NCBI GenBank assembly: GCA_021797995.1
Contig: JAJZYR010000003.1
Coordinates: 8,798 to 72,797 of the forward strand
Source: Candidatus Micrarchaeota archaeon
GTDB lineage: Archaea; Micrarchaeota; Micrarchaeia; Micrarchaeales; CABMGC01
Length of the DNA stretch: 64,000 nt
Direction: 5' to 3'
Shown here: positions 1 through 64,000 of the stretch, piece by piece
Layout: the number at the start of each line of letters is the position of its first letter
Position numbering within the stretch: position 1 is the first letter of the stretch
Notes under the pieces: generated by a model
Told to the model about the DNA's origin: nothing
Database searches by the model: none
What the model saw: only the letters and a program-made list of their open reading frames with translations
Program-made: the position numbers and the translations under genes

Positions 1-104
1 TGATAAACGGCATGAACTGCCTGCTTGACAGGCGCGCTTCGCGGGGAAGCATCGCCAGCCATGCAGCAGAAGCGGAGCGGAATCAGGAGAAGAGGTAAGA
101 GAAC

Positions 105-1208
105 ATGGTAGAGAAAAATATAGCGGTGCTCGCAGGCGACGGAATAGGCCCCGAGATAATGGCAGAGGCAGTGAAGGTGCTGAAGGCCGTAGGCGACAAA
201 TACTCGCACACGTTCAATCTCGAGTACGCGCCTTTCGGGGGCGAGGGATATGACAAGGAGGGCAATCCGTTTCCCGAGAGGACAAAAGAAGCATGCGACT
301 CTGCTGATGCGATACTGAAGGGGCCGATAGGCGGCCCAAAGTACGACAAGATACAGCCCCCCGAGCTCAGGCCCGAAAGGGGAGGCCTTCTACCGCTCAG
401 GAGGAGATACGACACCTTTGCGAACCTGAGGATAGCCAGGCTCCCTCCTGAACTTGCCTCATTCTCGCCGCTGAGGCCTGAGGTGATAAAGAACGGCATC
501 GACATTCTTTTCGTAAGGGAGCTTGTCGGAGGCATATACTTCGGGAGGAAGGAGGAAGGGAAGGACGAGAGCGGCACGGAGCGCGCAATTGACGTTATGG
601 AATATACAAGGCCGCAGGTCGAGAGGATAGCGAGAGTCGCATTTGCAGAGGCAAGGAAGAGGAAGGCGAAGCTCCACAACCTGCACAAGTCCAACGTACT
701 CCAGTGCAGCATCTTCTGGAACCGGATTGTCGACGAGATAAACAGGAAGGAGTATCCCGATGTTGCAGTGGAACACATGCTCATAGACAACGCAGCGTAT
801 ACAATGGAGATAAAGCCTTCTAGTTTCTCCGTGGTCCTTGCGGAGAACATGATGGGCGATATAATAACGGACCAGGCAGCAGGCGCGATAGGGTCGCTGG
901 GCCTGATGCCTTCTGCGTGCATGGGCCCTGAGAAGGCGTACTTTGAACCTGCCCACGGCTCCGCCCCTGCGCTTGCTGGCACCAATACGGCAAATCCGTA
1001 TGCCATGATAGCCAGCGCGGCAATGATGCTGGACAAGGCATTTGGGCTGAAGGCAGAATCGGAGGAGGTATTCAACTCCCTGTTCCGCGTCTTTGGCACA
1101 GGCCACATAACTGCAGAGCTCACTGCCGAGGGCAGGGCATCCGGGATCCAGCTCAGCACGAGCGCCTTCGGGGACATGGTGGCAAGCGGCATAGAGGGGG
1201 TAAAATGA
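105..1208 (+). CDS. leuB: 3-isopropylmalate dehydrogenase
   Basis: 367-aa ORF with N-terminal [13 protein letters not shown] motif and full-length isopropylmalate/isocitrate dehydrogenase pattern. Its stop overlaps the leuC start (ATGA). Confidence 0.9.
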
Positions 1209-2611
1209 CTGGAGAGAGCCTTTTCGAGAAGGTATGGAAGCTGCATGCCGTGGCGGAGCTGCCCACAGGCCAGACACAGCTCTTCATAGGCATGCACCTC
1301 GTACACGAGGTCACGAGCCCCCAGGCGTTCGACATGCTTCGTGAGAGCGGGGCCGGGGTGGCATTCCCCAAGCGCACGTTTGCCACCGTGGACCACATAA
1401 TACCCACGGACGAAGGGCGCGCGAGGCCCTTCAAGGACGCGATGGCAGAGAAGATGATCGCAGCACTGGAAAAGAACGCGAAGGAGTCCAACATAACCCT
1501 CTTCAACCTCGGCGACGCACGCCAGGGCATAGTCCATGTCATAGGGCCTGAGCTGGGGCTTACGCAGCCGGGCATGACCATTGTCTGCGGAGACAGCCAT
1601 ACGAGCACCCATGGGGCGTTGGGGGCGCTCGCGTTCGCGATAGGCACCACGCAGCTCAGGGATGTCCTTGCCACGCAGTGCGTGGCGGTGAGCAAGCCAA
1701 AGACAAGGCGGATAGAGATAAACGGGGCAATGCGGAAGGGCGTATACTCAAAGGACGTCATACTTGCGATAATAAGGAAGCTGGGCGTAGGCGCCGGCGC
1801 CGGATACGCATACGAATATGCGGGAAGCGCAATCGAAGGAATGAGCATAGAGGAGCGTATGACCGTGTGCAACATGAGCATAGAGGGCGGAGCCACGGTA
1901 GGATACGTAAGCCCTGACGAGAAGACGTTCGAGTACATCCGCGGCAGGCCGTATGCTCCCCCGGAGGAATCGTACGACCTTGCAGTCAGGTACTGGAAGT
2001 CGGTGGCTTCGGATCCTGATGCAAGATACGACGACACGTGCACCATAGACGCCGCAAGCCTGGAGCCCATGGTCACGTGGGGCATAAATCCGGGGCAGGC
2101 GGTAGGCATCTCGGAGCGGCTCCCGCCCCTCTCCGGATTTCCCGAGGCCGAACGCGCCAATGCGGAGAAAGCGTATAAGTACATGGGCGTTGCTCCTGGA
2201 GAGGAGCTTGCAGGAAAGAGGATAGATGTCGCATTCATAGGATCGTGCACCAACTCGCGGATCTCGGACCTCAGGGAAGCTGCGGCAATCCTCTCCGGCA
2301 GGAAGGTAAGCGGTCACGTCAAGGCGCTTGCGGTGCCCGGCTCGTCCAGCGTCAAGGCGCTTGCCGAGCGCGAGGGAATCGATAGGATCTTCAAGGAGGC
2401 GGGATTCGAGTGGCGCAGTGCCGGATGCTCAATGTGCCTTGGGATGAACCCCGACAAGCTTGTGGGAACGCAGCTGTGCGCATCCTCGTCAAACCGGAAC
2501 TACATAGGCCGCCAGGGAAGCCCCACGGGGCGCACAATGCTTATGAGCCCGGCAATGGTCGCTGCAGCTGCGATAGAAGGCAAGGTTACCGATGTAAGGG
2601 ATATGGAGTGA
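1205..2611 (+). CDS. leuC: 3-isopropylmalate dehydratase large subunit
   Basis: 468-aa aconitase-family ORF with [19 protein letters not shown] and CSMCLGMN cluster-ligand contexts, located between leuB and leuD. Confidence 0.9.
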
Positions 2612-2615
2612 CAGA

Positions 2616-3257
2616 ATGGATACTATAATAAAAGAGATCGTAGGAAGGGCGCTTCCCCTCAGGGGCAATGACATAGACACCGACAGGATCGTACCTGCCA
2701 GGTTCCTCAAAGAGATAACCTTCTCGAGGATGGGCGAGTACGCGTTCTACGATGAGAGATTCGGCGACTCCGGAGAGAAGAAGGAGCATCCGTTCAACAA
2801 TCCCGCATATGCCGGTGCCAGCATACTGATAGTTAACAAGAACTTTGGCTGCGGATCGTCGAGGGAGCATGCACCGCAGGCAATAAAGAGGTTCGGCATC
2901 CGCGCCATAATAGGCGAGTCGTTCGCCACGATTTTCTCCGGGAACTCCTTTGCCATAGGCATGCCGCTGCTGCGGGTCAGCGCCGAAGACGCAGAGTACC
3001 TGCTGAAGGCGGTAGAGGAAAACAAGAGCGCCGAGCTCCGCATCTCGCTTCCTGACAAATCCATAACACTTAATGGCAGGGCGATCGGGTTCTCAATCCC
3101 CGAAGCGGAGCTAAATGCGTTTGTGACAGGAAGATGGGACTCGCTCAGCCTCCTGCTGGCCAACGCGGAGAAGGCAAAGCAGCTCGAAGCAGGCCTCAAA
3201 TATCCGAACAGGTTCGGCGCTGTGCACGATTCGGGAGGCGCGCAGGCCTACGGGTAA
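2616..3257 (+). CDS. leuD: 3-isopropylmalate dehydratase small subunit
   Basis: 213-aa aconitase swivel-domain ORF with GCGSSREHAP motif, directly after leuC. Confidence 0.88.
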   Translation: MDTIIKEIVGRALPLRGNDIDTDRIVPARFLKEITFSRMGEYAFYDERFGDSGEKKEHPFNNPAYAGASILIVNKNFGCGSSREHAPQAIKRFGIRAIIGESFATIFSGNSFAIGMPLLRVSAEDAEYLLKAVEENKSAELRISLPDKSITLNGRAIGFSIPEAELNAFVTGRWDSLSLLLANAEKAKQLEAGLKYPNRFGAVHDSGGAQAYG

Positions 3258-3501
3258 CCGCGACCATCACGGCAACCATGTAAAAGCGGCGATCAAAATG
3301 GAGAACAAAGAGAATAAGGCCATAAATGCATCAGGCAGGAATCAGATATCCGATATCGCCGGTGAGGATGAGCCTGCTTCCTGTAAAGCATGGCCTGTTA
3401 TAAAAAGCCGGTGTGGGCCGCGGCCTTATAAAGGAGGGGTACGAAACCGCAGCAATGCATATAAATGTAAATGAGGAAATAGCTTGGATTGCGGTGCCTA
3501 G

Positions 3502-5280
3502 ATGCAAAGGAAGGAAAATCCAGGGATAAAAGTCACGGATTACATCATAGACCGCCTGCTCAAAGCAGGCATAACGCAGGGCTTCTTCATGAGCGGCGGC
3601 ATGATAGCGCCGATTGCCGATGCATGCTACAGGAAGGGCTTCGGCCTCTTTACCATGCATCACGAACAGGCCGCTGCCTTCGCAGCCGAGGCCCAGGCGA
3701 CCGTGACAAAGAAGATAGGGGTGGCGATGGCAACAAGCGGCCCTGGCGCCACAAACCTCGTCACAGGCATAGGAAGCGCATACTTCTCCTCGAATCCCGT
3801 GCTCTTCATCACCGGTCAGGTCCAGAACAGCGAGATTAACACTGGCGGGAAGAGGAGGCAGGTCGGATTCCAGGAGACGGACATAGTCTCGATAGTAAGC
3901 AAGATAACCAAGTACTCGAGGCTGGTAAAGTCGCCGGATGCGATTGCATACGAGCTGGAGAAGGCGCTTTTCACGGCTACTGAAGGCAGGATGGGCCCGG
4001 TCCTGCTCGACATACCCTTCGATGTGCAGCTGTCAGACGTTGCGCCTGAAAGCCTCGCGCATTTCCTGGGGTCGGAAGAGCACGCCAGGCTTTCGCAGAA
4101 GGCCAAGCCTGACGAAGCAGTGCTTAATATGGTAGCTAAGATGTTTGCCGACTCCAAGAGGCCGCTGATCCTGATAGGCCACGGCGTCAGGCTCTCCAAC
4201 GCCGAGCCGGAAGTGCTGAAGCTGGTAGAGAAGGCCAACGTGCCGTTTGTCACCTCCCTTCTCGGCACAGACGTGATTCCCACGGTCCATCCTCTCTGCT
4301 ACGGGTTCATAGGCACATACGGCCAGAGGCCTGCCAACTTCGCCACTGCGAACGCCGACCTCCTGCTCGTGCTCGGCTCCAGGCTGGATGTCAGGCAGAT
4401 AGGCCCGAGGTCAGGATTCGCCCAGGCCGCCAAGATAATACACGTGGATATAGACCAGTCAGAGCTCAACGCATCGGTAAACGAGGACGTTTCTGTGGAG
4501 ATGGATATCAGCGACTTCGTAAATGCGCTCCTCCCGCTTCTGGCGAGGAAGGAACTTGGCGAATGGCTCAGCTTTCTCGACGGCCTGAAGATCAGGTACA
4601 AGGGGCCTGAGCAGAGAGTGCGCACTAACGAAATCGATCCAATCAAGGCGATAAGGCTGCTCTCGGACAGGTACGGCAGCGACGGCATTGTAGCGGTCGA
4701 TGTCGGATCGCACCAACTCTGGTTCGGTCAGGGATGGGAAACCAAGGAGGGCCAGACGGTGATGACCAATGGGGGCATGGGGCCCATGGGCTTCTCGCTT
4801 CCTGCTGCGGTAGGCGCCTCCATTGCTACTGGCAGGCGCGAGGTGCTTGTAGTGACAGGCGACGGAGGCCTGCAGGTGAACATACAGGAGATGCAAACAG
4901 TGGCAAGGAATAAACTTCCCGTAAAGATAGCCGTATTCGACAACAATGCGCTGATACTCGTTACGCAGTTCCAGTCCGACTTCCTGGGGGGCAGGAACAT
5001 AGGCAGCCTGCCCGCCGGAGGCTACGACTCCCCCGACTTCGTCAAGGTCGCCAGGGCATATGGCTTCAGCGCCGAATACGCGAACACCAGCGGCGAGCTG
5101 GAGGAAAAGATAGGCTGGCTGGTGGGGCAGAAGGGAGCGAGCCTGCTGCAGATCAAGGTGCCGCAGGAATACTGGGTTGTGCCGAAGACAAAGAGCGGCT
5201 CCCCGATGCATGACATGTCGCCGCGCCTGGACAAGGGCGAGTATGCCAGCGCTGTTAAATACGCGAAGGGCATGAAATAA
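3502..5280 (+). CDS. thiamine-pyrophosphate enzyme, acetolactate synthase large-subunit family
   Basis: 592-aa ORF. N-terminal TPP-pyrimidine domain (MATSGPGATNLVTGIGSAYFSSNPVLFITGQ) and C-terminal TPP-binding motif (VTGDGGLQVNIQEMQT...FDNN). No small subunit lies adjacent, so the exact substrate is uncertain. Confidence 0.75.
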   Translation: MQRKENPGIKVTDYIIDRLLKAGITQGFFMSGGMIAPIADACYRKGFGLFTMHHEQAAAFAAEAQATVTKKIGVAMATSGPGATNLVTGIGSAYFSSNPVLFITGQVQNSEINTGGKRRQVGFQETDIVSIVSKITKYSRLVKSPDAIAYELEKALFTATEGRMGPVLLDIPFDVQLSDVAPESLAHFLGSEEHARLSQKAKPDEAVLNMVAKMFADSKRPLILIGHGVRLSNAEPEVLKLVEKANVPFVTSLLGTDVIPTVHPLCYGFIGTYGQRPANFATANADLLLVLGSRLDVRQIGPRSGFAQAAKIIHVDIDQSELNASVNEDVSVEMDISDFVNALLPLLARKELGEWLSFLDGLKIRYKGPEQRVRTNEIDPIKAIRLLSDRYGSDGIVAVDVGSHQLWFGQGWETKEGQTVMTNGGMGPMGFSLPAAVGASIATGRREVLVVTGDGGLQVNIQEMQTVARNKLPVKIAVFDNNALILVTQFQSDFLGGRNIGSLPAGGYDSPDFVKVARAYGFSAEYANTSGELEEKIGWLVGQKGASLLQIKVPQEYWVVPKTKSGSPMHDMSPRLDKGEYASAVKYAKGMK

Positions 5281-5503
5281 CGGACCAAAGGCAGCCCAGC
5301 GGGCAGCAGGCGCCCATCACAATTCCATATCCATAATAGGAGAGATTACCGTACTTTGCATCAACAGCAAGTTTCCTTGTCGCAAGCGCAAAGACTATCG
5401 CGCCTATTATCATTACTATCACTGTAAGCGTAATTCGGCATTCCTCTTTATCATATGAGACCTCTTCTATGCCTACGGGAGTCCTTATCGGACCGAATAG
5501 CAA

Positions 5504-5513
5504 GATATAAATA
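5504..5513 (+). promoter_or_regulatory. TATA-box-like element upstream of the MNT gene
   Basis: GATATAAATA sits about 30 nt upstream of the ATG at 5538, a spacing typical of a leaderless archaeal transcript. Confidence 0.45.
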
Positions 5514-5537
5514 CCTTTAGGGATAAAGATACTGAAT

Positions 5538-6059
5538 ATGGCAGAGACCAAGATCTACATTGACGATAATGTCGACAAGAAACTGCGGGAGGAGGCGATG
5601 GCCAGGTTCGGCTACGGCCGCGGTTCCATAAGCAGCGCGGTCGAGGAGGCGATAGTGCAATGGCTCCGGCGCGACGGCATCATAAGGAAAAGGCTCGATG
5701 CCATCGTAGACATGGCCAAGAAGGACAATGGCGTCATCGCTGTACTGCTCTTCGGCAGTTATGCCAGAAAGGAGCACGACTATGTTGATGTTGATGTGGC
5801 ACTGCTGCTTGAAAAGGATGCCGCATCGTCGGACGAAAGGCTTTCGTACTCGAATGCCGAAGGCGGCTATGAAGATCATCTGGTTGACCTCTCGATACTG
5901 AACAAGATGCCGCTTGATGCCCAGAGTAAGATACTGAACGAGGCGGAAATATTGTATGTCAGGGACAAGGCAAAATTATATGACTACAGTATAGACGTAA
6001 TCGGCCGCTGGTCTGATTTCAAGCCAAGGCTTGAAGCGACATTGAACTTGAACAGGTGA
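5538..6059 (+). CDS. minimal nucleotidyltransferase (MNT antitoxin-type) with N-terminal ribbon-helix-helix-like segment
   Basis: 173-aa ORF with NTase core LLFGSYARKEHDYVDVDVALLL (GS...DxD). The N-terminus KIYIDDNVDKKLREEAMARFG...AVEEAIVQWL resembles CopG/Arc RHH. Confidence 0.75.
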   Translation: MAETKIYIDDNVDKKLREEAMARFGYGRGSISSAVEEAIVQWLRRDGIIRKRLDAIVDMAKKDNGVIAVLLFGSYARKEHDYVDVDVALLLEKDAASSDERLSYSNAEGGYEDHLVDLSILNKMPLDAQSKILNEAEILYVRDKAKLYDYSIDVIGRWSDFKPRLEATLNLNR

Positions 6060-6114
6060 TCCCCTGATTGATATCATCAGGATAAAACGCAAGCTGGCCG
6101 ATCTTGAGCGGTAC

Positions 6115-6486
6115 ATGAAGAGGCTTGAGGCTCTGGCTCCGAAGAGCGCGGATTCCTATATAAAAGCCGATCCTAACATAAAGGATGCCGTTGAGAGGAA
6201 CCTTCAGCTGGTCAGCGACGCGGAACTCGACATAGCGATGCAGCTCTACAAAGGGATGGAGCTGAGGCTGGGAGGAGATGACGAGTCGGTGCTGGAACGC
6301 GTTGAACCTAAGCTCGGAAAGAGCATAGTCTCGAAGCTTAAGGAGAGGAGGAAGTTGAGGAACGCGCTGATACACGCATATGCCGAATCGGCATATGACA
6401 AGGAAGCGTTCGCACAGGCGCATGGCCGTGATGACATAGGAGCTTTCATCAGGAAGGTAAACGAGCTAATGAAGGCAAGCGCCTGA
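6115..6486 (+). CDS. HEPN-domain protein, DUF86 type (putative toxin partner of MNT)
   Basis: Contains RNALIHAY (Rx4H plus Y), the DUF86/HEPN signature, immediately downstream of the MNT gene. The real N-terminus may lie upstream of the first ATG (see findings). Confidence 0.75.
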   Translation: MKRLEALAPKSADSYIKADPNIKDAVERNLQLVSDAELDIAMQLYKGMELRLGGDDESVLERVEPKLGKSIVSKLKERRKLRNALIHAYAESAYDKEAFAQAHGRDDIGAFIRKVNELMKASA

Positions 6487-6699
6487 CCCGTCCGGCATCA
6501 TCGCTTGCAGCAAGGCCGAGCACGCCAAAGCTGAACTGCGCCTCAACAACATCTGAGATGCAGGGCGAACCACGCCGGTTTTGTTTATAAAATAGGGGAT
6601 ATGTTTATAAAAAGAATTTATCAACACATATTATAAACAAAGCCCGTGCAGCCTGCACATTTAAATATTCTTTCCAGCAAAATAGTATCAGATGGGTCT

Positions 6700-7014
6700 A
6701 TGCTAGAGCTAACCAAGGATAATTTCGAGGACGGAGTGAAGAAGTCGCAGCTTCCTGTTATAGTCGACTGCTGGGCGAGCTGGTGCGGCCCATGCCGTGT
6801 CTTTGCCCCTGTCTTTGAAGCGCTTGAGGGCGACTTCGCCAAGAGGGTCAAGTTCGCAAAACTCAACGTAGACGACAACCAGGAACTTGCCGGCCAGTAC
6901 AATATAATGAGCATACCGACCACGCTCCTCTTCGAGAAGGGCGAGGTAAAGGCCATGTCCGTGGGCGCGCTGCCGAAGGAGAGCCTCAGGAAGTGGCTGG
7001 AGAAAAACCTATAA
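6700..7014 (+). CDS. trx: thioredoxin
   Basis: WCGPC active site in PVIVDCWASWCGPCRVF. The ORF is open from 6646; Met at 6700 gives the usual thioredoxin length, but 6646 remains a possible start. Confidence 0.88.
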   Translation: MLELTKDNFEDGVKKSQLPVIVDCWASWCGPCRVFAPVFEALEGDFAKRVKFAKLNVDDNQELAGQYNIMSIPTTLLFEKGEVKAMSVGALPKESLRKWLEKNL

Positions 7015-7034
7015 CTCTTCCTGTCACATGATAA

Positions 7035-8324
7035 ATGAAAGCGGAGGCTATGCCGATAGAACTATTGCGCGGCACGCGCGACTATGATCCCGAAGGCGCG
7101 ATAAAGCTAAGGGAGATAACGTCGAAGATAGAGGAGGTGTTCAAGAGGTTCGGCTTCTATCCGATAGAGACCCCCAGCCTGGAAAGCACAGAGACGCTCA
7201 ACGCGAAGGCATATGGCCAGGAGGCCAGGAAGGAAATGTATACGATAGACGGCAGCGAGGCCGGGTTGATATACGACCTCACCGTGCCCCTGGCAAGGTA
7301 CTTCTCATCGAACAGGAGCATAAGCCTGCCATTCAAGAGATACCAGATAGGGAGAGTGTGGAGGAGGGAGGAGCCGCAGAAGATGAGGTCAAGGGAGCTG
7401 ATACAGGCAGACGCTGACATCGTGGGGAGCGCGGAACCGGCAAGCGATGCGGAGGTGATTGCCTCAACAGCCATAAGCCTTGAGTCAGTGGGCCTGACGG
7501 GATACACGATCCTGCTGAGCAGCAGGGTGTTCCTGAGCGAGGTGCTGTCCCTGTTCAAGGTGCCCCAGGAAAAGCAGAGCCAAGCCATAACTGCGATAGA
7601 CAAGCTGGAGAAGATAACCGCTGGAGGCGTCAGGGAGCAGCTGCTGGCGCTCGGCATCGACAGCCAGAGTGCCGACTCCCTGCTTAACTTCATCGCCGAG
7701 GAGGGCGGAAACAGCGAGAAGCTGCACAAGCTCGCGACAAACTGCCCCGGGGCGAAGGCGGAGGTGGACAGGATGCTCATGGTGCTCGGGCTCCTCTCGA
7801 ACTACCATCTTAACGGCGAGGTGAAGATAGACCTTTCGCTCGCAAGGGGGCTTGACTATTACACCGGGGCGGTATGGGAATTCGTGGAGTTCGAAGACGG
7901 CAGGAGGCTGCCGACGATTGCCTCTGGAGGCAGGTACGACAGACTCATCGGCATATACGCGAAGACGCAGCAGCCCGCAGTTGGATCGTCGATAGGCATA
8001 AGCAGGATATATGACCTGGTGCAGATCCCGGATCCGAGGCCGACCTATGCAGCGGTATATGTTGCAAACATAGGCCCAGAAAACCTGGATTATGCCATGA
8101 CGATTGCAAACTTCATGAGGGCCGCCGGCATATACACCGACCTCAATCTCACTGCGAGGAGCATATCAAAGCAGCTCGAGTATGCTAATTCGATGAAGGT
8201 AAGATACGCCGTAATAGTAGGCACGCAGGAGAGGGCCGCAAACAAGGTAAGGATGCGCGACATGTCCTCAAGAAGCGAAGAGTTATTATCCCTTGATGAA
8301 GCAATATCAAAGGCGAAGGGCTGA
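7035..8324 (+). CDS. hisS: histidyl-tRNA synthetase
   Basis: 429-aa class II aaRS pattern with LLRGTRDY N-terminus, RYFSS...FKRYQIGRVWRREEPQ motif 2 region, GGRYD and a C-terminal anticodon-binding domain. The start could be the Met at 7050. Confidence 0.9.
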   Translation: MKAEAMPIELLRGTRDYDPEGAIKLREITSKIEEVFKRFGFYPIETPSLESTETLNAKAYGQEARKEMYTIDGSEAGLIYDLTVPLARYFSSNRSISLPFKRYQIGRVWRREEPQKMRSRELIQADADIVGSAEPASDAEVIASTAISLESVGLTGYTILLSSRVFLSEVLSLFKVPQEKQSQAITAIDKLEKITAGGVREQLLALGIDSQSADSLLNFIAEEGGNSEKLHKLATNCPGAKAEVDRMLMVLGLLSNYHLNGEVKIDLSLARGLDYYTGAVWEFVEFEDGRRLPTIASGGRYDRLIGIYAKTQQPAVGSSIGISRIYDLVQIPDPRPTYAAVYVANIGPENLDYAMTIANFMRAAGIYTDLNLTARSISKQLEYANSMKVRYAVIVGTQERAANKVRMRDMSSRSEELLSLDEAISKAKG

Positions 8325-8328
8325 CCTA

Positions 8329-8838
8329 ATGGCAAGATCTGAGATGGAGGACGTAACGGCAAAGGCGCTCGGGAAAGGCGGCATACTGGTAAAGCTGTAC
8401 TTTGACATGCACAGCAAGGAGCAATCAGGCTTGCAGCCGATACTCGCCGACCTGATCAACAACAGGCTGCTGAAATCAAAGGGCGTAATCTACGGCTTCG
8501 GGAGCATAGAGGAGCCCATCTTTGACCGCGACATGTACACGACAACGGCCACCGTCACCGTGCTCGTCGACAGCCTGGAGGACCTTGCAGGAGTGGTATT
8601 CATGTTCGCACCAGCCGCAATAGAGGTGATGAAGCCGGAGATGCAGTATGTCATCAAGCAGTCTGAGCTGCAGGACCTGCTCCTCAGCCTCTCCACAATC
8701 TCAGCGAACTATTCGGAGCACATCCTGAAGAATACGATGTCAGAAGAGGAATTCGAGAAGGTCCGCCAGGACCTGAAGTCGAGGGAGGAGCTGGGCAGGA
8801 AGATCCTAAAGAAACCAGGCGGCGCGGAAGGCGCATGA
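8329..8838 (+). CDS. hypothetical protein
   Basis: ORF open from 8293. Met at 8329 avoids overlap with hisS. No recognisable motif. Confidence 0.5.
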   Translation: MARSEMEDVTAKALGKGGILVKLYFDMHSKEQSGLQPILADLINNRLLKSKGVIYGFGSIEEPIFDRDMYTTTATVTVLVDSLEDLAGVVFMFAPAAIEVMKPEMQYVIKQSELQDLLLSLSTISANYSEHILKNTMSEEEFEKVRQDLKSREELGRKILKKPGGAEGA

Positions 8839-8960
8839 CCCTTCCGCAGGCAAAGTGCGCCGGCCCCCCGCCGGCTATGACAGGCCGTGGCTATGCGCAG
8901 AATATTCTGGATACAATGAAATGCGGCAGCAGTGTTATACAAGATACGCAAACGAGGCAT

Positions 8961-10067
8961 CTAGTCCGCGAGCCCCCTGAGGAAGAACCTCCTTATTACG
9001 AGGCTAGGCCTGTCCATATCGCCGTATCTCTCGAGAAACCCCTCAATTCCAATCGCCTTAGACATGCTTATGATCCTGCCTATCGACTCCGGACCGAGGG
9101 ATGAATAGAGCCTGTTTATCATCGAATGCAGTTTCATATCCATCCCATACCTGGACATGAACCTCTTCTCATAGGCAGAGAGATCCAATCCGTTCCTTAT
9201 ATGCCCCTTTATCGCATCGGCCGCCATCAGTGCGGCATTGCCCCCAAATATAATGCCCCCTCCTGTAGTCGACTTTACCTGACCCGCAGCGTCACCGACA
9301 AGCAGGACCTCCCTTTTGGGGTCTACGATCCTCTCCCTTCTTGCCATAGGTATTATGCTCGCGCCGCCGCAGATCGGCCTGCTTTTGCCTATTGCCTCTG
9401 CAACTTCCTTGGTCCTCAGGAATCGTTCGAGCACGTGCCTGCTGTTTACCGAATGGGCCGTAGTCCCGACCCCCACCTCAAGCACGTCCTTTGCGTTTGG
9501 GCAGAGCCAGGCGAAGAGGCCAGGCCACGACCTGCTGTCGAAGAAGAGATCTGCAGCATCGGGTTCGGCCATTGTCACGTTGTACTCCTGCTTGTAAGTG
9601 ATCGCATAAGGAGGTGCGGCCCCCATTCCGAAGTGCTTTGCCACCGTGGACACTGCGCCGTCGGCCCCGATTATTACCGAGTCCTCCGCAAGTGCGTCAA
9701 GCTCCTTCCTCGCGATTCTCTTCCCGGTCACTATGCTTGTGCCGGCTCTCTCTGCATTATCAATGCAGATTTCGTTGAGCCTCTTCCTGTCGAGCACAGC
9801 GGCCACGGCACCCCTGGCGCGTATCCTCATCGTCCTTCCATTCGCATGTATGTTCGCACCCCTCAGCGTGTTCGTTACCGCCTTGGTGTAATCGAGGCCG
9901 AGCGTTCCCAGTCCGGTTAGGGAGAGTATGCCGGAGGCATGGATTCCCTCTCCAGGAACCGGTTTCTGGTCGTAAACAGTGGTAATTATCCCGTCCGCGG
10001 ACAGGCTCCTTGCGGCTATGAGCCCGGCGGTGCCGCCTCCTATCACAGCAACAGACTCCTTCTTCAT
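8961..10067 (-). CDS. geranylgeranyl reductase-family FAD-dependent oxidoreductase
   Basis: 368-aa ORF with N-terminal VAVIGGGTAGLIAA Rossmann motif and LLVGDAAGQVKSTTGGGI, typical of digeranylgeranylglycerophospholipid reductase relatives. Confidence 0.75.
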   Translation of the reverse strand: MKKESVAVIGGGTAGLIAARSLSADGIITTVYDQKPVPGEGIHASGILSLTGLGTLGLDYTKAVTNTLRGANIHANGRTMRIRARGAVAAVLDRKRLNEICIDNAERAGTSIVTGKRIARKELDALAEDSVIIGADGAVSTVAKHFGMGAAPPYAITYKQEYNVTMAEPDAADLFFDSRSWPGLFAWLCPNAKDVLEVGVGTTAHSVNSRHVLERFLRTKEVAEAIGKSRPICGGASIIPMARRERIVDPKREVLLVGDAAGQVKSTTGGGIIFGGNAALMAADAIKGHIRNGLDLSAYEKRFMSRYGMDMKLHSMINRLYSSLGPESIGRIISMSKAIGIEGFLERYGDMDRPSLVIRRFFLRGLAD

Positions 10068-10144
10068 GCTAACTACGATTGATGGATTATTAGAGAGAAG
10101 ATTCTTAAATGGGGTGGGAATAGATTAAATCATGGGTTGGGGCA

Positions 10145-11389
10145 TTGGCGCATAGGGTATACGGTAACACGGTGTTAAAGGGGCTTGCGCGCCTGCCAGG
10201 CACCGAAGCGCAGCAGGAGCGGAGGGTTCTGCCGGCAACACTTACCTCAGAGATAGACAGGCTCAGGTCCCACGACGGGTGGCTCAATGCAGGCATTCCA
10301 AAGTACAATCGCCTATTCGGGAGGGATGCTGCGATAAGCGCCTGGCAGCTCTTGAGATACGATCCTGAGATAGCAAGAAGCACGCTGCTTGAGCTGGCGA
10401 GGCTGCAAGGAACAAAGAACGACCCCGAGACAGGGGAGCAGCCTGGAAAGATACTGCATGAGAACACTGCCGTGGCGATACCTGGGATCAGCTGGCTCAG
10501 GCCTAACAGGCCCGTTTACTTCTCCATCGACTCGACTCCGCTATTCCTGATACTAGCCGGGAAGTATTATGAAGCGACGGGAGACAAGATGACGCTAAGA
10601 AAGCTGCAGCCCAACCTTGTCTCCGCAGCAAAATGGATTCTTGATTACGGAATGAGTTCAGGACTGGTAAGGTACGACAAGCCTGCCGGCGGGAAAGGGC
10701 TTCAGAGCCAGAGCTGGAAGGACGGAATAGGGGTCCTCATGGACACGCTGGAGGGGCCAGTCGCGGTGGTTGAAGTCCAGGGGTATGCATACTGCGCGCT
10801 TAGGTCAACTGCCGCCATCCTCGCCGGCTTTGCCGATGGCGCGCTTGCCGTAAGAATGAAGGAGGCGGCAGTGCTGCTCAAGAAGCGTTTCAACGAGGAA
10901 TTCTGGCCCCCAGGCGCCGATTTTCCGTACCTCACGATAGACGGCATGGGAAGGAAGCAGGCGGCGATAACGAGCAATCCTGGCCATCTGCTTTTCACAG
11001 GCATACTCAACGCCGACCAGGCCAGCCGCATAGTCTCAAGGATCTTCAAGCCAGACATGTTTACGCGGTGCGGCATAAGGACGCACTCCGCGGCAAGCCC
11101 TGACTTTGATGAATACGCTTATCAGCTCGGTTCGGTCTGGCCTCACGACAACTGGGTCATAGCGCAGGGTCTAAAATCTGCCGGATATCCTTGGCATTAC
11201 GACGCGATAAAGAGGGCAGTATCAGGCGCGCTGGTCGGTATGGGAAGCAGTCCGGAGTATATGCCCATTGGGTTTAACGGCTCTGCCATGGGCCTGGCCG
11301 ATAGCAGGCTGGTCTCGCCGCCGTGCACGCCGCAGGCATGGAGCTCAGGCGCCCTTGCTGACTTCCTGACGGAAGTGCGCAGGGGCTGA
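10145..11389 (+). CDS. glycogen-debranching-enzyme-like (alpha/alpha)6-barrel glycosidase (amylo-alpha-1,6-glucosidase family)
   Basis: 414-aa ORF whose YNRLFGRDAAISAW, STPLFLIL, VQGYAY and GSVWPHDNW blocks resemble the archaeal GDE C-terminal domain. The listed start is TTG with no in-frame ATG nearby. Confidence 0.6.
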   Translation: MAHRVYGNTVLKGLARLPGTEAQQERRVLPATLTSEIDRLRSHDGWLNAGIPKYNRLFGRDAAISAWQLLRYDPEIARSTLLELARLQGTKNDPETGEQPGKILHENTAVAIPGISWLRPNRPVYFSIDSTPLFLILAGKYYEATGDKMTLRKLQPNLVSAAKWILDYGMSSGLVRYDKPAGGKGLQSQSWKDGIGVLMDTLEGPVAVVEVQGYAYCALRSTAAILAGFADGALAVRMKEAAVLLKKRFNEEFWPPGADFPYLTIDGMGRKQAAITSNPGHLLFTGILNADQASRIVSRIFKPDMFTRCGIRTHSAASPDFDEYAYQLGSVWPHDNWVIAQGLKSAGYPWHYDAIKRAVSGALVGMGSSPEYMPIGFNGSAMGLADSRLVSPPCTPQAWSSGALADFLTEVRRG

Positions 11390-11574
11390 CAGCGTAAGCG
11401 GGAAACCGCGTCCTGTCCATTGGCGGGGGTAGGTCATGAGCCAAGACCAACGCGCACAGCACCACAATATTTTAATATGTGTACATCCTATCCTTATTCA
11501 TATCTTGCCAGCTAACTAAGTTGTCTGTCATCTTCTGGCAGGATCGTTTATCCAGGCTTCAAACGTGGCGCTGA

Positions 11575-14500
11575 ATGGGCTTAATTACCGCAGTATTGGT
11601 GGGCTTTTTATCGATCATAGTTCCTGGGTTCTTCATAGCTCTCGGGCTGCTGAAGAAGACGAAATTCAACATGTTCGAGATAGTGGTAATAGGGTTCATA
11701 CTGGGGATGGTGCTGCCGCCAATGGCCGTATGGCTCGAGTCATACCTCATCCCCTATTCATCCGCCTTCTCCTTCTCGGCAGGCTTATACAACCTCAACG
11801 TCCTTGCAATAACCATAATAGGAATTGCGCTCTCCTTCAAGCAGGGCGCGTTTGACTCCCTTCCAGCGCTCCTAGGTACGAAGGCCGGGCGGTATCCTGG
11901 CATAAAGGCAGTAAATGCCGACTACAAAAAGAGATTAGCCGAGGTCAGGGATACGATTTCAAGGCTAGGCATGGACCTTCAGGTAATAAAGGAGCACCAG
12001 AAGGAGGAAGACAGCCTTGCGAGAAGGCACGAGGATGAGATTGCGCTCCTGCAGGATGCAGGCCCCGAAGAGCGCGCAAAGGTGGCCGAGCTGCACCGCA
12101 ATCAGGAGAAGACGCTTTACGAGGAGCACGAGCAGGAGGAAAAGCTGCTGATAAGCAGGGCTTCAGGCGCAGCCGCACCGCAGCGCAAACCCGGCATAAA
12201 GCTGGTCTGGGTGCTCCTGGCGCTCCTCATGGTATTCACCTTTGCGACAAGGTTCGTAAACGTCGGAATCTCTCCAAAGTACTTCGAGTTTGATCCGTAC
12301 TTCGACATGGTCAGCACGCAGTACATCCTTACCTTCGGATACCAGCTCTACCTGGACCATTCCGCGTGGCCAGCAGTGCCTGCCGGCACGAACCACAGAG
12401 CCGAGCCCCTGATACCGTATATCGAGGCATACTGGTACGACGTTGCAGGTCCGCAGCCGCAGGCAACCCTTGGCGGAACGGTGCCGATTGCCGGAAGCGT
12501 TAAGTATACACCACCAAATACGAATCTGCTGAGCCTTGTCTCGAGCTACTATCCCCCTATTGCAGCAGCGCTTCTCGTATTCGTGGTGTTCCTCTTCCTG
12601 TACCACATATACGGCGAGTATCCTGCGGTGATAGGCGCCGTGCTTGTTGCCGCAATGCCCACACTCATAACCACGTTCATAGCAGGCGAGCAGCTCCTTG
12701 AGCCCTTCGGCATCATGCTGCTCTTCTTTTTCTTCGGCACCTACCTCATAGCGGCCGAGAATCCGAAGAACCCCAGATACGCAGTGCTTGCAGGGCTTGC
12801 ATTCGCTGCAAACTTCCTCGGAGCGCAGTACTACACCGTACCTACTGGCATACTTGCGGTGTATATCGTAGCCCAGGGCCTCTTCAATGTGATTAAGGGC
12901 AGCCAGATGCGCGACTTCTACAAGATGAACGCAATTGTTATCGCCGTATTCGCCGTGCTGTTTATACTCTACATGCCGTACGCGGCGACGCTGCAGAACA
13001 GGATCCCTGCATACTTCGGGATTCCGATAATAATCAGCTTCCCCCTCATAGCGCTTCTGCTTGTTGCGGTCTTCCAGGCGGTGCCGGTGCTGCTGAAGAG
13101 ATACGGCGTGCTGGTCCGCCAGCTCGACTGGAGAGTCTATCTCGGATGGCTCGCGGTCCTGCTCCTAGCGCTCATAGTCGCGGTTGCGCTCACGCCGCTG
13201 GGGGGCCCCGTAAAGGCATATCTCTCGTTAAGCTCGCACTTCACCCATCCCTCAACTCCCCTCTTCATGACGGTGCAGCAGTACGCGCCCACGGGCCTTG
13301 ACTTCAATTTCGGGGCTGCTGGCTTCGGGCCCATCGGAGCAAATCTCTTCGCCGGAAGCGGGAGCAACGGCTACTCGTTCATAATCTGGCCTGTGCTAAT
13401 CGCATTCGCCGCCCTGGAATTCTATGCCATCTTCGTCAAGAACTCGCAGACCGGAATAATGGTGCTTGCCATAGTGGTTCCGCTGGCATACGCAGGCATG
13501 TCGGAAGTGAAGTATCTGCCCCACTTCGGGGTTGCGTACATCCTTGCCATCTGCGTGGTCATAGGCGAGGTGATGGTCTGGCTCAAGATCAAGCCAGGCG
13601 AGACAGAGAGACCAGCCATGTTCTTCTACGCCTTCATCATAGCGCTCCTGTTCCTGAGCGTCATTGCCAGCGCACTTGTACCCCAGAATTCCGGAACCGC
13701 GAACCTTGCCGCAGCAATAATCGCACTGGTCCTGTTTGCCGCAGGCATGATATTCTATGTCATCGCCGGCGCCTGGGGCGCCATAAGCGGCAGCCCGAAG
13801 GTGCCGGTAACCGGCATCATAACGGCAATACTGCTCATGGCTATACTGTCGGTGTCCGGCGTGCCGTTCGGTTCCGCCCTTCTTGCCAGCCTTGCCATGG
13901 GAATCGTGGTGCTTCTTGTAATGAGCCTCAGTAGTCTCTCTGTATCGAGGAACTACAAGTACTTTATGTGCTTATATATGTTCATGGCCCTGGTTGTCCT
14001 CATAGAGCTCGTGCCAAGCTTCACGTCTGTCTTCTCGGCATCCATGAACCAGAATTGCAACAGCATAATCAGAAGCAACAATGCGGTCGGAGAGGACATG
14101 TTCTGCAGCACTGTCCCACAGTACTGGCTCCAGGCCACGGCGTGGATGCGCGAGAACATAGGCCCGTACGGCCCAAGGATACTGGCGTGGTGGGACTACG
14201 GCGACTGGATTAACTGGTTCGGCAACAGCAACGCCGTGATCAGGGGCGACAACTCCGTGCCAACCGAGGACTATGCCACTGCCGCGAGATACGTGCTCGG
14301 GCAGTCCGACGGCTACGGCCCGTCAAACCTCGCAAGCTACATGAACTCGATACAGTCAAAGTACGTGCTCTTCGACGACCAGCTTGTCCCGAAGTGGGGC
14401 GCTCTGGACTTCCTCGCGTGCATATACACGAACCAGACGAGCCAGGCGTATGCGTACAGCGCCGGCAAGCAGTACGGCCAGCCTTTCCTGCTCGGTACCT

Positions 14501-15072
14501 CCCCATGCGAGGTCTCTCACTCCCCTGCAGAGCTGCTCGTTCCTGTAAACGTCACGTCCCCGGGAGCATACTGCTCGTTCTCCAATGCGACGTCAGCCTA
14601 CCTCAACAGCGTCGTGATCATAGGGTCATCAGTGCCGCAGGCCGTCAACCAGACATACTGCCTGCCTACGAGCTTCCTGAACAACTATCCCAACTCCTCT
14701 CCCACAAGGCTGCTTACGTCAAACGGGCTTAAGACAAACGCGATAGTGACGGCGCAGCTCTTCCAGGGGCTGCTTAACGCAGGCCCGGGCCAGCAGTTCG
14801 CAGAGTTCATGATACTCTACCTTCCAAACGGCCCGAACGGCACGGTTACCGATGCTCCGTCAAGGTTCTACAGCTCGAACTACTATCGCGGCTTCTTCCT
14901 GGGCAAGCTTCCAGGCTTCACGCTCGCATATCCGTCTAACTTCACCGGCGTGAATTACGTCAATGCGTCCAGCGGGATAATGATCTTCTCCGTGGACAAT
15001 TATACCGGCGGCAACGCGCCGACGACGCCAAAGCCGTCATACGCGAATAACAGCTACACGATGCCTGGCTGA
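11575..15072 (+). CDS. aglB: oligosaccharyltransferase AglB (STT3 family) with about 205-aa N-terminal extension
   Basis: 1165-aa multi-TM ORF with a WWDYG motif (ILAWWDYGDWINWFG) and an EL1-type acidic motif (YFEFDPYFD). The C-terminal soluble domain is rich in N-x-S/T sequons. Confidence 0.85.
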   Translation: MGLITAVLVGFLSIIVPGFFIALGLLKKTKFNMFEIVVIGFILGMVLPPMAVWLESYLIPYSSAFSFSAGLYNLNVLAITIIGIALSFKQGAFDSLPALLGTKAGRYPGIKAVNADYKKRLAEVRDTISRLGMDLQVIKEHQKEEDSLARRHEDEIALLQDAGPEERAKVAELHRNQEKTLYEEHEQEEKLLISRASGAAAPQRKPGIKLVWVLLALLMVFTFATRFVNVGISPKYFEFDPYFDMVSTQYILTFGYQLYLDHSAWPAVPAGTNHRAEPLIPYIEAYWYDVAGPQPQATLGGTVPIAGSVKYTPPNTNLLSLVSSYYPPIAAALLVFVVFLFLYHIYGEYPAVIGAVLVAAMPTLITTFIAGEQLLEPFGIMLLFFFFGTYLIAAENPKNPRYAVLAGLAFAANFLGAQYYTVPTGILAVYIVAQGLFNVIKGSQMRDFYKMNAIVIAVFAVLFILYMPYAATLQNRIPAYFGIPIIISFPLIALLLVAVFQAVPVLLKRYGVLVRQLDWRVYLGWLAVLLLALIVAVALTPLGGPVKAYLSLSSHFTHPSTPLFMTVQQYAPTGLDFNFGAAGFGPIGANLFAGSGSNGYSFIIWPVLIAFAALEFYAIFVKNSQTGIMVLAIVVPLAYAGMSEVKYLPHFGVAYILAICVVIGEVMVWLKIKPGETERPAMFFYAFIIALLFLSVIASALVPQNSGTANLAAAIIALVLFAAGMIFYVIAGAWGAISGSPKVPVTGIITAILLMAILSVSGVPFGSALLASLAMGIVVLLVMSLSSLSVSRNYKYFMCLYMFMALVVLIELVPSFTSVFSASMNQNCNSIIRSNNAVGEDMFCSTVPQYWLQATAWMRENIGPYGPRILAWWDYGDWINWFGNSNAVIRGDNSVPTEDYATAARYVLGQSDGYGPSNLASYMNSIQSKYVLFDDQLVPKWGALDFLACIYTNQTSQAYAYSAGKQYGQPFLLGTSPCEVSHSPAELLVPVNVTSPGAYCSFSNATSAYLNSVVIIGSSVPQAVNQTYCLPTSFLNNYPNSSPTRLLTSNGLKTNAIVTAQLFQGLLNAGPGQQFAEFMILYLPNGPNGTVTDAPSRFYSSNYYRGFFLGKLPGFTLAYPSNFTGVNYVNASSGIMIFSVDNYTGGNAPTTPKPSYANNSYTMPG

Positions 15073-15103
15073 TCCGGGCTGCAAAGCCGATTGCGGTGAC
15101 CTG

Positions 15104-16243
15104 ATGAAGCTCCTGATACTGCAACCTTATCTGAACCTGATGGGCGGCGTGGACAGGGTGATCCTGAAGATAGCGCAGCATTACGATGCGAAGATCCTCA
15201 CGCTCGAATACGACAGGAAAACTGCCTTTCCCGAGTTCTCTGACCTTGATGTAGAGGTTGTTGGCCCCCGCCGCAGTTCCGGAATCCTTCCATACAGGGC
15301 CGGGCAGGGCTTCAGGTACGGCTACGCTTTCTACAGGATGCGGATAAAGGAGGACTATGACGTCTTGAATCCGCACATCTCGCCGAGCGAGTGGATAAGG
15401 CACAGGAACGAAAGGGTGCTGTGGTACTGCCATACCCCTCCGCGCGAGGTCTATGACCTCTATTCGACCAGAATGCAGGGAAGGTCTGCGCGGGAGAAGC
15501 TGCTCTATGCTGCCATGGCCAGAACCTACAAGTTCATCGCCGGAAGGGTGGTAAGGAAGATAGAGGGCATAGCGACAAACAGCAGCATAACGAACGAGAG
15601 GATAAAGCGCTACTTCGGAAGGCAGGCCGAGGTGATAAATCCTGGGATAGACTGCGGCAGGTTCAGCAACAGGGGCGACGGGCGCTTCTTCTTCTGCCCG
15701 TCAAGGATAGTGGCCAATAAGCGACAGGATTACGTGATAGACGCATACAAGCAGTTCGCCAGGAGGGCGAAGGGCAGGAAACACAGTCTGGTGATTGCCG
15801 GAACAGTATCGAAGGATCCCGAGCATGCCGCATACCTGGAAAGGCTGAAGAGGTCCGCGAAGGGGTTCGACATAAAGATAATGGAGAACGTAAGCGATGC
15901 CGCGATGCTGAGGATGTACTCGAGATGCAGCGCTGTGCTCTTCTCGGCGGTAGACGAGGACTTCGGTTTCATACCGCTGGAGGCGATGGCGAGCTCAAAG
16001 CCTGTGATCTCGGTGAACGAAGGAGGCCCAACGGAAACGGTCGCAGACTCGAAGACAGGATTCCTGGTAAACTCCCCTACGGAGATGTCGAGGCGCATGC
16101 AGTTTATCGCAGAGCACGGCGACCTTGCGGAGAGGATGGGCAGGAACGGGAGGAGAAGGGTGGAGCAGAGATACTCCTGGGCTGCCTTCTTCGAGAAGCT
16201 CGATCCGCTGCTCAGGAAGGTGGGAAGGTCCGGGAACAGGTAG
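15104..16243 (+). CDS. GT-B glycosyltransferase (GT4-like)
   Basis: 379-aa ORF with EDFGFIPLEAMASSKPVISVNEGGPTETV (E-x7-E region) typical of GT4/GT1 enzymes, directly downstream of aglB. Confidence 0.8.
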   Translation: MKLLILQPYLNLMGGVDRVILKIAQHYDAKILTLEYDRKTAFPEFSDLDVEVVGPRRSSGILPYRAGQGFRYGYAFYRMRIKEDYDVLNPHISPSEWIRHRNERVLWYCHTPPREVYDLYSTRMQGRSAREKLLYAAMARTYKFIAGRVVRKIEGIATNSSITNERIKRYFGRQAEVINPGIDCGRFSNRGDGRFFFCPSRIVANKRQDYVIDAYKQFARRAKGRKHSLVIAGTVSKDPEHAAYLERLKRSAKGFDIKIMENVSDAAMLRMYSRCSAVLFSAVDEDFGFIPLEAMASSKPVISVNEGGPTETVADSKTGFLVNSPTEMSRRMQFIAEHGDLAERMGRNGRRRVEQRYSWAAFFEKLDPLLRKVGRSGNR

Positions 16244-16400
16244 CTGCAAAAGCACTGGCAGGCGCCGCCAGGTCCGGGTTCGCCGCCGCACAAAACGCGA
16301 ACAAACGTTTATATAAAATCAGCGCAAGTTTCTACGCAGGCGGAGCCGGGCGAGGAGCGAACCGCCCGCATGTTCAGAGCCGTGAGGCTGCAGTGACTAT

Positions 16401-16964
16401 ATGTCAGTGGTTAAGGCTGCAAGGCGGGAGATACAGCAGGCAAGGGTAGTTCCTGTGTCAATCACGCAGGAAGAGTGCTCCTTGAACGGGATAAAGGGCG
16501 CGCTGCCTGAAGGTTGCGTCGCCGCAACGCTGCAGCAATGCACCTTGTGGTATTTGAATAGTAAAGAATTCAGAGACGAGCTTGACTACATGAAGAGTCA
16601 CAAGCTAAGGGTATGGACGGCAACGAAAGGACTCAAGACGGGAGGGGCCTTAAAGCTCGACAAAATCGATTATGATGGCGAAATGACAGTGACCCAGACG
16701 CCAGGGTGCTGCTACAGGATCCTTGCCGATGGCACATTCGAAAGCGTGAGCGAAGAAACGTACAAAGGGCTTCCCGGCCACACCAGGGCATTCCACTTGA
16801 AGGGAGAAGGGCGCGTATCCATCCTCAGGCTCACGGACGGACGCGGCTTCAGCGAGCTCCTCGTCATCGGCGAAGCATACGGCGGGCGGTGTCGGGTAGC
16901 CTATGTAGCAGAGCATGATGCAGCAGCAGATGCAGGCCCGCTGCGCAATGCCGTAAGGAAATAA
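16401..16964 (+). CDS. hypothetical protein
   Basis: 187-aa ORF with no recognisable motif. A TATA-like GTTTATATAAAA lies at 16307-16318, about 85 nt upstream. Confidence 0.4.
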   Translation: MSVVKAARREIQQARVVPVSITQEECSLNGIKGALPEGCVAATLQQCTLWYLNSKEFRDELDYMKSHKLRVWTATKGLKTGGALKLDKIDYDGEMTVTQTPGCCYRILADGTFESVSEETYKGLPGHTRAFHLKGEGRVSILRLTDGRGFSELLVIGEAYGGRCRVAYVAEHDAAADAGPLRNAVRK

Positions 16965-17185
16965 GGGTAGAGAGTCGAAGCTGTCATGAGGAGCAAGAGT
17001 TTAAAGGCTTGTGAGCGGGAAATCCCTGCGTGCAGAAGGATAGCTCCGCCGTCCAGGAATTACGGAAGTAAGCCAATTCTTAGGAAACGCTCTTAAATGA
17101 TTATAATAAAAGAATTATTAAGGTGAAAAGATGGACAGTCATCGTGCTGCACCATAAGTTCCGACTCTGACGTTAGTGCCGCTGC

Positions 17186-18643
17186 CTATTCCAATGCCGC
17201 TGATTTTGCGCCGACTGGCTGTTGCTGATATACGGTAAATTCCCTCTCATTCCTGAAGCCCTGAAGTTTAAATCTGTCCCTCAGTGTTTTATACTGCAGT
17301 GCGTATTCGTTGTCGAACCTCCTGCGGCATAATGTGCCTGTTATAAAACCAGTAACGACCATTGCCCCTACCTCTATCCCGCCGACCTTCGCAGCCAGTG
17401 CCTCCGTCAGTTCCTGCAGGCCAGATTCCTTGAATACCGGCGCTGCCAGAAGGACGCCCCTCGGCATGTCTATGTCGCCGACAAGAGCGTACTTGCTAAA
17501 GCCGTTTGGCAAATACCTGATTATGTCAAGGAGCAGGGCAGGCCTTGTCTTTGCGAATTCCGCCCCTGATATAATCTTTATCTGTATAAACGCAAAATAC
17601 CTTATCGCTAGCGATTCCATATTTATTGTCACCCTCTTTATGACCCCTCTTTCAATAAGTTTGTGGTAGGTATACGCCGATGTACCCGCATGGAATCCGT
17701 ATTTCAGGTCAATCTCCCCGAATCCGACGCTTGCATTCTTATTCAGCTCCCTAAGGACTATCAACTCCCGCTCCAGCAGGTTCCAGCTAAGTGGCCGCGG
17801 GGTTTCCTTTGATCTCACCCAGACATTTGATTTAAGCTCCTCAAAGAATTCGTCCCTTAAGGGGATAAAATTGTAAGTAAGCCTGTTAGGGCTTGCATAC
17901 CATTCTGCCCTATACATGCGTAATGCAGATGTATTGCCGAATTCGGCCATGTAGAATGTCAATTCATCATTGCCCCTTTCGAGGACATATAAGACAAGGT
18001 CGTATTCCCCTTTAGTTAGTACGGCCAACTGTATCTTGGGCTCTTTGGTTATCGCATCCCTCAATATGCGCTCTGTTGGCTTTTCTTTTCTGAATTTTAC
18101 AAAGACCACGTAACTAAGATATCCAAGTTTTATCATATCCGGTTCTATCGTATATCTAATCCCCAGGTTCTTTTCCAGTTTCCTCACTCTGCTGTCAACC
18201 GCCGATATGCTCAAGTGCGTGCGCTCCGAGATAAAGGGCAGGCCGGCCCTTCCGTTCATGCTCAGTATTGTAAGGATCTTAGAGGTTATCTCGTCAGGAG
18301 TGAAGGCCTCTTTCTGTTCTCCAGCCTCCGTCTTTCCAGGAAAGAAGACCTTCCCGCCGCGCGAAAGTATCACTGCCTCGGCATTATCCAGTTCGTCATC
18401 CTTTGATAGCGCCCTCTTTATGAAGGCGCCTTCCTCGGTTATCTTCCCGAGATATTCAGAGGTGTTATGCCTCCTCTTTTTTTCCGCATCAAAAGATACA
18501 ATATCCTTATAGGCGTAGTATCTGCCCTGTATCCTTCTTACTACGATATAAGGCGGAGGAGGAGACTCCCGTCGCAGTTTCTCCAAGGCCTCATAGACTT
18601 TCTTAGGCAGCTTGTTCATATAATATCCTTTATAATAATACAT
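17186..18643 (-). CDS. tandem Lrp/AsnC-type transcription regulator (two HTH+RAM modules) with unknown N-terminal domain
   Basis: 485-aa ORF. Module 1: ILTILSMNGRAGLPFISERTHLSISAVDSRVRKLEKNLGI plus YVVFVKF...GEYDLVLYV. Module 2: LIVLRELNKNASVGFGEIDLKYGFHAGTSAYTYHKLIERGVI plus RYFAFIQIKI. Met at 18619 is an alternative start. Confidence 0.65.
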   Translation of the reverse strand: MYYYKGYYMNKLPKKVYEALEKLRRESPPPPYIVVRRIQGRYYAYKDIVSFDAEKKRRHNTSEYLGKITEEGAFIKRALSKDDELDNAEAVILSRGGKVFFPGKTEAGEQKEAFTPDEITSKILTILSMNGRAGLPFISERTHLSISAVDSRVRKLEKNLGIRYTIEPDMIKLGYLSYVVFVKFRKEKPTERILRDAITKEPKIQLAVLTKGEYDLVLYVLERGNDELTFYMAEFGNTSALRMYRAEWYASPNRLTYNFIPLRDEFFEELKSNVWVRSKETPRPLSWNLLERELIVLRELNKNASVGFGEIDLKYGFHAGTSAYTYHKLIERGVIKRVTINMESLAIRYFAFIQIKIISGAEFAKTRPALLLDIIRYLPNGFSKYALVGDIDMPRGVLLAAPVFKESGLQELTEALAAKVGGIEVGAMVVTGFITGTLCRRRFDNEYALQYKTLRDRFKLQGFRNEREFTVYQQQPVGAKSAALE

Positions 18644-18949
18644 TATATAGACTTTATGTTATCGGATAGGTTGCAGAATATATAATAAAATACAGAATAT
18701 AGTAAAATGATTGTTATATTTCAAAAGCGCCAAGATATTTCATGCGCATCGTACAGCACAACAAGCTCGTTTTTATATAGAAGCTTAACCATAGTACTAC
18801 CGTGGGACAGGGGAGTGATGGGTTGAGCGAAGAACACTGTACGTCTTTTTTCTCGTGCATATACCGACACCCCAACGTCGTAGATGCGAATCTGTCGCCT
18901 CTGTTCTGCAATTATATATGGGGCTCGCGCCTGTGAATCGGTGGAATCG

Positions 18950-19075
18950 ATGGGAATAAGGAACATGCTATTCGGGAAGAGAAGGGTGGAGATATACAGC
19001 ACGCCTGACGACAAGAGGCCGGTGAAGCTGGTGCCTGACGGCCCAGACTCCTGGAGGGTCGTCTACGACGACTGA
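18950..19075 (+). CDS. small hypothetical protein (41 aa)
   Basis: The ATG at 18950 lies about 33 nt downstream of the TATA-like AATTATATATG (18911-18921). Inside the longer 18884 ORF of the track. No homology recognisable. Confidence 0.3.
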   Translation: MGIRNMLFGKRRVEIYSTPDDKRPVKLVPDGPDSWRVVYDD

Positions 19076-19150
19076 GCTCTCTGCGTCTTTGCTTCGGATA
19101 CGCAGTGCCTGCGCACGCCGTCTGCCGCGCAGGAGGGACGGTGGGCAATA

Positions 19151-19324
19151 ATGGCAAAACTGGTAAGCGTATCGAACAGGATTGCGGAATACTTCTTCAA
19201 GGAGATAGAGAAGAATATAACAGAGGCAGAAAGGTGCTGGAATGCCGGCGACGCAAGTTATGCGACGTACATGCATAACGTCCGCAAGCTCCTTGACGAG
19301 TTCCACAGCATGTTTAACGACTGA
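19151..19324 (+). CDS. small hypothetical helical protein (57 aa, below the ORF-track cutoff)
   Basis: Hand-translated as MAKLVSVSNRIAEYFFKEIEKNITEAERCWNAGDASYATYMHNVRKLLDEFHSMFND, with stop TGA at 19322-19324. Confidence 0.3.
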   Translation: MAKLVSVSNRIAEYFFKEIEKNITEAERCWNAGDASYATYMHNVRKLLDEFHSMFND

Positions 19325-19357
19325 CTACTGACTGCTGTCTGCAACTGACTCATACTG

Positions 19358-19630
19358 GTGGGAAAAATGGATAAAATTGCCAAGAATAGCAGAGCGTACA
19401 GCCTCTTCTTCGTGAGGCCACAGAGGCAGGGGAACCTGCACGATAGCGCGAAGAGGCTCATGGGAATCAAGAGGGTGAGGCAGGTCCTCGTAACCGAGGG
19501 CGAATACGGCTTCGTGGTGATGGCCGACTCGCTCCTTGAGGACAGCGTGCCCGTATCTGACAGCATCTCGAGGGCGGTAGGTGGAAGGTCCAGCGCCGCG
19601 GTGTGCCACTGCCACTACAGAAGGCACTGA
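19358..19630 (+). CDS. stand-alone RAM (Lrp/AsnC ligand-binding-like) domain protein
   Basis: AYSLFFVRPQRQGNLHDSAKRLMGIKRVRQVLVTEGEYGFVVMA matches the beta-alpha-beta-beta-alpha-beta RAM pattern (..V..v..vtGeyD..v). No HTH is present. Confidence 0.5.
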   Translation: MGKMDKIAKNSRAYSLFFVRPQRQGNLHDSAKRLMGIKRVRQVLVTEGEYGFVVMADSLLEDSVPVSDSISRAVGGRSSAAVCHCHYRRH

Positions 19631-19728
19631 TCCTGAAGAGGATATTCATAGAGGACAAAATGTCACCGGAGCAGCACGACACAGGATTGCGCCAAAACAG
19701 ATATAAGACTTGACTGAGAAATAATGCC

Positions 19729-20355
19729 ATGGCACCTCTGTCATCAAGGCAACGCAGGTCCCAGAATACGGTTCCTGTCCTATATACCCGGAATCCAGGA
19801 TTTGCATTGCAGAGGCAGAAGGCGCTGCGGGATGCACATGGGGACCTTAAGACCTCCGACGAAGAGCTGATAAAAAGCATACTGAGGGATAAGAGGATAG
19901 TCGCATGCTATGAGGCAGATGCCCTGCCTGTAGGCGACAAGATACATGCCTTCAGGCCGGACTTCTTCCTTGAGGGCGTCAGGCAGGGCAAGAACACAAT
20001 GCAGCAGATAAGTATGGGTGGCAGGCAGATACTCCTCGAAGTGCACCACAATTGCAGCCCGGAATACATGCGCAAGGTAAGCCTGCTGCTGAAGAGTCGC
20101 GGAGACGAGTTCCATGTTATAATGGCATCCGACATGCCTGCGCTAAGCGTGATGGGAAACGGCACAACTATGAACAGGGCAGCATATGTGAGCGAGTACT
20201 GGCACCTCCCACAGCTGACTTCCTCCGGAGGCGACCGCGAGCCAGTGGAAAAGGAACTTGAAGCACGGATATCGGACCTGCTTAGAAAAGCCGACTTCGC
20301 CATGGTAGAGGTTAATCCTACAAGCTGGACAGAACAAATGCGCAGGGCTTCCTGA
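19729..20355 (+). CDS. hypothetical protein with PD-(D/E)xK-nuclease-like motif
   Basis: 208-aa ORF. FRPDFFLEG...GGRQILLEVHHNCS resembles the pDF...vEvdG..H core of Vsr/DUF559-like endonuclease folds. Weak, motif-level only. Confidence 0.35.
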   Translation: MAPLSSRQRRSQNTVPVLYTRNPGFALQRQKALRDAHGDLKTSDEELIKSILRDKRIVACYEADALPVGDKIHAFRPDFFLEGVRQGKNTMQQISMGGRQILLEVHHNCSPEYMRKVSLLLKSRGDEFHVIMASDMPALSVMGNGTTMNRAAYVSEYWHLPQLTSSGGDREPVEKELEARISDLLRKADFAMVEVNPTSWTEQMRRAS

Positions 20356-20480
20356 CTGCGCTTGCGGCGCCATTAACCTATAATGGGTGCTTACCATTAC
20401 TTAAGGCTTGTCTGCAGTTATCCTTGGTCCAGCCGCATTTAAATATGATGAGAAGAAAAGTTGATAGCGGAGGGGAATCC

Positions 20481-20888
20481 ATGCTGGCCGAAAGACCGGT
20501 AAGGGCATCGGCAGATCCCCTTGTTGCCATACTGCGCCGCCAAGAGGCCGATTATCCTGCAACAAACCCGGCCGGGGAGGAAGAGAGGAATACAGGGGCG
20601 CCTGCCAGTGCAGGCGGCAACATTCGCTGCGCCCTGCTCAAAGACGCCATAAGGTCTGACGACGGCGAGATGTTCGGTTCTATGCTGCAGACCAACTTGC
20701 GGATAACTATCACGAAACTCACGGTAGATGGGATTGGAGAGGTGCAGCCTGGACCCTCCACGGCCGTGATCCAGTTTTCTGGCATAAAGCGCGCGGAGGG
20801 CAGGTCCTCCACGGTCACCGCAGTCTTTGGCGAGTCTGGAGGCTTCGCAATGGCCGATGCAAGGGAGAAAAATGCAGAGAGCGGATAA
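20481..20888 (+). CDS. hypothetical protein
   Basis: ORF open from 20424 (TTG). The ATG at 20481 lies about 35-40 nt downstream of ATTTAAAT (20438-20445). Its end abuts the convergent metG stop. Confidence 0.4.
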   Translation: MLAERPVRASADPLVAILRRQEADYPATNPAGEEERNTGAPASAGGNIRCALLKDAIRSDDGEMFGSMLQTNLRITITKLTVDGIGEVQPGPSTAVIQFSGIKRAEGRSSTVTAVFGESGGFAMADAREKNAESG

Positions 20889-22343
20889 TCACGCAACCTT
20901 CCTGAAGAGGTGCTCGCCCTTTGTTATCCTTCCCCTGAACTCCCCGAACCTGCAGTCCTCCAGCATTCCTGCACCGACACCGAGCTGGCTGTTTATTTTC
21001 GCAGAGGTGTCGGGCATGAACGGCGAGATGAGTATGGAAATTATCCTGCATGCCTCGGCGAGATTGTAGAGCGCGTTTGCAAGCTCGCTCCCCTGGAGCC
21101 TCCACGGCGCCTTGTCATTGACGTACTTGTTCGTCGACCTTATGAAGGACCATATCTCTTCAAGAGCTCCGAAAGGATCAAACCTGGCCATAAGCCCGTT
21201 AATCCTCTCAAGCCTCAGGTAGCTTTCAAGTTCCGGCTTCCCTGATATAGGGCCATTGAATCTGCTTGCCAGCGTTACCGTTCTTGAGACCAGGTTCCCG
21301 AGGTCGTCAACCAGCTCCCCGTTTATCCTCGTAACCATTGCCTTATCAGAGAAGTCCCCGTCCTCGCTTAGCGGCTTCTCCCTTATCAGGAAGTACCTGA
21401 AAGGATCGGCAGAGTACTTCTTCACCATCCCCACAGGGTCAACGATATTCCCAATGGACTTCGACATCTTCTTTCCATCGACCGTCCACCAGCCATGGGC
21501 AAAGATCCTTTTCGGGACCGGAAGTCCAGCGGACATAAGCATGGCAGGCCAGATCACCGAATGGAACCAGTTTATCTCCTTGCCTACAAGATGCGTATCA
21601 GCCGGCCAGATCGACCCTGAGTCGCCATTAGGCCATCCTATTCCGGAGAGGTATCCGACGAGAGCTTCGACCCATACATAGACGGTCCTGCTCCTGTCCA
21701 GAGGGAACGGAACGCCCCACTTTATCGAGGCTCTCGTTATTGAGAGATCCCTGAGCCCCGCCTTGACCCTGTTCTTTATCTCACCGGACCGCAGCTCCGG
21801 GGAGAGGAATTCCGGATTATCGGAGTAATGGTCAAGGAGCCTCTGCTGGTATCTGCTCAGCCTGAAGAAGTAACTCTCCTCCTTCACCTTCTTGACCTCC
21901 CTTCCGCAGTCCGGGCACTTGCCGCCGGCAAGCTGGAAATCCGTGAAGAAGGTCTCGTCAGGCACGCAGTACCATCCTTCATACTCGCCCTTGTATATAT
22001 CGCCGCTCTTGTTCATCATTTCGATGAACTTCGCCGCGGCAGCCTCGTGCGACGGGCTTGAGGTCCTTATGAACGCGTCATAGGAGATATTGAGGCACTT
22101 CCATACATCCTTGTAGGTGTTGGCAAGTCCGTCAACGTACTGCTGCGGGGTAAGCCCGTTGGTCTCTGCCGCCTTCTGGTTTTTCTCCCCATGCTCGTCT
22201 GTGCCTGTAAGGAAGAAGACCTTTTCGCCATTGAGCCTATGCCACCTCGCCATGACGTCGGCAGCTACGGTGGTGAATGCATGGCCTACGTGGGGCTTGT
22301 CGTTTACGTAGTACAACGGTGTCGTTATGTAGAATTTTCTCAC
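20889..22343 (-). CDS. metG: methionyl-tRNA synthetase (core enzyme, no C-terminal tRNA-binding domain)
   Basis: 484-aa ORF with a HIGH-type motif (KPHVGHAFT), KMSKS and a zinc knuckle (CPDCGRE). Confidence 0.92.
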   Translation of the reverse strand: MRKFYITTPLYYVNDKPHVGHAFTTVAADVMARWHRLNGEKVFFLTGTDEHGEKNQKAAETNGLTPQQYVDGLANTYKDVWKCLNISYDAFIRTSSPSHEAAAAKFIEMMNKSGDIYKGEYEGWYCVPDETFFTDFQLAGGKCPDCGREVKKVKEESYFFRLSRYQQRLLDHYSDNPEFLSPELRSGEIKNRVKAGLRDLSITRASIKWGVPFPLDRSRTVYVWVEALVGYLSGIGWPNGDSGSIWPADTHLVGKEINWFHSVIWPAMLMSAGLPVPKRIFAHGWWTVDGKKMSKSIGNIVDPVGMVKKYSADPFRYFLIREKPLSEDGDFSDKAMVTRINGELVDDLGNLVSRTVTLASRFNGPISGKPELESYLRLERINGLMARFDPFGALEEIWSFIRSTNKYVNDKAPWRLQGSELANALYNLAEACRIISILISPFMPDTSAKINSQLGVGAGMLEDCRFGEFRGRITKGEHLFRKVA

Positions 22344-22346
22344 TGC

Positions 22347-22784
22347 CTATCCCCTCCCCTTCCCCGAGATGCTGCGCACAGCCTTCTCGCACATAGCCAC
22401 TACCCTGCCTGCAGAACCTTCAAGTGCATTATACTGTTTCTCGAAGTTGGCAAACTCATCGCCTGATTCGAACATATATCCTGCCACCGAGCGCAACTCC
22501 AACAGTTTGTTGAAGGTTCCTATGGTCTCAGTGAGCGATGACGAGAATTCCAATGGCACCCTCCCGTTTTCCTTGACCACCTTGGCAAATGCGTCCCCGA
22601 TCGCGTGTATCTTTGGGGTTTCTACTCCGATCGAAAGCATGACGGCCTTAAGTGCGATCTCCACCGACATCTCTAGTCCATAGATTGCAACGTCGTAATT
22701 GCCGTCCTTTGCAGTTGCCTGCGACGACTCCAGCCACCTCCTAGCGCTTAGGATGGCTTCACCGGCTATCTCTTTATTCTCCAT
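22347..22784 (-). CDS. HEPN-domain protein (classical HEPN family), no obvious Rx4-6H motif
   Basis: 145-aa helical ORF overlapping the upstream MNT gene by 19 nt. The only candidate motif is RSVAGY, with Tyr where His is expected. Confidence 0.55.
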   Translation of the reverse strand: MENKEIAGEAILSARRWLESSQATAKDGNYDVAIYGLEMSVEIALKAVMLSIGVETPKIHAIGDAFAKVVKENGRVPLEFSSSLTETIGTFNKLLELRSVAGYMFESGDEFANFEKQYNALEGSAGRVVAMCEKAVRSISGKGRG

Positions 22785-23359
22785 CTAACCATCACCGAAT
22801 CACCAACTATGGCCTTCTCATAGTCGACACTCCCCCTGATATCGTTAAGGAAGTTTGTGAGGACGTCGTTCCTCTCGAAAAGAACCACGCCGTCCTCAAG
22901 GAAGTCTATGTAGATTGGCCTGAACGAGCCAAGGCTCTTCTTAGACAGTATAATCGGCATTATGCGCAGTATCTTCCCAGACTCTCTAAGCGGGACCCTG
23001 AACTTCTCAGCGTGCTCTATAATGTCGTGAACAGCATCGAAATAGTCCATGGCTGCACCGTCCACAACGACCAAAATGTCTATGTCGCTGTTCGGCCCGA
23101 AAGTTCCCCTCGCCACGGATCCAAAGAGGAGAAGGCCCAGGACACGGCTGTTTGCGGCCGCCGTGCTCGTAAATGCGTTCATGTACGCCCTCATCTTCTC
23201 ATCGAGCCTGAGAAGGCGCAGCCTCCTTCCAAGGAACTCGTCTATCACCTCCTTCGAGTTGAGCTTCCTTCCGCTCAGCCTGTAAATGATCTCCTTGGCC
23301 TCCTTTATCTCGGCGTGGGTCTCGCTGTCGATGAGCATCTGTTTGTACTGCCTTTCCAT
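22766..23359 (-). CDS. minimal nucleotidyltransferase (MNT-type) with N-terminal RHH-like segment
   Basis: 197-aa ORF with LLLFGSVARGTFGPNSDIDILVVVDG (GS...DxD). The N-terminus MLIDSETHAEIKEAKEIIYRL is RHH-like. Confidence 0.75.
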   Translation of the reverse strand: MERQYKQMLIDSETHAEIKEAKEIIYRLSGRKLNSKEVIDEFLGRRLRLLRLDEKMRAYMNAFTSTAAANSRVLGLLLFGSVARGTFGPNSDIDILVVVDGAAMDYFDAVHDIIEHAEKFRVPLRESGKILRIMPIILSKKSLGSFRPIYIDFLEDGVVLFERNDVLTNFLNDIRGSVDYEKAIVGDSVMVRWRIKR

Positions 23360-23393
23360 GATAATATGTATATTAAAGATATATATAAATATT

Positions 23394-23570
23394 ATGTATA
23401 AATCTTCTCCAACAAGACTCGCAAAAGGCGCCAGGTCAGAGTACGAGGGGCTGCTGAACCATCCTGATGAGACAGTGCGTGCAAACGCGGAGTCCGTACT
23501 GAAAAGGATGCTAAGCCAAGGCAGCCTGGACTATGACGTGAATCCGCTTCCCCTCCTTCGCCAGGCGTGA
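23394..23570 (+). CDS. small hypothetical protein (58 aa), HEAT-repeat-like
   Basis: LLNHPDETVRANAESVLKRML resembles a single HEAT/PBS-type repeat. The start sits in an AT-rich divergent promoter region. Confidence 0.3.
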   Translation: MYKSSPTRLAKGARSEYEGLLNHPDETVRANAESVLKRMLSQGSLDYDVNPLPLLRQA

Positions 23571-23701
23571 TGGCCAACCCTCCTTACAGAGGCCTTTATA
23601 ACTTCCTTTCAGGAACCGGTGCAGTTCCACTATTCCCCTGACATATCCCCCTTTTTATTCCTTTATGTGCCATTTCCTAGAGCCTGAGACGAGGGAGCCG
23701 C

Positions 23702-25786
23702 ATGGAAGGGAAAGATGAAGGTGACAGCACAGTAGAGGGAAAGGTGGTGGAGGACAGGTTCATCGACTTCTACCATACATATTATCCGGCCCAGCTCGAC
23801 GAGCTTTATGTAAGCTACCCTAAGAAGAGGAGCCTTGACCTTGATGTAAAGAACCTGGAGCGCTTCGACATCGAGCTGGCAAACGAGCTCATAGAGAAGC
23901 CAGACACTGTCATACCTAAGGCTAACGCTGCCCTCGCGAGGCTGAATCCCGACCCGAACCCAAAGCACCCGATACATGCAAGGTTCTTTGGGATAGACCT
24001 CCAGATGCCTATGATACAGGACGTGGGGTCGGAGTACATAGGAAAGCTCCTGACGCTGGACTGCCTTGTGGTGAAGCGGGCCGAGATAACGCCAAAGGTC
24101 GACATCGGGGTCTTCAAGTGCTCATTCTGCGCCACCGTCACAAAGGTCAAGCTCGACAACGAGATGCCGCCTGACATCTGTCCGCAGTGCAAAAGGAGGT
24201 CGCTCAAGCAGGTGAACAGCGAATCCGGATTCATAAACCTACAGAGGGTGGCTGTGCAGGACCCGCTGGAGAAACTCAAGGGCAGCACGCCAACCTGGCA
24301 GCTCGAGGTCTGGCTTGAGGACGACATGGTCAACACCGTGATTCCGGGGGACCGGGTGGACATAACCGGCATACTGAGGATCAGGCCAAGGAAGAGCTTC
24401 AAGGGCAAGGAGGAGCAGAAGGTGCTCTTTACAATGTTCTTCGATGCAATTTCAATACAGCAGAAGCAGAAGGAGTTTGCCGAGCTCGACATAAACTCCG
24501 AGGAGGAGAAGCAGATAAGGGAGATTGCCACTGACCCCCATGTCTTCGACAAGATATCGAAGTCCATCGCTCCGTCTATATACGGATACGATGAGATCAA
24601 GCAGGCTCTTGCCCTGCAGCTATTCGGAGGTACGCCTGGCAAGATGCTTGTCGACGGAGGAATGATAAGGAACGACATGCACGTGCTTCTTATCGGGGAT
24701 CCGGGAAGCGCGAAGACGAGGCTCCTGCAGGCCGTTGCGGCGATAGTGCCGAAGGGCATCTATGTAAGCGGAAAGTCCACCACCGCCGCCGGCCTTACGG
24801 CCACAGCGGAGCGCGACGACTTCGCCGAGGGGGGCTGGACGCTCAAGGCCGGTGCGCTGGTGCTGGGATCCGGAGGAATGGTTTCCATAGATGAATTCGA
24901 CAAGATAAGCGAGGAGGATAAGTCCTCGCTTCTCGAAGCCCTGGAGTCGCAGACGATAAGCGTGGCCAAGGCCGGGATAGTCGCAAAGTTCAGTGCAAAG
25001 ACGTCGATTCTCGCCGCGGCAAACCCGAAGTTCGGGAGGTTCGACAGGACCATGCTGCTGGCAGAGCAGTTCGAGATACCTCCTGCGCTTCTCTCAAGGT
25101 TTGACCTCATCTTCCCTATTACCGACGTCATAGACGAGGAGCGCGACAAGCAGATAGCGCAGCACATCCTTATACAGCACAGTGCCGCCGGAGCCAAGCT
25201 CTCCCAGATGGTCGACTATCAGCAGGTAAGTGCGTCTCCGATAGAGTCGTCGCTGCTCAGGAAGTATGTTGCATATGCAAGGAAGAACGTAAAGCCAAGG
25301 CTCACCACAGAGTCAGCAAAGAGGATAGAGAGCTACTATCTGGAGCTCAGGAGGATAGGGATGAAGCAGGGCGCGACGCCGATAACGCCAAGGCAGATAG
25401 AGGGCCTGATAAGGCTCGCGGAGGCGAGCGCGAAGACGAGGCTGTCCGCAACCATCGAGACAAGGGACGCGGAGCTGGGCATCTCGCTCTTCGAGTACAT
25501 GCTTACAACGCTCGGGGTCGACAAGGCCGGCAGGAAGGACATAGACATACTCACCACGGGCATATCGCGCGAGAAGGTCGACAAGATAACCAAGCTGCTC
25601 GGGATAATAACGAGGCTTGAGCAGGAGGAGGGAGGCGCGAAGATCGTAAGGATATTCCAGGAGGCGGAGAAGGAGGGCATAGACAGCACCACGGCAAAGC
25701 GTTACATAGACGAGCTCGACAAGAGGGGAGAGCTATACCATCCCCGCCCTGGCGTATACGAGAGGGTAAAGAGGGAGGAGGGATAG
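23702..25786 (+). CDS. mcm: MCM replicative helicase
   Basis: 694-aa ORF with zinc motif CSFCATV...CPQCKRR, Walker A LLIGDPGSAKTRLLQ, Walker B VSIDEFDK, arginine finger SRFDL and a C-terminal wHTH. Confidence 0.95.
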   Translation: MEGKDEGDSTVEGKVVEDRFIDFYHTYYPAQLDELYVSYPKKRSLDLDVKNLERFDIELANELIEKPDTVIPKANAALARLNPDPNPKHPIHARFFGIDLQMPMIQDVGSEYIGKLLTLDCLVVKRAEITPKVDIGVFKCSFCATVTKVKLDNEMPPDICPQCKRRSLKQVNSESGFINLQRVAVQDPLEKLKGSTPTWQLEVWLEDDMVNTVIPGDRVDITGILRIRPRKSFKGKEEQKVLFTMFFDAISIQQKQKEFAELDINSEEEKQIREIATDPHVFDKISKSIAPSIYGYDEIKQALALQLFGGTPGKMLVDGGMIRNDMHVLLIGDPGSAKTRLLQAVAAIVPKGIYVSGKSTTAAGLTATAERDDFAEGGWTLKAGALVLGSGGMVSIDEFDKISEEDKSSLLEALESQTISVAKAGIVAKFSAKTSILAAANPKFGRFDRTMLLAEQFEIPPALLSRFDLIFPITDVIDEERDKQIAQHILIQHSAAGAKLSQMVDYQQVSASPIESSLLRKYVAYARKNVKPRLTTESAKRIESYYLELRRIGMKQGATPITPRQIEGLIRLAEASAKTRLSATIETRDAELGISLFEYMLTTLGVDKAGRKDIDILTTGISREKVDKITKLLGIITRLEQEEGGAKIVRIFQEAEKEGIDSTTAKRYIDELDKRGELYHPRPGVYERVKREEG

Positions 25787-25877
25787 CGGGCAATCCCGGC
25801 AGTAGTCGGATAGAGCAGCATTCCCATACGGGCAGAAGCCACTTATTCCGCGCCGTTTTATAAATGTGGGCGTAAAA

Positions 25878-25898
25878 CCCACTCCCTACAGGAGTGGG
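25878..25898. repeat. 8-bp-stem hairpin (CCCACTCC ctaca GGAGTGGG), probable IS200/IS605 left-end structure
   Basis: Perfect 8-bp inverted repeat with a 5-nt loop, about 55 nt upstream of the tnpB-like start. An alternative pairing GTGGG (25866-25870) / CCCAC (25878-25882) overlaps it. Confidence 0.5.
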
Positions 25899-25953
25899 AT
25901 ATAAGTCCACTGCAAAGTATATAGATTTGAATGGTGTAACAAACGTGGTCGTC

Positions 25954-26418
25954 ATGAAAACTGCATATAAGTACAGAGCGTATCCTTCAAAGGAACAGCA
26001 AGAAATGCTTAATCGGCAGATGTTCCTCGCAAAGGAACTTTACAACATGCTCCTTGAAAAGTCAAAGACATACCATAAAGAGACAGGAAAGACGCTAATA
26101 GAATACAGGATGAATATACGGCTCACGCAGCTTAAGAAGGAAAGACCGGAATTTGCAGAACTGCACTCGCAGGTTCTCCAGAACGTTTCGAAAAGGGTAT
26201 CGGATGCTTACAGGCACTTCTTCAGAAGGTGCAAAGAGAAGAAACAGGGAAAGAAAGTAAAGGCCGGATTTCCACGGTACAAGAAGTTCGTGCGATCCTT
26301 AACCTATCCTCAACCGAGTGGTTTCAAGATTGAAAAGAAGAGAGTAGAACTTTCAAAAATAGGAAGAATAAACTTCACAAACCACAGGGAGATGGAGGGA
26401 ATTGTCGAGATTAGGTGA
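25954..26418 (+). pseudogene. tnpB: truncated tnpB (IS200/IS605-family OrfB, N-terminal about 154 aa only)
   Basis: MKTAYKYRAYPSKEQQEMLNRQMFLAKELYN...LHSQVLQNVSKRVSDAYRHFF is the conserved TnpB/OrfB N-terminus. The ORF stops after about 154 aa, whereas full-length proteins are far longer and carry RuvC and zinc-finger regions absent here. Confidence 0.75.
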
Positions 26419-27490
26419 TGGTTTGGAGAGGAGGATAGAAAAGAGGCAGCTGGCGAACATAGTCGCGCTCTTCCTCATAGTGCAGTTCGGGGGTCTCCTC
26501 ATAGCCGCATTCAGCTTTCCCCCATCGCAGCTGGTCCTGCTCAGGTCCTACCAGACGCTCGGATCCGGCGGCGGAGCGTACGTCTTGTATCTCGTCCTAT
26601 TCATAATAGCTGCGGCAGCGGCGATGATGGTGGTGTTCAGGCTATACAAGGGCATGCTTCTCTTCAGGGCCTTTGAGGCCTATGCGATCGGCCTGCCATC
26701 GCTCTTCCTCTTCCTCCTGCTCATATCGGACTTCTTCCCGGAGCTGAATCAGCTCAGCGCACTGGCGGTCTCGGCACTCCTGGCCGCGTTTCTTGTCATA
26801 GCCAAGAACAGGAAGCCAGGTCTCAGGAACACCGCGACTGTCATCTCAAGCATAGGGATCGGCGTGATCATAGGCCTGCAGGGGTTCTATCTAGCGTATC
26901 TGATAATGGCAGTAATAGCCCTGTACGACTATATCGCCGTATTCGTGACAAAGCACATGCAGGTAATGGCAAAGGCAATGGCGGAGAGAAACCTTGCATT
27001 TCTGATAGGCTCGTCGGATACGGAGATGGTCCCTGGAAGCAGCCTCACAGCAAAGGAGAGGGCCGCGATAGCCAAGAACATAAAGCCCGCAGCGGTCAGG
27101 AACCCCGAGGTCAGGGCAATGATGAAGAAAGGCGCGTATCCGACGGTCTCGCAGGTCGCTCTTGGTGCAGGGGATCTTGCCCTGCCGCTCATGCTCGTGG
27201 TCGGCGCCTACATAAGCTTTGCAGGATTCTTCATACCGGTAATGGCTGCGGTAGGCGCAGCATTCGGCCTCCTGCTCACGATGAGGCTCCTGCAGAGGTA
27301 CATGGCTCCGCTTCCCGCAATCCCGCCGCTCTTCGCATCAATGAGCCTGTTCATAGGCGCGGCCCTGATCCTCAGCGGACTGGTTGCCGCGATTACCGGG
27401 CTCGAATTCGCGGCGCTTTTTGCATTTATAATGCTGGCGCTTATACTGACCCTGAAGAGAAACGCAGTCAAGGCGCGCCAAGCGCCATGA
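26402..27490 (+). CDS. presenilin/signal-peptide-peptidase homologue (GxGD intramembrane aspartyl protease)
   Basis: 362-aa multi-TM ORF with a YD motif (ALYDYIAVF), GxGD (LGAGDLALP) and a PAL-like PAIPPL. The only available start is TTG at 26402. Confidence 0.8.
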   Translation: MSRLGDGLERRIEKRQLANIVALFLIVQFGGLLIAAFSFPPSQLVLLRSYQTLGSGGGAYVLYLVLFIIAAAAAMMVVFRLYKGMLLFRAFEAYAIGLPSLFLFLLLISDFFPELNQLSALAVSALLAAFLVIAKNRKPGLRNTATVISSIGIGVIIGLQGFYLAYLIMAVIALYDYIAVFVTKHMQVMAKAMAERNLAFLIGSSDTEMVPGSSLTAKERAAIAKNIKPAAVRNPEVRAMMKKGAYPTVSQVALGAGDLALPLMLVVGAYISFAGFFIPVMAAVGAAFGLLLTMRLLQRYMAPLPAIPPLFASMSLFIGAALILSGLVAAITGLEFAALFAFIMLALILTLKRNAVKARQAP

Positions 27491-28493
27491 CCGCCCTCAG
27501 CGCGCCCTCAATTGAGAGGCTATCCTTCCTTACCAGCGATGCCATTATCTCATCCCTCTGTACGCCCGGAGAGGTCAAATTTCCCCTAAGCGCCTCTTCT
27601 ATGCTAAAGCCCCTGACAGCGAAGCCGACTACCGCGAGCATTCCTGGCACGCGTCTCAGCGGAACGTCCCGCAGCGCCGCAAGCTGCTCTACGTTGGCCG
27701 GCCCGCGGGGGCTTGCGGAGTTCCAGGCAGCTGTCGCAGCAGCCTCAAACAGGATGTCAAGACCCTCCCTCTTTATGCGCCTCCTGCCCCTGTCCAGCTT
27801 TTTGAATTCGTTTACGAATGCCTTTATCTCTTCAGGGTCTGCCCTGAGCCTCTCAAGTATGTGCCTCTCCCTGGCATATCCCGTACCCTCATTTCCTCCT
27901 GCCATGCCAAGCGAGGCATATGCCTCGGCAAAGAAGGCGGCGTTTCCCTCAAGCAGCGCCCTTCTGCTCTCGCCGTTCCTGAATCTCCTAACATGACTGC
28001 AGCGGAGCAGCATCCTAGATGCTGCCGCCCCTGCGTTCTGGTATGCCTTCCCAGCCCTTGCCCACCATTCTTCCTTGCGCCTTTGCCAATCATGCATGAC
28101 GAGGTGCGCCACGTCACGCCTTAGCTGCTCCGGCCCAAGACCGGCAGGAACAGCAGCGACGGTGGAAAAGCCGAGGACTCCTTTCAGCACCTCGATGTGC
28201 CTGCCAGTGTAAGTACCGACTTCAATTTCAGGGGCGCATATGCGGCAGCCTCCAATTCCGTGCAGCCAGTCCATTCCAAAACTGCTGGCGTAATCTATGC
28301 AGAAAGGCTCTGGATCAGGGGACGTTATACGGCTCAAATACAGCGAGCTGCCCCTAACCTCCCTCTTTATGCCCTCCCTGTACCATGCGAGGCCGTCGGT
28401 GTTCCAAAGGCCTTCACGGCCGCTCCCTGCGGTGCGTATCGAATCCACATCTCCCCTGCGCCTGCATCTCCTTTGCACATTGATCGGCCTCAA
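27468..28493 (-). CDS. hypothetical protein
   Basis: 341-aa ORF starting 15 nt downstream of the pilin-like gene on the same strand. No recognisable motif. Confidence 0.45.
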   Translation of the reverse strand: MRPINVQRRCRRRGDVDSIRTAGSGREGLWNTDGLAWYREGIKREVRGSSLYLSRITSPDPEPFCIDYASSFGMDWLHGIGGCRICAPEIEVGTYTGRHIEVLKGVLGFSTVAAVPAGLGPEQLRRDVAHLVMHDWQRRKEEWWARAGKAYQNAGAAASRMLLRCSHVRRFRNGESRRALLEGNAAFFAEAYASLGMAGGNEGTGYARERHILERLRADPEEIKAFVNEFKKLDRGRRRIKREGLDILFEAAATAAWNSASPRGPANVEQLAALRDVPLRRVPGMLAVVGFAVRGFSIEEALRGNLTSPGVQRDEIMASLVRKDSLSIEGALRAVMALGAP

Positions 28494-28508
28494 ATCCGGC
28501 GAACCGGG

Positions 28509-29057
28509 TTATGTATACTTGGCGTTTATCGACGCAATCTGCTGTATCTGCGGAACCCCGTATCCCGGAGAAGTATAATTGAGCCAGATGTATCCTGTAA
28601 ATGAGCTTCCGAGCTGGCCGGTGGCGACGATGCCGCCGGGCCCGTAGCACGGAACCTCAAACTGCATCTGCATGCCGCTGTACATGCTGTTCTTTGAGAA
28701 GACCATTCCCGGGTAATACAGTGAATTCGCCGTTACGTAGATATTCCCCTCGCCGGGCGTGTCTCCGATGGAGTTTGCATCTGCGGCACACGCAATCCCG
28801 TTGATCTCTATCTGCGCCCCGGTATCCTGGGCGAGGGAGAGGCTGAGTATCCCGCTGACCGAGTTTATCGAAAAGGAGCCGCATGAGAATTCCGCCGTGG
28901 GGTTGCAATACGGCATTGCCGTGTACGAGTTATTCAATCCTATCTTGTAGAGGGCGATGATCGCTATGCCTATCGCCAGAATGGCCACTCCGTAAGAGAT
29001 GAGGAAGTCAAGCGCCGCCTGCCCCCTCGAGCTTCTACCAACGCGGCAGTCTTCCAA
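28509..29057 (-). CDS. archaeal type IV pilin-like protein (class III signal peptide)
   Basis: N-terminus ...RSSRGQAALDFLISYGVAILAIGIAIIAL matches the [KR]G-Q/A plus hydrophobic helix prepilin signal. TTG start directly abuts the rps2 stop. Confidence 0.7.
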   Translation of the reverse strand: MEDCRVGRSSRGQAALDFLISYGVAILAIGIAIIALYKIGLNNSYTAMPYCNPTAEFSCGSFSINSVSGILSLSLAQDTGAQIEINGIACAADANSIGDTPGEGNIYVTANSLYYPGMVFSKNSMYSGMQMQFEVPCYGPGGIVATGQLGSSFTGYIWLNYTSPGYGVPQIQQIASINAKYT

Positions 29058-29681
29058 TTAGTTCGCCTTCATCTCCAATTTTGCCTCGAAGTCGGAGATC
29101 TTGTAGTTGAACTCCTCAGTGCTCTTTATTAACCCTTTCTCCCTGAGGAACTCCCTCGCAAGCAGGTAGTATATCAGCGCAAGCGACCGCCTTCCCTTGT
29201 TGTTGCACGGGATTATCAGGTCGACGTACTTGATGATGTTGTCGGTGTCGCAGAGTGCGATTGTGGGAATGCTGGTCTTGCTCGCCTCCTTTATCGCCTG
29301 CCTCTCGTTTCTCGTGTCGCTTACCAGCATGATTCCAGGCTCAGAATAATCATCCCTTCTCGGGTTCGTGAAGCTGCCCGGCATGATCCTGCCCGGCATG
29401 GGCCTCGTTCCGGTTATCTCGGCGAATTTCGATGCGGCAGAGATTGCGTATATCCTTGAGGCAGTTACGACGATGTCCTTGGGCTCGAACCTCGCCAGCA
29501 GCTTCGCGGCAAGGCCTATCCTCTCGTTTATCGTGGAGAGATTGAGCAGGAAGAGCCCGTCCTCCCGTATCTTGTATACGAAGCGCCGCATGCCTGGCGT
29601 GGTGACCTTCGTGCCTATATGCACCCCCGCCTCCAGGAACGCCGCCTGGTCGAGCAGCAGCTGTTCAGTTTCCGATGCCAT
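29058..29681 (-). CDS. rps2: 30S ribosomal protein S2 (uS2)
   Basis: LLLDQAAFLEAGVHIGTK... uS2 pattern. The track ORF extends to 29720, but the ATG at 29681 has a GGTGA Shine-Dalgarno-like box 8 nt upstream, and the extension overlaps the tRNA-like gene. Confidence 0.88.
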   Translation of the reverse strand: MASETEQLLLDQAAFLEAGVHIGTKVTTPGMRRFVYKIREDGLFLLNLSTINERIGLAAKLLARFEPKDIVVTASRIYAISAASKFAEITGTRPMPGRIMPGSFTNPRRDDYSEPGIMLVSDTRNERQAIKEASKTSIPTIALCDTDNIIKYVDLIIPCNNKGRRSLALIYYLLAREFLREKGLIKSTEEFNYKISDFEAKLEMKAN

Positions 29682-29699
29682 TGTTTCACCATTTGATTT

Positions 29700-29812
29700 C
29701 GGGGTCGCCGAGACTTTCATAGGCTAAAGGAGCCTAATTTGAATTCCCGAAACGGATTCTCGGGTCATATGCTCCCTAAGCACATAGCCTTACCAAGCTA
29801 GCAGACGACCCC
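29700..29812 (-). tRNA. tRNA-Pro-like gene (anticodon read as AGG) with about 39 extra nt in the T-arm (putative non-canonical intron(s))
   Basis: Minus strand: GGGGTCG TC TGCT AGCTTGGTAA GGCT A TGTGC TTAGGGA GCATA TGAC CCGAG [46 nt containing TTCAAAT] CTCGG CGACCCC G. Acceptor stem pairs 7/7, T-stem 5/5 and anticodon stem 5/5 (one G-U). A TATA box lies about 30 nt upstream. Not a canonical contiguous tRNA. Confidence 0.5.
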
Positions 29813-29836
29813 GCACTTTATTGCTTGGTAGAGGTT

Positions 29837-29847
29837 CTTTTTATACC
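29837..29847 (-). promoter_or_regulatory. TATA box (GGTATAAAAAG on minus strand) upstream of the tRNA-Pro-like gene and rps2
   Basis: Immediately after the rpoN stop. Its centre is about 30 nt from position 1 of the tRNA-like sequence. Confidence 0.5.
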
Positions 29848-29848
29848 T

Positions 29849-30049
29849 TTACCTGCGGCCATAACTTATTATATTATCTATGAGCTCGACATTGCCGATG
29901 AACATCCTGCGGCAGCAGTACCTCTTAATGCCCATCGAGTCAAGAACCTTTCCCGGTTCTTCCTTGTCGACGTTTACGCGCTTTGCATACTCCTCCCACC
30001 TGTCCGCCACTACCTGGCCGCAGGAAAAACACCTTACCGGAATCATCAT
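29849..30049 (-). CDS. rpoN: DNA-directed RNA polymerase subunit N (Rpo10)
   Basis: 66-aa MMIPVRCFSCGQVV...KRYCCRRM zinc-binding pattern typical of RpoN/Rpb10. Confidence 0.92.
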   Translation of the reverse strand: MMIPVRCFSCGQVVADRWEEYAKRVNVDKEEPGKVLDSMGIKRYCCRRMFIGNVELIDNIISYGRR

Positions 30050-30068
30050 AGCAATCTACCAAATGCAA

Positions 30069-30614
30069 CTATCTGTACGATTTCTGGAATCTCGCGCGGG
30101 CCTTGGTGCCTAAGAACTTCTTCGGCTCAACCCTCCTGTAATCGTCGACTATCAGCGTCCTGTCATAGGCCATATAAGCCTGCCTGAGGGCCGGCGTGCC
30201 CGCTGCGGCGGAGAGCGCCTTTGCTATGGCACTCCTCACGGCCTGCGCCTGCCCGCTCCTTCCGCCACCGTACACGTTTACCGAGATGTCTGAATTATTC
30301 ATTATCGAAGCCGCCTGCTGCGAGATCCTGGCTGGCTCCAGCATGAGCTCCCTCAGTATGTCAGGCATGATCTTGTTCACGTCCACGCCGTTGATGAGCA
30401 CAATACCGCTACCCTGCGTAAGAGAGGCCCTCGCCACAGCCCTCTTCCTCTTGCCCTTGGTCATTATCGCCTCCTTCTTAGCCTGCGCACGGCGGACTCC
30501 GGCAGCCTTCGACCCGGAGACCCTGACCCTCTTCTGCTTCTGCACTGCCTTCGGCTGATAGAGCGCCTCGAGCTCCTTGTCGAGATTTCCTGTTCCCTTT
30601 GAGTCAGCAGCCAT
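30069..30614 (-). CDS. rps9: 30S ribosomal protein S9 (uS9) with about 50-aa Lys/Ala-rich N-terminal extension
   Basis: The C-terminal 130 aa (TKGKRKRAVARASL...GTKARARFQKSYR) are canonical uS9. Start at 30614 is 4 nt from the rpl13 stop, supporting the extension. Confidence 0.88.
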   Translation of the reverse strand: MAADSKGTGNLDKELEALYQPKAVQKQKRVRVSGSKAAGVRRAQAKKEAIMTKGKRKRAVARASLTQGSGIVLINGVDVNKIMPDILRELMLEPARISQQAASIMNNSDISVNVYGGGRSGQAQAVRSAIAKALSAAAGTPALRQAYMAYDRTLIVDDYRRVEPKKFLGTKARARFQKSYR

Positions 30615-30618
30615 ACAA

Positions 30619-31050
30619 TCATCCTCTGTATCCGAGTTTCCTTGAAAGTTCGCCCACCGTCATCACCGCCTGGTAAATCTCCGAGGGCCGCTTCGATTCC
30701 ACCACCGCGAGCTGCGCATTCTTGAATTCCTCAGGAACGCCTATGTAGACCCTGAGGTTCTTGAAGGCCGCCTTGCCCCGCGGCATCTTGTACGGCAGCA
30801 TGCCTCGTATCACCCTCTTGACGAAGAGGTCCGGCCGCCTGGACCAGTAAGGCGAATGCTCCGGATTCGCCTTGTCCTTGAGCTCGACCAGGCGCTTGTA
30901 CTTCGCGATCAGCCCGGCCTGGCTTCCGCTTATCGAGATCCTCTCGGCGTTAAGCAGCACGACGCTCTTTCCGTCGAGCAGCTGCTTTGCCACATGGCTG
31001 CCAATCCTGCCAAGCACCCTGTCGCTTCCGTCTATCACATAATCTGCCAT
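30619..31050 (-). CDS. rpl13: 50S ribosomal protein L13 (uL13)
   Basis: 143-aa ORF with VIDGSDRVLGRIGSHVAKQLL...RGMLP uL13 pattern. Confidence 0.9.
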   Translation of the reverse strand: MADYVIDGSDRVLGRIGSHVAKQLLDGKSVVLLNAERISISGSQAGLIAKYKRLVELKDKANPEHSPYWSRRPDLFVKRVIRGMLPYKMPRGKAAFKNLRVYIGVPEEFKNAQLAVVESKRPSEIYQAVMTVGELSRKLGYRG

Positions 31051-31059
31051 AAAAATAAC

Positions 31060-31410
31060 CTATATGATTACCCGTACCCCGTCCCGTTTCATCATCTCTT
31101 CAAGGCCAAGCACCTTGCCATTCGCGCCGATTATCTTCTCCCTTGCTCCGGCGGAGTATTCCACTGCAGCTATGTTCAGCCCTTTCCTTATGGCTCCGCC
31201 GCCGAGGACCTTCCCCGGAACGATGATGTTCTCCCCCTCTTTTCCAAACCGGTCGAGATCGGACAGGTTTACCTTTATCCTGCTTCTTCTGGGCCGCGAG
31301 GCCAGCGAGTGAACGTACTTCCAGAGCCCCGCATTCTTTCCGTCCGGTCCCGCCCTGCTCAGCTCCTCGATCCAGCGCCCCGTGCTGCTCTTCTCGACTT
31401 CTCGTTGCAT
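31060..31410 (-). CDS. rpl18e: 50S ribosomal protein L18e
   Basis: L18e/L15-like pattern in the operon position after rpoD. The track start 31425 would overlap the tRNA-Leu discriminator. The ATG at 31410 is preceded by GGTGAAAGGT (SD-like). Confidence 0.8.
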   Translation of the reverse strand: MQREVEKSSTGRWIEELSRAGPDGKNAGLWKYVHSLASRPRRSRIKVNLSDLDRFGKEGENIIVPGKVLGGGAIRKGLNIAAVEYSAGAREKIIGANGKVLGLEEMMKRDGVRVII

Positions 31411-31424
31411 ACCTTTCACCATCA

Positions 31425-31510
31425 TGCAGGGGGAGAGATTTGAACTCTCGCAAACACAAAGTTACTGACCCCTCAAGCCAGCGCATTTGACCAAGCTCTG
31501 CCACCCCTGC
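31425..31510 (-). tRNA. tRNA-Leu (anticodon GAG), class II with long variable arm
   Basis: Minus strand: GCAGGGG TG GCA GAGCTTGGTCAAA TGC G CTGGC TTGAGGG GTCAG TAACTTTGTGTTTGC GAGAG TTCAAAT CTCTC CCCCTGC A. Acceptor 7/7, T-stem 5/5, canonical T-loop, no encoded CCA. Confidence 0.88.
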
Positions 31511-31511
31511 G

Positions 31512-32102
31512 TCATTTAAGCTCCTTGTATACCTCTTTGAGGCTGTCGCTTATAATACCCAGCGCCTTAGCCAGTATCTCTGCAGGCGGCATCTGTCCAA
31601 ACGTCTCTATATAGAACTCAAATTCGCTGTCGGAAATTCCTTTGTAGGTTATAAGCCCGGGCTGGAACTTGGAGCTCCGTGCCCCGCTGCCCATCACGGC
31701 CTTGCCGTCAAGCCTGAGGGACTGGCCCGCGGCAAGCTTCATGAGCGGAATGCGCTCGTTTGCGACCTTTACCGACTTGTCATCGCTCTTGAGGTCCTTT
31801 GAGTATACGGTCGCAGGTCCTTCGGCACCGAGCGTGAAGAGGATCTCGTCCTTCTCGTCGTATCCCTTTGCAGGGGTCGTAAGCGGCACCAATCCTATTC
31901 TGTGCGCTATGTATTCGTCGAACATCGAGGTCGTGTTCTCGTAAAAGGTTACGCTATCCACTGCAAACGAGCTTACGCTGCCTGATGCCGCCCTCCTGAT
32001 CGTGTTAGCCACACTGTAGTTCGCGCCGCTAAGCCTGAAGCGCAAATGTGACGGCGTGCTCTCTATAACCTCCAACTTCACGGAATCAGCCAAAATCAGC
32101 AC
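31512..32102 (-). CDS. rpoD: DNA-directed RNA polymerase subunit D (Rpo3), short form
   Basis: 196-aa ORF whose NTIRRA, HRIGLVPL and dimerisation-domain pattern resembles RpoD/Rpb3. No Cys-rich Fe-S insertion is visible. Confidence 0.8.
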   Translation of the reverse strand: MLILADSVKLEVIESTPSHLRFRLSGANYSVANTIRRAASGSVSSFAVDSVTFYENTTSMFDEYIAHRIGLVPLTTPAKGYDEKDEILFTLGAEGPATVYSKDLKSDDKSVKVANERIPLMKLAAGQSLRLDGKAVMGSGARSSKFQPGLITYKGISDSEFEFYIETFGQMPPAEILAKALGIISDSLKEVYKELK

Positions 32103-32239
32103 TTAACGGGCTAATAGCAATAGAGATATGCCATGATAAGATATTTAAACCTGATATCGGGTCAGTCGCGTTCCACTATTCGGAAGCCGTAGCGACACAC
32201 AAAGCTCAAATACGTTACCGAAGTATAAATACAGGTATA

Positions 32240-32830
32240 ATGGGCAATCTATTGGATGCGTATCTGAAAGAGGCTTCAAAACCACAGTTCGGCAGCTCAA
32301 GGCTCGTGCTCAGCACGGGAAAGAGGCAGCATGCCTCCATCGCCATGGTAGAAGACAGGAGCCGCGAACTTGCGGAGAACCAGGCCATCAGCCAGGTATG
32401 CACGGAATCCTGCAGATATGTCCTTGCCAGAAACATAACATACGACTTCATAGTATCGGTCTACGACATCAGCAGCACTGCCGCCGTCATTGCCAGGCCG
32501 TCTATGTTGCTGAATGCTGCGGCAATAGCAAGGTTGCTGGCGCACCAGCCTGCTGGAATCTCCAGGAGCGTAGAAATAAGGATAATAGGCATGCAAAACG
32601 GCGCTACGGAACTTGCAGCTACGGCAACAGAAATACAGAAGAGGGCGCGAGGACTGCTTGCCGAGGTGGACTTATTCGGCAACGAGACAAGGAACATCGC
32701 GATAGACCTGAAGACCGGGACGAGCTACGACCTTCTCCTTAACAGCAGGATATACGGGCCTGCCGAGCTGATAAACAAACAGAGCCGGGCGGAGTTCGAC
32801 GCTACTAGGTCAGAGCTCGCTTTTGTGTAG
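32240..32830 (+). CDS. hypothetical protein
   Basis: 196-aa ORF with no recognisable motif. Its 3' end overlaps the convergent ligT by 21 nt. Confidence 0.4.
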   Translation: MGNLLDAYLKEASKPQFGSSRLVLSTGKRQHASIAMVEDRSRELAENQAISQVCTESCRYVLARNITYDFIVSVYDISSTAAVIARPSMLLNAAAIARLLAHQPAGISRSVEIRIIGMQNGATELAATATEIQKRARGLLAEVDLFGNETRNIAIDLKTGTSYDLLLNSRIYGPAELINKQSRAEFDATRSELAFV

Positions 32831-33337
32831 CTCCTCGTAGACCGAGCCATTAGGCGTCAGCGTGCTCGTCTTCAGCACGATGCTTCCTACCTCGAAGGAG
32901 CCGAAGTCGTAGTCCTCGTACTCGCTGGCGATCTCAAGGAACGCCTTCCTGTCCTGCATTCCCCTAATCCTGCCTATCGTTGCATGGGGAACGAAGCGCT
33001 CCGGATCTCCTATACCAAGCTTTCCAAGCAGTGCGTCGTGCACTTCCGTTATCCTCCCGGCGCCGTCAGAGATGCCGGCGTATATGACGCGTATGCGCCT
33101 CGGCTTGAAGTAGGAGATGCCGTGCACGCGCGCCTCGAACGAACTGCAGTGTATTCCGTCCATCGCCTTCGCTATCTCCGCCGCCATGCGCTCGCCAACC
33201 TCTCCGAAGAAGCCAAGCGTTATGTGGAGTGCCTCCCTCTTTACGAGCGTGACTCCCCTGAAGCTGAAGTATCTCGATGCGTCGATAATCCTGTCCTTGA
33301 CGGCGTCGGGGATATCAATCGCAGCGAAGGCCCGCAT
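32810..33337 (-). CDS. ligT: RNA 2',3'-cyclic phosphodiesterase / 2'-5' RNA ligase family (2H phosphoesterase)
   Basis: 175-aa ORF with the two H-x-T-x motifs (ALHITLGF and VPHATIGR). Confidence 0.85.
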   Translation of the reverse strand: MRAFAAIDIPDAVKDRIIDASRYFSFRGVTLVKREALHITLGFFGEVGERMAAEIAKAMDGIHCSSFEARVHGISYFKPRRIRVIYAGISDGAGRITEVHDALLGKLGIGDPERFVPHATIGRIRGMQDRKAFLEIASEYEDYDFGSFEVGSIVLKTSTLTPNGSVYEELHKSEL

Positions 33338-33374
33338 ATTATATAATCCTGCGTTTAATCTTTAAAGGATAACC

Positions 33375-33707
33375 ATGGCTACGTATGACGACTTCGCAAA
33401 GCTCGATATCCGCGTAGGTAGAATAACAGACGTCGAGGACCACGACAAGGCGAAGAAGCCGATGTACAAGGTCACGCTGTATTTAGGCCCTGAGCTTGGC
33501 ACGAGAACGGTGGTGGCGGGAATAAAGGCCCGGTATACCAGGGAAGAGTTGATAAACAAGAAGGTTGCCTGTATAGTAAACCTTGACCCGAAGACGATTG
33601 TAGGGGTTGAATCTCACGGCATGCTGCTGGCTGCCGGGGACGGCGCGCTTGCCCTTTCGCTGCTAACAGTCGACAGGGATGTAGCAGAAGGGAGCAGGAT
33701 AAGTTAG
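33375..33707 (+). CDS. stand-alone tRNA-binding domain protein (Trbp111/CsaA/EMAP-like OB fold)
   Basis: 110-aa ORF. FAKLDIRVGRITDVEDHDKAKKPMYKVTLYLG...VACIVNLDPKTIVGVESHGMLLAA matches the MetRS C-terminal/Trbp111 pattern. Confidence 0.8.
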   Translation: MATYDDFAKLDIRVGRITDVEDHDKAKKPMYKVTLYLGPELGTRTVVAGIKARYTREELINKKVACIVNLDPKTIVGVESHGMLLAAGDGALALSLLTVDRDVAEGSRIS

Positions 33708-33709
33708 GT

Positions 33710-34291
33710 GTGGAGATGATACTGGTTATCGTGGGTCTTCCAGGTTCCGGCAAGAGCACCGCCGTGCAGCTTCTTAAGGAGAATGGCTTTGAGGTAATAG
33801 AGCTCGGCGACATATGGAGGGAACTACTAAGGAAGCATAATATCCCGCGCAGCGATCCCAAGAAGACCCGCGAGTTTACTAAGCAGATAAGGGAGAGATA
33901 CGGCAAGGACATCTATGCAAGATATGCCTACAGAAAGGTAAGGAATTCCACAAAGCGGCTAGTCATAATGGGCGTCAGGAGCACATACGAGATGGACTAT
34001 CTAAGGAAGCATATAAAGGGGATCAAGGTCATAGCGATTACCTCTCCGTTTAGCTTGCGTTTCAGGAGGATCAGATCCAGGGCAAAGCCTGAGGATCCCA
34101 GGAACATCAAGGACTTCCGCTGGCTGGAAAATAGGGAGAAGCGTGGCTTCCTTACTGAGAAGAGCGAGGAGAAGCACGGCGTCATGGTGCTGATAAACGA
34201 TGCCGACTATGTGATTGCAAATACATCAAGCGTAGGCAGGCTCGAGCAGGATATGGAAAGCCTGATAAAGAAGATCCAGGCAAGCAGGTAA
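33710..34291 (+). CDS. P-loop nucleotide/dephospho-CoA-kinase-like protein (archaeal UPF0200-like)
   Basis: Walker A VGLPGSGKST at the N-terminus, about 190 aa. The listed start is GTG; an ATG follows at 33716. Confidence 0.6.
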   Translation: MEMILVIVGLPGSGKSTAVQLLKENGFEVIELGDIWRELLRKHNIPRSDPKKTREFTKQIRERYGKDIYARYAYRKVRNSTKRLVIMGVRSTYEMDYLRKHIKGIKVIAITSPFSLRFRRIRSRAKPEDPRNIKDFRWLENREKRGFLTEKSEEKHGVMVLINDADYVIANTSSVGRLEQDMESLIKKIQASR

Positions 34292-34375
34292 AGTCCAGGC
34301 ATGCCCAAGGAACAAGGAACATCGGCGAAGGAAACCGTTCCAATGCGGGTGGACTGGCAGCTCTTGCACGATGAG

Positions 34376-34414
34376 CGGGCAGGCATCTGGCTTGTAGCTC
34401 CGTATGCCTGCCCG
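34376..34414. other. strong hairpin (11-bp perfect stem CGGGCAGGCAT / ATGCCTGCCCG, 17-nt loop) in a 262-bp non-coding gap
   Basis: Read directly from the sequence. Lies inside the 34292-34553 intergenic region, which has no credible ORF. Confidence 0.5.
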
Positions 34415-34553
34415 AATGCCCGTTCTGACAACTGTTTACAGATACATCTCCACCACCCGCGGACACCCCCAAGGTCCAAACATAATATGAGGAAGGCCGG
34501 GATAAGCATGGCTGCAGCGCCCGTAACCCACCCAACACCGCGGGCAGCCGCAG

Positions 34554-34895
34554 TCATACGCTTATCTGGGCCACTCCCCTCATCACATACTGACCTGCCC
34601 CGGCGTTCCTCGCGCCTCTCCTTAGCACGTTTATCCCATCTTCTGTAAGCGTCAGCGGCCTGCTGCTCTCACCTTTCTCGGTGAAGTCAAGCAGCCCCTT
34701 CCCCTTGAGCTTCTTGAGCGTATACCAGATGCCGCTCTGCGAGGCGCCGTATGCCTCAGCTATGTATTCTACAAATTCAGTAGCTGTAGGAATCTGATCA
34801 AGGCCAATCTCGGAAAGGAGCACCGCCTCCTTCTCACTGACCCTTGGGTATTTCTTCCCAGCATCCTCGCTATATTCATATTTGACCACTTGCAT
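34554..34895 (-). CDS. winged-helix transcription regulator (MarR/ArsR-like)
   Basis: 113-aa ORF. FVEYIAEAYGASQSGIWYTLKKLKGKGLLDFTEKGESSRPLTLTEDG is a typical wHTH recognition helix plus wing. Confidence 0.65.
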   Translation of the reverse strand: MQVVKYEYSEDAGKKYPRVSEKEAVLLSEIGLDQIPTATEFVEYIAEAYGASQSGIWYTLKKLKGKGLLDFTEKGESSRPLTLTEDGINVLRRGARNAGAGQYVMRGVAQISV

Positions 34896-35150
34896 AAAGC
34901 ACCACCAACCTGGAAAAAATCGCAGGACTTTATGCAGCAGCCATATAGCAATATACTGTATTGCATATGTCTATGGCTGTAAACCTTGACACTACCAATG
35001 CCGGCATTCCTGCCCACATATGTACACCCCGCATCTGGTAAGTCATCTTCACAGCCCTTAAATTCTCTTCATCACTCTACCTCAGGTCAAGTATTTAAAT
35101 CTTTTGTACAAAGAACAGCATGTACATAATGAAAAACTGCCGGTCCATAA

Positions 35151-36050
35151 ATGGCGTGGGCCACCTTGTCAGGATTAGATAACATGCTGCTTGCCGATCT
35201 GCTCCGTATCTTAATCCTCGTCATCATAACGCTGGCGTACGCGCTCTTCGACATATTCAATAAGAGGAACGTGCCTAATTTATTCGCATACGCAACCATC
35301 GCCGTAGGCGTGCTGGTAGCCCTCACATACGGGGCAGGCACGGCCGCGTATGGCTTCCTAATTGCAATAATAGCTGCCGCGCTCGGATATCTGGCGTACA
35401 GGGCCGGGTTTCTCGGCGGCGGCGATGTCTTCGAATTCGCATTCATCGGGCTCGTACTTCCAATGCAAGCCATGCCCCTGCTTGCCAGCATCCCACAGTT
35501 CGGCCTTCCGTTCCTGCTCTCTGTTTTCATAGCAACGGGATATGCGACGATAATCTTTACCCCGCTGTATTACATAATTAAAGGAAAGAGGAAGCTCGGG
35601 CACAAAAAGCTTGAGGCAGACCGTAACAAGGCAATAGCTGGGTTTGTAATTCTGGCGATATACGCGGGTATGATACTGTTTACCAACTATAAGATACATT
35701 ACAGCCTGCTGGGCATGGCTATCCTGCTCCTTGCGGCAGTACCGTCTGCGGCAATACTTATTTACGAGAAGTACATATACGAGGGAATGATCCTCAGCGT
35801 ATACCCGTCAAAGCTTGAGGAGGGAGACATGATTGCAACGAACCTGATGAGCAAGGACGATATTGCATACTTCAGGGAAAGGTCAAGGCACTTCGGCAGG
35901 CTGGTGGACAAGAAGGTTCTTGCAAAGATAAAGGGCGCAAGAAGGAAACTTCCGGTGTACAAGAATGCGATACCACTGGCCCTCTTCGTCTTTATAGGGG
36001 TGGCAGTCTCGCTTGCAGTAGGAAATATCCTCCTCCTGGTCTTCTTCTGA
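35151..36050 (+). CDS. A24-family prepilin/preflagellin peptidase (FlaK/PibD-like)
   Basis: 299-aa multi-TM ORF with the two catalytic Asp contexts (LFDIFNKRNVPN and FLGGGDVFEF, a GxGD type). Confidence 0.75.
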   Translation: MAWATLSGLDNMLLADLLRILILVIITLAYALFDIFNKRNVPNLFAYATIAVGVLVALTYGAGTAAYGFLIAIIAAALGYLAYRAGFLGGGDVFEFAFIGLVLPMQAMPLLASIPQFGLPFLLSVFIATGYATIIFTPLYYIIKGKRKLGHKKLEADRNKAIAGFVILAIYAGMILFTNYKIHYSLLGMAILLLAAVPSAAILIYEKYIYEGMILSVYPSKLEEGDMIATNLMSKDDIAYFRERSRHFGRLVDKKVLAKIKGARRKLPVYKNAIPLALFVFIGVAVSLAVGNILLLVFF

Positions 36051-36152
36051 AGCGGCTTTGGGATGCGGATCAAATGCAGCAACGCAGTGCAATCAGCCAA
36101 CGCACACGAAACCTGTCCTTTCTGCCGTGGCATTTCCCGAAGAAGAGCGGGA

Positions 36153-37052
36153 TTATCCGACGCCAGCTCTTTGCAATGCCTCTAGATACCCACCAATCTC
36201 GCCATGATTCCGTATATACACCTTCTCGTCGACTATCGACTCTGTGCTCTCCTTAAATACAAAGGCCGGCGACTCGCCTTTGAAGACAGCATAATGTGGT
36301 AGCCCAGGCGGCACAACCAGCACGTCTCCCTTGTCTACTATGGTCTTCTGCATCTTCCCATTGCGTGGGTAAAACATCGAAAGCTTGCCTTTTATTGGGA
36401 TAAATATCTCATAAAGCCAATTATGGTAGTGGAAGTCCTGCCTGGAGTTTGAGTTCGAGGCTGATATAAACTGGTTCTCTGGGCCGAGAATGACACTTTT
36501 GCCACGGCTGATCGAGGGCAACATGCCCCCTCCCTCTGTTATAACGCGTTCTCCCCGCGTATTTTTCGGTATCATCATCAGCATGGGGTCCTCACCTGCC
36601 AAATGCGTGCTTATGTCCTCTAAAGTAAAACCAACCGGAGAGGCAACCGACATCTTTCCATGCCTGGCGTCATATTTCATCTTCAGTACATATATCCTGG
36701 AGCTAGATCCTGCCTGGTCTACCGTAACGGTGGTATTAGGTGGCACAATCGCGCCATTTACCGAGTCTATGGATCCCTTGCCTCTTCCAACGGCGCTATA
36801 AGAGATATTGACCCTGCGGTCAGTAAGTATCGTGGCACTGGTATTCCCTTCCGTCTCCATGCGTACAGGTTCGGCAGTCCTGTAAAAGACGCTCAAGTCA
36901 ATGCCATGCAATGCGAAATGCCTGCAATCACCCTCCTCCCTTCTCAGCTTCTCCAGAAGTATCGGCTCAATCCCAGTGCCCCCTGTGTTGCCATTCATTC
37001 CCTCCGTTAGGGCGTACTTAATAACCCGCCCCCTTACTATGGGTATAGGCAT
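36153..37052 (-). CDS. cupin-domain protein, sugar-phosphate-isomerase-like C-terminal cupin
   Basis: C-terminal FHYHNWLYEIFIPIKGKLSMF...GDVLVVPPGLPHYAVF follows the H-x-H...E...PP..H metal-site layout of cupin-type phosphoglucose/phosphomannose isomerases. N-terminal half unknown. Confidence 0.5.
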   Translation of the reverse strand: MPIPIVRGRVIKYALTEGMNGNTGGTGIEPILLEKLRREEGDCRHFALHGIDLSVFYRTAEPVRMETEGNTSATILTDRRVNISYSAVGRGKGSIDSVNGAIVPPNTTVTVDQAGSSSRIYVLKMKYDARHGKMSVASPVGFTLEDISTHLAGEDPMLMMIPKNTRGERVITEGGGMLPSISRGKSVILGPENQFISASNSNSRQDFHYHNWLYEIFIPIKGKLSMFYPRNGKMQKTIVDKGDVLVVPPGLPHYAVFKGESPAFVFKESTESIVDEKVYIRNHGEIGGYLEALQRAGVG

Positions 37053-37193
37053 TGTAGCATCAAGCAGGCATCTGCATCAGAACATACCCATCAATCCTAT
37101 AAATACATTTGCTTATGCACCTGCCGTCCGCCATCTGTAACTTCGCTGCAAGCCAATGCGACGGCTTATGCCTTCAGCGGCAGTAATTCCATT

Positions 37194-39416
37194 TCAGTCG
37201 GCCTCCTGGCTATTCATCACGACTGCCATCCTTTCCCTTGCACGCCTGCTGATAAGCTCGCGGAACAGGGCCAACTCCCTCCTAGCGGTCTCGTCCCAGC
37301 TAAATGACCTTGCATTATCTATCGCATTTCTTGATAGCATTGACCATGTCCTCCTGTCAGTAATAACCCTCATGATCGCTTTCTCTATCTGTTTCCTGTC
37401 AGTGGGTTCTATGAGCAGCCCGTTGACATTATCCTTTATTATCTCCCCGGGGCCGCCGTGCCTGGTCGCTATTACCGGCAGTCCGCAAGCGCTCGCCTCA
37501 AGCACTGTAAGTCCGAATGGCTCTATAAGCGCCGGGTTTACAAAGACACCACGGCTTTCGGCAGCAAGGCGATACAGGGCGCCCAGTCCTTCCTTGGAGT
37601 CTATAAACCTGACAAATGACACCGAACCGGCAGAGCGTGTCGCCTCGACAGTCCTTTTCAAGCCTTCATATACTGCCCTCTGGCCCTCATCCTGCTTATT
37701 CCTCATACCGGTAACGATAACCAGATTCGCCGCCTTCTTAAGCCCCGGGCTCCTGCAGAACGCGTCTGCCAGCGCGCCCAGGTTCTTTCCCTTCTCCAGC
37801 CTTGATACGGCAAGGATAATTGGCTTTCCTACCTCGTTTAGCCCCTTTGATATGGTCTTCAGCACATCTGTATGCGCGGGCTCATGCGCGCCTGGCGGAT
37901 GGAATATGCGAAGGTCTATGCCTGGAGGTATCACGTGGAATTTCCTCCTGTCTATTGCGTATCCTGAGTATTGGTTCTCCAGCTCATCATGCGTGCTGAC
38001 TATTACGGCATCGGCCTTGTCGATCGCCGACTGTTCTGCGGCAATCCTCCTTGAAAAATTAAACTTCCTGTCCATATCGGAATAGGTATCCCTGTCGACG
38101 CCTAGCCTTTGCATCTTCGGTATCCCAAGGGAATGGCCCGTAAAGGTCAGCACCGCGTCTGTCCTCTCAGAGAGGACCACTCCGGCAAGCCCCGCGTCAG
38201 CATAATTTGCATGTATTATATCAGGCGGCATCCCCTCGGTATTGATATATTCCATGACATTCTCTACATACTCGCCAATGTAAGGCCACAACCTCGTCTT
38301 TTTAATGTACCCCCTGCCTCCGCAGTTTATCCTCACTATCTTAAACTTCCTGTTGATATACTCCATGTACTTCCCATAAACGGGGTACATGGGATCCCTA
38401 ATCCTGCGCGTTATCAAGTCCACCTGCACCACCCCCGGAAGCCTGGAAAGCGCCTTGGCAAGCTCGACCACATATACGACCTGTCCTCCGGTATCCTCAT
38501 CCCTTCCAAGATCCGTATACTTCCCGTCAACAAGCCCGTGCATAGAATGTATCTGTATTACCAGTCCTGTGTTCTTATTCTTGGAGAAGATCCTAAAATG
38601 CAGTGCGCCTTCAAGCACCCCGCATACATCGTTTCCGCTGCAGCATCCATACCTGCCTTTTGAGAGATAAAGGGTAGGAAACGTGGACTTCTTCCTTGTC
38701 TTTCTTAAGATCGTGTGCTTAAGCTGGCTCTCTGCGTTGTTCACCACTATGGTATTTATATTGCTTGTAAGCATGTCGATGTCGTTTCCGCTGTCTCCTG
38801 CAAATATCGTATCATGGCTCCTTATCCCAAGCCTCTTTCTAAGCGTCTCCACGGCCCTTCTCTTCGACGCGCCCCTCGGGAGTATGTCCATCAGCATACG
38901 GTCTTCCTTCCCTTTGCTTAGGATAACGGTGTACCGGACTTTCATCTTGTCTAGTCTGTGATGGAGCTCCTCAAGGGCCTGCCCCTTTCGCGATACAGAG
39001 AGGTAGAAACTGCATTTGAATTCGGACTGTACGCCTTCCCCCTGCTTCTTCACCCCCCTTATCGCGCTCACGGATCTTAATAGGGCATCAGAGGTCCCTG
39101 AAGGCCAGATATTCCTGAGGAACGCATGCAGCGTCCTGTCTTCCGCCCACCTTCCCCCTCTGCCCCTAGAGTATATCTTTGTTCCAACATCTGTTATCAG
39201 GTAGTCGGGTTCGGGCAGCTGATAATCCCTGATGGCTTCCAGCGTCAGTTCAAGGTTCCTTCCGGTGACGTAGCAGCTCCGCACCCATTGGCTCTTCTTA
39301 AGCAAGTCTTTCAGGTGCCCGAGGCACTTCCGGTCCGGCATGCCGTAAAATGGAAACATCGTGCCGTCGAGGTCCGAGCAGAACAGCCTGTAGCTATTAC
39401 TGCCATAGTTTCCCAT
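37194..39416 (-). CDS. fusion protein: N-terminal HAD phosphatase (sucrose-phosphate-phosphatase-like) plus C-terminal sucrose-phosphate-synthase-like GT-B glycosyltransferase
   Basis: 740 aa. HAD motifs DLDGT, VTGR and GDSGNDIDML are followed by the SPS-type signature LGRDEDTGGQVVYVVELAKAL and EPFGLTVLEASACGLPVIATRHGGPGEII. Confidence 0.75.
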   Translation of the reverse strand: MGNYGSNSYRLFCSDLDGTMFPFYGMPDRKCLGHLKDLLKKSQWVRSCYVTGRNLELTLEAIRDYQLPEPDYLITDVGTKIYSRGRGGRWAEDRTLHAFLRNIWPSGTSDALLRSVSAIRGVKKQGEGVQSEFKCSFYLSVSRKGQALEELHHRLDKMKVRYTVILSKGKEDRMLMDILPRGASKRRAVETLRKRLGIRSHDTIFAGDSGNDIDMLTSNINTIVVNNAESQLKHTILRKTRKKSTFPTLYLSKGRYGCCSGNDVCGVLEGALHFRIFSKNKNTGLVIQIHSMHGLVDGKYTDLGRDEDTGGQVVYVVELAKALSRLPGVVQVDLITRRIRDPMYPVYGKYMEYINRKFKIVRINCGGRGYIKKTRLWPYIGEYVENVMEYINTEGMPPDIIHANYADAGLAGVVLSERTDAVLTFTGHSLGIPKMQRLGVDRDTYSDMDRKFNFSRRIAAEQSAIDKADAVIVSTHDELENQYSGYAIDRRKFHVIPPGIDLRIFHPPGAHEPAHTDVLKTISKGLNEVGKPIILAVSRLEKGKNLGALADAFCRSPGLKKAANLVIVTGMRNKQDEGQRAVYEGLKRTVEATRSAGSVSFVRFIDSKEGLGALYRLAAESRGVFVNPALIEPFGLTVLEASACGLPVIATRHGGPGEIIKDNVNGLLIEPTDRKQIEKAIMRVITDRRTWSMLSRNAIDNARSFSWDETARRELALFRELISRRARERMAVVMNSQEAD

Positions 39417-39529
39417 CCGATCCCCGCTACTATTCTCTGCAAAAGTATATTATTCCTTTCGGAGGAAATAAAGGCGCCACCCTGCACATGCTGCCGCCGA
39501 ACTGGACAAAAGGCTATTAAGCCTGCGCC

Positions 39530-40222
39530 ATGCATGACCTCATCATGAACGGAAAACTGTGCGCAGCCATAGTGTCAAGCAATCCGGAGTCAATGATACA
39601 GTCTGCAAGGGAGGCGCTCTCCCTCGGCGCCGACCTGGTGGAGTTCAGGCTGGACCATCTTGACAAGATCAACGGCAGCCTGCCTTCAATGCTTCGGGAG
39701 TTCTCCGACAAGTGCATAATTACGATAAGAGAAAAGAACCAGGGCGGCGCATTCAAGGGATCAGAGCAGGAGCGCCTTGCACTGCTCAGGTCATTCTCGC
39801 TGATACACCCTCTTTATATAGACATTGAGCTTGATGCTGCAGAGCAAAACCCCGAGGTTGTCAGGGAGCTCTCGAAAGGGGCGCAGAATGTAATTGTCTC
39901 GTACCACGACTTCAGCTCAACGCCAGATCTAGACATGCTGATAAGCATCTATAACAGGCAATCGGCCATAGGAGGCATATCAAAGCTGATTACCACCGCA
40001 AAATCGGCGCAGGACAACATAAACATACTCTCGCTCTACAAGAAGGTCAAGCCAAACGGCAAATTAATATCGTTCGCCATGGGCGACCTCGGCGTCCTTA
40101 CAAGGATACTCTGCCTTTATGCAGGGAGTCCTGTTAGTTATGTCTCATTCGGCAAGAGGGCATCGGCACCGGGCCAGATCCCTCTTGAAGTCATGAAGAA
40201 TCTGATCGCAGACCCGCAGTGA
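39530..40222 (+). CDS. aroD: 3-dehydroquinate dehydratase, type I
   Basis: 230-aa ORF with ADLVEFRLDHL, VSYHDFSSTP, ISKLITTA (catalytic Lys context) and ISFAMG. Confidence 0.88.
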   Translation: MHDLIMNGKLCAAIVSSNPESMIQSAREALSLGADLVEFRLDHLDKINGSLPSMLREFSDKCIITIREKNQGGAFKGSEQERLALLRSFSLIHPLYIDIELDAAEQNPEVVRELSKGAQNVIVSYHDFSSTPDLDMLISIYNRQSAIGGISKLITTAKSAQDNINILSLYKKVKPNGKLISFAMGDLGVLTRILCLYAGSPVSYVSFGKRASAPGQIPLEVMKNLIADPQ

Positions 40223-40283
40223 GCGATAAATAAGTGCGCAAATGACCAGAGAGAAAGGATAAAGCGATAAAATCCGTGTAAAT

Positions 40284-41198
40284 ATGATGAAGGTTTCCGA
40301 AACCGGCAATGTAAAATCTTTGGCTGCGGAGATAGCCCGCCTTGAAAATGTGGGTAAGATATCCCAAAATACAGGGCTTTGCATACTCCTTGTAGGGCTC
40401 GACAAGGCATCCCCGCTTAGCCCCACCATGCACAACGCCGCTTATGGGGGCATGGGAGAGGACATCCTATACATACGCGCCGCTACAGATGACCTAAAAG
40501 GGAGGGTCGGAGAGATGCGCAGCCTCGGTGCAAGGTTCAGGGGTGCGAGTGTCGGGATACCTTACAAACAGGATATAATGCAATATCTCGATTCTGTAGA
40601 TGAGACGTCAAGAGCCATAGGGGCGGTTAACACCGTAGTGAACAGGAACGGAAAGCTATACGGCTACAACTCCGACTGGACAGGCGCAGAGAAGGCAATA
40701 GGGGAAAAAGCCAAGTGGGACGATATAAAAAGCGCGACTCTCGTAGGGGCAGGCGGGGCGGGAATGGCGATTGCGTACATGCTCAGGAGGAGGGGGATAA
40801 GGGTCACGGTCTACAACAGGACTCCTGACAGGGCTGAGAAGGTTGCAGCTGCCCTCGGGGTTGCAAATGGCGGAGGACTGGCAGGGCTGGAGAAGGCAAA
40901 ACCCTCCGATCTCATCGTAAATGCAACATCAGTAGGGTCTAAGCTTGGCGGCCATGTTGGCGAATCCCTGGTGCCTGAAGAAGTGCTGAGGAAGAGCAAG
41001 GCTGCATTCGATGCGGTATACCTGCCGCGCGATACGAAATTCCTAGAGCAGGCCAAGGCCGCAGGATTGACGGTAGTCCATGGGGACCGCATGCTCCTAT
41101 TCCAGGCAGTGACGCAGGTCGAGCTGTTCACCGGAAGAAAAGCGCCTGTAGACACTATGGAGAAGGCGCTAAACGACTATCTGCGGTCGATAAGCTAA
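40284..41198 (+). CDS. aroE: shikimate dehydrogenase
   Basis: SPLSPTMHNAAY substrate motif, NTV..NGKLYGYNSD and GAGGAGMAIAYML Rossmann motif. Confidence 0.88.
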   Translation: MMKVSETGNVKSLAAEIARLENVGKISQNTGLCILLVGLDKASPLSPTMHNAAYGGMGEDILYIRAATDDLKGRVGEMRSLGARFRGASVGIPYKQDIMQYLDSVDETSRAIGAVNTVVNRNGKLYGYNSDWTGAEKAIGEKAKWDDIKSATLVGAGGAGMAIAYMLRRRGIRVTVYNRTPDRAEKVAAALGVANGGGLAGLEKAKPSDLIVNATSVGSKLGGHVGESLVPEEVLRKSKAAFDAVYLPRDTKFLEQAKAAGLTVVHGDRMLLFQAVTQVELFTGRKAPVDTMEKALNDYLRSIS

Positions 41199-41215
41199 CA
41201 GGCTTGCACCGCCGC

Positions 41216-41995
41216 CTACCCAGAGCTGCTCATGTCCGCCGCAAACCTCTCTACTTCATCAAGAGCTCTATGGTCTACGCGGAGCCCGCTACCAATGTAT
41301 TTTGAGTAGATATCGATCAATTTGCTTCCTACTATAATCCCATCGGCTCCGGCACCGGCAAACTGCCTTGCATGTTCCGCACTTGAAACCCCGAATCCAA
41401 CGCACAGCGTCCTGTCTTTTCCTGCCAGGTTCCTGATCCTCCTGACAAAAGACAGGCTGGAGCTGCTTATCCTTTTCACCGCACCAGTAGTTCCGGCCGC
41501 AGACACCAGATATGTAAACAGGTGGTTTCCCTTGTTAGAGTCATTCAGTATCTTTACCGCCCGTTTGCTGCTCGTATTCGGCGCAATTAAATTGACTATG
41601 GAAATCCCGTGCCTTCTGGCCATTCTCTCGAATCTTATATCCTCATTAAACGGCAGGTCAGGGACGATTATCCCCTGAATCCCGACCTCTTTCATCTTTT
41701 TCAGGAAATTTTCCCGGCCGTAGGCATATGCAGTATTGTAGTATGCCATGAAGACAAACGGAACGCGGATGCCCTCCCTGCGCAGCCGCCCTGCCATTGA
41801 GAATATCTTGTCAACATTTGCGCCGTTTCTCAATGCCCTGTTTGCTGCGGCCTGGATCGTTTTTCCGTCCGCTATCGGATCCGAAAAGGGGATTCCCAAT
41901 TCGATCATGCTGGAGTATGGGGCCAGCTTCTTGACCATCGCACGCGTGAACTTCATGTCAGGGTCTCCGCAGCAAACGTATGGTATAAACATCAT
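41216..41995 (-). CDS. trpA: tryptophan synthase alpha chain
   Basis: 259-aa ORF with [13 protein letters not shown] and the GFG..S pattern. Overlaps trpB by 4 nt. Confidence 0.9.
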
Positions 41996-43170
41996 GCCAG
42001 CTCCCCCTCGATCCTGGCCACGTACTCAACATCCTTATCCCCTCTTCCGGAGAGGTTCACGATTATCACGGCGTCTTTCCGGCATTTCTTGACCAGCGTT
42101 GGAAGATATGCCACCGCATGCGACGACTCCAGGGCCGGAATGATTCCCTCGACCTGCGAGAGCATATGAAAGCCGCGTAGCGCCTCCGAATCCCTTACAG
42201 AGACGTAGTTCACCCGTCTCTGTTCGTGCAGGTATGCGTGCTCAGGGCCTACCGCAGGATAATCAAGGCCCGCAGAGACAGAATGCGTCTCCCTAATCTG
42301 CCCGTATTTGTCCTGCAGCACGTAAGAGAAGGACCCGTGCAATACGCCCTTCCTGCCGTCCCCGCTCAGGCGTGCCGCATGTTTTCCGCTCCTGATTCCC
42401 CGGCCTCCGGCCTCGACGCCTATCATCCTTACTCCCTTGTCTTTCAGGAATGCAGAGAATATCCCAATCGCATTGCTCCCTCCGCCGACGCAAGCCACAA
42501 TATAATCGGGAAGCCTGCCCTCCGCCTTCAATATCTGCTGCCTTGCCTCTTTTCCTATGACTGACTGAAAGTGCTTTACTATTGTGGGATATGGGTGCGG
42601 CCCCAGCGCGGATCCTATGACGTAGTGCGTGTCCTTAAAGCTCGTGGCGTAGTCCCGAAGGGCCTCGTTTATCGCATCCTTCAGGGTGCGCGACCCGGAA
42701 TCGACGATATTGACCTTAGCGCCAAGCAATTTCATCCTGTAGACGTTAAGGCTTTGGCGCTTTGCGTCCTCGGCCCCCATATAAATTTCGCATTTCAGCC
42801 CGAACAGCGCTGCGGCTGTTGCAGTTGCGACCCCATGCTGTCCAGCCCCCGTTTCGGCAATTACCCTGCTCTTGCCAATGTATCTTGCCAGGAGCAGCTG
42901 TCCGATCGTGTTGTTTATCTTATGGGCCCCCGTGTGCAGAAGGTCCTCTCTTTTTAGGTAGATCCTTGCGCCTCCAAGCTTCTTGCTGAGCCTCTCCGCA
43001 AAATAGAGCGCCGTAGGCCTTCCGGCATACTCAAAGAGGTAGTAGTGCAGCTCTGAATTGAACTTCGGATCCCGTCTTGCCCTCTTAAAAGAGGACTCCA
43101 GTTCCTGCAGCACAGGCACTAGCAATTCCGAAATGTATGTGCCTCCAAACTCCCCAAATCTAGTATTCAT
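41992..43170 (-). CDS. trpB: tryptophan synthase beta chain
   Basis: 392-aa ORF with [15 protein letters not shown] (PLP lysine), GAGQHG and GGGSNAIG. Confidence 0.93.
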
Positions 43171-43171
43171 G

Positions 43172-43945
43172 TCAATCCTTCAAGCTGAGTTCACTGATCT
43201 TCGCGCGCTGATCAGCAGCGAGCCACAGGGCAGTGCCCACCAGTATGCCCTTTATTCCGCACTTTCTCACAAAATCCACATCTTTTCTGGACTTTATCCC
43301 GCTCTCGCTGATGACCGGCTTGCCGGAATTGGCTGGAGCCCTCTGCATTATGCTTGACGTTCTCGTAAGATCCACATGCAGGGTCTTTAAGTCCCTGTTG
43401 TTTATTCCCAGTATGTCTGCCTTTGTAAGCGCCGCCCTCCTCATCTCCTCCTCATCATAGCACTCAAGCAGGACTTCCAATCCCAGGGAATGCGCCTCAT
43501 CTATCAGTGCGTCAAGGTCGAGGTCCATCCTGTCGGCCACCTTTACGATCAGCAGCACGCAGTCCGCGCCAAAGTATGATGCTGCATGTATCTGCGCTTT
43601 GCATATGACAAAGTCCTTGAAGAGCACCGGCAGCCCGGTTCTGGCCGCGATCGGTATGTTGTCAAGGCTGCCCTTGAAGATCTTTGGCTCCACCACAACG
43701 GAAATCGCATCAGCTCCGCCTTCCTTGAATACCGAAGAGGTCTTTTCCACGTCAATCCCGCTAAAAGAGTAATCGCCGGCAGGCGAGGCATGCTTTATCT
43801 CGGCAATCAGGGTGAAGCTGTTGTCTGCTAGCCTCCGCCTTAAAGAGACCGGCGTCTTCCTCGTAGGTGCCCTCCCCGGCAGTACGTAATACCCGCTTTT
43901 TACGTTCTCCCGGGCCTGCTCTATGAACTTATCAAGAATGTCCAT
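43172..43945 (-). CDS. trpC: indole-3-glycerol-phosphate synthase
   Basis: [13 protein letters not shown] and INNRDL motifs. The track ORF extends to 44068, but the Met at 43945 (MDILDKF) gives the normal length and only a 14-nt overlap with trpD. Confidence 0.88.
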
Positions 43946-44945
43946 CGTAATCCCTGAATAAATACAGCTTTTCCAAAGCGCGCCCAGAATCGATCGACTC
44001 CGCAGCCGCACTGACTCCGTCCCCGATGCTCTTTGCCAGCCCGCTTGCATAAATGGCGGCCCCTGCATTTAAAACAGTAACGTCTCCTGCTGCCCCACCC
44101 TCCCCCCTGAGAACTCTTAGTATCATCCTTGCGCTCTCCCGGCGTCCGTCCGCCCGTATCTTCGCGATCGGGCTGCGTTTAAGCCCAAAGTCTTCCGGGG
44201 AGATCGAATAGTTATCCACCGTGTTTCCCGAGACCTCATACACCTCGGTTTCGCCAGATATGGAGATTTCGTCAAGGTCGCTGCCTACTACAAGGGATCG
44301 CTCGGTGCCCAATACCATCAGCGCCTCCGCCATCTTCCCCAGAAATGCCTTGTCATAAACGCCAATGAGCTGCCTCTTCGCGTTTGCAGGGTTTGTCAGT
44401 GGGCCCAAAAGATTGAAGATCGTCTTAAACCCGAGTTCCTTTCTCACTGGCGCAACATGCCTCATGGCGGGACTGAAAGAAGGTGCAAACAGAAAGGTAA
44501 TCCCTATCTCTTCCAGCTGCTGCTGGGCAGCCTTCGGATCGGTAATGAGCGATGCCCCAAGTTCTTCCAGCACGTCAGCACTGCCGCTCTTGCTTGATGC
44601 CGCTCTGTTTCCGTGCTTTGCCATGCTTGCACCGGCCCCCGCCGCGACAAATGCCGCACAGGTGGATATGTTAAATGTCCCCATTCCGTCCCCGCCGGTC
44701 CCTGCCGTATCGACAAGATTGTTTACTCTCGGAGATATCTTTATCCCGTTCCTATTCATCGTCCTGGCAAACGCAACAAGCTCTCCCACACTCTCCACCT
44801 TTGTTTTCAGCGATGCGAGTAGCGCGGCGATCCTGACGCTGCTTACCTTCCCTTCCATTATCTCCTGCAGCGCGAATCCGGCCTCGCTCTCCTCAAGGTC
44901 TTTGCGCTCAGTCAATTTCTTAAGTATCTCGGAAAAGTCGTTCAT
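43932..44945 (-). CDS. trpD: anthranilate phosphoribosyltransferase
   Basis: 337-aa ORF with DTAGTGGDG, KHGNRA.SS.SGSADVLE and FAP..HPAM-like blocks. Confidence 0.92.
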   Translation of the reverse strand: MNDFSEILKKLTERKDLEESEAGFALQEIMEGKVSSVRIAALLASLKTKVESVGELVAFARTMNRNGIKISPRVNNLVDTAGTGGDGMGTFNISTCAAFVAAGAGASMAKHGNRAASSKSGSADVLEELGASLITDPKAAQQQLEEIGITFLFAPSFSPAMRHVAPVRKELGFKTIFNLLGPLTNPANAKRQLIGVYDKAFLGKMAEALMVLGTERSLVVGSDLDEISISGETEVYEVSGNTVDNYSISPEDFGLKRSPIAKIRADGRRESARMILRVLRGEGGAAGDVTVLNAGAAIYASGLAKSIGDGVSAAAESIDSGRALEKLYLFRDYDGHS

Positions 44946-45532
44946 GCGGACACATCAACATGCAGGAAATTCTTAAGGATCCTGCTTCCTTCGTCAGTCA
45001 GGATAGATTCCGGATGGAACTGGATCCCAAAGATCGGAAGTGCAACGTGCTGGACCGCCATTATCTCCCCGTCATCCTCGCTCCTTGCGGTTATTCTGAG
45101 GCAATCCGGGAGCGATTTCTCCTCTGCTACAAGGGAATGGTACCTCATGGCCTTTGTAGGGTTTCCAATCCCTGCAAATATCCGCATCCCGTCATGTTTT
45201 ATCATGCTCATCTTTCCATGCATCGGCGTCTTCGCGCGTATTATCCTGCCTCCGAATGCGCTCACAATGCCCTGATGGCCTAGGCAGATGCCCAGTATCG
45301 GAGTCCTGCAGCCCAGCTTGGCAATAACCTGACTGCAGACTCCAAAATCTCTCTTAATGCCGGGATTGCCGGGGCCCGGAGAGATGACAATCTTGTCATA
45401 ACCCCCCTTTTTTATTCCATCTACTGTTATTGCATTATTCCTGGCAACAACCACGTCAGCGCCAAGGCTGCCAAGAGCCTGATAGATGTTGTAGACAAAA
45501 GAGTCAAAATTATCTATTAACAGTATTTTCAT
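44942..45532 (-). CDS. trpG: anthranilate synthase component II (glutamine amidotransferase)
   Basis: 196-aa ORF with LIDNFDSFVYN, GICLGHQ (catalytic Cys) and the HPES triad. Confidence 0.92.
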   Translation of the reverse strand: MKILLIDNFDSFVYNIYQALGSLGADVVVARNNAITVDGIKKGGYDKIVISPGPGNPGIKRDFGVCSQVIAKLGCRTPILGICLGHQGIVSAFGGRIIRAKTPMHGKMSMIKHDGMRIFAGIGNPTKAMRYHSLVAEEKSLPDCLRITARSEDDGEIMAVQHVALPIFGIQFHPESILTDEGSRILKNFLHVDVSA

Positions 45533-46892
45533 TACTAACCACGCTTATTGCCTCAAGCAGCCCCCTTGCCTTATGTTCCGTTTCCTGAAACTCGTTCTCC
45601 GGAACGCTGTCATAGACTATGCCACCTCCTGATTGTATATATGCCTTGCCCTTGTTTGCGAACAGCGTCCTCAACCCAATTGCAAAATCAGAATTGCCAT
45701 TGGAAGAGAAATATCCGACTGCGCCTGCATACGGCCCCCTCCTGGAGTTCTCAAGCCTGTCGATTATCTCTATCGCCCTTATTTTTGGGGCGCCCGACAC
45801 CGTGCCGGCAGGAAAGATGGCGTTAAATGCGTCAAATGCATCCTTGCCTCTATCCAGCCTCGCCGTAACCAGCGATGAGATGTGCTGGACATGCGAAAAC
45901 TTGACTATGCGCATAAGCTCAGGAACCTTTACGGTGCCTATTTCTGCAACCTTTCCTACGTCATTTCTCGTCAGGTCGACAAGCATTATGTGTTCTGCAC
46001 GCTCCTTCTCGTCGCCCAGCAGGTCCTTCTCCAGCTTCCTGTCCTCTTTCAGGGTCTTGCCCCTGGGCCTGGTCCCTGCAATTGTTGCGTAACTTGTAAT
46101 CTTCCTGCCATTTATGCGGATTAAGTTCTCCGGACTTGAGCCGACAATCTGCCTCTCCCTAAATTTCAGGTAATACATGTACGGAGATGGATTTATTGTC
46201 TTTAACCTGTTGTAAAACGGGAGCATGCTCCCGGAAAAATCCGTTTCGTAGCGCTTTGACAGCACCGTCTGGAATACCTCCCCTGCCCTTATGTACTCTT
46301 TTACCGCTTCCACGTTCCTGCAGTACTTCTCCCTTGACACATTGCATTTCATGCCAGACGCACGGAAGGGCGCGCCTGACGGCCCTGCATCTTTCACAAA
46401 CGCAAGTATATCGCCGAGCCGGTTTTCCCGATGATAAATATAATTTATGCTGCCTGACTTATGATCAAATACCACTGCATCGTCAAAAATGCCAAATTCA
46501 AAGTCTGGGAAGTGCACCTCATCCTTGATCTCCCTGAGCCTTTCTATGTACCTAAAATAATCAAAGGAAAAGTATCCTACCGCCCCTCCGGTAAATCCCT
46601 CCGACTTCGCATTGCTCCTGGAGATCTCGTGTTTCAGCATCTTGATAGGGTCTCCCGCGTCGAGCTGATCACCATCCACATCCAGCACCCCGTCCTTGAG
46701 CGCGATCCTCCTTGCCGGTGAGAATCCCAGGAAGGAGTACCGTGCCAGTTTCTCCTGGCCTTCCGTGCTTTCAAGCAGGAATGCAGTATCGCAATGTTCC
46801 AAGATCGCCGAGAACAGCCCTGCCGGCGAGAGCTTCAGTCCTACAGGCATGACCTTAGACGCAACTACATTTCTGCCGCAATCAGCTCTCAT
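45510..46892 (-). CDS. trpE: anthranilate synthase component I
   Basis: 460-aa chorismate-binding enzyme pattern (LESTEG..., SPE.L.R, GAPK..A..II..LE...RG.Y.GAVGY). Confidence 0.92.
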   Translation of the reverse strand: MRADCGRNVVASKVMPVGLKLSPAGLFSAILEHCDTAFLLESTEGQEKLARYSFLGFSPARRIALKDGVLDVDGDQLDAGDPIKMLKHEISRSNAKSEGFTGGAVGYFSFDYFRYIERLREIKDEVHFPDFEFGIFDDAVVFDHKSGSINYIYHRENRLGDILAFVKDAGPSGAPFRASGMKCNVSREKYCRNVEAVKEYIRAGEVFQTVLSKRYETDFSGSMLPFYNRLKTINPSPYMYYLKFRERQIVGSSPENLIRINGRKITSYATIAGTRPRGKTLKEDRKLEKDLLGDEKERAEHIMLVDLTRNDVGKVAEIGTVKVPELMRIVKFSHVQHISSLVTARLDRGKDAFDAFNAIFPAGTVSGAPKIRAIEIIDRLENSRRGPYAGAVGYFSSNGNSDFAIGLRTLFANKGKAYIQSGGGIVYDSVPENEFQETEHKARGLLEAISVVSNENTVNR

Positions 46893-46933
46893 TTGGACCT
46901 CGCCTATCCTTGAGAGTATATCTTATGATATTG

Positions 46934-46946
46934 TATATATTTAAAC
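46934..46946. promoter_or_regulatory. AT-rich bidirectional TATA region between trpE and the ACT-domain gene
   Basis: TATATATTTAAAC lies about 28 nt upstream of the ATG at 46969 (plus strand) and about 45 nt upstream of the trpE ATG (minus strand). Confidence 0.45.
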
Positions 46947-46968
46947 CTTTATGTACATAAATATACAT

Positions 46969-47469
46969 ATGTTAAAGCCATTCGCCAGCGTCTTCGGCAA
47001 CGCAAGGGGAAGAAGGATAGTTGCAACTGAATTCCTGCGCCTGGGGCTGAGAATAGACGGGAACGGAAAGATATACGTTGGAAATATAGAAGTGTCGCCT
47101 GCAAAGGTTGGGAGAGCGCTGAATGTGGACAGGAGGGTCGTAATAGAGACTGCAAAGGCGATTGCAAACGACGACAGACTGCTGCAGGTCTTTTACAGGC
47201 TGGAGTCCCGCGCTTTTATCGGGAACGCCGCAAGGGAGCTCGGATTCGATACGGTAGAGATAAGGGCCGATCCAAGAAAAAAGGGAATAGTCGCGTCTGT
47301 GACCAGAGTCCTTGCTGAAAACGGCATCGTTATAAGACAGATAATAAGCGACGATCCGGACATATTTCCGGATCCGGTGCTTACGATTATAATAAACGGG
47401 AAGCTTGATGCGGGCGTTATCAAGAAATTAAAGGAACTCAGGTTCGCCACACAAATACTGATAAAATAG
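46969..47469 (+). CDS. ACT-domain regulator of amino-acid metabolism (archaeal COG2150-like)
   Basis: The C-terminal GIVASVTRVLAENGIVIRQIISDDP... is an ACT fold. Sits between the trp and aro operons. Start chosen by TATA spacing; the ORF is open from 46951. Confidence 0.65.
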   Translation: MLKPFASVFGNARGRRIVATEFLRLGLRIDGNGKIYVGNIEVSPAKVGRALNVDRRVVIETAKAIANDDRLLQVFYRLESRAFIGNAARELGFDTVEIRADPRKKGIVASVTRVLAENGIVIRQIISDDPDIFPDPVLTIIINGKLDAGVIKKLKELRFATQILIK

Positions 47470-47510
47470 CGCATCGCATGCAGCGCAGTGGCATAAGTTT
47501 TTAACGATGA

Positions 47511-48092
47511 ATGGTAAAGGGTAAGATCATGGGCAATGCCGTCACGGCGTCAAGGGTCAAGATAGGGAAAAAGAGCAACATAGCCCTAATAGGCTTCATG
47601 TGCGCAGGCAAGACCTCTGTTGGAAGGCTCCTTGCAGCTTCCCTTGGAAAGAAGTTCATAGACACCGACAATGTGATAGAGAAGACGGCATACAAGACGA
47701 TCAGTGAAATATTCGATAGCGAAGGGGAGATCGGGTTCAGGGCAAAAGAGATTGAAGCAGTGAAAAAGGCATCAGAGGCCCGCGATGCCGTGATATCCTG
47801 CGGTGGCGGGGTTGTCTATAACAAAATCAACACTGACAGGCTCAAAACGTCATCGTACATAGTATTCCTGAAGGTCTCGCCGAAGGCGGTGCTTGAGAGG
47901 GCTGAAAGAGACGGCATTGACAGGCCTTTACTTAGGGGGAAGGGCAAGATGGCTGCGATAAAAAAGCTTATCGCGTTGAGGGAGCCGCTTTACACCGCAT
48001 ACTCCGACCTGACTGTAGATACTACGAATGCGGGCATAGGCGAGGCTGCAAAGGCGGTAATCTCAAAAATCAAGAATCAGGTGACAAGATGA
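47511..48092 (+). CDS. aroK: shikimate kinase, P-loop (bacterial AroK/AroL) type
   Basis: IALIGFMCAGKTSVGRLLAASLGKKFIDTD, ISCGGGVV and RPLL blocks match AroK. It is not the GHMP-type archaeal kinase. Confidence 0.85.
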   Translation: MVKGKIMGNAVTASRVKIGKKSNIALIGFMCAGKTSVGRLLAASLGKKFIDTDNVIEKTAYKTISEIFDSEGEIGFRAKEIEAVKKASEARDAVISCGGGVVYNKINTDRLKTSSYIVFLKVSPKAVLERAERDGIDRPLLRGKGKMAAIKKLIALREPLYTAYSDLTVDTTNAGIGEAAKAVISKIKNQVTR

Positions 48093-49345
48093 TAGTCAGC
48101 GTAACTGGCAGCAGCATATCCGGAAGGGCCGATGCGCCCCCTTCAAAGAGTTTCACACATCGCGCAGTAGTCACTGCCGCGCTGGCATACGGAACCAGCA
48201 CGATAGTCAATCCTCTCATGTCCGATGATACAGACGCAACAATAGCCGTTTTCAAGTCCATCGGCGTTGAAACCGAAAGGAAAGGAAGTGAATGGAAGGT
48301 GTTTGGGGGAGAGCTGACTGCGCCTAAAGCGGATCTGTTTTGCAATGAGTCGGGCACGACCCTCAGGCTTGCAACTGCGGTATGCTCCCTTGTAGAAGGC
48401 CGCTGCAGGATAACAGGGGCGCCGTCCTTGCTAAAAAGGCCGATAGGCGAGCTGGTAGGCGCACTAAAGCAGCTTGGGGCAAAATGCTCATGCAACGGAG
48501 GGTTCCCGCCAGTTGTAACGGAAAATTCTTTTCTGGGAGGAACAGCAAGCCTGCGTGGCGATGTAAGCTCGGTATTCGTATCGGCCCTGCTGCTCATTGC
48601 ACCGCTAGGCAAGAAAGAGGTTGTAATAAACCTGAGCACAAGGCTTGAGTCATATCCATATGTCCTTATGACGCTATCGTCGCAGAAGTCGTTCGGGGTC
48701 AGTGTAGAAGCATCAAAAGACATGAGAAGATTCGAGATAAAGAGCCAAAAATACAGGGCGTCATCCTATAAAGTCGAGGGTGACTGGTCGTCAGCCGCAT
48801 TCCTCCTTGCCGCTGCCGCGCTTTCAGGGAGGGTCAAGGTCGCAAACCTGAATATTCAGAGCAGCCAGGCAGATAGGAGCATAATCGATATACTAAATGC
48901 GATGGGCGCATACGTAAAGACAGAGGGGGACACCGTCACTGTAGAAAAGTCGGCACTGAAGGCAATAAATTTTGATGTATCGAACTGCCCTGATGTTTTT
49001 CCGGCGCTCTGCGTGCTGTGCTCCGCTGCAACCGGCATAAGCAGAATTACCGGAATAGAGAGGCTGAAAATAAAGGAGTCTGACAGGATAACGGAGATGG
49101 AAAGAGGGTTGACCGGAATGGGTATAGCATTCAGGCGGATCGGAGGGGCAGTGGAGATAAAGGGGGGCAATGCCCAAGGGGGAATTATAAATTCACAAGA
49201 CCATAGAATTGCCATGGCATTCGGCGTTTTGGGAACCGCTGCAAAAGGCAGGACCATTATAAGAAATGCGGAGTGCGTTTCAAAGTCGTTCCCGGATTTC
49301 TGGGAATGCATGAAGAAGCTAAATGCAGAGATTGAGACGGTTTGA
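48089..49345 (+). CDS. aroA: 3-phosphoshikimate 1-carboxyvinyltransferase (EPSP synthase)
   Basis: 418-aa ORF with PPSKSFTHRA, NESGTTLRL, LKRPIGELV and KESDR motifs. 4-nt overlaps on both sides. Confidence 0.92.
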   Translation: MIVSVTGSSISGRADAPPSKSFTHRAVVTAALAYGTSTIVNPLMSDDTDATIAVFKSIGVETERKGSEWKVFGGELTAPKADLFCNESGTTLRLATAVCSLVEGRCRITGAPSLLKRPIGELVGALKQLGAKCSCNGGFPPVVTENSFLGGTASLRGDVSSVFVSALLLIAPLGKKEVVINLSTRLESYPYVLMTLSSQKSFGVSVEASKDMRRFEIKSQKYRASSYKVEGDWSSAAFLLAAAALSGRVKVANLNIQSSQADRSIIDILNAMGAYVKTEGDTVTVEKSALKAINFDVSNCPDVFPALCVLCSAATGISRITGIERLKIKESDRITEMERGLTGMGIAFRRIGGAVEIKGGNAQGGIINSQDHRIAMAFGVLGTAAKGRTIIRNAECVSKSFPDFWECMKKLNAEIETV

Positions 49346-50442
49346 TGAGCGCAAATAGCATAGGCAGCATTTTCAAGGTAATGAGCTTTGGAGAGAGCCA
49401 CGGCAGATGCGTAGGCGTTGTCATAGACGGATGCCCCGCCGGACTTAAGCTCGACATGGTGCTTATACAAAAAGACCTTGACAGAAGGAGGACAGGGCAG
49501 AACCCCGAACTCTCATCGGTGAGGAAGGAAGAGGACAAGGTGGAGATCCTGTCAGGGGTCTTCAATGGAGTTACCACAGGAGCCCCCGTGTGCATGCTTG
49601 TATGGAACAAAGATACTATCTCAGAAGCATATGAGCAGAGGAGGTACACTCCAAGGCCGGGCCATGCCGACTTCACCGGCTTTGTCAAGTATGGCGGTTT
49701 TGAGGACTATCGCGGCGGGGGAAGATTCTCTGCAAGAAACACGGCCGGTTTTGTCATAGCTGGAACGATTGCAAAACAGCTGCTGGAGCGGTTGAATATA
49801 GAAGTGCTCGCGCATACGACAAGCATAGGGAAGGTAAGCGCCGGCAAGGCCAGCATCGAGGACATACGTGCAAACGTTCCCAAGAACGGGGTGGGATGCG
49901 CGGATCCTGATGCCGCAGACAAGATGGCCGAGGCAATATCCAAGGCCAAGAAGGGCGGCGACAGCCTGGGGGGCACGATAGAAGGGATCGCAATAAACCT
50001 TCCGGTCGGGTTGGGTGAGCCTATATTCGAAAACCTTGACGGAGAGCTCTCAAAAGCGCTCTTTGCCATCCCGGCAGTCAAGGCAGTGGAATTCGGGTCC
50101 GGATTCAAAGGATCAACGGCATTCGGCTCAGAGAACAACGACGAATTCATGCTCAATGGCGGGAAGGTGGTCACAAGGACAAACAACTCCGGAGGCATAC
50201 TTGGCGGAATATCGGACGGCATGCCAATCGTAGTAAAAATAGGGTTCAAACCGATAGCCTCGATACCAAAAAAGCAGACGACTGTCAACCTGAAGGATAT
50301 GAAAGAGGTGGAGATATCATCCATGGGCAGATTTGATCCGTGCCCGATTCCAAGGGCAATTCCAATAGTAGAGGGAATGATGGCAATCGTACTCTGCGAC
50401 TTTGCACTCAGGTCGCATCTCATTCCTCCGGTGTTAAAATGA
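49342..50442 (+). CDS. aroC: chorismate synthase
   Basis: 366-aa ORF with FGESHG, RPGHAD, GGGRFSAR and GRFDPC motifs. Confidence 0.93.
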   Translation: MMSANSIGSIFKVMSFGESHGRCVGVVIDGCPAGLKLDMVLIQKDLDRRRTGQNPELSSVRKEEDKVEILSGVFNGVTTGAPVCMLVWNKDTISEAYEQRRYTPRPGHADFTGFVKYGGFEDYRGGGRFSARNTAGFVIAGTIAKQLLERLNIEVLAHTTSIGKVSAGKASIEDIRANVPKNGVGCADPDAADKMAEAISKAKKGGDSLGGTIEGIAINLPVGLGEPIFENLDGELSKALFAIPAVKAVEFGSGFKGSTAFGSENNDEFMLNGGKVVTRTNNSGGILGGISDGMPIVVKIGFKPIASIPKKQTTVNLKDMKEVEISSMGRFDPCPIPRAIPIVEGMMAIVLCDFALRSHLIPPVLK

Positions 50443-50732
50443 ACGACCCCAAGAAAACATTAGAAGACAGCAGAAAGAGCATAGACGCGATAACGCGCGA
50501 AATGGTTAGGCTTATCCGCAAAAGGGATCTTGTAGTAAGGAAGGTAATCGAGGCAAAGCGCCAGTTGGGCATCCCGGCCCTAAATGCAGTGAGAGAGAAG
50601 GCGCTCATACGCAAAGCGCGAGATATGGCAGAAAAGGCAGGAGTAGACCCGCTACTCATGGAAAAGATAACAAGACTCATAATAGATAACAGCAGGAAAT
50701 ACGAGGAATCCTCACTAAAAAAGGCAAGATAG
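50439..50732 (+). CDS. chorismate mutase, AroQ class (monofunctional)
   Basis: 97-aa helical ORF (LEDSRKSIDAITREMVRLIRKRDLVVRKVIEAKRQLGIP..REKALI). The ATG overlaps the aroC stop (ATGA). The track ORF start at 50340 is over-extended. Confidence 0.8.
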   Translation: MNDPKKTLEDSRKSIDAITREMVRLIRKRDLVVRKVIEAKRQLGIPALNAVREKALIRKARDMAEKAGVDPLLMEKITRLIIDNSRKYEESSLKKAR

Positions 50733-50739
50733 CAGATGT

Positions 50740-50751
50740 TCCCATCGGGAT
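50740..50751. repeat. 12-bp direct repeat TCCCATCGGGAT, identical to the 3' end of tRNA-Glu (52252-52263); candidate att site
   Basis: Exact 12-mer 8 nt after the chorismate mutase stop. The second copy covers the T-stem/acceptor 3' strand of the tRNA-Glu gene. An AT-rich segment lies between the copies. Confidence 0.55.
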
Positions 50752-50887
50752 GTAACATTCAAGTTAAATGCCCACCATGTACCGCCATACTTGCTTAGAA
50801 TCTACAGCTTGAACACTCTTTTTTGACCAGTTTTATCCTGGGATATGTGCCTTTGTTGTTATTTGCTCTATGTTTCTCATGTTATAA

Positions 50888-52162
50888 CTATTTTTTGATC
50901 TGCTCGGTCTCAAGAAGCCATCTCCAGGCAGGTTTTACTTCTATTTTCTTGCCATCGTATTGCAATTCTTGCTCTTGCTCTAACGTAATTATAAAATACT
51001 CCTTTGCCTTTATTCTTTCTACAGCCTTAAGCAAACCTCCTGCTTCTCTCTCTGTATTCCCTGCGTTTAATTCATAGCACACCTGAATCACGGTCTTATC
51101 ATGGGGGATTACAAAATCTGCTTCGCGACCATTTTCATCCTTGTAGTAATAAAACTCTTTTCCAAGTCTTTTCAGATGTACTGCGATTGTGTTCTCTAGA
51201 ATTGCCCCTTTATGTTCAAGTACAGAAGGGGAGTTTTTAACTAATATTCCGCTGTCTATGCAGTATACTTTCCTAGGATTCTTATCTATCATCTTTAGCT
51301 TTCGTTCGAATTTCCTGATTTCAAATAATAGGTACGTCTCTGCTACATAGGACATGTACTTCTCCACAGTTACAGAACTCTTTATCCCGAAGTTTCCAGC
51401 AACTGAACGGTAAGTTATCATATTTGATGCATTTGCAATAAGGAAACGTACGACAGATTTCAATTCGATTGGCTTTCTTATGCTATACCTCGTAAGTATG
51501 TCCTTTCTTACGATGTCATCGACAATTTCTGTCAAGATGCGCTCATTTGACAACACTACAGATTCAGGCATTCCTCCCTTCAGAAGATATTCTTTGAAAA
51601 GTCCAGACAACAAAGCGACCTGGGTGGTCGAATATAAACCCTTCTTTATCACTTCAGGATTCTTAGCTGACAAAAACTCCAAAAACGAGAAGGGGTATAG
51701 CTCAATATCCGTATGTCTGCCGGTCATATGAGTGCCAAGTTCTTTGCTTAGCAGGTTGGCATTTGAACCGGTAATAAATATCGCATACCCCTGCCGCATC
51801 AATCGGTTGACGAAGAGCTCCCAGCCTCTTACATTTTGGATCTCATCAAAGAATGCCTTTTTCTTGTCTCCAAGCATCTCTATTAAGGTTTCCATTACCG
51901 AACGAAGATCATCGGTTGTGAGATCCGAAAGTAGTTCGTCATCAAAGTTGAAGTATAAGAAATCGTCATTGAATTTGGTACGCATTAGCTGCATTAAGAG
52001 CGTGCTTTTGCCGCAGCGGCGGACACCTTTTATTACAAAAGCAGAGGAGCCGCTATAGCTAAGAACCTCATGAAAGACCGTTCTTGGGACAGTATGCTTA
52101 AGGTTCTTGATCTCTTTTAACTGGTCTTCTATGACACTGCGTAAAAGCGGCTTAGTTATCAT
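50888..52162 (-). CDS. AAA+ ATPase (COG1373-like, AAA domain plus DUF4143-like C-terminal domain)
   Basis: 424-aa ORF with Walker A GVRRCGKSTLL, Walker B AFFDEIQ and a C-terminal restriction-endonuclease-like region. Visibly AT-richer than its neighbours. Confidence 0.7.
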   Translation of the reverse strand: MITKPLLRSVIEDQLKEIKNLKHTVPRTVFHEVLSYSGSSAFVIKGVRRCGKSTLLMQLMRTKFNDDFLYFNFDDELLSDLTTDDLRSVMETLIEMLGDKKKAFFDEIQNVRGWELFVNRLMRQGYAIFITGSNANLLSKELGTHMTGRHTDIELYPFSFLEFLSAKNPEVIKKGLYSTTQVALLSGLFKEYLLKGGMPESVVLSNERILTEIVDDIVRKDILTRYSIRKPIELKSVVRFLIANASNMITYRSVAGNFGIKSSVTVEKYMSYVAETYLLFEIRKFERKLKMIDKNPRKVYCIDSGILVKNSPSVLEHKGAILENTIAVHLKRLGKEFYYYKDENGREADFVIPHDKTVIQVCYELNAGNTEREAGGLLKAVERIKAKEYFIITLEQEQELQYDGKKIEVKPAWRWLLETEQIKK

Positions 52163-52228
52163 TGCTGAGTATATGAACGGACATGTATTTAAATCATGTG
52201 TTTTATAATAAACAAAAACATCGATTAT

Positions 52229-52246
52229 TGCTTATTATAATAAGCA
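52229..52246. terminator. perfect 18-bp palindrome TGCTTATTATAATAAGCA followed (minus strand) by a T-rich run, immediately 3' of tRNA-Glu
   Basis: Verified as its own reverse complement. The minus strand continues ...GATGTTTTTGTTTATTATAAAA. May serve as tRNA terminator and/or a recombinase site. Confidence 0.4.
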
Positions 52247-52249
52247 TTT

Positions 52250-52323
52250 GCTCCCATCGGGATTTGAACCCGAGTTGCGGGGTTGAAAGCCCCACGTCCT
52301 TGGCCGGACTAGACGATAGGAGC
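52250..52323 (-). tRNA. tRNA-Glu (anticodon UUC)
   Basis: Minus strand: GCTCCTA TC GTCT AGTCCGGCCAA GGAC G TGGGG CTTTCAA CCCCG CAAC TCGGG TTCAAAT CCCGA TGGGAGC, discriminator A. Canonical cloverleaf, 74 nt, no CCA. Confidence 0.9.
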
Positions 52324-52395
52324 AACACCTTATTATTCTATGTCATGCTTTATTAATACTGTTTGCAAAATACCATTTGCATTTCTGGCTGAAGC

Positions 52396-53034
52396 ATGCC
52401 CGGTATGATAATATCGATAACTGGAATAGACCTTGCAGGCAAGCATACGCAGTCAGAGCTTCTTGCTGGCAAGCTCCGCAAATACGGATACCGTGTGTCT
52501 TCCTATTCGTACCCTGACTACAATTCGGTGTACGGAAGAATAATCCGCGACTATCTTGAAAAGAAAATAACAATGGGCACAGGTGAGCTGTTTCTTGTCT
52601 TTCTTGCCGACATGATGAAGGACAAGGAAAGGATAGAACGCGAGATAAGCACTGGCAGCGTGATAATAACGGACAGGTATTTCGTCGATACGATTGCATA
52701 TCAATCGGCAGGCGGGCTTGACTGCGCGATGCTTAAGGCTGTGGAAGACGCGATGGGCCTGCCAAAACCGGGGATGGTGATATATATCGACATACCGGCC
52801 TCAGTTGCCACGGAAAGGAAGGCCACGCATGGAGGCAGGCCCGATAAATACGAAGAAGATGCCGCATACCTGGAAAAGGCAAGGAGAGCGTATGAAGAGC
52901 TATTTGAGGAACGTTACACAGGGGCAGAATGGATAAAGATCGATGGGACTGATGGCATAGATAACATTCATCATAGGATATCAGAGCATGCAGTAAGGTT
53001 GCTGGAAGCAAAGAAGGTGCCGCAAGCGATTTAA
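52396..53034 (+). CDS. tmk: thymidylate kinase
   Basis: 212-aa ORF with ISITGIDLAGKHTQ P-loop, DRY motif (ITDRYFVDT) and a lid region. Confidence 0.85.
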   Translation: MPGMIISITGIDLAGKHTQSELLAGKLRKYGYRVSSYSYPDYNSVYGRIIRDYLEKKITMGTGELFLVFLADMMKDKERIEREISTGSVIITDRYFVDTIAYQSAGGLDCAMLKAVEDAMGLPKPGMVIYIDIPASVATERKATHGGRPDKYEEDAAYLEKARRAYEELFEERYTGAEWIKIDGTDGIDNIHHRISEHAVRLLEAKKVPQAI

Positions 53035-53080
53035 CAACGTGAGCGGGAAATCCCACACCCTCTTCAGAGGGTTCCCTTTA

Positions 53081-54340
53081 GACCGACATAATTGATTTCT
53101 CCTCCTAGCACCTGACGCCGCAACAAGTCAGATAATGTTGCGGCGTGATGTATAAACAGGTGCAAACATGGAAATAGCAATAGACCTCGGAAAGTGGAAG
53201 AGTTACGTTGTCATGGAAGACAACGGCAAGATTGTAAAAGAAGGATACACGGGGACGACAAAAGAGGAGTTCTTCGCATTCTTCGGACAAGTAAATAATC
53301 CGAAGATAATAGTTGAGGCCAGTAGTACTGTAAACAGGATTGCGAATATTTTTGAAGGATATGACCTTACCGTAGCCCATCCTGCAAAAGTCAAACTGAT
53401 TGCACAGTTGGTAAAGAAGACAGACAAAGTTGATACGCATACGATAATGGATCTGTACAAAAAGGACTATCTTCCGAAGTCTTATCTGCCGTCAAAGGAG
53501 ATAAGGGATATGAGAGACATCTGCAGAGAGAGGTCTTTTCTGGTAGGGCAGAGAACCGCAATCAAGAACAAGATACGTTACCAGTCATATTGCCTCGGAA
53601 TAGAGTTCAAAACATGGACAAAAAGAAACATAAAAATGCTGAAGGAAGAACCAAAACTGAGGCTCCTGATGACACAACTTGAGTCTATTACTCATACAAT
53701 AACCAAATATGAACGTATGATAAAAGACGCGGCAGTAGAAGACGCCAATGCAAGGCTGATAGACACAATACCTGGAATCGGAAAAGTAAGTGCATTGATC
53801 ATTGCATCTGAAATAGGGGATGTAAATCGTTTCCCATCAGAGGAAAACATCTTCGCATACACGGGATTGGTGCCAAGAATATACCAGTCTGGCAATAAGG
53901 AATGGAAGGGCCACATTACAAAAGGCAATGGCTTCCTGAAGTGGACGTTAGTAGAATGTGTAGGGATACACATAATGAACTCTACAGATTCGCCTATAAC
54001 TGCAGCCTATGAACGCATACGAGAAAGAAGAGGAAACAAAAAGGCAAAGATTGCAGCTGCAAGACATATGCTGCGGGCAATCTATTATATGCTCAAACGG
54101 AATCAGAATTTTGATTCCTATTTGGGAGGCAGGAGGATGCGTTGATCCCACCGTGTTGCGATGCAACGTGCTTTAGACTAACGCCCTCCTGCCCTAATGA
54201 AAGTCAGAATATCGCACTGCGATGAATAGTAGAGCATTATGAAAGTATTAAAAGATGAATGGTGATAAATGATTAACCGAGAATATTATTCTGGCCTTGC
54301 GGCTCTTGCCGCTAGGTCGGAGAAATCAATATAGTAGCGG
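53081..54340 (+). mobile_element. IS110-family insertion sequence (IS1111-like layout); boundaries approximate
   Basis: DEDD-type transposase flanked by imperfect inverted repeats: ATTGATTTCTCCtcCTAGC (53091-53109) and GCTAGgtcGGAGAAATCAAT (54311-54330). The 12-mer and 6-mer blocks are exact. The interior is AT-richer than the flanks and interrupts tmk/dcd. Confidence 0.7.
53168..54145 (+). CDS. IS110-family transposase/recombinase (DEDD N-terminal domain plus Tnp_20 C-terminal domain)
   Basis: 325-aa ORF with N-terminal IAIDLGK, C-terminal LIDTIPGIGKVSALIIASEIGDVNRF and YQSGN (Ser nucleophile context). Confidence 0.88.
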   Translation: MEIAIDLGKWKSYVVMEDNGKIVKEGYTGTTKEEFFAFFGQVNNPKIIVEASSTVNRIANIFEGYDLTVAHPAKVKLIAQLVKKTDKVDTHTIMDLYKKDYLPKSYLPSKEIRDMRDICRERSFLVGQRTAIKNKIRYQSYCLGIEFKTWTKRNIKMLKEEPKLRLLMTQLESITHTITKYERMIKDAAVEDANARLIDTIPGIGKVSALIIASEIGDVNRFPSEENIFAYTGLVPRIYQSGNKEWKGHITKGNGFLKWTLVECVGIHIMNSTDSPITAAYERIRERRGNKKAKIAAARHMLRAIYYMLKRNQNFDSYLGGRRMR

Positions 54341-54382
54341 TGGGAGGATGTCACATGCGTAAGCGCATACTAAAGTGGTAGA

Positions 54383-54946
54383 ATGATACTGTCAGATAGG
54401 GACATCAGGGAGTACATCAAGAGGGGAGAGATTAAGATAGTGCCCTGCGACCTCAAGGAGCAGCTCCAGCCGATAGGCGTAGACCTAAGGCTCGGAAACA
54501 CCTTCAAAATATTCAAGATAACCCACAAGTCTCATATCGACCTTGCCGCAAAGAACTACGAGCCCGACACGGAAACCATAGAAGTGGCAGACGGGAAGAG
54601 CTTTGTGCTGCATCCTGACGAGTTTGTCCTCGGAATAACAAAAGAGTATGTGGAGATCCCGAACGACATAATGGCGCACATAGACGGAAGGTCAAGCCTA
54701 GGAAGGCTCGGCATAGGCGTACATTCCACTGCCGGCCATGCTGATCCTGGCTGGAAGGGCAGGCTGACGCTTGAGATAAGCAACATAGGAAAGCTCCCGA
54801 TCTCCATAATACCAGGGATGCGGTTCTGCTGCCTCATATTTGAGACCCTCTCCTCCCCTGTGGAAAAGGGCTACCGCGGAAAGTACTTCAGGACGACATC
54901 CCCAAGCACCTCGAAGATAAGCGAGGAGTTCAATGAAAGAAAGTAG
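54383..54946 (+). CDS. dcd: dCTP deaminase (Dcd family; possibly bifunctional dCTP deaminase-dUTPase)
   Basis: 187-aa ORF with MILSDRDIREYI, GVDLRLG, GRSSLGRLGI and ADPGWKGRLTLEI. Confidence 0.88.
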   Translation: MILSDRDIREYIKRGEIKIVPCDLKEQLQPIGVDLRLGNTFKIFKITHKSHIDLAAKNYEPDTETIEVADGKSFVLHPDEFVLGITKEYVEIPNDIMAHIDGRSSLGRLGIGVHSTAGHADPGWKGRLTLEISNIGKLPISIIPGMRFCCLIFETLSSPVEKGYRGKYFRTTSPSTSKISEEFNERK

Positions 54947-55084
54947 ATAAGCGGAAAAACGGCAGCGTTTGCCTGATAGCGCGTTGCGAGATGGGCAGCA
55001 AAAAACCCCAATCATCAAGATCGGCACAATCGACTTCTACTCTGGTGCCAGATGCTGCAACAAGTCCGTATATAAGAGAAAATG

Positions 55085-55648
55085 TCAAGTCTGTTTTTCC
55101 TTCTCCTTGGCGGCCACCCTGCCGTCCTGCCACTGCCCTCCGTACGGCCTGTGAATGTCACCGACTACCTGCTCGAATACTATGTTTACGAATCTTGCCC
55201 CGAGCTCCAGGGTGAACTGCCGCTTGCCGAGATTAGCGAGCACGAATGTCAATTCCCCATGATATCCGGGGTCTGTCTTTGTACCCCTGAAGTAGATCCC
55301 GGATCTCTGTAGGGTGCTCCTCGGGTGGGCGTTGGCCATCAGGTGCGTAGGAGCCTGCCCTTCGGCGACGGAGACCTTTCCTGCAGGCACGTTTACTGAT
55401 TCTATGGTCTTTACCAGAACCAGCTCTCCAGGCCCTATCACGACCTTCTTGTCGCCTGCCTTGATATCCGCAATCTTCTTCGCTTCCGGAGTCTTCCTCT
55501 CAGTCTCACCTAAATAACCCTCCCCTTCAAGCGTATAAATCTCGCCAGCCCTCAGGTCTATCCCTACCCCTTCGGGGTTTGTCATCTCCCGATCAGAGAG
55601 GTTATGTATAAGGTCAAGCTCAAGCACCTTCTTCGCCGAAAGTATCAT
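55085..55648 (-). CDS. second Dcd/dUTPase-family protein (dUTPase-like paralogue)
   Basis: MILSAKKVLEL..., GIDLRAG, PRSTLQRSGI and DPGYHGELTFVL. The track start 55690 overlaps thyX; Met at 55648 mirrors the dcd N-terminus. Confidence 0.75.
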   Translation of the reverse strand: MILSAKKVLELDLIHNLSDREMTNPEGVGIDLRAGEIYTLEGEGYLGETERKTPEAKKIADIKAGDKKVVIGPGELVLVKTIESVNVPAGKVSVAEGQAPTHLMANAHPRSTLQRSGIYFRGTKTDPGYHGELTFVLANLGKRQFTLELGARFVNIVFEQVVGDIHRPYGGQWQDGRVAAKEKEKQT

Positions 55649-55652
55649 CAGA

Positions 55653-57293
55653 TCACCCATGCACGCCGGTCTTCCCGTCCAGCTCGGCAAGCTTTCTGTC
55701 TATCCTCCTCTCGCTGTCGAGCCTTGCGAGAGCGTAGTCGTTCATATCTACCTGCATGAATTCGGCAAGCACGGGATGCACCTTCTCTATCATCCTCTTC
55801 ATGTTCTGCGCTATCTTCCTATAGTCCGGGTGCCCCTGCTTCGTGGACCTTAGCTCAGCCAGGTGGTATACCTCCCTGAGATTCATCTTCATGTACCAGC
55901 GCATGTGGTAGGAGCGCGGGACTACGTACTGCGCCTCGATAGGCATTTCCACAGCAATCTCCCTGTGGACTTCGGCAACTTCCTCCATCAGCCTTGCGTA
56001 TTCTCTGTCCAAGCCCAGCGCCACAAGCTCCTCTGGCACATCGTATCCAAGCGACGTCCCGAGCACCTGGCGCTCGAGTGTAAGCATCCTGTGCCTGTGC
56101 AAGTCCCTGAATATTCCGTAGTTGGCGCACAGCTCGAACGTGTAGTATGCGCTTTCAAGTGCCCTGCCAGGCTTGTCCCTCCTGTTCCTCCTGTTTGAGA
56201 GATAAGCTTTCACAAGCTCTTTCCTCTGTTCTGGCGCCATCGCCACGACTGCGCCCCGCAGGCTGTTCAAGTCAAGGTTTGAATAAGGGTACAGCATCGA
56301 TGCCAGCACCTTCGCCTCCGCATCCCTGTCATAGTCAACAAGCTCAAGGTAAGGCCCCGCCCTGCCGCCAGCGCCCCCCTGCTTCATGTTCCGCGAGTAA
56401 AAGCCGCCCATTGTCTCCCTCGTCTTTGTTATGTATTCGGAGAGCTGGGATCTCTTGACAAAAGACGGGATTACCAGGGAGAGCTCCGCATGGAGCCTTC
56501 CGGCGAGGTCAACGCCCTCGGCAAGGTTGGACGAATAAAGCCGCGTCAGCAGGTACTCATACGCGCGCCCGTTGCCGAACAAGCCTATATTAGTGAGCCT
56601 CCCTGCGGTAAGCAGGTTCTTCAGCACGTCGCATGCCTTTGCGCGCATTGCATTCTCATAAGCCCTTTCGGTGGTATCGCCGCTTCTCGGGTTATTCTCC
56701 TTTGCATAGGAGATGACGACAGGCAGCCATCTGCTGTACTCGTCAAAAAGCAGGTCCATGGTCCTTTCATACGCATCCCCAAACCTTGATTCCATGAGCT
56801 TCGGGGACCTGAACCAGAGATACTTTCCGTCTACCTTCTTATCAAAAGGTATGTACCTTGCCGACTTCTCCAGGTACGAGAAGCCGATTCTCGAGTCGGT
56901 GATGAGGTCGGCTGCGAGGCTCGATATATTCTCGCAGGCCGCATGCGATCCTGCAAGTTCAGCAACTGAATCATCACCGTATCCGACGAGCACCCGCTGG
57001 TAAAAGTCCTCGGCCCGGCCTATTGCAAGGTTCGCCTCGATCCCCTTCGAGGGCATGTTGCCCTCAATCGCCTCCATTACCTCCTTATTGGGGATGAATT
57101 CATCAAGCAGGAGGCGGCGGGCGCTCTTCTCCGACCTGCTGTACCTCGAAAAGAGGGTGCCCTTTACGACTTCAGGCATGTTGATTAGGGCGAAGACATG
57201 CCTGTCCACATTTGTAAAAAAGGGTCTGACAAGTTCCTTCTCCCTCTCGTCAAGGCCTATCGGGAAGGTATAGCTGCCAGGCATAGGAAACAA
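55653..57293 (-). CDS. thyX: FAD-dependent thymidylate synthase ThyX, double-length form
   Basis: 546 aa. A ThyX signature (FRDLHRHRMLTLERQ, i.e. RHRxxT) sits in the C-terminal half, and a ThyX-like helical region lies in the N-terminal half. Confidence 0.75.
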   Translation of the reverse strand: MFPMPGSYTFPIGLDEREKELVRPFFTNVDRHVFALINMPEVVKGTLFSRYSRSEKSARRLLLDEFIPNKEVMEAIEGNMPSKGIEANLAIGRAEDFYQRVLVGYGDDSVAELAGSHAACENISSLAADLITDSRIGFSYLEKSARYIPFDKKVDGKYLWFRSPKLMESRFGDAYERTMDLLFDEYSRWLPVVISYAKENNPRSGDTTERAYENAMRAKACDVLKNLLTAGRLTNIGLFGNGRAYEYLLTRLYSSNLAEGVDLAGRLHAELSLVIPSFVKRSQLSEYITKTRETMGGFYSRNMKQGGAGGRAGPYLELVDYDRDAEAKVLASMLYPYSNLDLNSLRGAVVAMAPEQRKELVKAYLSNRRNRRDKPGRALESAYYTFELCANYGIFRDLHRHRMLTLERQVLGTSLGYDVPEELVALGLDREYARLMEEVAEVHREIAVEMPIEAQYVVPRSYHMRWYMKMNLREVYHLAELRSTKQGHPDYRKIAQNMKRMIEKVHPVLAEFMQVDMNDYALARLDSERRIDRKLAELDGKTGVHG

Positions 57294-57315
57294 CAGCTAT
57301 CCTTTCACTCAAAAC

Positions 57316-57324
57316 ATATAAATA
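57316..57324 (-). promoter_or_regulatory. TATA box for thyX (TATTTATAT on minus strand)
   Basis: Centre is about 27 nt upstream of the thyX ATG at 57293. Confidence 0.45.
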
Positions 57325-57545
57325 CCATTGCGGACCCGAGCGGAGAAAAAGTGCCGGATGGGCTTGCAGCCGCGCAAAACGACCCGGTATGCATGCAGCG
57401 CATTTGCCCAGGCAAGCGGGATAACCTCACACGGTGTTCCCATGGCTTGCCATAAACGCAACTAAACGCAATAGTGCCGCCTATGCGGGCAAGAATCCAT
57501 CACGTTTACGTACACGGCATCACTGGCAGGGATGCCACACGGGCC

Positions 57546-57824
57546 TTATCGCGACAGGTCGTCAGCTTCCTCCCTGCTCGCCTCCTGGGCAGAAGGTGAC
57601 GGTGAGGAGACAAGGACAACATCCCCAACATTTTTTACGTTCTTGTAAAGTATGCTCTTCTGCTTGAGGACAGACTTTGCATCGCCCTTTGCATTCTTCC
57701 AAGGTATCATAAGCAGCCTGCTTACCTCGCCCTTCTCCAAGTCCACTATTACGTCCTGTACCTCTCCGAGGTATTGGCCTCCGTCGCTGTATATATCCAT
57801 GCGGTAGATTTCCGAAATCTTCAT
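57546..57824 (-). CDS. PRC-barrel domain protein
   Basis: MKISEIYRMDIYSDGGQYLGEVQDVIVDLEKGEVSRLLM is a PRC-barrel pattern. Start chosen 33 nt downstream of the TATA (57851-57862); the ORF is open to 57872. Confidence 0.7.
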   Translation of the reverse strand: MKISEIYRMDIYSDGGQYLGEVQDVIVDLEKGEVSRLLMIPWKNAKGDAKSVLKQKSILYKNVKNVGDVVLVSSPSPSAQEASREEADDLSR

Positions 57825-57850
57825 AAGATCGCCTGCAATCATCTCTGATA

Positions 57851-57862
57851 TAAGATATAAAA
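57851..57862 (-). promoter_or_regulatory. TATA box for the PRC-barrel gene (TTTTATATCTTA on minus strand)
   Basis: Spacing to the ATG at 57824 fits a leaderless transcript. Lies 16 nt outside the left inverted repeat of the insertion. Confidence 0.4.
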
Positions 57863-57877
57863 AGCTTTGCAATAGCG

Positions 57878-57893
57878 GGGCTTTGTTAAATAA
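57878..57893. repeat. left terminal inverted repeat GGGCTTTGTTAAATAA
   Basis: Exact reverse complement of 59540-59555. Preceded by AATAGCG (57871-57877). Confidence 0.8.
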
Positions 57894-57991
57894 CTACCAT
57901 TTTGCCTGACTTCTTTAACTGTTTGCCCACTTTTTAAACAATTGGCGATCCACGGGATTGGGTTCATTACGAAAGGGAATATTCAAGAAGA

Positions 57992-58267
57992 TTAGAAATC
58001 GCCCTTGTCAAGATAAGACCAATAATCGCGAAGTCGGCTTCGGAGTTGCTCAGAAACATAAAACACATCGGGAGGCCTGTTGAGATATCTATCGTAGATA
58101 AAGTGCTGATGTTGCTGATGAAGGACATATTCAGTCTCAGCAATAGAAGAACTGCAGGTTTTTATCCGTCTTGAAGCCGATTTCGAAGATAAAGACAACC
58201 TACAAAACGGTGGAAAGGCTCTACTCTGATCAGTAGTTTCTATCGTTATACACAACATGTTTACCAT
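57992..58267 (-). CDS. hypothetical protein (91 aa) inside the insertion
   Basis: ORF only, with no recognisable motif and low GC. Confidence 0.35.
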   Translation of the reverse strand: MVNMLCITIETTDQSRAFPPFCRLSLSSKSASRRIKTCSSSIAETEYVLHQQHQHFIYDRYLNRPPDVFYVSEQLRSRLRDYWSYLDKGDF

Positions 58268-58389
58268 AATGATACGGAAGAAGGGACTGCGCGGCGAACA
58301 TTATGCGAGGGCACGCCATAAGTACTTTAAGAAGGATATAGACTCATTACTTTTGGATGTTGGATTAAGTGCCTTAGATGCATAAGCTT

Positions 58390-58926
58390 TCATCTTGTCG
58401 TATTTATTGTCAAACCAGCTATAGATTGGTAATATACTATGCTATTTCCAGCGACGCTATAAGATACCCAAATAGTTCCTTCCACATTAGTTCCTTCCAC
58501 ATGGTTTTGAGGGTTGCTTTTCAAGGTTACTCTCACACCATTTGGATTACCAGGTTGTAATTCACCAATAGATGTTACATTGATGCCACTTGCAAAGGAA
58601 GCAGGGCATAAACATTGTTGAGAGTAGTTGTTGTCGTTTATCGAAACGAATGCAACTTTAACATTAGTCCAATTAACATTAGTCCAACTCGCTCCAAGAT
58701 CTTGCATACCCCAATTTAGTGTTATGTCTCCTGTAGAAGCTGAATAACTTATATTTGAGCATACAAAACCAGCATTAGGAAGACATTGACTACTTACAGC
58801 GCTCGGCACACCAAGCAGATTAGATACAGATTTGGGAAGAGATAAATCTCCAAGGAATACCAATACTGCAAGAATAATAACCATAATTACTAAGATTGCA
58901 CCTCCTATTACTCGCATGCCTACCAT
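58390..58926 (-). CDS. pilin-like secreted protein, paralogue of 28509-29057
   Basis: N-terminal hydrophobic helix MRVIGGAILVIMVIILAVLVFLG. It shares C-x-P-x-A-x-F-x-C...G-x-[IL]-[ST]-L...Q-D-x-G-A and a C-terminal IW-x-x-Y block with the chromosomal pilin-like protein. Confidence 0.6.
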   Translation of the reverse strand: MVGMRVIGGAILVIMVIILAVLVFLGDLSLPKSVSNLLGVPSAVSSQCLPNAGFVCSNISYSASTGDITLNWGMQDLGASWTNVNWTNVKVAFVSINDNNYSQQCLCPASFASGINVTSIGELQPGNPNGVRVTLKSNPQNHVEGTNVEGTIWVSYSVAGNSIVYYQSIAGLTINTTR

Positions 58927-58986
58927 AAAATCTGCTAAACATATCTCCTGAGATATTTATTAAAGTGTTACTTCCTATACATAGTT

Positions 58987-59490
58987 ATGACGGAGCAACA
59001 ATCAACATCAAATAGTAACAAATTTTATATTCTGTTAATAGCAGGAGTGATTGTATTACTAATCGGTGTATTTGTAATGGGCTCAGATAGCTGCTTATTT
59101 ACTGGTGAAAACCCGTTTTGTAATATTCTTGGCGTAGACCCAATCCAGCTTGGATTTGTAGTGGCGTTGATTGGAACACTTATATTTTTATTATCGATAG
59201 CCAAGATATGTCTTTCACTATACCAAAACTCACAGATTAAAAATCTGTATTATATTTTACTCACAAGCATAATAGCCTTAATAGTTGGTGAAACGTTGAT
59301 ACTAATGTCAGGTTTCTCTAATACAGAAAGTGATACCCAATTGCTTGTGGCTAATCTCTTTAATATAAATGCGATAACTTCATCTTTTGAAATATATGTA
59401 GAGGGCTACGCATTTATTATAATTGGTGTGTTAGGCTTCGTTGTATCTATCATCTCTGTTTTTCTATATAAGAGAGCTGGAAAAACTTAA
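58987..59490 (+). CDS. small integral membrane protein (about 4 TM helices) inside the insertion
   Basis: 167-aa ORF with four long hydrophobic stretches, divergent from the pilin-like gene across a 60-bp AT-rich spacer. Confidence 0.5.
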   Translation: MTEQQSTSNSNKFYILLIAGVIVLLIGVFVMGSDSCLFTGENPFCNILGVDPIQLGFVVALIGTLIFLLSIAKICLSLYQNSQIKNLYYILLTSIIALIVGETLILMSGFSNTESDTQLLVANLFNINAITSSFEIYVEGYAFIIIGVLGFVVSIISVFLYKRAGKT

Positions 59491-59539
59491 TAGGGTTTCA
59501 CTTTTTAAACAAATTTTAGACTTTTTAAACAAAAGCCGC

Positions 59540-59555
59540 TTATTTAACAAAGCCC
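59540..59555. repeat. right terminal inverted repeat TTATTTAACAAAGCCC
   Basis: Exact reverse complement of 57878-57893. Followed by AATAGCG (59556-59562), and AATAGCGG recurs at 59568-59575. Confidence 0.8.
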
Positions 59556-59577
59556 AATAGCGGCCATAATAGCGGAA

Positions 59578-60753
59578 CTATGGCTGGAGCCAGTCAATCT
59601 CGTAATATTCCTGCCTGCTGTGCGGCAGCCTTATCTGCCTTATACGATAGTAAGTTACCGCCGTTTCCCTGTCCATTATGGCAAGGAGAAGGTCGAGTCT
59701 GCTCTCCCTCGCCCTCCTCAGCGCCCCTGCAAACTCCCTGCCCCCTATATACTCCTCCTCGCTGAGCGAGAGCATCGCGAAACGCGGAGGACCGCTATCA
59801 GGAGACTCCGCGTCTCCCCCCTTTCTATGGTACAGTATGTAGTCGAACCCAACATCGCGTTCGTCAGGGTCCCCAGGCACGGCAAGTATGAAGGTCTTCC
59901 GCACGGAATGCGCAACTCTTATCGCCCTGGCCCATTCGGATATCAGCAGCTTGGACTCCTTCGGGAAGACGTGTATGACGTGTTTCGAGTGGATCCAGCC
60001 TGTGCTCTCGCTCTTGAACGGCCTGGCTCCAGGGAAATAAACCCTGAAGTGGGTCCCAAACTTGAAGCCGGTCTTTATGACATAACCCTTCTCCCTCCAG
60101 TCCTTGTAGACCTGATAGAGCCTCGGGAAATCCCTCCTGCGCGCCGCAGCGTGTCTTTCAAGCTCCTTTACGGTTATGTTGTCCAGCACGAGCATTCCGT
60201 GGTCGATGAGAAACAAGGTTTCATAGACGTCGAGCTTGTTCAGCCTACCCCTCTCCGGGGCCTTGTAGGAGCCGTACTGCCCAAACCACAGCCTGTCATA
60301 GATGTCCCTGCCATGCTCGGCATCATCGATTATCGTAAGCAAGTCCGTCTTGAAGAAGACTCCGTGAAGCTTATAGTCGGGAAGCTTAAGCGAGGACACA
60401 GGGTACTCCTTTACCTGCATCCTGCCCGGCTCCGCATAGCTCGAGTCCGGGCTCTTTATAACCAGTCCGCGATCCCTCCAGTCCTTGTACGTAAAGTACC
60501 TCGACGTGAACTTTCCGGATTTCCAGAATGCCGATGCAATGTCGTTGAACGCTACCGGCTTCCCATTTGCAGTGCACTCGGCGTTCCTTACGTCCATGAG
60601 ATAAAGCGCCTCCTCGATCCCCAGGTAGAGTATGCCGTCGACCATGTTCCCGATATGGCCGCCCTTGAGCTGGTCTATTGTGGACTGGTCGTCGGAAATG
60701 ACCTCTTTTTTCGAGATAAGCTTCAGGTGCAGCATGCCATCATTTGCGCACAT
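59578..60753 (-). CDS. endA: tRNA-splicing endonuclease, three-unit single-chain form
   Basis: 391 aa. Central catalytic unit YKDWREKGYVIKTGFKFGTHFRVY...HSKHVIHV...AHSVRKTFILAV (Y/H/K triad context). An N-terminal degenerate copy (YKDWRDRGLVIKS) and an extra C-terminal about 90-aa unit are also present. Confidence 0.85.
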   Translation of the reverse strand: MCANDGMLHLKLISKKEVISDDQSTIDQLKGGHIGNMVDGILYLGIEEALYLMDVRNAECTANGKPVAFNDIASAFWKSGKFTSRYFTYKDWRDRGLVIKSPDSSYAEPGRMQVKEYPVSSLKLPDYKLHGVFFKTDLLTIIDDAEHGRDIYDRLWFGQYGSYKAPERGRLNKLDVYETLFLIDHGMLVLDNITVKELERHAAARRRDFPRLYQVYKDWREKGYVIKTGFKFGTHFRVYFPGARPFKSESTGWIHSKHVIHVFPKESKLLISEWARAIRVAHSVRKTFILAVPGDPDERDVGFDYILYHRKGGDAESPDSGPPRFAMLSLSEEEYIGGREFAGALRRARESRLDLLLAIMDRETAVTYYRIRQIRLPHSRQEYYEIDWLQP

Positions 60754-60823
60754 AGTGCATGTGTGAAAAAGAAGGGCTTCGCATGTTTAAATACGTTATT
60801 ATTGTATCTACTTCCGAGAGCGA

Positions 60824-61858
60824 ATGAAAATCAGTGCAGATCGGAAAATAACGGTTCAAAAAGCCGCGGCAGTCAATCCCAACATGCCTGGCAAGCTTGC
60901 AGAGAAGATGAGGAAGCAGGGATACCATTTCGTGGGCAGGCACTCGGCAACCAAGATATGCGCATATACGTCGTCCAGCCTGAAGAAGGATGGCACAGGG
61001 TGCTACAAAAGCAAGTTCTATGGGATAGCAAGCCACAGGTGCATACAGGCGACCCCCGCGATAGGCTGCAATCTGGCATGCTCCTTCTGCTGGAGGATAA
61101 TCCCGGAGGAGGAAGGCTTCAAATGGAACGAGATAAACGCCATGGGCGAATGGGATGACCCTGGCAGGATAGCCGAAGGGCTGATAAACGAGCATAAGCG
61201 TATAATCACAGGATACAAAGGCAATGGAGGAGTCGACATTCTGAGGTGGCACGAATCCAACGACCCGGCGCATGTGGCGCTGAGCCTCACAGGCGAGCCC
61301 CTTTTCTATCCGAGGATGGGCGAGCTGCTCCAGGAATTTCACAGGAGGGGGATAAGCACTTTCCTTGTCACTAACGGCACGATGGCAGGCGCACTCAGGA
61401 AGCTCACGGTGATGCCGACGCAGCTCTATGTCTCTGTGCAGGCGCCTAACAGGGAAATCTACGAGCGGATTACAAGGCCGAAGACCCTCAATGCATGGGA
61501 GAGCTTCCAGGAGTTTCTCGGGGTGTTCTCAAGCATGCCTACGCGCAGGGTCTTCAGGCTCACCCTGATAAAGGGGATGAATATGCTTGACGCACAAGGC
61601 TATGCCGGACTCATAAGGAAGGGGAAGCCGCACTACGTGGAGCTTAAGGGATTTGTATTTGTCGGAGGAGCAAGAGGCGCCGGCCGCCACCTCTCATACT
61701 CGCAGATGCCGTCAATGGAGGAGATAATGGCGTTCGCAGAAGAGGTGGCAAGGGAATCTGGATACATTGTTGCCGACTATCATGCTCCAAGCAACGTGGC
61801 TCTCCTGTGCGCTGACGGCAACGCCTCTGCCGAGAGGATAATCAAATTCGCCAAATGA
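60824..61858 (+). CDS. taw1: radical-SAM tRNA 4-demethylwyosine synthase (Taw1/TYW1)
   Basis: 344-aa ORF with CNLACSFCWR (CX3CX2C) and an upstream Cys cluster region (KICAYT...GCYKSKFYGI.SHRC) typical of TYW1/Taw1. Confidence 0.85.
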   Translation: MKISADRKITVQKAAAVNPNMPGKLAEKMRKQGYHFVGRHSATKICAYTSSSLKKDGTGCYKSKFYGIASHRCIQATPAIGCNLACSFCWRIIPEEEGFKWNEINAMGEWDDPGRIAEGLINEHKRIITGYKGNGGVDILRWHESNDPAHVALSLTGEPLFYPRMGELLQEFHRRGISTFLVTNGTMAGALRKLTVMPTQLYVSVQAPNREIYERITRPKTLNAWESFQEFLGVFSSMPTRRVFRLTLIKGMNMLDAQGYAGLIRKGKPHYVELKGFVFVGGARGAGRHLSYSQMPSMEEIMAFAEEVARESGYIVADYHAPSNVALLCADGNASAERIIKFAK

Positions 61859-62934
61859 CTGATCGCATGAGATGGAATAGACGAAGAAGGAAGGGTGCGG
61901 CAGGAAGAGGTGCACTGGGCATAAGCGGCATAAGCCGGATAAGAAAGGGGTCAGAATACCGGCGCAAGATGGAAAACATAAGGTTCATAATAATTGTGGT
62001 GCTTGCAGCAAGCTTTGCCGTTTTTGCTGCGATAGCCGCACTGGCAATATATAGCGAGGGCCTGGCGAAGTTCGTAGGGGGCATAGAGTCGATGAACCCG
62101 TACTACTTTCTTGCGGCGCTGGGAGTAATCTTCCTTGGCTATGTGATAAGGTTTCCAAAATGGGAGTTCTATCTGAGGAAGCTGAAGGTGAAGATTCCAA
62201 GAGCCAAGAACTTCCTCATCTATCTGTCAATGTACTCGATGGACATAACTCCGGGAAGATGGGGAAGGGCCATGGTGTCGTATACTATAAACAGGATATC
62301 AAAGGTGAGCTTCGCGCGCACCTTTCCTGCTGTGGTTGCCGATATCTTCACCGACTTCCTGGGCTTCGTGGTCGTACTGATAGTGTCAATGATATTCGTG
62401 CACAAGTTCTTTGGAATCTCGCTTATAATTACCATATTGCTAGTGATACCGTTCGTATTCGTATACATAAAGGGCCCATTCCTCTACGTAAAGAAGAGGT
62501 TCGGGCACATAAAGAGGCTTAGGAGCGTCTTTGACATAGGGAACCTCTATTTCAGGTATAATAAGATGCTGAAGGGGAGCGCCTATGCCTACTCAATGCT
62601 CTACACGATACCGGCAATGTTCTTGAACGGCCTGGCCCTCTATCTTGTCATACTCGCCTTCGGAGTCAACATGCCTCTATCGTCGCTGCCTACCGTGCTC
62701 TTCATTTTCTCATCATCACTGATACTAGGCATGATCTCTGGCCTTCCCGCAACGCTTGGGGTGACTGATGCGGCACTCATAGGATACCTGACGCTCTTCT
62801 TTCCCGCAACGATAGGCATCGGGCTGGCCTCAATCATAACCATCTTCTTCAGGATAGCAACGGTCTGGTTCGTCGAGGGATTTGGTTTCTCGGCACTGCT
62901 CTATACGATGAAGTACTGGAGCGTGGAGCAGTAA
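61855..62934 (+). CDS. multi-TM membrane protein, UPF0104/LPG-synthase-TM (flippase-like) family
   Basis: 8 or more hydrophobic helices. GLPATLGVTDAALIGYL resembles the P-x-G-x-G-v-x-E/D motif of this family. The probable real start is the Met at 61969. Confidence 0.5.
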   Translation: MTDRMRWNRRRRKGAAGRGALGISGISRIRKGSEYRRKMENIRFIIIVVLAASFAVFAAIAALAIYSEGLAKFVGGIESMNPYYFLAALGVIFLGYVIRFPKWEFYLRKLKVKIPRAKNFLIYLSMYSMDITPGRWGRAMVSYTINRISKVSFARTFPAVVADIFTDFLGFVVVLIVSMIFVHKFFGISLIITILLVIPFVFVYIKGPFLYVKKRFGHIKRLRSVFDIGNLYFRYNKMLKGSAYAYSMLYTIPAMFLNGLALYLVILAFGVNMPLSSLPTVLFIFSSSLILGMISGLPATLGVTDAALIGYLTLFFPATIGIGLASIITIFFRIATVWFVEGFGFSALLYTMKYWSVEQ

Positions 62935-63163
62935 TTGATCCCAGCAGCATCAGGCGGCGCCTGTTCCTGGATCGTAAAAGGCAGGCGAGTTGCAGCATAA
63001 CTAAGCGGATCGGTACGTGAGGTGCGGGAACTGGAAAGCCGGCCCCTGCTGCAGCGACGCAGAGGCAGCAGATTCTCGGATTATGCAGCACACAGGCTGG
63101 GCAGGTACGGTGATGGATAGCAGGCCCGTGCGAGGCTGCAATGATGCGGCAGCGTGCGGTGGC

Positions 63164-63943
63164 CTAATGACCTGCAGCGTACTTCTTCAGCGATTCCTCC
63201 TCTGCGAAGGTCAAGACCGAGGGAATTATCAGCGTCAGTATCTTGCCGCCAAATCTCGATGAGACCCTGCTTACCTCTCCAAGGCTGATATACGCTATCT
63301 CCTGGCTCTCCCTGCCGATATCCCCCATTACCAGTAGCCTGAGCCCGTCGTCCACGATGCCATACCCCTTCTCGCTCTCTGCGGCCCTCAGCAGCTCTGC
63401 AGCCTCTTCAAGGCTCATGGGCAGTTTTCCATTATCGGCACCGAGATCCAGAAGCACGAGTGAGTGTTCACTGTTCTTGAGGTTCTTGTTGATGTAATCA
63501 AGGAACGAGGTCGGCCTGTAGTTCTTGGACCAGAACGCAATCGTCACTATCATTCCGAACTTATACACGTCAAGCCCGCTCTCGCCTATGGCCGCAGACA
63601 GGACCGATGGCGCATGGTATATCCTGAACGGTATTCCCATCTTCCTGGCGGTATTAAGCAGGGTCGAATGATGCGTTGTTGCAATAAGCGGATCTCCTGG
63701 AACGAGCACGGCGAGGTCTGTTACCCTCGCTGCCTCGAGCGTTGGCCTGGCGTTCTCCTCGGCATCAGACCTGCCTATAATCCTTATGTCCTTTCCGCTC
63801 TCCGCTTTCAGGTACGTTATGTACGCATCTGGGATGAAGGCAGTGTACTGCTCCAGGAGCACCGTATCCGCCTTCTTCAGCGCCTCGAGGGCATTTACCG
63901 ATATGTCCTTCGTGTCAAGCCCAAGCCCTATGAGTAGGAGCAT
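63164..63943 (-). CDS. dph5: diphthine synthase
   Basis: 259-aa ORF with MLLLIGLGL...ISVNALEALKKADTVLLEQYT and VLVPGDPLIATTH, a tetrapyrrole-methylase-fold Dph5 pattern. Confidence 0.9.
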   Translation of the reverse strand: MLLLIGLGLDTKDISVNALEALKKADTVLLEQYTAFIPDAYITYLKAESGKDIRIIGRSDAEENARPTLEAARVTDLAVLVPGDPLIATTHHSTLLNTARKMGIPFRIYHAPSVLSAAIGESGLDVYKFGMIVTIAFWSKNYRPTSFLDYINKNLKNSEHSLVLLDLGADNGKLPMSLEEAAELLRAAESEKGYGIVDDGLRLLVMGDIGRESQEIAYISLGEVSRVSSRFGGKILTLIIPSVLTFAEEESLKKYAAGH

Positions 63944-63944
63944 C

Positions 63945-64000
63945 TCAGTCCCTTATTCCGCTTGTGGTTATCTTTATGACGGCTTCGGCCTCCGGCATGC
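63945..64000 (-). CDS. 3' end of an upstream minus-strand gene, truncated by the window edge
   Basis: In-frame ...MPEAEAVIKITTSGIRD-TGA, with the stop 1 nt before the dph5 ATG (operon-like packing). Identity unknown. Confidence 0.3.
   Translation of the reverse strand, partial: MPEAEAVIKITTSGIRD

Follow-up and report, generated by a model that had tools for sequence, protein, structure and literature searches.

A probable tRNA-Pro(AGG) gene with two introns in its T-loop between rpoN and rps2 of a Candidatus Micrarchaeota archaeon

In ARMAN-2 (Candidatus Micrarchaeum acidiphilum), two introns interrupt the T-loop of pre-tRNA-Pro(GGG), one at position 53/54 and the other at 59/60 (Fujishima et al. 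2011, NAR 39:9695, Fig. 1C; PMC3239211). The gene described here lies in a window of 64,000 nt, the whole stretch of Candidatus Micrarchaeota DNA that was analysed. Both genes share the Pro identity, the two intron positions, the interpretation as bulge-helix-bulge (BHB) introns, the phylum and a genome that encodes a tRNA splicing endonuclease (EndA) of the epsilon2 type; they differ in the organism and in the anticodon, which is GGG in ARMAN-2 and AGG in the window. Compared with the published description of the ARMAN-2 gene, intron 1 of the window gene is read here as a relaxed and not a strict motif. The two-intron tRNA-Pro layout has been known since 2011 from that source, and the window gene adds another case; an earlier sequence-only reading of the locus had underestimated how familiar this layout is.

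The same report describes, for Thermoproteales and other Crenarchaeota, short introns of the BHB or relaxed BHB type at sites including 53/54 and 59/60, with up to three introns per gene and a need for a broad-specificity endonuclease, as is the case here (PMC3239211). Crenarchaeal EndA is, however, an (alpha-beta)2 heterotetramer, whereas the window enzyme belongs to the three-unit epsilon2 homodimers and to a DPANN lineage, the Micrarchaeota. ARMAN-2 EndA cuts strict and relaxed BHB substrates in vitro, its relaxed-substrate activity being demonstrated on pre-tRNA-Cys only (PMC3239211). This pre-tRNA-Cys(GCA) carries a 13-nt intron of the hBH/BHL type at 59/60, the position of intron 2 in the window gene, and is the only experimentally cleaved substrate of the relaxed type described there; it is a different tRNA with a single intron, compared with two in the window tRNA-Pro. 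A 2025 paper on the ARMAN-2 EndA structure makes no mention of tRNA-Pro.

Wobble adenosine is almost never used in Archaea (PMC8879553). According to Fujishima et al. 2011, tRNA-Pro(AGG) and tRNA-Leu(AAG) of ARMAN-4 and ARMAN-5 have a wobble A, and in the proline tRNA A34 replaces the usual G34, as in the window. These two organisms have an alpha4 EndA and few disrupted tRNAs, whereas the window gene combines A34 with T-loop introns, and the neighbouring tRNA-Leu of the window retains G34 (GAG), unlike tRNA-Leu(AAG) of ARMAN-4 and ARMAN-5.

Downstream of rpoN, the minus strand of the window reads GGGGTCG-TC-TGCT-AGCTTGGTAA-GGCT-A-TGTGC-TTAGGGA-GCATA-TGAC-CCGAG, followed by 46 nt and by CTCGG-CGACCCC-G. 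All elements listed in the sequence-only reading are present on this strand, and the 46-nt T region divides into 15 nt, TTCAAAT and 24 nt. From the evidence below, the 113-nt stretch 29812-29700 (minus strand) is very probably a functional tRNA-Pro(AGG) gene whose T-loop is split by two archaeal BHB introns. The features of the locus and the putative processing enzyme are as follows.

29849..30049, minus strand: rpoN (RNA polymerase subunit N, PF01194), the upstream neighbour
29838..29845, minus strand: TATA box TATAAAAA, read from the sequence, directly past the rpoN stop (29851-29849) and 26-33 nt upstream of G1
29759..29812, minus strand: 5' exon, tRNA positions 1-53, with acceptor 5' strand, D arm, anticodon arm, 4-nt variable loop and T-stem 5' strand CCGAG
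29775..29777, minus strand: anticodon AGG (A34 G35 G36) in the loop TTAGGGA, with U33 and G37; Pro(agg) by ARAGORN
29744..29758, minus strand: predicted intron 1, 15 nt AATCCGTTTCGGGAA, between positions 53 and 54, relaxed BHB (hBH or bulge-helix-loop type)
29738..29743, minus strand: middle exon TTCAAA, T-loop positions 54-59
29714..29737, minus strand: predicted intron 2, 24 nt TTAGGCTCCTTTAGCCTATGAAAG, between positions 59 and 60, strict hBHBh' motif
29718..29720, minus strand: spurious ATG within the conserved ATGAA (Hb) of intron 2, start of an over-extended 220-aa rps2 ORF
29700..29713, minus strand: 3' exon, with T60, T-stem 3' strand CTCGG, acceptor 3' strand CGACCCC and discriminator G
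29058..29681, minus strand: rps2 (ribosomal protein S2), true 207-aa frame as in public gene calls on identical contigs, with homologues mostly of 204-206 aa
59578..60753, minus strand: three-unit (epsilon2-type) EndA, 391 aa, with Pfam tRNA_int_endo C- and N-domains

Removing both introns in silico left 74 nt, which ARAGORN called as tRNA-Pro(agg). This bears out the earlier proposal that one or two introns disrupt the tRNA-Pro at non-canonical sites in its T arm; with the same program neither the unspliced sequence nor a singly spliced form was called as tRNA-Pro(agg). The 74-nt product is predicted to adopt a canonical cloverleaf. Once the introns are removed it has the 7-bp acceptor stem, 5-bp anticodon stem and 7-nt loop with U33 of a class I tRNA, together with a 5-bp T stem, a T54-T55-C56-R57-A58 loop and the G53-C61 pair. 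In the D arm U8, A14, GG (G18-G19) and A21 are present and invariant among orthologues, and the D stem consists of G11-C24, C12-G23 and U13-G22, just two of them Watson-Crick, next to a U10-U25 non-pair. The CCA end is not encoded.

Standard scanners overlook the gene because the two short introns break its T-loop. As the sequence-only reading had expected of a contiguous scan, ARAGORN found no tRNA in the raw DNA of the site with or without its -i intron option, and Rfam RF00005 gave no match to the unspliced site at the gathering threshold or at E <= 10. Such silence is expected with T-loop introns and was not counted against the gene. Across the upstream regions of 80 relatives ARAGORN made only two calls, and ARAGORN -i made three tRNA-Pro calls on the whole loci. 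These were rejected as gene models: they caught the Pro(AGG) anticodon arm but were mis-folded or truncated, drawing on sequence from the introns or on a spurious 135-nt intron in the anticodon loop.

A skeleton made up of a 7/7 acceptor stem, a U33-bearing anticodon arm, a 5/5 T stem directly next to the acceptor and a TTCRA motif within a T region of 7-70 nt is expected 0.067 times per 64 kb on both strands of first-order Markov random sequence. Within the window it matched only this site and an ordinary tRNA-Glu. A search of the window for other hidden tRNAs, defined by a canonical T arm and a distant acceptor partner, returned only the two already-called tRNAs. The region is also more stably folded than shuffled sequences (z = -3.98). 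Thermodynamic folding, which served as illustration only, recovered the H helix, 5' bulge and h' of intron 2 and the intron 1 hairpin in the minimum free energy structure; the full BHB motifs are missing from it because bulges are penalised. Taken alone, the chance test is suggestive, and the comparative evidence is decisive.

BHB elements, which had been named in advance as features to look for at the proposed junctions, are present at both and conserved in relatives. Intron 2 shows the strict hBHBh' 3-4-3 arrangement: h is the T stem CCGAG/CTCGG, the 4-bp helix H pairs TTCA with TGAA between the bulges AAT and AGT, and the 6-bp inner helix h' (TAGGCT/AGCCTA) is closed by the loop CCTTT. The position of its junction is ambiguous by one nucleotide, and bulge-helix-bulge geometry favours 59/60 over 60/61. 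In intron 1 the central helix pairs CCCG (48-51) with CGGG over 4 bp, the 3' bulge consists of AA and T54, and the outer helix is TGA/TCA. Since h' amounts to 0-1 bp in most copies, next to an outer helix of 2-3 bp, the 5' splice site is placed within a loop or at the end of a helix. This arrangement would assign intron 1 to the relaxed hBH/BHL-type motifs and, lacking a proper h' or a defined 5' bulge, its cleavage would rely on relaxed-substrate activity.

The two motifs also compete for nucleotides. The central helix of intron 1 takes C48-G51 and so ties up three nucleotides of the 5-nt T-stem 5' strand, and its outer helix (U55-A57) overlaps the central helix of intron 2 (U54-A57). As modelled from these pairings, the motifs cannot both form fully at the same time, and because they are mutually exclusive at least one cut would be made on a relaxed motif, which fits an organism having a broad-specificity EndA.

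That the window encodes a three-unit EndA, as had been proposed, was confirmed by alignment with the ARMAN-2 epsilon2 enzyme (PDB 4fz2): residues 16-391 align with residues 12-387 over all three units (E = 1.2e-151), a full-length alignment with clear divergence. Excision of both introns would be expected to fall to this protein. Transcription would begin just past rpoN, some 26 nt beyond the TATA box; the promoter activity of TATAAAAA is itself putative, and relatives have a TATA-like A/T box equally far ahead of the orthologous tRNA. Because the gap between the discriminator and the rps2 ATG is only 18 nt, transcription probably runs on into rps2. As generally for tRNAs, RNase P and RNase Z would free the ends, while EndA would cut inside the 3-nt bulges of the motifs seen in the sequence, an RtcB-type ligase would join the three exons and CCA would be added. 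If intron 1 were removed first, intron 2, stacked on the T stem, would take the form of a textbook hBHBh' motif.

Conservation of the spacer as a tRNA in relatives, another check set beforehand, was found in 72 of the 80 Micrarchaeota species genomes, where the same tRNA gene lies upstream of rps2. Two further loci are broken by contig ends and retain the 3' part, and in two lineages (L065 and L084) rpoN directly abuts rps2 and the tRNA is absent. Seven contigs with identical RpoN have spacers 100% identical to that of the window, and thus carry no comparative information; identical contigs occur in GCA_027327105.1, GCA_027363795.1, GCA_023485525.1 and JGI 3300033990. One of the loci compared, L085, is located on a closed chromosome (OY969902.1). 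Exons are about 93% conserved across orthologues and the mature T-loop TTCAAAT is invariant (73/73). Pairing is complete (100%) in the acceptor, anticodon and T stems of 39 distinct orthologues, values that 0/500 shuffles attained, although the ortholog filter demanded perfect acceptor and T stems and favours paired sequences; a looser regular expression without complementarity requirement recovered the same set. Double compensatory changes occur in 9 of 21 cloverleaf pairs, including T-stem and acceptor pairs across the introns, and compensatory substitutions are found in all four stems, with a single one in the D stem (G11-C24 to U11-A24 in L076).

The introns vary within this constant frame. 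Among the 73 copies 51 have intron 2 only, 19 have both, three have intron 1 only and none has neither. Sequences vary, as do lengths (11-20 nt for intron 1, 11-33 nt for intron 2), 13 nt, the size of the minimal relaxed intron in ARMAN-2 pre-tRNA-Cys, being the commonest length for both in relatives. Each intron is present or absent at exactly one fixed junction, and the mature loop is always restored. Intron 1, found in 22 of 73 orthologues, shows 4/4 Hb pairing in 21/22 and the AA bulge in 22/22, and the 51 orthologues that lack it keep identical exon junctions. Intron 2 occurs in 70 of 73, with H paired 4/4 in 70/70, and its h' covaries, forming 16 different stems with a mean of 4.0 bp compared with 0.59 bp in shuffles.

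The sequence-only reading had listed A34, the U10-U25 mismatch and the G discriminator as oddities. All three are present, but they are conserved traits of the family and do not indicate decay: the anticodon is AGG in 72/73 orthologues, the U10-U25 non-pair occurs in 38/39 distinct sequences, and the discriminator varies between G (46 copies) and A (27 copies). The exception to AGG is L087, with GGG at the same locus and two introns as well, which suggests a replacement of G34 by A34. In nearly all Micrarchaeota examined, the place normally taken by tRNA-Pro(GGG) is filled by a tRNA with A34. The 74-nt product would read CCU and probably also CCC; the two codons make up 47% of the proline codons of the window. 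An unmodified A34 might read both codons, or an unrecognised archaeal deaminase might convert it to inosine; a search for a tRNA adenosine deaminase signature (CDA fold, H/CAE...PCxxC) gave no match in the six frames of the 64-kb window. In a related reading the T-loop introns are selectively retained, since no intronless allele was seen among the 73 species copies, and exact metagenome matches numbered 29 for the intron-bearing form (29 contigs) and 0 for an intronless one. We consider these ideas tentative and rather unlikely.

We think it improbable that the element serves mainly as a processing signal for the 5' end of the rps2 mRNA (tRNA punctuation), with decoding secondary or absent. 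In favour of such a role, a separate rps2 promoter would not fit into the 18-nt gap, and this tight linkage is kept in most relatives. A mere RNase P/Z signal, however, would not need invariant U33, G35, G36 and G37 or the tertiary-interaction nucleotides, and the CCU and CCC codons require a decoder. A processing role is compatible with an intron-bearing tRNA-Pro and is not an alternative to it. Nothing relevant turned up when the literature was searched for haloarchaea with a tRNA-Pro between rpoN and rps2, the neighbourhood that the sequence-only reading had invoked.

The silence of standard scanners at the site, the unusual A34, U10-U25 and G discriminator, and the two lineages without a tRNA between rpoN and rps2 might instead point to a decayed tRNA-Pro pseudogene, its T-loop wrecked by insertions and now just part of the rps2 leader. 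Against this, the exons are kept across 73 species with compensatory changes in every stem, the inserted segments hold splice-motif geometry despite sequence drift, and the supposed defects are themselves conserved; nor would TTCAAAT and the anticodon loop stay invariant in a relic. Decay is therefore a very improbable explanation.

It is also very doubtful that the gene is real and the intron model wrong, with one composite intron of about 39 nt or with other junctions that give another T-loop. Taken alone, the 46-nt region of the window can be divided in several ways, and the one-nucleotide ambiguity at the intron 2 junction adds to this latitude. In relatives, however, intron 2 (51 copies) or intron 1 (three copies) stands alone between the same flanking exons, which shows two independent insertions around the invariant TTCAAA(T). 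Moreover, no single contiguous deletion yields a canonical 7-nt T-loop, and 53/54 and 59/60 agree with the published ARMAN-2 case.

Finally, the view that the site holds no RNA gene and encodes the N-terminus of a longer S2 (the 220-aa ORF, 29720-29058) is extremely unlikely: an ATG-initiated ORF exists and some public databases hold extended S2 proteins (P0001 and P0007, 220 aa, beginning with MKVSATP, the translation of ATGAAAGTCTCGGCGACCCCG), but most homologues align from the ATG at 29681, GGTGA (29690-29686) sits 4 nt ahead of that codon, the upstream ATG is part of a conserved splice-motif element, and the extensions (MKVSATP, MRLSATP, ESLGDPES) vary in frame and length and are merely the translated 3' half of the tRNA. 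On these sequence comparisons we regard the longer rps2 ORF as an artefact, in line with the earlier suspicion that it was over-extended.

Altogether, the intron-bearing tRNA-Pro(AGG) is a required tRNA that contiguous tRNA finders do not see, and its 3' half has been translated in some public records as a false S2 N-terminus (MKVSATP...). Because such finders are blind to it, tRNA inventories and completeness estimates of Micrarchaeota metagenome-assembled genomes will arrive at too few proline tRNAs where no BHB-aware tool is applied. The near-universal A34 in Micrarchaeota, which is less expected than the gene architecture, contradicts the rule that Archaea use G34, and whether A34 or I34 is used is a question open to tRNA sequencing; I34, if true, would give Archaea their first case of wobble inosine and a way of decoding that resembles that of eukaryotes. 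With copies that carry either intron alone or the two together, and none that is free of introns, this one locus provides a natural series that may be used to study how non-canonical tRNA introns are gained and lost, and in which order epsilon2 EndA cleaves them where the same nucleotides are claimed by two splice motifs.

The sequence-only reading had proposed that a tRNA-Pro gene disrupted by introns lies between rpoN and rps2, and on re-reading of the sequence all its coordinates and strings for the tRNA-like elements proved correct. These elements, and the splicing endonuclease gene encoded in the same window, are:

29851-29849, minus strand: rpoN stop codon, directly 5' of TATAAAAA
29845-29838, minus strand: TATA box TATAAAAA, read from the sequence, between the rpoN stop and the tRNA gene
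29812-29700, minus strand: tRNA-Pro gene, read from the sequence
29758-29744, minus strand: intron 1, AATCCGTTTCGGGAA, 15 nt, between tRNA positions 53 and 54
29737-29714, minus strand: intron 2, TAGGCTCCTTTAGCCTATGAAAGT, 24 nt, between tRNA positions 59 and 60
59578-60753, minus strand: EndA, 391 aa, tRNA-intron endonuclease domains

The gene runs GGGGTCG TC TGCT AGCTTGGTAA GGCT A TGTGC TTAGGGA GCATA TGAC CCGAG, 46 nt, CTCGG CGACCCC G, the 46-nt insert-bearing T region being AATCCGTTTCGGGAA (15 nt), TTCAAAT (7 nt) and TAGGCTCCTTTAGCCTATGAAAGT (24 nt). As a T is present on both flanks, the intron 2 junction may be written as 59/60 or 60/61. Deletion of both introns in silico yielded a 74-nt sequence called as tRNA-Pro(agg) by ARAGORN, and deletion of either one alone gave no ARAGORN call. 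This call for the spliced product and the conservation of the gene in relatives support the proposed intron-disrupted tRNA-Pro, and we hold with high confidence that the tRNA-Pro gene at 29812-29700 is functional and carries two introns.

As predicted, scans for contiguous tRNAs miss this gene. In the window, both ARAGORN and Rfam detected just tRNA-Leu(GAG) at 31425-31510 and tRNA-Glu(TTC) at 52248-52324, and even a permissive Rfam search returned no tRNA match within 29600-29900. About 0.85 kb from the tRNA-Glu lies an IS110/IS116/IS902-family transposase ORF (53168-54145, plus strand; DEDD_Tnp_IS110 and Transposase_20 domains). Folding of the gene region is unusually stable (z = -3.98). When the tRNA skeleton of the sequence-only reading was scanned across the window, it matched only the tRNA-Pro locus and the tRNA-Glu, with an expectation of 0.067 matches per 64 kb of Markov-simulated sequence, or 1.6 without the TTCRA requirement; taken alone, this rarity is suggestive and not conclusive. 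At three loci of relatives (L063, L066, L080) ARAGORN did report tRNA-Pro(agg), with wrong boundaries that took intron sequence as the T arm or invented a 135-nt anticodon-loop intron, so automated annotation there may hold malformed tRNA-Pro models.

At least 24 public contigs encode the RpoN protein of the window; in all seven examined for the spacer, this was 100% identical to that of the window and rps2 was called at 207 aa. For comparison, 80 loci from genomes of different Micrarchaeota species were collected via S2 alignment (S2 identity 65-86%; homologues labelled Candidatus Micrarchaeota or Micrarchaeaceae). In 72 of them, a structure-aware scan located the same tRNA gene immediately 5' of rps2, so that the spacer is indeed conserved as a tRNA. 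Of the other eight loci, two are truncated at a contig edge but retain the 3' end region of the gene, another gene occupies the upstream position in four, and in two (L065 and L084, about 2270-2500) rpoN adjoins rps2 without an intervening tRNA; in these two lineages tRNA-Pro has been lost or moved.

Among 39 distinct spliced sequences, two-sided changes were found in 9 of 21 pairs. Acceptor, anticodon and T stems were 100% paired; the structure-aware filter behind the 72 loci demanded perfect stems, and a regular expression without this demand recovered the same set. None of 500 shuffles reached the observed values, and in slid controls pairing fell to 37-50%. T-stem variants paired across the introns (CCGCG/CGCGG, CCGGG/CCCGG, CGGAG/CTCCG, CTGAG/CTCAG), which shows directly that the separated T-stem segments interact.

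The archaeal bulge-helix-bulge (BHB) motif has a 4-bp helix between two 3-nt bulges, one on each strand, with cleavage after the second bulge nucleotide (Thompson & Daniels; Marck & Grosjean). BHB-like motifs are present at the proposed junctions, perfect at intron 2 and relaxed at intron 1. Intron 2 matches the canonical hBHBh' motif: the T stem (CCGAG/CTCGG) forms the outer helix, U54-A57 (TTCA) pairs with TGAA close to the intron 3' end as central helix, AA|T and AG|T form the two bulges, and the 6-bp inner helix TAGGCT/AGCCTA closes a CCTTT loop. Intron 1 is a relaxed motif of the hBH or bulge-helix-loop type, with C48-G51 (CCCG) paired to CGGG, AA|T54 as 3' bulge and a short outer helix joining T44-G45-A46 with T55-C56-A57. 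As a real inner helix is missing, the 5' cut site is placed either within a loop or at the end of a helix. The geometry applied agrees with published motif descriptions (PMC3239211). The central helix of intron 1 engages three nucleotides of the 5-nt T-stem 5' strand, and U55-A57 of its outer helix lie within the U54-A57 of the intron 2 central helix. Since the two motifs share nucleotides, at least one cleavage must act on an incomplete motif; were intron 1 excised first, the order that we infer, intron 2 would then form a perfect motif stacking on the T stem.

The three-unit endonuclease recognized by the sequence-only reading was borne out: residues 16-391 of EndA align to 12-387 of the EndA of ARMAN-2, Candidatus Micrarchaeum acidiphilum (PDB 4fz2, E = 1.2e-151), identifying it as the epsilon2 type. 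In vitro, this type cleaves BHB substrates of both the strict and the relaxed kind, and Fujishima et al. (2011) linked it to the many disrupted tRNAs of ARMAN-2 (PMC3239211). Divergent from EndA lies a radical-SAM protein gene with a wyosine-base-formation domain (Taw1/TYW1-like; 60824-61858, plus strand), so two tRNA-maturation genes are adjacent.

All 73 copies, window included, have the mature T-loop TTCAAAT, and none lacks introns: 51 carry intron 2 only, 19 both and 3 intron 1 only. Intron 1 measures 11-20 nt (21 distinct sequences in 22 copies) and intron 2 11-33 nt (59 distinct middle segments in 70 copies). The intron-side central strand of intron 2 is TGAA in 60, TGAG in 7 and TGGA in 3 copies, pairing 4/4 with TTCA in 70/70; its inner helix averages 4.0 bp versus 0.59 bp in shuffles and covaries, with 16 different stems (e.g. 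TAAGC/GCTTA, TGGGC/GCCCA, GGCA/TGCC). For intron 1, full 4/4 pairing of the corresponding strand was seen in 21 of 22 copies, and all 22 have AA as the 3' bulge. An exact search of a metagenome collection for the intronless consensus gave no match; with two optional gaps it returned 29 stretches, each with at least one insert (13 intron 2 only, 13 both, 3 intron 1 only). Introns thus appear to be retained at this locus. Intron content differs even among the closest relatives of the window (intron 2 only in L009, L012, L013 and L016; both in L011, L014 and L015), implying recent gain or loss of intron 1. Across L008-L087, variable-loop position 44 is T (TGAC) in 16/22 copies with intron 1 and A (AGAC) in 31/51 without; T44 would add a third pair, T44-A57, to the intron 1 outer helix, and the association could reflect co-adaptation or merely shared ancestry. 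The distant loci L015 and L087 (S2 identity to the window 81% and 65%) share an identical 13-nt intron 1, AAACTTTCGGGAA, which may be convergence rather than transfer, half of its positions being motif-constrained.

The 220-aa rps2 ORF starts at an ATG at 29720 within the conserved ATGAA of intron 2. That this ORF is over-extended follows from the S2 homologues, mostly 204-206 aa, and the 207-aa public calls; GGTGA (29690-29686) lies upstream of the true ATG at 29681. False N-termini in several public S2 entries are the translated 3' half of tRNA-Pro (window 29700-29720), their spurious start codon being the ATG of this ATGAA splice-motif element; examples are MKVSATP... in P0001 and P0007, ...MRLSATP... 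in P0096, and ...ESLGDPES / ESLCDPES in P0025 and P0035. The discriminator and the rps2 ATG are just 18 nt apart, which makes it probable that rps2 is transcribed together with the tRNA and freed by 3' processing.

A34, reported as almost never used in Archaea (PMC8879553), is found in 72 of 73 copies. The exception, L087 (approximately 2281-2382), is the only GGG orthologue (loop TTGGGGT, both introns); its anticodon stem CCAGC/GCTGG is different and fully compensated, and it resembles the published ARMAN-2 tRNA-Pro(GGG). L087 indicates an A34/G34 swap at a single locus and suggests that A34 took the place of G34. The U10-U25 non-pair recurs in 38 of 39 distinct sequences; as discriminator, 46 copies have G and 27 have A. 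The neighbouring tRNA-Leu has G34 (GAG) in the window and 69 loci; this gene (31425-31510, minus strand) is uninterrupted and lies between rpoD and the L18e gene, likewise in most relatives. On identical public contigs, a LigT / 2'-5' RNA ligase-like (cyclic phosphodiesterase) gene (L001:1-240, about window 32810-33049, minus strand) immediately precedes the rpoD-tRNA-Leu-ribosomal protein cluster. Whereas the Micrarchaeota loci combine Leu G34 with Pro A34, ARMAN-4 and ARMAN-5, for which Fujishima et al. reported tRNA-Pro(AGG) (PMC3239211), are reported with A34 in both. Together CCT (187) and CCC (137) account for 47% of all proline codons in the window ORFs, so CCC needs a decoder, which may be unmodified A34, I34 or another tRNA; no deaminase signature was detected within the 64-kb window.

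The architecture of this tRNA-Pro was already published in 2011 for ARMAN-2 (PMC3239211), which shares amino-acid identity, intron positions, enzyme type and phylum with the window gene and differs in anticodon, here AGG, and organism. In the literature searched, neither the phylum-wide conservation of the locus, nor the pattern of either or both introns and never neither, nor the near-universal A34 in Micrarchaeota was spelled out. Of continuing interest are the question of how A34 decodes and the apparent retention of introns.

Follow-up and report, generated by a model that had tools for sequence, protein, structure and literature searches.

Most discussion of sucrose synthesis concerns cyanobacteria and plants, along with some proteobacteria. 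Two architectures of sucrose-phosphate synthase (SPS) have been described, a GTD alone and a GTD-PHD arrangement (PMC4390843). The bidomain, bifunctional form, known from numerous proteobacteria as well as Synechococcus elongatus PCC 7942, carries an SPS glycosyltransferase (GT) and an S6PP-type HAD phosphatase with intact catalytic residues in one polypeptide (PMC4390843). The closest solved relatives of the two domains examined here are the single-domain SPS of Halothermothrix orenii (HoSPS; 2r60/2r66/2r68) and the 244-aa, stand-alone sucrose-6F-phosphate phosphatase (SPP) of Synechocystis sp. PCC 6803 (1s2o).

In the 64-kb stretch of archaeal DNA analyzed here (the window), one 740-aa protein combines the same two domains and, like GTD-PHD SPS, has the predicted net reaction NDP-glucose + fructose-6-phosphate → sucrose + NDP + Pi, but its domain order is reversed, with the HAD at the N-terminus. 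Literature searches on sucrose or SPS that covered Marsarchaeota, Micrarchaeota, and DPANN returned nothing specific. With a probability of about 0.68, we interpret this gene as a permuted bifunctional SPP-SPS that arose by loss of a stop codon and whose product most likely acts as a compatible solute or protects against stress, with the cupin gene next to it being a separate neighbor.

Architecture and active sites of the fusion protein

A preliminary description of the window had reported a 740-aa open reading frame (ORF) in which a complete HAD-IIB phosphatase precedes an SPS-like GT, with a 299-aa cupin protein immediately downstream on the same strand. Both genes are present at those positions, the cupin ORF starting 141 bp beyond the fusion:

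37194–39416, minus strand: SPP-SPS fusion gene, comprising HAD-IIB phosphatase, linker, and GT-B synthase (ORF; Pfam/NCBIfam; AF2 model)
38592–39389, minus strand: N-terminal S6PP (HAD-IIB) sucrose-6F-phosphate phosphatase domain, residues 10–275 (PF05116; alignment to 1s2o; Foldseek)
38562–38591, minus strand: inter-domain linker of ∼10 residues, RIFSKNKNTG (comparison with the L025 and L064 junctions)
37269–38561, minus strand: SPS-type GT-B (GT4) domain, residues ∼286–716 (TIGR02472; phmmer to 2r60; Foldseek)
39446–39454, minus strand: putative promoter, TATA-like box AATAATATA, ∼30 nt 5′ of the fusion ATG (read from sequence)
37053–37193, minus strand: 141-bp spacer between fusion and cupin (read from sequence)
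37098–37103, minus strand: consensus archaeal TATA box TTTATA, ∼48 nt 5′ of the cupin ATG (read from sequence)
36153–37052, minus strand: 299-aa cupin protein, member of a rare family from Micrarchaeota (ORF; Pfam Cupin_1/Cupin_2)
36255–36455, minus strand: metal-binding cupin core, residues 200–266, with H208, H210, E215, and H253 (conserved motifs)

The fusion carries the motifs SDLDGT, YVTGR, GDSGNDIDML, and LGRDEDTGGQVVYVVELAKAL, in agreement with its Pfam matches: S6PP (PF05116) at 161 bits (E = 5e-47, cutoff 20.3), covering profile positions 3–246 of 247, Glyco_transf_4/GT-B_Sucrose_synth at residues 287–502, and Glycos_transf_1 at residues 526–698. The Pfam scores of both the fusion and the cupin protein are far above chance. 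An AF2 model of the fusion is confident over both modules (pLDDT 87.8, pTM 0.84). The TATA-like box lies in a 113-bp divergent region shared by the fusion and aroD, and the mRNA would be short-leader or leaderless. We rejected a frameshift or assembly artefact as the source of the fusion because the same 740-aa protein, letter for letter, occurs on at least 24 contigs from independent assemblies (JGI, two NCBI assemblies, ENA, and Logan; 100% identity to the database protein P0001), and orthologues are found in at least 10 species.

In the phosphatase half, catalytic residues of motifs I–IV are all intact (D15, D17, T51, K185, D208, and D212), are invariant across 14 HAD-GT proteins, and align with identical residues of Synechocystis SPP (D9/D11, T41, K163, and D186/D190, numbered by counting along the printed alignment). 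Similarity to that enzyme extends to sequence (E = 7e-19, ∼26% identity) and fold (Foldseek TM 0.82), although the SPP acts alone and the HAD of the fusion is covalently joined to the synthase behind it. Against GT-HAD-HAD proteins, the fusion HAD matches their terminal, true-SPP-like HAD (133–145 bits) better than their internal PHD (51–55 bits). It passes the HAD-SF-IIB subfamily model TIGR01484 (62.8 vs 41.8 bits) and falls below the SPP equivalog cutoff of TIGR01485 (111 vs 183.65 bits). This last score, together with the precedent of the PHD of Synechocystis SPS, which is non-functional (PMC4390843), could be taken to mean that the HAD is a regulatory or structural module and the protein an SPS only. 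We regard such a non-catalytic role as very improbable given the intact motifs, which match those of a solved, active SPP and contrast with the Synechocystis PHD, the descent of the domain from a stand-alone spp gene, and the lack of any separate SPP gene across the window and the regions flanking orthologous loci.

For the synthase half, SPS models rank first, followed by sucrose synthase and MshA. Its TIGR02472 score lies below the curated cutoff (423.8 vs 576 bits), but the whole lineage of single-domain, unfused, and HAD-GT proteins scores 404–467 bits and canonical GT-HAD proteins score 593–666, so the cutoff is matched to bidomain proteins and the shortfall reflects a subfamily difference rather than exclusion from SPS. 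The closest solved GT relative is HoSPS (phmmer E = 9e-77; Foldseek E = 5.5e-37, 33% identity), which differs in lacking a fused phosphatase, and the GT-B fold with its GT4 N- and C-terminal domains is present, with Foldseek TM values, normalized to the target, of 0.72–0.80 to 2r60 and the Thermosynechococcus elongatus enzyme TeSPS (6kih; TM 0.80). Clustering of the GT domain with non-SPS GT4 enzymes, an outcome the preliminary description had allowed for, was not seen in profile, phmmer, or Foldseek comparisons, all of which group it with SPS.

The catalytic set of TeSPS comprises H158, E331 and E339 of an E-x7-E motif, and R249/R253 for the NDP phosphate (PMC7264703). Its counterparts in the fusion, mapped to TeSPS numbering by motif identity and aligned with HoSPS, are H428, E632-x7-E640, and R539/K544; these residues and the acceptor-site stretch GHS..K..RR are invariant across the 14 HAD-GT proteins. 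Further key positions (G310-G311-Q312, Y405, S429, K434, and R456-R457) align with G33-G34-Q35, Y128, S152, K157, and R179-R180 of HoSPS. The N-domain GGQ loop, Tyr, GHS..K, and RR of HoSPS are reported by Chua et al. 2008 to form its fructose-6-phosphate site, and the fusion retains all of these residues.

A different fructose disaccharide, or another acceptor, would be compatible with the same bifunctional architecture. Mannosylfructose-phosphate synthase (MFPS), which belongs to the SPS family, is likewise paired with an S6PP-type phosphatase; in Agrobacterium (MfpsA/MfppA) the product is made from GDP-mannose and fructose-6-phosphate. Since MFPS is reportedly GT4/SPS-like and its partner MFPP S6PP-like (Torres and Salerno 2007), every domain match of the fusion fits such a product too, and glucose and mannose donors are inseparable by sequence alone. 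The scores below both the SPS and SPP equivalog cutoffs point the same way, as does the usual partner of the cupin family discussed below, a sugar-1-phosphate nucleotidyltransferase whose weak matches include mannose-1-phosphate guanylyltransferase. However, the best sequence and fold matches of the fusion are bona fide SPS (H. orenii and T. elongatus) and SPP, the sub-threshold scores are common to the entire single-domain SPS lineage, and MFPS is not known outside a narrow group of alpha-proteobacteria. Plasmid records contained no annotated MFPS; every match was a canonical GT-HAD protein carrying the name "HAD-IIB family hydrolase." A mannosylfructose or related product seems to us quite unlikely, and sucrose the better prediction.

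Domain order and origin of the fusion

The order of HAD (residues 10–275) followed by GT (∼286–716) inverts that of canonical SPS, as had been proposed, and is uncommon: among the 120 best protein clusters, 16 show it, and a motif-limited scan across GTDB genomes turned it up in 11 species. The GT also belongs to the single-domain SPS subfamily by its TIGR02472 score, and HAD-GT clades are placed among single-domain SPS, outside the canonical GTD-PHD clade, in a rough NJ tree that carries no support values.

Iainarchaeum and Desulfobulbia carry unfused spp and sps genes that follow this order too (L025, L026, L028, L029, and L064). They match the fusion in gene order and SPS subfamily, the ends and starts of their proteins align with the fusion linker (L025 and L064), and they differ in being two genes parted by a stop codon, a state that could precede fusion or follow fission. 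At L025, the TAA of spp is followed immediately and in frame by the ATG of sps. Because related genomes keep the two genes separate in this order, in one case with TAA-ATG in frame, we attribute the fusion to stop-codon loss: spp would have lost the stop codon that separated it from the sps gene abutting it downstream, an event within the single-domain SPS subfamily and independent of the classical GT-HAD fusion. Fusions with SPP at the N-terminus have at least two or three separate origins. The independent fusion suggested in the preliminary description is thereby upheld, on comparative sequence grounds.

Its other suggestion, horizontal acquisition, finds no support for this genome. The NCBI label "Marsarchaeota," the tree, and one shared gene at 31% identity had suggested transfer of the fusion from Micrarchaeota into a Marsarchaeota host, but this was rejected on the MCM marker, which groups the organism with Micrarchaeota despite the label. 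As the fusion is widespread in Micrarchaeota (NJ tree), there is no reason to invoke acquisition by the window genome, and the gene looks vertically inherited in this lineage. Micrarchaeota are small DPANN archaea living on other archaea. The lineage agrees with the reduced genome that had been assumed, whereas the content of the window agrees less well, with complete aro/trp and other biosynthetic genes.

The downstream cupin gene

The preliminary description had combined the fusion and the cupin gene into a compact module. In full, this model makes the cupin a PGI/PMI-like isomerase of hexose phosphates that depends on a metal, shares a transcript with the fusion, and would supply it with fructose-6-phosphate. 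The two genes lie on one strand, and no oligo-T terminator was found in the 141-bp spacer. That spacer does, however, contain the consensus TTTATA box, so the cupin gene probably has its own promoter element. Moreover, the cupin adjoins the fusion in the window's own population only: it is missing from the called genes beside orthologous fusions (L007–L013, L094, and L095), tblastn with the window cupin found no copy at L007–L027, L094, and L095, and SPS was absent from all four cupin-family loci examined (L097–L100).

The protein belongs to a rare family (31 representatives among 1.84 billion proteins; a metagenome scan with a narrow family alignment returned one 1.2-kb contig). Pfam matches are confined to Cupin_1/Cupin_2 at residues 204–266, where the motif FHYH...YE...VPPGLPH lies. 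Of the His/His/Glu/His metal ligands, H208 and H253 are invariant across 23 members of the family, and H210 and E215 are conserved in ≥90% of them; this site is generic to metallo-cupins and not diagnostic. A structure prediction made from one near-identical homologue was unusable, with a mean pLDDT of 34.5.

Does the family resemble known sugar-phosphate isomerases? The cupin PGIs of Pyrococcus and Thermococcus (4luk, 1qxj, and 1j3p) have the same fold and metal site, and the family profile matches PDB cupin PGIs at E = 1e-3 to 2e-2 (∼1e-3 for Pyrococcus). These matches are weak, though, and cover ∼55 residues of the cupin core, and the resemblance appears generic because RemF scores above PGI and oxalate decarboxylase scores similarly. 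No match to the cupin-PGI family PF06560 (E ≤ 0.01) was found in the window cupin or 22 relatives, nor to type II phosphomannose isomerase (PF01050) in the 23 members. The protein also has an extra N-terminal half of ∼190 aa, whereas cupin PGIs measure ∼190 aa in total.

Genomic context is more favorable to a sugar-related role. At all four loci examined, the family is paired with a sugar-1-phosphate nucleotidyltransferase (NTP_transferase), often with ROK glucokinase, and also with CPDase and PfkB; one member is named "mannose-6-phosphate isomerase-like" by JGI. None of NTP_transferase, ROK, PfkB, or CPDase was detected in the 64-kb window by a search that recovered its positive control. The constant nucleotidyltransferase and frequent glucokinase lend contextual support to the isomerase idea, which is a plausible proposal, although the protein does not belong to the cupin-PGI family. 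A co-transcribed, three-part module remains unlikely in our judgment, given the population-restricted adjacency and the SPS-free loci of the family. We instead favor a lineage-specific neighbor that would have its own promoter, that comes from a family associated with hexose activation in Micrarchaeota, and that would form no fixed part of the sucrose pathway.

Predicted pathway and significance

In the proposed pathway, the C-terminal GT-B domain would transfer glucose from NDP-glucose (UDP- or ADP-glucose) to fructose-6-phosphate, yielding sucrose-6F-phosphate, and the N-terminal HAD-IIB domain, with its residues intact, would remove the phosphate to release sucrose. Gene neighborhoods suggest what sucrose may do in Micrarchaeota: MscS channel genes abut the fusion or spp-sps genes in four species, with ion transporters around one of them. 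This recurrent neighbor fits a compatible-solute role, and a compatible solute or stress protectant is the most likely function on this evidence. Within the 64-kb window itself, no MscS or DUF1059 gene was found.

A more ambitious interpretation is that Micrarchaeota make their own sucrose by a single permuted SPP-SPS whose modules are rigidly packed, as the pTM might indicate, so that the phosphatase could receive sucrose-6-phosphate straight from the synthase. In that case, sucrose would serve archaea as a compatible solute handled jointly with MscS channels, or even as a metabolite exchanged with the host, and the rare cupin next to the fusion would represent a novel kind of hexose-phosphate isomerase feeding the pathway in this lineage. 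Taken as a whole, we find this combination doubtful.

The HAD-GT fusion is rare but biochemically unsurprising, a permuted variant of a known enzyme system, and because the enzymology itself is expected, the advance is incremental unless channeling or a host-symbiont role is shown. It nevertheless adds a third, permuted SPS architecture, PHD-GTD, whose two active sites both appear intact. This architecture is concentrated in DPANN Micrarchaeota, and its current annotation, "HAD-IIB family hydrolase," conceals its predicted function. The related loci preserve a record of the fusion steps, from abutting genes through in-frame TAA-ATG to a fused ORF. Contained in a single compact gene, this predicted sucrose pathway from organisms associated with thermoacidophiles could be of use in engineering, and the gene makes a testable prediction for the biology of these archaea, namely that sucrose is an archaeal solute.

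Domains and catalytic residues of the fusion protein

Both ORFs lie exactly where the preliminary description had placed them, on the minus strand, and all the motifs it quoted are present. ORF analysis and Pfam searches gave the following features:

37194..39416, minus strand: SPP-SPS fusion ORF, 740 aa
Residues 10-275 of the 740-aa protein: S6PP (sucrose-6F-phosphate phosphohydrolase), 161 bits
Residues 287-502: Glyco_transf_4/GT-B_Sucrose_synth
Residues 526-698: Glycos_transf_1
36153..37052, minus strand: cupin ORF, 299 aa

The Pfam profiles confirm an N-terminal phosphatase (HAD) followed by an SPS-like glycosyltransferase (GT). NCBIfam SPP models also match the N-terminus, and the top NCBIfam model for the whole protein is TIGR02472 (SPS glycosyltransferase domain; 423.8 bits), ahead of plant SPS, sucrose synthase, and MshA. 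Because the fusion falls below the NCBIfam threshold, we calibrated TIGR02472 scores: canonical GT-HAD proteins reached 593-666 bits, whereas all single-domain, unfused, and HAD-GT proteins tested scored 404-467 bits, so the cutoff splits subfamilies rather than SPS from non-SPS. At least 24 contigs, drawn from independent sources, encode exactly this 740-aa protein, which rules out an assembly artefact as the origin of the fusion. A 309-aa ORF antisense to the gene (37156-38085, plus strand) was rejected as a shadow ORF, its apparent conservation elsewhere mirroring the conserved sense-strand gene.

Among solved structures, the GT domain comes closest to Halothermothrix orenii SPS, a single-domain enzyme (2r60, E 9e-77). 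Alignment to it shows retention of the GGQ loop, Y405, H428-S429, K434, R456-R457, R539/K544, and E632-x7-E640. Among these are the counterparts of residues established by experiment in Thermosynechococcus elongatus SPS (PMC7264703): the catalytic His and Glu, the Glu that binds ribose, and the basic residues that bind the NDP phosphate. In an alignment with Synechocystis SPP (1s2o, E 7e-19), the HAD domain has motifs I-IV intact (D15/D17, T51, K185, D208/D212), and the listed catalytic residues of both domains are invariant in 14/14 HAD-GT proteins. A confident AlphaFold2 model built from these 14 proteins (mean pLDDT 87.8, pTM 0.84) retrieved 2r60 (E 5.5e-37), sucrose synthases, T. elongatus SPS (TM 0.80), and 1s2o (TM 0.82) in Foldseek; no solved structure covered both modules.

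Rarity and origin of the inverted order

Relative to canonical bidomain SPS (GTD-PHD, the glycosyltransferase domain preceding the phosphatase-like domain), the order is reversed (PHD-GTD). Searching the 120 best protein clusters with each half of the protein in turn, we found GT-HAD in 99, HAD-GT in 16, GT-HAD-HAD in three, and HAD-GT-HAD in one, so that the inverted order previously noted is both real and rare. In GT-HAD-HAD proteins, the query HAD matched the terminal HAD far better (133-145 bits) than the internal PHD (51-55 bits), which identifies it as a true-SPP type. A 2015 review of SPS architecture describes GTD and GTD-PHD forms only (PMC4390843), and our literature searches found neither a description of PHD-GTD proteins nor any account of SPS from these archaea.

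We also searched the genomes of 185,579 GTDB species with an alignment that spans the junction, and then analysed ORFs and domains; the scan relied on two GT motifs, so its counts are lower bounds. Among Micrarchaeota, at least 10 species carry the HAD-GT fusion as a single ORF, as does one Gammaproteobacterium MAG. Genes for spp and sps that abut in the same order but are separate were found in Iainarchaeum, one unclassified archaeon, and several Desulfobulbia, the reverse order (sps then spp) in Woesearchaeota, and a stand-alone SPP divergent from a canonical GT-HAD gene in Verrucomicrobiota.

At the Iainarchaeum junction (L025 2060-2075), the genes read ...KHFLGVA-TAA-ATG-GLYIQIHSMHG in one frame, and at the Desulfobulbaceae junction (L064 8787-8800) TAA is followed by one codon and then ATG, again in frame; the fusion protein reads ...LHFRIFSKNKNTGLVIQIHSMHG across the same point. 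One point mutation at either junction would join, or divide, spp and sps. Fusion is thus the expected outcome of spp stop-codon loss, and the sequences make its origin unusually clear: a stop codon lost between abutting genes.

A rough neighbor-joining (NJ) tree of GT domains unites the HAD-GT proteins of archaea in one clade and places the bacterial ones (P0013, P0014, P0016, and P0018, from a bacterial genomic context) in a second, amid unfused single-domain genes; both lie outside the canonical GT-HAD clade. Protein P0097 (HAD-GT-HAD) combines a canonical-type GT (650 bits) with an N-terminal true SPP (280 bits). Together with the separate clades, this indicates at least two to three origins of the N-terminal fusion, in agreement with the independent fusion suggested earlier. 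Three-module relatives of ∼1000 aa (P0097, P0015, P0017, and P0036) are found outside the window, and in GT-HAD-HAD proteins (e.g. Desulfuromonas) a true SPP was added after the PHD-like domain. SPP has been joined to SPS repeatedly, at either end.

The other origin proposed, horizontal acquisition, was not upheld. NCBI names the source MAG 'Candidatus Marsarchaeota', a label that looks wrong or inconsistent: the MCM of the window (23702-25786) shares 64-79% identity with a long run of MCMs whose labels are nearly all Micrarchaeota, Micrarchaeia, or Micrarchaeales, and the fusion is nested within the Micrarchaeota clade of the NJ tree. Inter-phylum transfer, suspected early, was dropped on this evidence, the simplest reading being a micrarchaeotal organism with a vertically inherited gene.

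Other features of the window

The window is not gene-poor, encoding trpA-G, aroD/E, EPSP and chorismate synthases, acetolactate synthase, an aconitase-family protein, tRNA synthetases, and MCM. It also holds a cluster of glycan-related genes (10145-16243) and low-GC patches at 50000-54200 and 58000-60000 (0.41-0.44 vs 0.52-0.57 elsewhere), where an integrated mobile element may lie at a tRNA:

10145-11389: archaeal glycogen-debranching-enzyme-like catalytic domain (PDB 7vma, E 1e-61)
11575-15072: 1165-aa ORF, weak STT3/AglB-like match only
15104-16243: GT4 glycosyltransferase
50888-52162: AAA_14/DUF4143 ATPase, low-GC patch
52249-52323: tRNA gene, low-GC patch
53168-54145: IS110-family transposase, low-GC patch

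The ThyX (Thy1) ORF (55653-57293) is listed as 546 aa with a TTG start, its Thy1 domain being confined to residues 317-508; either the true start lies elsewhere or the protein has a long uncharacterised N-terminal extension.

The cupin gene, fusion neighbours, and predicted role

A 141-bp spacer separates the fusion from the cupin ORF. Within it, a consensus TTTATA box lies ∼48 nt upstream of the cupin start codon (ATG) and an oligo-T terminator is lacking, so an independent promoter is likely and read-through possible. Only in the population of the window itself (loci L001-L006) does the cupin adjoin the fusion, and it was absent beside orthologous fusions at every locus examined; conservation of the self-contained module proposed for the pair is therefore not supported.

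For the 299-aa protein, Pfam gives generic Cupin_1/Cupin_2 matches and no others (residues 204-266). An exhaustive HMMER search of 1.84 billion proteins found just 31 family representatives, all named members being from Micrarchaeota, with a His/His/Glu/His site and family-specific motifs retained. Matches of the family profile to PDB cupins are weak and generic, each spanning about 55 residues (RemF, 2e-4; Pyrococcus cupin-PGI, 1e-3; oxalate decarboxylase and quercetinase, about 1e-2). At 4/4 cupin-family loci (L097 4971-8405; L098 4025-6438; L099 4062-6425; L100 4035-7370), the cupin is divergent from a sugar-1-P nucleotidyltransferase (∼285 aa), followed by a CPDase/LigT-like gene (CPDase) and, in two, next by a Pyrobaculum-type ROK glucokinase; one locus also has a PfkB kinase close by. 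None of these four genes occurs in the window. By eye, the L097 nucleotidyltransferase carries an extra N-terminal segment of ∼45 residues resembling a ribbon-helix-helix DNA-binding motif. These neighbours make a putative role in hexose-phosphate or NDP-hexose metabolism plausible. The sugar-phosphate isomerase suggested before thus agrees with the sugar-metabolism context but not with the profiles, as similarity is generic and no family member matches the cupin-PGI or PMI Pfam families.

Neighbours of the fusion vary between species, and two recur, neither of them within the window. In four species, one of them Iainarchaeum with its unfused pair, the sucrose genes directly border a gene for an MscS mechanosensitive channel (L016 11441-12334; L019 10253-11242; L021 6732-7826; L025 334-1254). 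In one species (L011/L021) the channel gene is accompanied by genes for a P-type cation ATPase and for Na+/H+ and Na+/Ca2+ exchangers, a grouping suggestive of osmoregulation. The other recurrent neighbour is a small gene, DUF1059 (47-58 aa), which adjoins the fusion in five Micrarchaeota species (L007 8391-8567; L012 8308-8451; L095 8353-8529; L018 5933-6094; L022 7599-7760), followed in two by an unannotated ∼170-aa protein (L007 8681-9199; L095 8632-9138; 51-53% identity). From this neighbourhood, a compatible-solute function would fit. We predict that this rare, permuted SPP-SPS fusion is, most probably, a single-polypeptide route to sucrose.

Follow-up and report, generated by a model that had tools for sequence, protein, structure and literature searches.

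How did a 1.5-kb, AT-rich segment with a single ATPase gene come to lie between an aro cluster and a tRNA-Glu gene in a micrarchaeal genome, with a short copy of the tRNA's own 3' end on its far side? The locus was analysed within a 64,000-nucleotide stretch of one contig (hereafter the window). The reading preferred here, to which we assign a probability of about 0.7, is that positions 50737-52263 are a 1.5-kb, single-gene cassette lacking an integrase, inserted at the 3' end of tRNA-Glu(UUC) by site-specific recombination. The features on which this reading is built are as follows, the att and arm designations being putative.

50439-50732, plus strand: chorismate mutase (Pfam CM_2), last gene of the aro cluster, forming the flank beyond attR and outside the cassette.
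50737-50751, minus strand: attR core remnant, ATCCCGATGGGAaCA in tRNA sense with a mismatch at 50739, including the 12-mer copy at 50740-50751.
50752-50887, minus strand: distal arm (P), non-coding, 136 nt from the ATPase stop to the far core, homologous up to the core to a second locus, L134.
50888-52162, minus strand: ATPase, 424 aa, the sole cassette gene (Pfam, PADLOC).
52163-52248, minus strand: proximal arm (P') and ATPase leader, 86 nt, a block conserved in the related loci L043, L044, L045 and L134.
52249-52263, minus strand: attL core, ATCCCGATGGGAGCA in tRNA sense, including the 12-mer copy at 52252-52263.
52249-52323, minus strand: tRNA-Glu(UUC), the integration target (ARAGORN; Rfam RF00005, 56.9 bits), its last 15 nt being the attL core.
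52396-53034, plus strand: thymidylate kinase (tmk; Pfam), the flank 5' of the tRNA and outside the cassette.

A scan of the window placed exact matches of the 12-mer TCCCATCGGGAT at 50740-50751 and 52252-52263, as had been reported in the preliminary description, and no third copy was found in the window even at one mismatch. The 12-mer spans the last T-loop base, the 3' strand of the T stem and five of the seven 3'-strand bases of the acceptor stem of tRNA-Glu(UUC), the 3' end of which is directed into the island and abuts the cassette; the far copy begins 8 nt past the chorismate mutase stop codon (TAG, 50730-50732). The direct repeat extends to 21 nt (50731-50751 against 52243-52263, 18 of 21 positions identical, copies spaced 1512 nt), is the top direct repeat of the region and reaches 50731, where it overlaps the stop codon. 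The greater AT-richness of the interval, earlier judged by eye, was borne out by GC fractions of 0.38-0.42 within the island versus 0.47-0.56 in the flanks, and by a GC3 of 0.445 for the ATPase gene, which ranks third from the bottom among 57 ORFs, on a par with an IS110 transposase, the average over the window being 0.623; the composition of the island is foreign. The ATPase is its only ORF, and the non-coding remainder amounts to only 155 and 86 nt. Pfam searches found no transposase in the interval and no inverted repeats were present at the two island ends; an insertion sequence or transposon was rejected as the identity of the island, there being neither transposase nor terminal inverted repeats. 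An IS110 element at 53168-54145 is a separate insertion beyond tmk.

The 12-mer by itself is marginal relative to chance, and window-wide not above it: with at most one mismatch, 0.44 matches were expected and at least two were obtained in 6 of 100 shuffles, and six chance 11-mers of the two tRNAs are present in the window. The extended alignment (score 27) was reached by none of 2000 shuffles of a 180-nt interval, while a gapped match at another place in the window, due to chance, has a score of 30. The significance of the repeat therefore rests on its position and on comparative evidence. Neither of the two findings that the preliminary description had named as counting against integration, the ATPase without the repeat in relatives and a 12-mer explained by chance, emerged from the analysis.

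The closest comparison is provided by L134, which encodes an ATPase 95% identical in protein sequence and aligns at 93.6% DNA identity (L134 13-1598 against window 52323-50740). Given these alignment limits, the homology extends from the tRNA through the far 12-mer as far as its outer edge, where it breaks off at 50740, the last base of ...TGGGA. The flanks of L134, with tRNA-Glu(CUC) upstream and a Trp/Tyr-tRNA synthetase downstream, are unrelated to those of the window. The tRNA-Glu(CUC) has a 5' acceptor strand GCCCCCA and a 3' end TGGGAGCA, leaving a C3·A70 mismatch, and such a chimeric tRNA with the cassette's UUC-type 3' end would result if the 3' end came from the element; after the far core, L134 reads TTTCC..., where a displaced tRNA(CUC) end would have given GGCA. 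The window and L134 tRNA-Glu genes share 28 identical 3' nucleotides. Judged by this alignment, the segment with these ends is evidently a discrete unit, found at more than one tRNA-Glu gene, and evidently supplies the 3' end of the recipient tRNA. The presence of a near-identical cassette beside another tRNA-Glu gene suggests that it has been mobile as one piece while encoding no integrase. In the window, Logan contigs break at 52274-52276; the L134 copy was rejected as the cause of these breaks, since the 28 nt shared there fall short of the 30 needed at k = 31.

The homology break and the chimeric tRNA bear out the att-like footprint of site-specific integration that had been proposed for the locus, and the same holds for two loci in which the arrangement of tRNA-Glu, ATPase and a repeat of the locus's own tRNA recurs. 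In L044, a ParE-like toxin gene and two other small ORFs (presumably a toxin-antitoxin pair) come after tRNA-Glu(UUC), and then the ATPase (82%) and a repeat of CGATGGGAGCAC 61 nt past the ATPase stop. In L059, a tRNA-Glu(UUC) ending in ...AATCCCAGTGGGGGCA precedes the ATPase (59%), with AATCgCAGTGGGGGCA 103 nt past the stop. The far repeats of both loci match the tRNA end of each host; L044 and L059 are two further lineages and independent cases. No intact tRNA is present in L043 or L045/L046, where, as in the window, a tRNA-3'-like core precedes the ATPase by 87-88 nt, and L043 has a perfect TCCCGATGGGAGCAAAT 14 nt past the ATPase stop. A core of 11-15 nt identical to attL is found at the cassette junctions of L043, L044, L045 and L134. 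In L045, a window-type distal arm, the core and the proximal arm are joined in one piece, apparently a circular-permutation signature of the kind found in a circular junction. The last approximately 20 nt of the distal arm (GGGCATTTAACTTGAA...) recur beside the core in L045 and L130, with scores reached by 12 and 11 of 3000 shuffles, respectively. The closest relatives of the ATPase are located in unrelated contexts, and a minimal unit of core, 86-nt arm, ATPase, arm and core is present in the window, L134 and L043, three different contexts.

The proximal arm carries the perfect 18-bp palindrome TGCTTATTATAATAAGCA at 52229-52246, present as previously described, together with a second near-palindrome, TGTTTATTATAAAACA, at 52199-52214 and a TATA-like TTTAAATA at 52186-52193, 24-31 nt ahead of the ATPase ATG. 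TTATTATAATAA occurs as a single copy upstream of the ATPase start in L043, L044, L045/L046, L047, L083 and L134. Between the window and L134, the proximal arm shows 5 differences in 86 nt, and synonymous sites of the gene differ by 15%. The conserved palindromes are most likely either an operator/promoter of the ATPase gene or arm-type recombination sites.

The single gene of the island had been described as an ATPase with a DUF4143-like domain, which agrees with one ORF matching AAA_14 (9.4e-37) and DUF4143 (1.5e-22) in Pfam. It also matches the PADLOC model for PDC-S01 (PDLC04787, 4.3e-100, residues 23-419), and on these profiles is assigned to the candidate defence family PDC-S01 / COG1373. 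The Walker A (G51 K52 S53 T54) and Walker B (D106 E107) residues are invariant in 32 homologues. No sequence relative was found in the PDB; an AF2 model (pLDDT 88) gave its best fold matches to Orc1/Cdc6 and STAND NTPases, although searches with the whole model returned low TM-scores and generic AAA+ plus winged-helix matches only. DUF4143 is listed as PD-(D/E)XK family 100, with a restriction-endonuclease fold (PMC3424549), and the cargo presumably combines ATPase, winged-helix and restriction-endonuclease-fold parts and acts in defence against foreign nucleic acid. A dN/dS of 0.13 between the window and L134 genes indicates purifying selection and a gene kept functional in the species of the window. 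PDC-S01 is reported to be the fourth most common defence candidate in prokaryotes, to be enriched in Archaea and to have been transferred repeatedly between domains (PMC12988326); a published description of how PDC-S01 genes move was not found. Among viral contigs just two distant relatives of the ATPase were detected (34-35% identity), and phage records yielded 18 distant matches. Plasmids gave 303 matches, 175 of them on Acinetobacter plasmids, and since all were below 60% identity, there is no close mobile copy among them.

Under the preferred reading the order in tRNA sense would be attL core, 86-nt arm with palindromes and promoter, ATPase, 136-nt arm, attR and chorismate mutase. A circular form with an arm-core-arm (attP) arrangement would have recombined with the tRNA 3' end in a conservative site-specific reaction. 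The predicted attP junction reads ...GTTACATCCCGATGGGAGCAAATGCTTATT..., also given as ...AACTTGAATGTTACATCCCGATGGGAGCAAATGCTTATTATAATAAGC..., and the predicted empty site would consist of tRNA-Glu ...ATCCCGATGGGAGCA followed by TCTGCTATCTTGCC, the chorismate mutase end. Since the cassette lacks a recombinase, the enzyme would have come in trans, from a co-resident integrase-bearing element or as a host recombinase, or would have been lost afterwards.

A tRNA-Glu orthologue lies next to tmk in the sister Marsarchaeota loci L129-L132, the tmk/tRNA-Glu neighbourhood being conserved, and in these sisters a 4.2-kb element (L129) with a Phage_integrase gene occupies this tRNA, bounded by an approximately 55-nt repeat of the tRNA 3' part; this occupancy likewise agrees with an att-like footprint. 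Another strain with the same tmk has different content at tRNA-Glu. The arms of the L129 element are unrelated to those of the cassette and its repeat is much longer, so its integrase need not act on the cassette. The absence of an integrase from the island, claimed earlier, is upheld by the ATPase being its only ORF and by a six-frame search of the whole window by phmmer, which was blank, although with the L129 integrase as the single query this search is insensitive. In the pooled ORFs no integrase appeared among the 25 leading Pfam families listed, where a single weak match could be hidden. No cognate integrase of the cassette was identified in the window or among the compared elements.

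An empty site, with chorismate mutase directly beside tRNA-Glu, was not found: all 23 contigs read for the species carry the cassette, which is fixed in the species of the window. The population occurs in metagenomes including ERZ27237019, ERZ27237478, SRR10238610 and SRR10276728. In L037 (82% aroC identity), trp/aro synteny is kept and another gene follows chorismate mutase, and because the contig ends inside this convergent gene, 62 nt past chorismate mutase, it represents neither an empty nor an occupied site. The aro gene order is different in aroC relatives at 68-71% identity. A chorismate synthase scan of the genome contigs of species representatives, whose relatives reach at most about 61% identity (plus one short partial match at 64%), found neither tRNA-Glu nor the ATPase beside aroC and is uninformative about the site, and no exact match to the tmk of the window is on record.

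The alternative that survives best, although we regard it as unlikely, is that a larger integrase-bearing element eroded down to the present segment, which never moved as a 1.5-kb unit. A multi-gene element at tRNA-Glu would have lost all genes except the ATPase by deletion, and the L134 copy would derive from homologous recombination or segmental duplication between tRNA-Glu genes sharing 28 nt. Such a history is consistent with the integrase-bearing elements at the same tRNA in sister lineages, the extra genes between the repeats in L044 and L045 (a ParE-like toxin-antitoxin, a SWIM-finger protein and an HNH protein), the decayed far core in the window and L134, and fixation of the cassette in the species. 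However, the same minimal unit in three contexts would require independent deletions with the same ends, homology in L134 that ends at the far core requires a second exchange exactly there, and the arm-core-arm junction of L045 is that expected of a circle or tandem arrangement. Recurrence of the minimal unit favours, at the level of sequence comparison, a unit mobilised in trans over a decayed remnant.

A different possibility is insertion without a recombinase, by break and repair with target duplication of variable length, in which the element's own nuclease/ATPase may take part. It draws on the wider family: in approximately 80 related loci, such ATPase genes frequently lie between direct repeats of local target sequence. 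Of 55 testable metagenome loci with relatives at 35-65% identity, 14 carry a direct repeat of 13 bp or more, with one copy on each side of the ATPase gene and no further than 450 bp from it; for inverted repeats the figure was 0 of 55, and other ORFs (300 aa or longer) were flanked by direct repeats in 7 of 112 cases (Fisher p = 0.0008). The repeats vary from one locus to the next, with lengths of 13-251 bp and spacings of 1.4-1.76 kb, and among the 25 leading Pfam families listed for 87 neighbouring ORFs no integrase family occurred more than once. The restriction-endonuclease fold of DUF4143 (PMC3424549) also speaks for it, and the phenomenon is known for restriction-modification genes (PMC2853133). 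For the window this mode of insertion is nevertheless very improbable: its clade always has the same short tRNA-Glu 3' core, across 59-100% protein identity, and this constancy points to site-specific recombination. In arrays, the same repeats are shared by cassettes that have no ATPase and carry instead VapBC-like genes (L116), a racemase plus toxin-antitoxin genes (L045) or an APH-like kinase (L130), which argues in the same direction. It also counts against such insertion that no PD-(D/E)XK enzyme is known to perform strand transfer. For the family at large, it is doubtful that PDC-S01 genes are self-mobilising single-gene elements at the ends of tRNA and protein genes, with their own ATPase-nuclease aiding insertion, the target duplicated and no classical recombinase gene in the vicinity; if true, this would be a new kind of self-mobilising gene.

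That the repeat arose by chance next to an ATPase gene of vertical descent, an ordinary neighbour of tRNA-Glu, is scarcely credible: the 12-mer match is not unusual window-wide and is outscored by the gapped match, but the repeat is precisely where the L134 homology breaks, the recipient tRNA there is a chimera, the repeats co-vary in L044 and L059, and the closest ATPase relatives lie in unrelated contexts, with foreign composition in the window.

In its insertion at a tRNA 3' end, its distal repeat and its foreign composition, and in supplying the 3' end of the tRNA, the putative site-specific cassette resembles tRNA-targeting elements with tyrosine integrases, such as those of Thaumarchaeota and L129. 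Short repeats are reported for cryptic integrated elements of Thaumarchaeota, the smallest of which is 2.6 kb and which by definition have an integrase (PMC6563490), whereas the cassette has one gene in 1.5 kb, without integrase or other mobility gene; its core of 12-21 nt also differs from the approximately 55 nt of L129. The cis-mobilizable elements (CIMEs) of streptococci have att sites on both sides but no genes for recombination, and a related integrative element mobilises them (PMC5704250). The cassette shares with them the attL/attR bounds, the lack of its own integrase and arrays by accretion at one site (L045, L116), but it is archaeal, targets a tRNA and carries a single defence-type gene, with no helper element identified. 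For restriction-modification genes, 'insertion with long target duplication' has been described with a repeat criterion of 30 bp, and repeats derived from a tRNA were there taken to indicate site-specific recombination (Furuta, Abe and Kobayashi 2010, PMC2853133). A nuclease-fold unit without mobility genes and with direct target repeats of variable length is similarly seen in the relatives L053, L064, L092, L116 and L118, the repeats of which (37, 251, 35, approximately 165 and approximately 134 bp, respectively) exceed that criterion, whereas the window repeat is 12-21 bp and tRNA-derived, and the gene has no methyltransferase partner. Integron gene cassettes and the pdif modules of Acinetobacter plasmids are likewise recombinase-free, are moved by an enzyme encoded elsewhere and form arrays. 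The present cassette is similar as an array-forming unit of promoter plus gene, or gene only, without a recombinase, and its relatives are common on Acinetobacter plasmids; it differs in lacking attC hairpins, Xer-type 28-bp sites and an integron integrase platform, and in being bounded by copies of the local target (a tRNA or gene end). Its domain architecture and PADLOC model are those of PDC-S01 / COG1373, here in repeat-bounded single-gene units.

The locus would thus illustrate one route by which PDC-S01 genes may spread, namely in a minimal cassette that brings along its conserved leader and a short att core matching the tRNA-Glu 3' end, and that apparently is able to replace the end of another tRNA-Glu gene. 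It may belong to a wider pattern, about a quarter of related ATPase genes being bracketed by direct repeats of local sequence, and it provides a specific model, open to testing, of how defence genes turn over in uncultured archaea.

The direct repeat that brackets the ATPase gene was exact over 12 nt (TCCCATCGGGAT) at 50740-50751 and 52252-52263, with only these two copies within the window. Read in the sense of the tRNA it is ATCCCGATGGGA, and it takes in the end of the T-loop and, on the 3' strand, the T stem and most of the acceptor. Extended, the repeat was 18/21 identical (50731-50751 versus 52243-52263), the top direct repeat of the region. As the preliminary description had it, the far copy starts 8 nt past the chorismate mutase stop (TAG, 50730-50732), an 18-bp palindrome is present at 52229-52246, and the interval holds a single AAA+ ATPase gene with DUF4143.

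Features of the interval (window coordinates)
50888-52162, minus strand: ATPase ORF, 424 aa, AAA_14 and DUF4143 matches, sole ORF of the interval
52249-52323, minus strand: tRNA-Glu(UUC) (ARAGORN; Rfam tRNA, 56.9 bits)

Because the tRNA gene lies on the minus strand, its 3' end points into the interval. The interval was indeed AT-richer than its surroundings (GC 0.38-0.42 within, 0.47-0.56 in the flanks), and the GC3 of the ATPase ORF was 0.445 relative to a window mean of 0.623, a nearby IS110 transposase being at a similar level. We read the segment 50737-52263 (the cassette) as an integrase-less, single-gene integrative cassette, which site-specific recombination would have placed at the 3' end of tRNA-Glu (probability about 0.7), the recombinase having come in trans or been lost later.

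Site-specific integration, as originally proposed, was upheld by the break in homology and the chimeric tRNA on L134, and by the repeats on L044 and L059 (L-numbers denote metagenome/assembly contigs compared with the window). L134 encodes the closest non-identical ATPase (95% aa), and its positions 13-1598 matched window 52323-50740 at 93.6% DNA identity; the homology begins at the tRNA and stops with the final base of the far core, the repeat copy beside chorismate mutase (...TGGGA), beyond which the sequences are unrelated. The flanks are unlike those of the window, with a tRNA-Glu(CUC) and a downstream gene for a class I Trp/Tyr-tRNA synthetase. The 5' acceptor strand of this tRNA-Glu(CUC), GCCCCCA, would pair with TGGGGGC, but its actual end (TGGGAGCA) is of the UUC type carried by the cassette and produces a C3·A70 mismatch. 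Such a chimera is exactly the signature that an integrating element supplying the 3' part of its target would leave. Only 28 nt are common to the window and L134 across the tRNA/cassette junction and the contig was assembled at k = 141, so a chimeric join is unlikely; judged by this comparison, the cassette segment is a discrete, relocated unit.

The ATPase gene occupied the same position on all 23 of the 23 contigs read that encode an identical chorismate mutase, indicating that the cassette is fixed in the species. Members of the 90% cluster of the ATPase bear the NCBI name Candidatus Marsarchaeota; species representatives in the genome collection, with aroC at no more than ~61% identity and synteny absent, were too distant to inform. 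Four independent k = 31 assemblies (Logan contigs L002-L005) break at window 52274-52276, within tRNA-Glu and 113-115 nt ahead of the ATPase start, which points to a branch of the assembly graph at the 3' part of the tRNA, that is, to other contexts of the tRNA end in the same samples.

The arrangement recurred in other lineages. On L044 (ATPase 82% identical), a ParE-like toxin gene and two further small ORFs, presumed to form a toxin-antitoxin pair, lie between tRNA-Glu(UUC) and the ATPase gene, and CGATGGGAGCAC is repeated 61 nt past the ATPase stop. On L059 (59%), the acceptor of the host tRNA-Glu(UUC) differs (…AATCCCAGTGGGGGCA) and 103 nt past the stop there is a copy matching at 15/16, AATCgCAGTGGGGGCA; the repeat there tracks the host's own tRNA sequence. 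L043 (89%) and L045/L046 (80%) represent unrelated contexts with no intact tRNA, in which a tRNA-3'-like core, placed 87-88 nt ahead of the ATPase gene, is followed by the conserved leader seen in the window; on L043 a perfect TCCCGATGGGAGCAAAT lies 14 nt past the stop. L060, L063 and L068 carry tRNA-Glu-3'-like 14-mers on the sense strand 220-260 nt upstream (chance expectation ~0.05 by our own calculation).

The 86 nt from the tRNA end to the ATPase ATG (the proximal arm) contain the 18-bp palindrome, a near-palindrome 32 nt off and a TATA-like TTTAAATA, and are kept in L043, L044, L045 and L134. Between the window and L134 this arm differs at 5/86 positions, relative to 15% at synonymous sites, a lower divergence that indicates functional cis elements, whose inferred role is that of promoter, operator or arm-type recombination site. 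The last ~20 nt of the distal arm before the far core (GGGCATTTAACTTGAA) were found again at the core in L045 and L130 (observed score reached by ~0.4% of shuffles each), with no significant recurrence in L043 by alignment against shuffles. On L045, distal arm, core and proximal arm are contiguous, and the three align in one piece to a synthetic junction joining both ends of the window cassette, a circular permutation as would be expected of a circular intermediate or a tandem integration. In L045 3498-5686 and 9285-10834, a SWIM-finger protein of 327 aa and an HNH-like one also belong to the ATPase cassette, which adjoins a DUF433/PIN-like toxin-antitoxin pair and two DDE transposase genes in a defence-island-like neighbourhood.

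The tRNA-Glu site is an integration hot spot in this lineage. Sister Marsarchaeota, whose tmk is 48% identical, have the same tRNA-Glu(UUC) before tmk and dcd directly after it, and on L129 and L131 a Phage_integrase gene (6e-13) comes after the tRNA. The element concerned (L129 1630-5923, also on L131) is 4.2 kb long and carries a Phage_integrase of 209 aa and a HicB-like antitoxin besides several unknown ORFs; its far end repeats perfectly ~55 nt of the tRNA, which reach from the D/anticodon region to the 3' end. Its arms are unrelated to those of the window cassette, and it shows the tRNA-Glu site in use, not which enzyme moved the window cassette. The tmk of L130 is identical to that of L129, but quite different DNA (an APH-like kinase gene) follows tRNA-Glu. 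At L130 4683-5849, the interval from tRNA-Glu to a decayed core (CGATcGGAGCA) holds one APH/choline-kinase-like gene. Of the 20 nt that lead up to this core, 16 match the window distal arm, which suggests that the site has taken in different cargo on related att arms.

An IS110-family element occupies the tmk-dcd gap of the window (53035-54382; ORF 53168-54145; NCBIfam transpos_IS110, 6.7e-56). The two genes are adjacent in sister lineages (L129-L133), and in other strains of the species (L029, L030) the gap has an IS605-type TnpB gene (430 aa) instead, making it a recurrent insertion-sequence target. Another AT-rich patch, more pronounced than the cassette, lies at 57600-59600 and looks foreign; its ORFs (GC 0.33-0.38, GC3 0.25-0.29) have the lowest GC3 in the window (z about -3.5), and in Pfam searches one matched nothing and the other DUF996 alone, weakly.

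ORFs of the second AT-rich patch
58390-58926, minus strand
58987-59490, plus strand

In PADLOC, the ATPase matched PDC-S01, a candidate defence family (4e-100). The best fold matches of its confident AlphaFold model (pLDDT 88) were Orc1/Cdc6 and STAND NTPases, suggesting an AAA+ domain with a winged helix, and a PDB sequence search gave no relative. DUF4143 is listed as PD-(D/E)XK family 100, of unknown function (PMC3424549). The Walker A and Walker B residues are invariant and dN/dS relative to L134 was 0.13, so that the gene is functional. Relatives at <36% identity were found on 303 plasmids (175 Acinetobacter, 37 Moraxella). Small plasmids of these two genera are known to consist of modules that host Xer recombinases move. 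That the cassette is the eroded remnant of a larger element is unlikely, if the best of the alternatives: it would accommodate the further genes on L044, and has to be set beside a one-gene segment found on L134 with the same ends.

Flanking repeats were surveyed at 80 metagenome loci with ATPase relatives of 35-65% identity. Of the 55 testable ATPase genes, 14 were flanked on both sides, no more than 450 bp away, by a direct repeat of at least 13 bp, relative to 7/112 other ORFs of at least 300 aa (Fisher p = 0.0008); inverted repeats of at least 13 bp, the control, were found for 0/55. Half of the extra ATPase paralogues in these loci (6/12) had direct repeats of at least 15 bp. The repeats vary between loci (13-251 bp long, 1.4-1.76 kb apart), and several are ends of housekeeping genes, such as a GatE-like 3' end (L084) and a sugar transferase 3' end (L116). 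L116 (5600-10088) carries an array in which, in this order, the ATPase gene, an AbrB/PIN (VapBC-like) pair and a set of two unknown ORFs are each followed by a repeat; the separating copies are 38-165 bp long, 93-100% identical, and derive from a bacterial-type sugar transferase 3' end. Tandem sets of two or three different AAA_14-DUF4143 paralogues, with 33-39% identity to the protein of the window, stand on L118 (5692-8902) and L061 (499-4030), every paralogue being bracketed by copies of one local sequence, a neighbouring gene's 5' end. Among 87 neighbouring ORFs, no integrase family occurred twice among the matches listed. Such loci resemble att-type integration and also the 'insertion with long target duplication' of restriction-modification genes (PMC2853133). 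The latter likeness would fit a recombinase-independent or self-driven insertion, which we consider improbable for the window cassette.

The 12-mer by itself was of marginal significance: 6/100 shuffles had two matches at one mismatch or fewer, and six 11-mers of the two tRNAs recur in the window by chance. In 2000 shufflings of the 180-nt interval, the score of the extended alignment (27) was never equalled. A gapped match to the 3' part of tRNA-Glu at 3085-3118 (TCGGGTTCtCAATcCCCGAaGcGGAGCtAAATGC), probably due to chance, has a local alignment score of 30 and acts as a control, showing that the 12-mer is not decisive by itself; since it outscores the extended repeat, the case depends on position and on what other loci show, beside which a chance origin of the repeat is very improbable indeed. 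Read as an integrase-less cassette, the locus shows how a very common, uncharacterised defence candidate moves, and the family-wide repeat signature merits a proper census.
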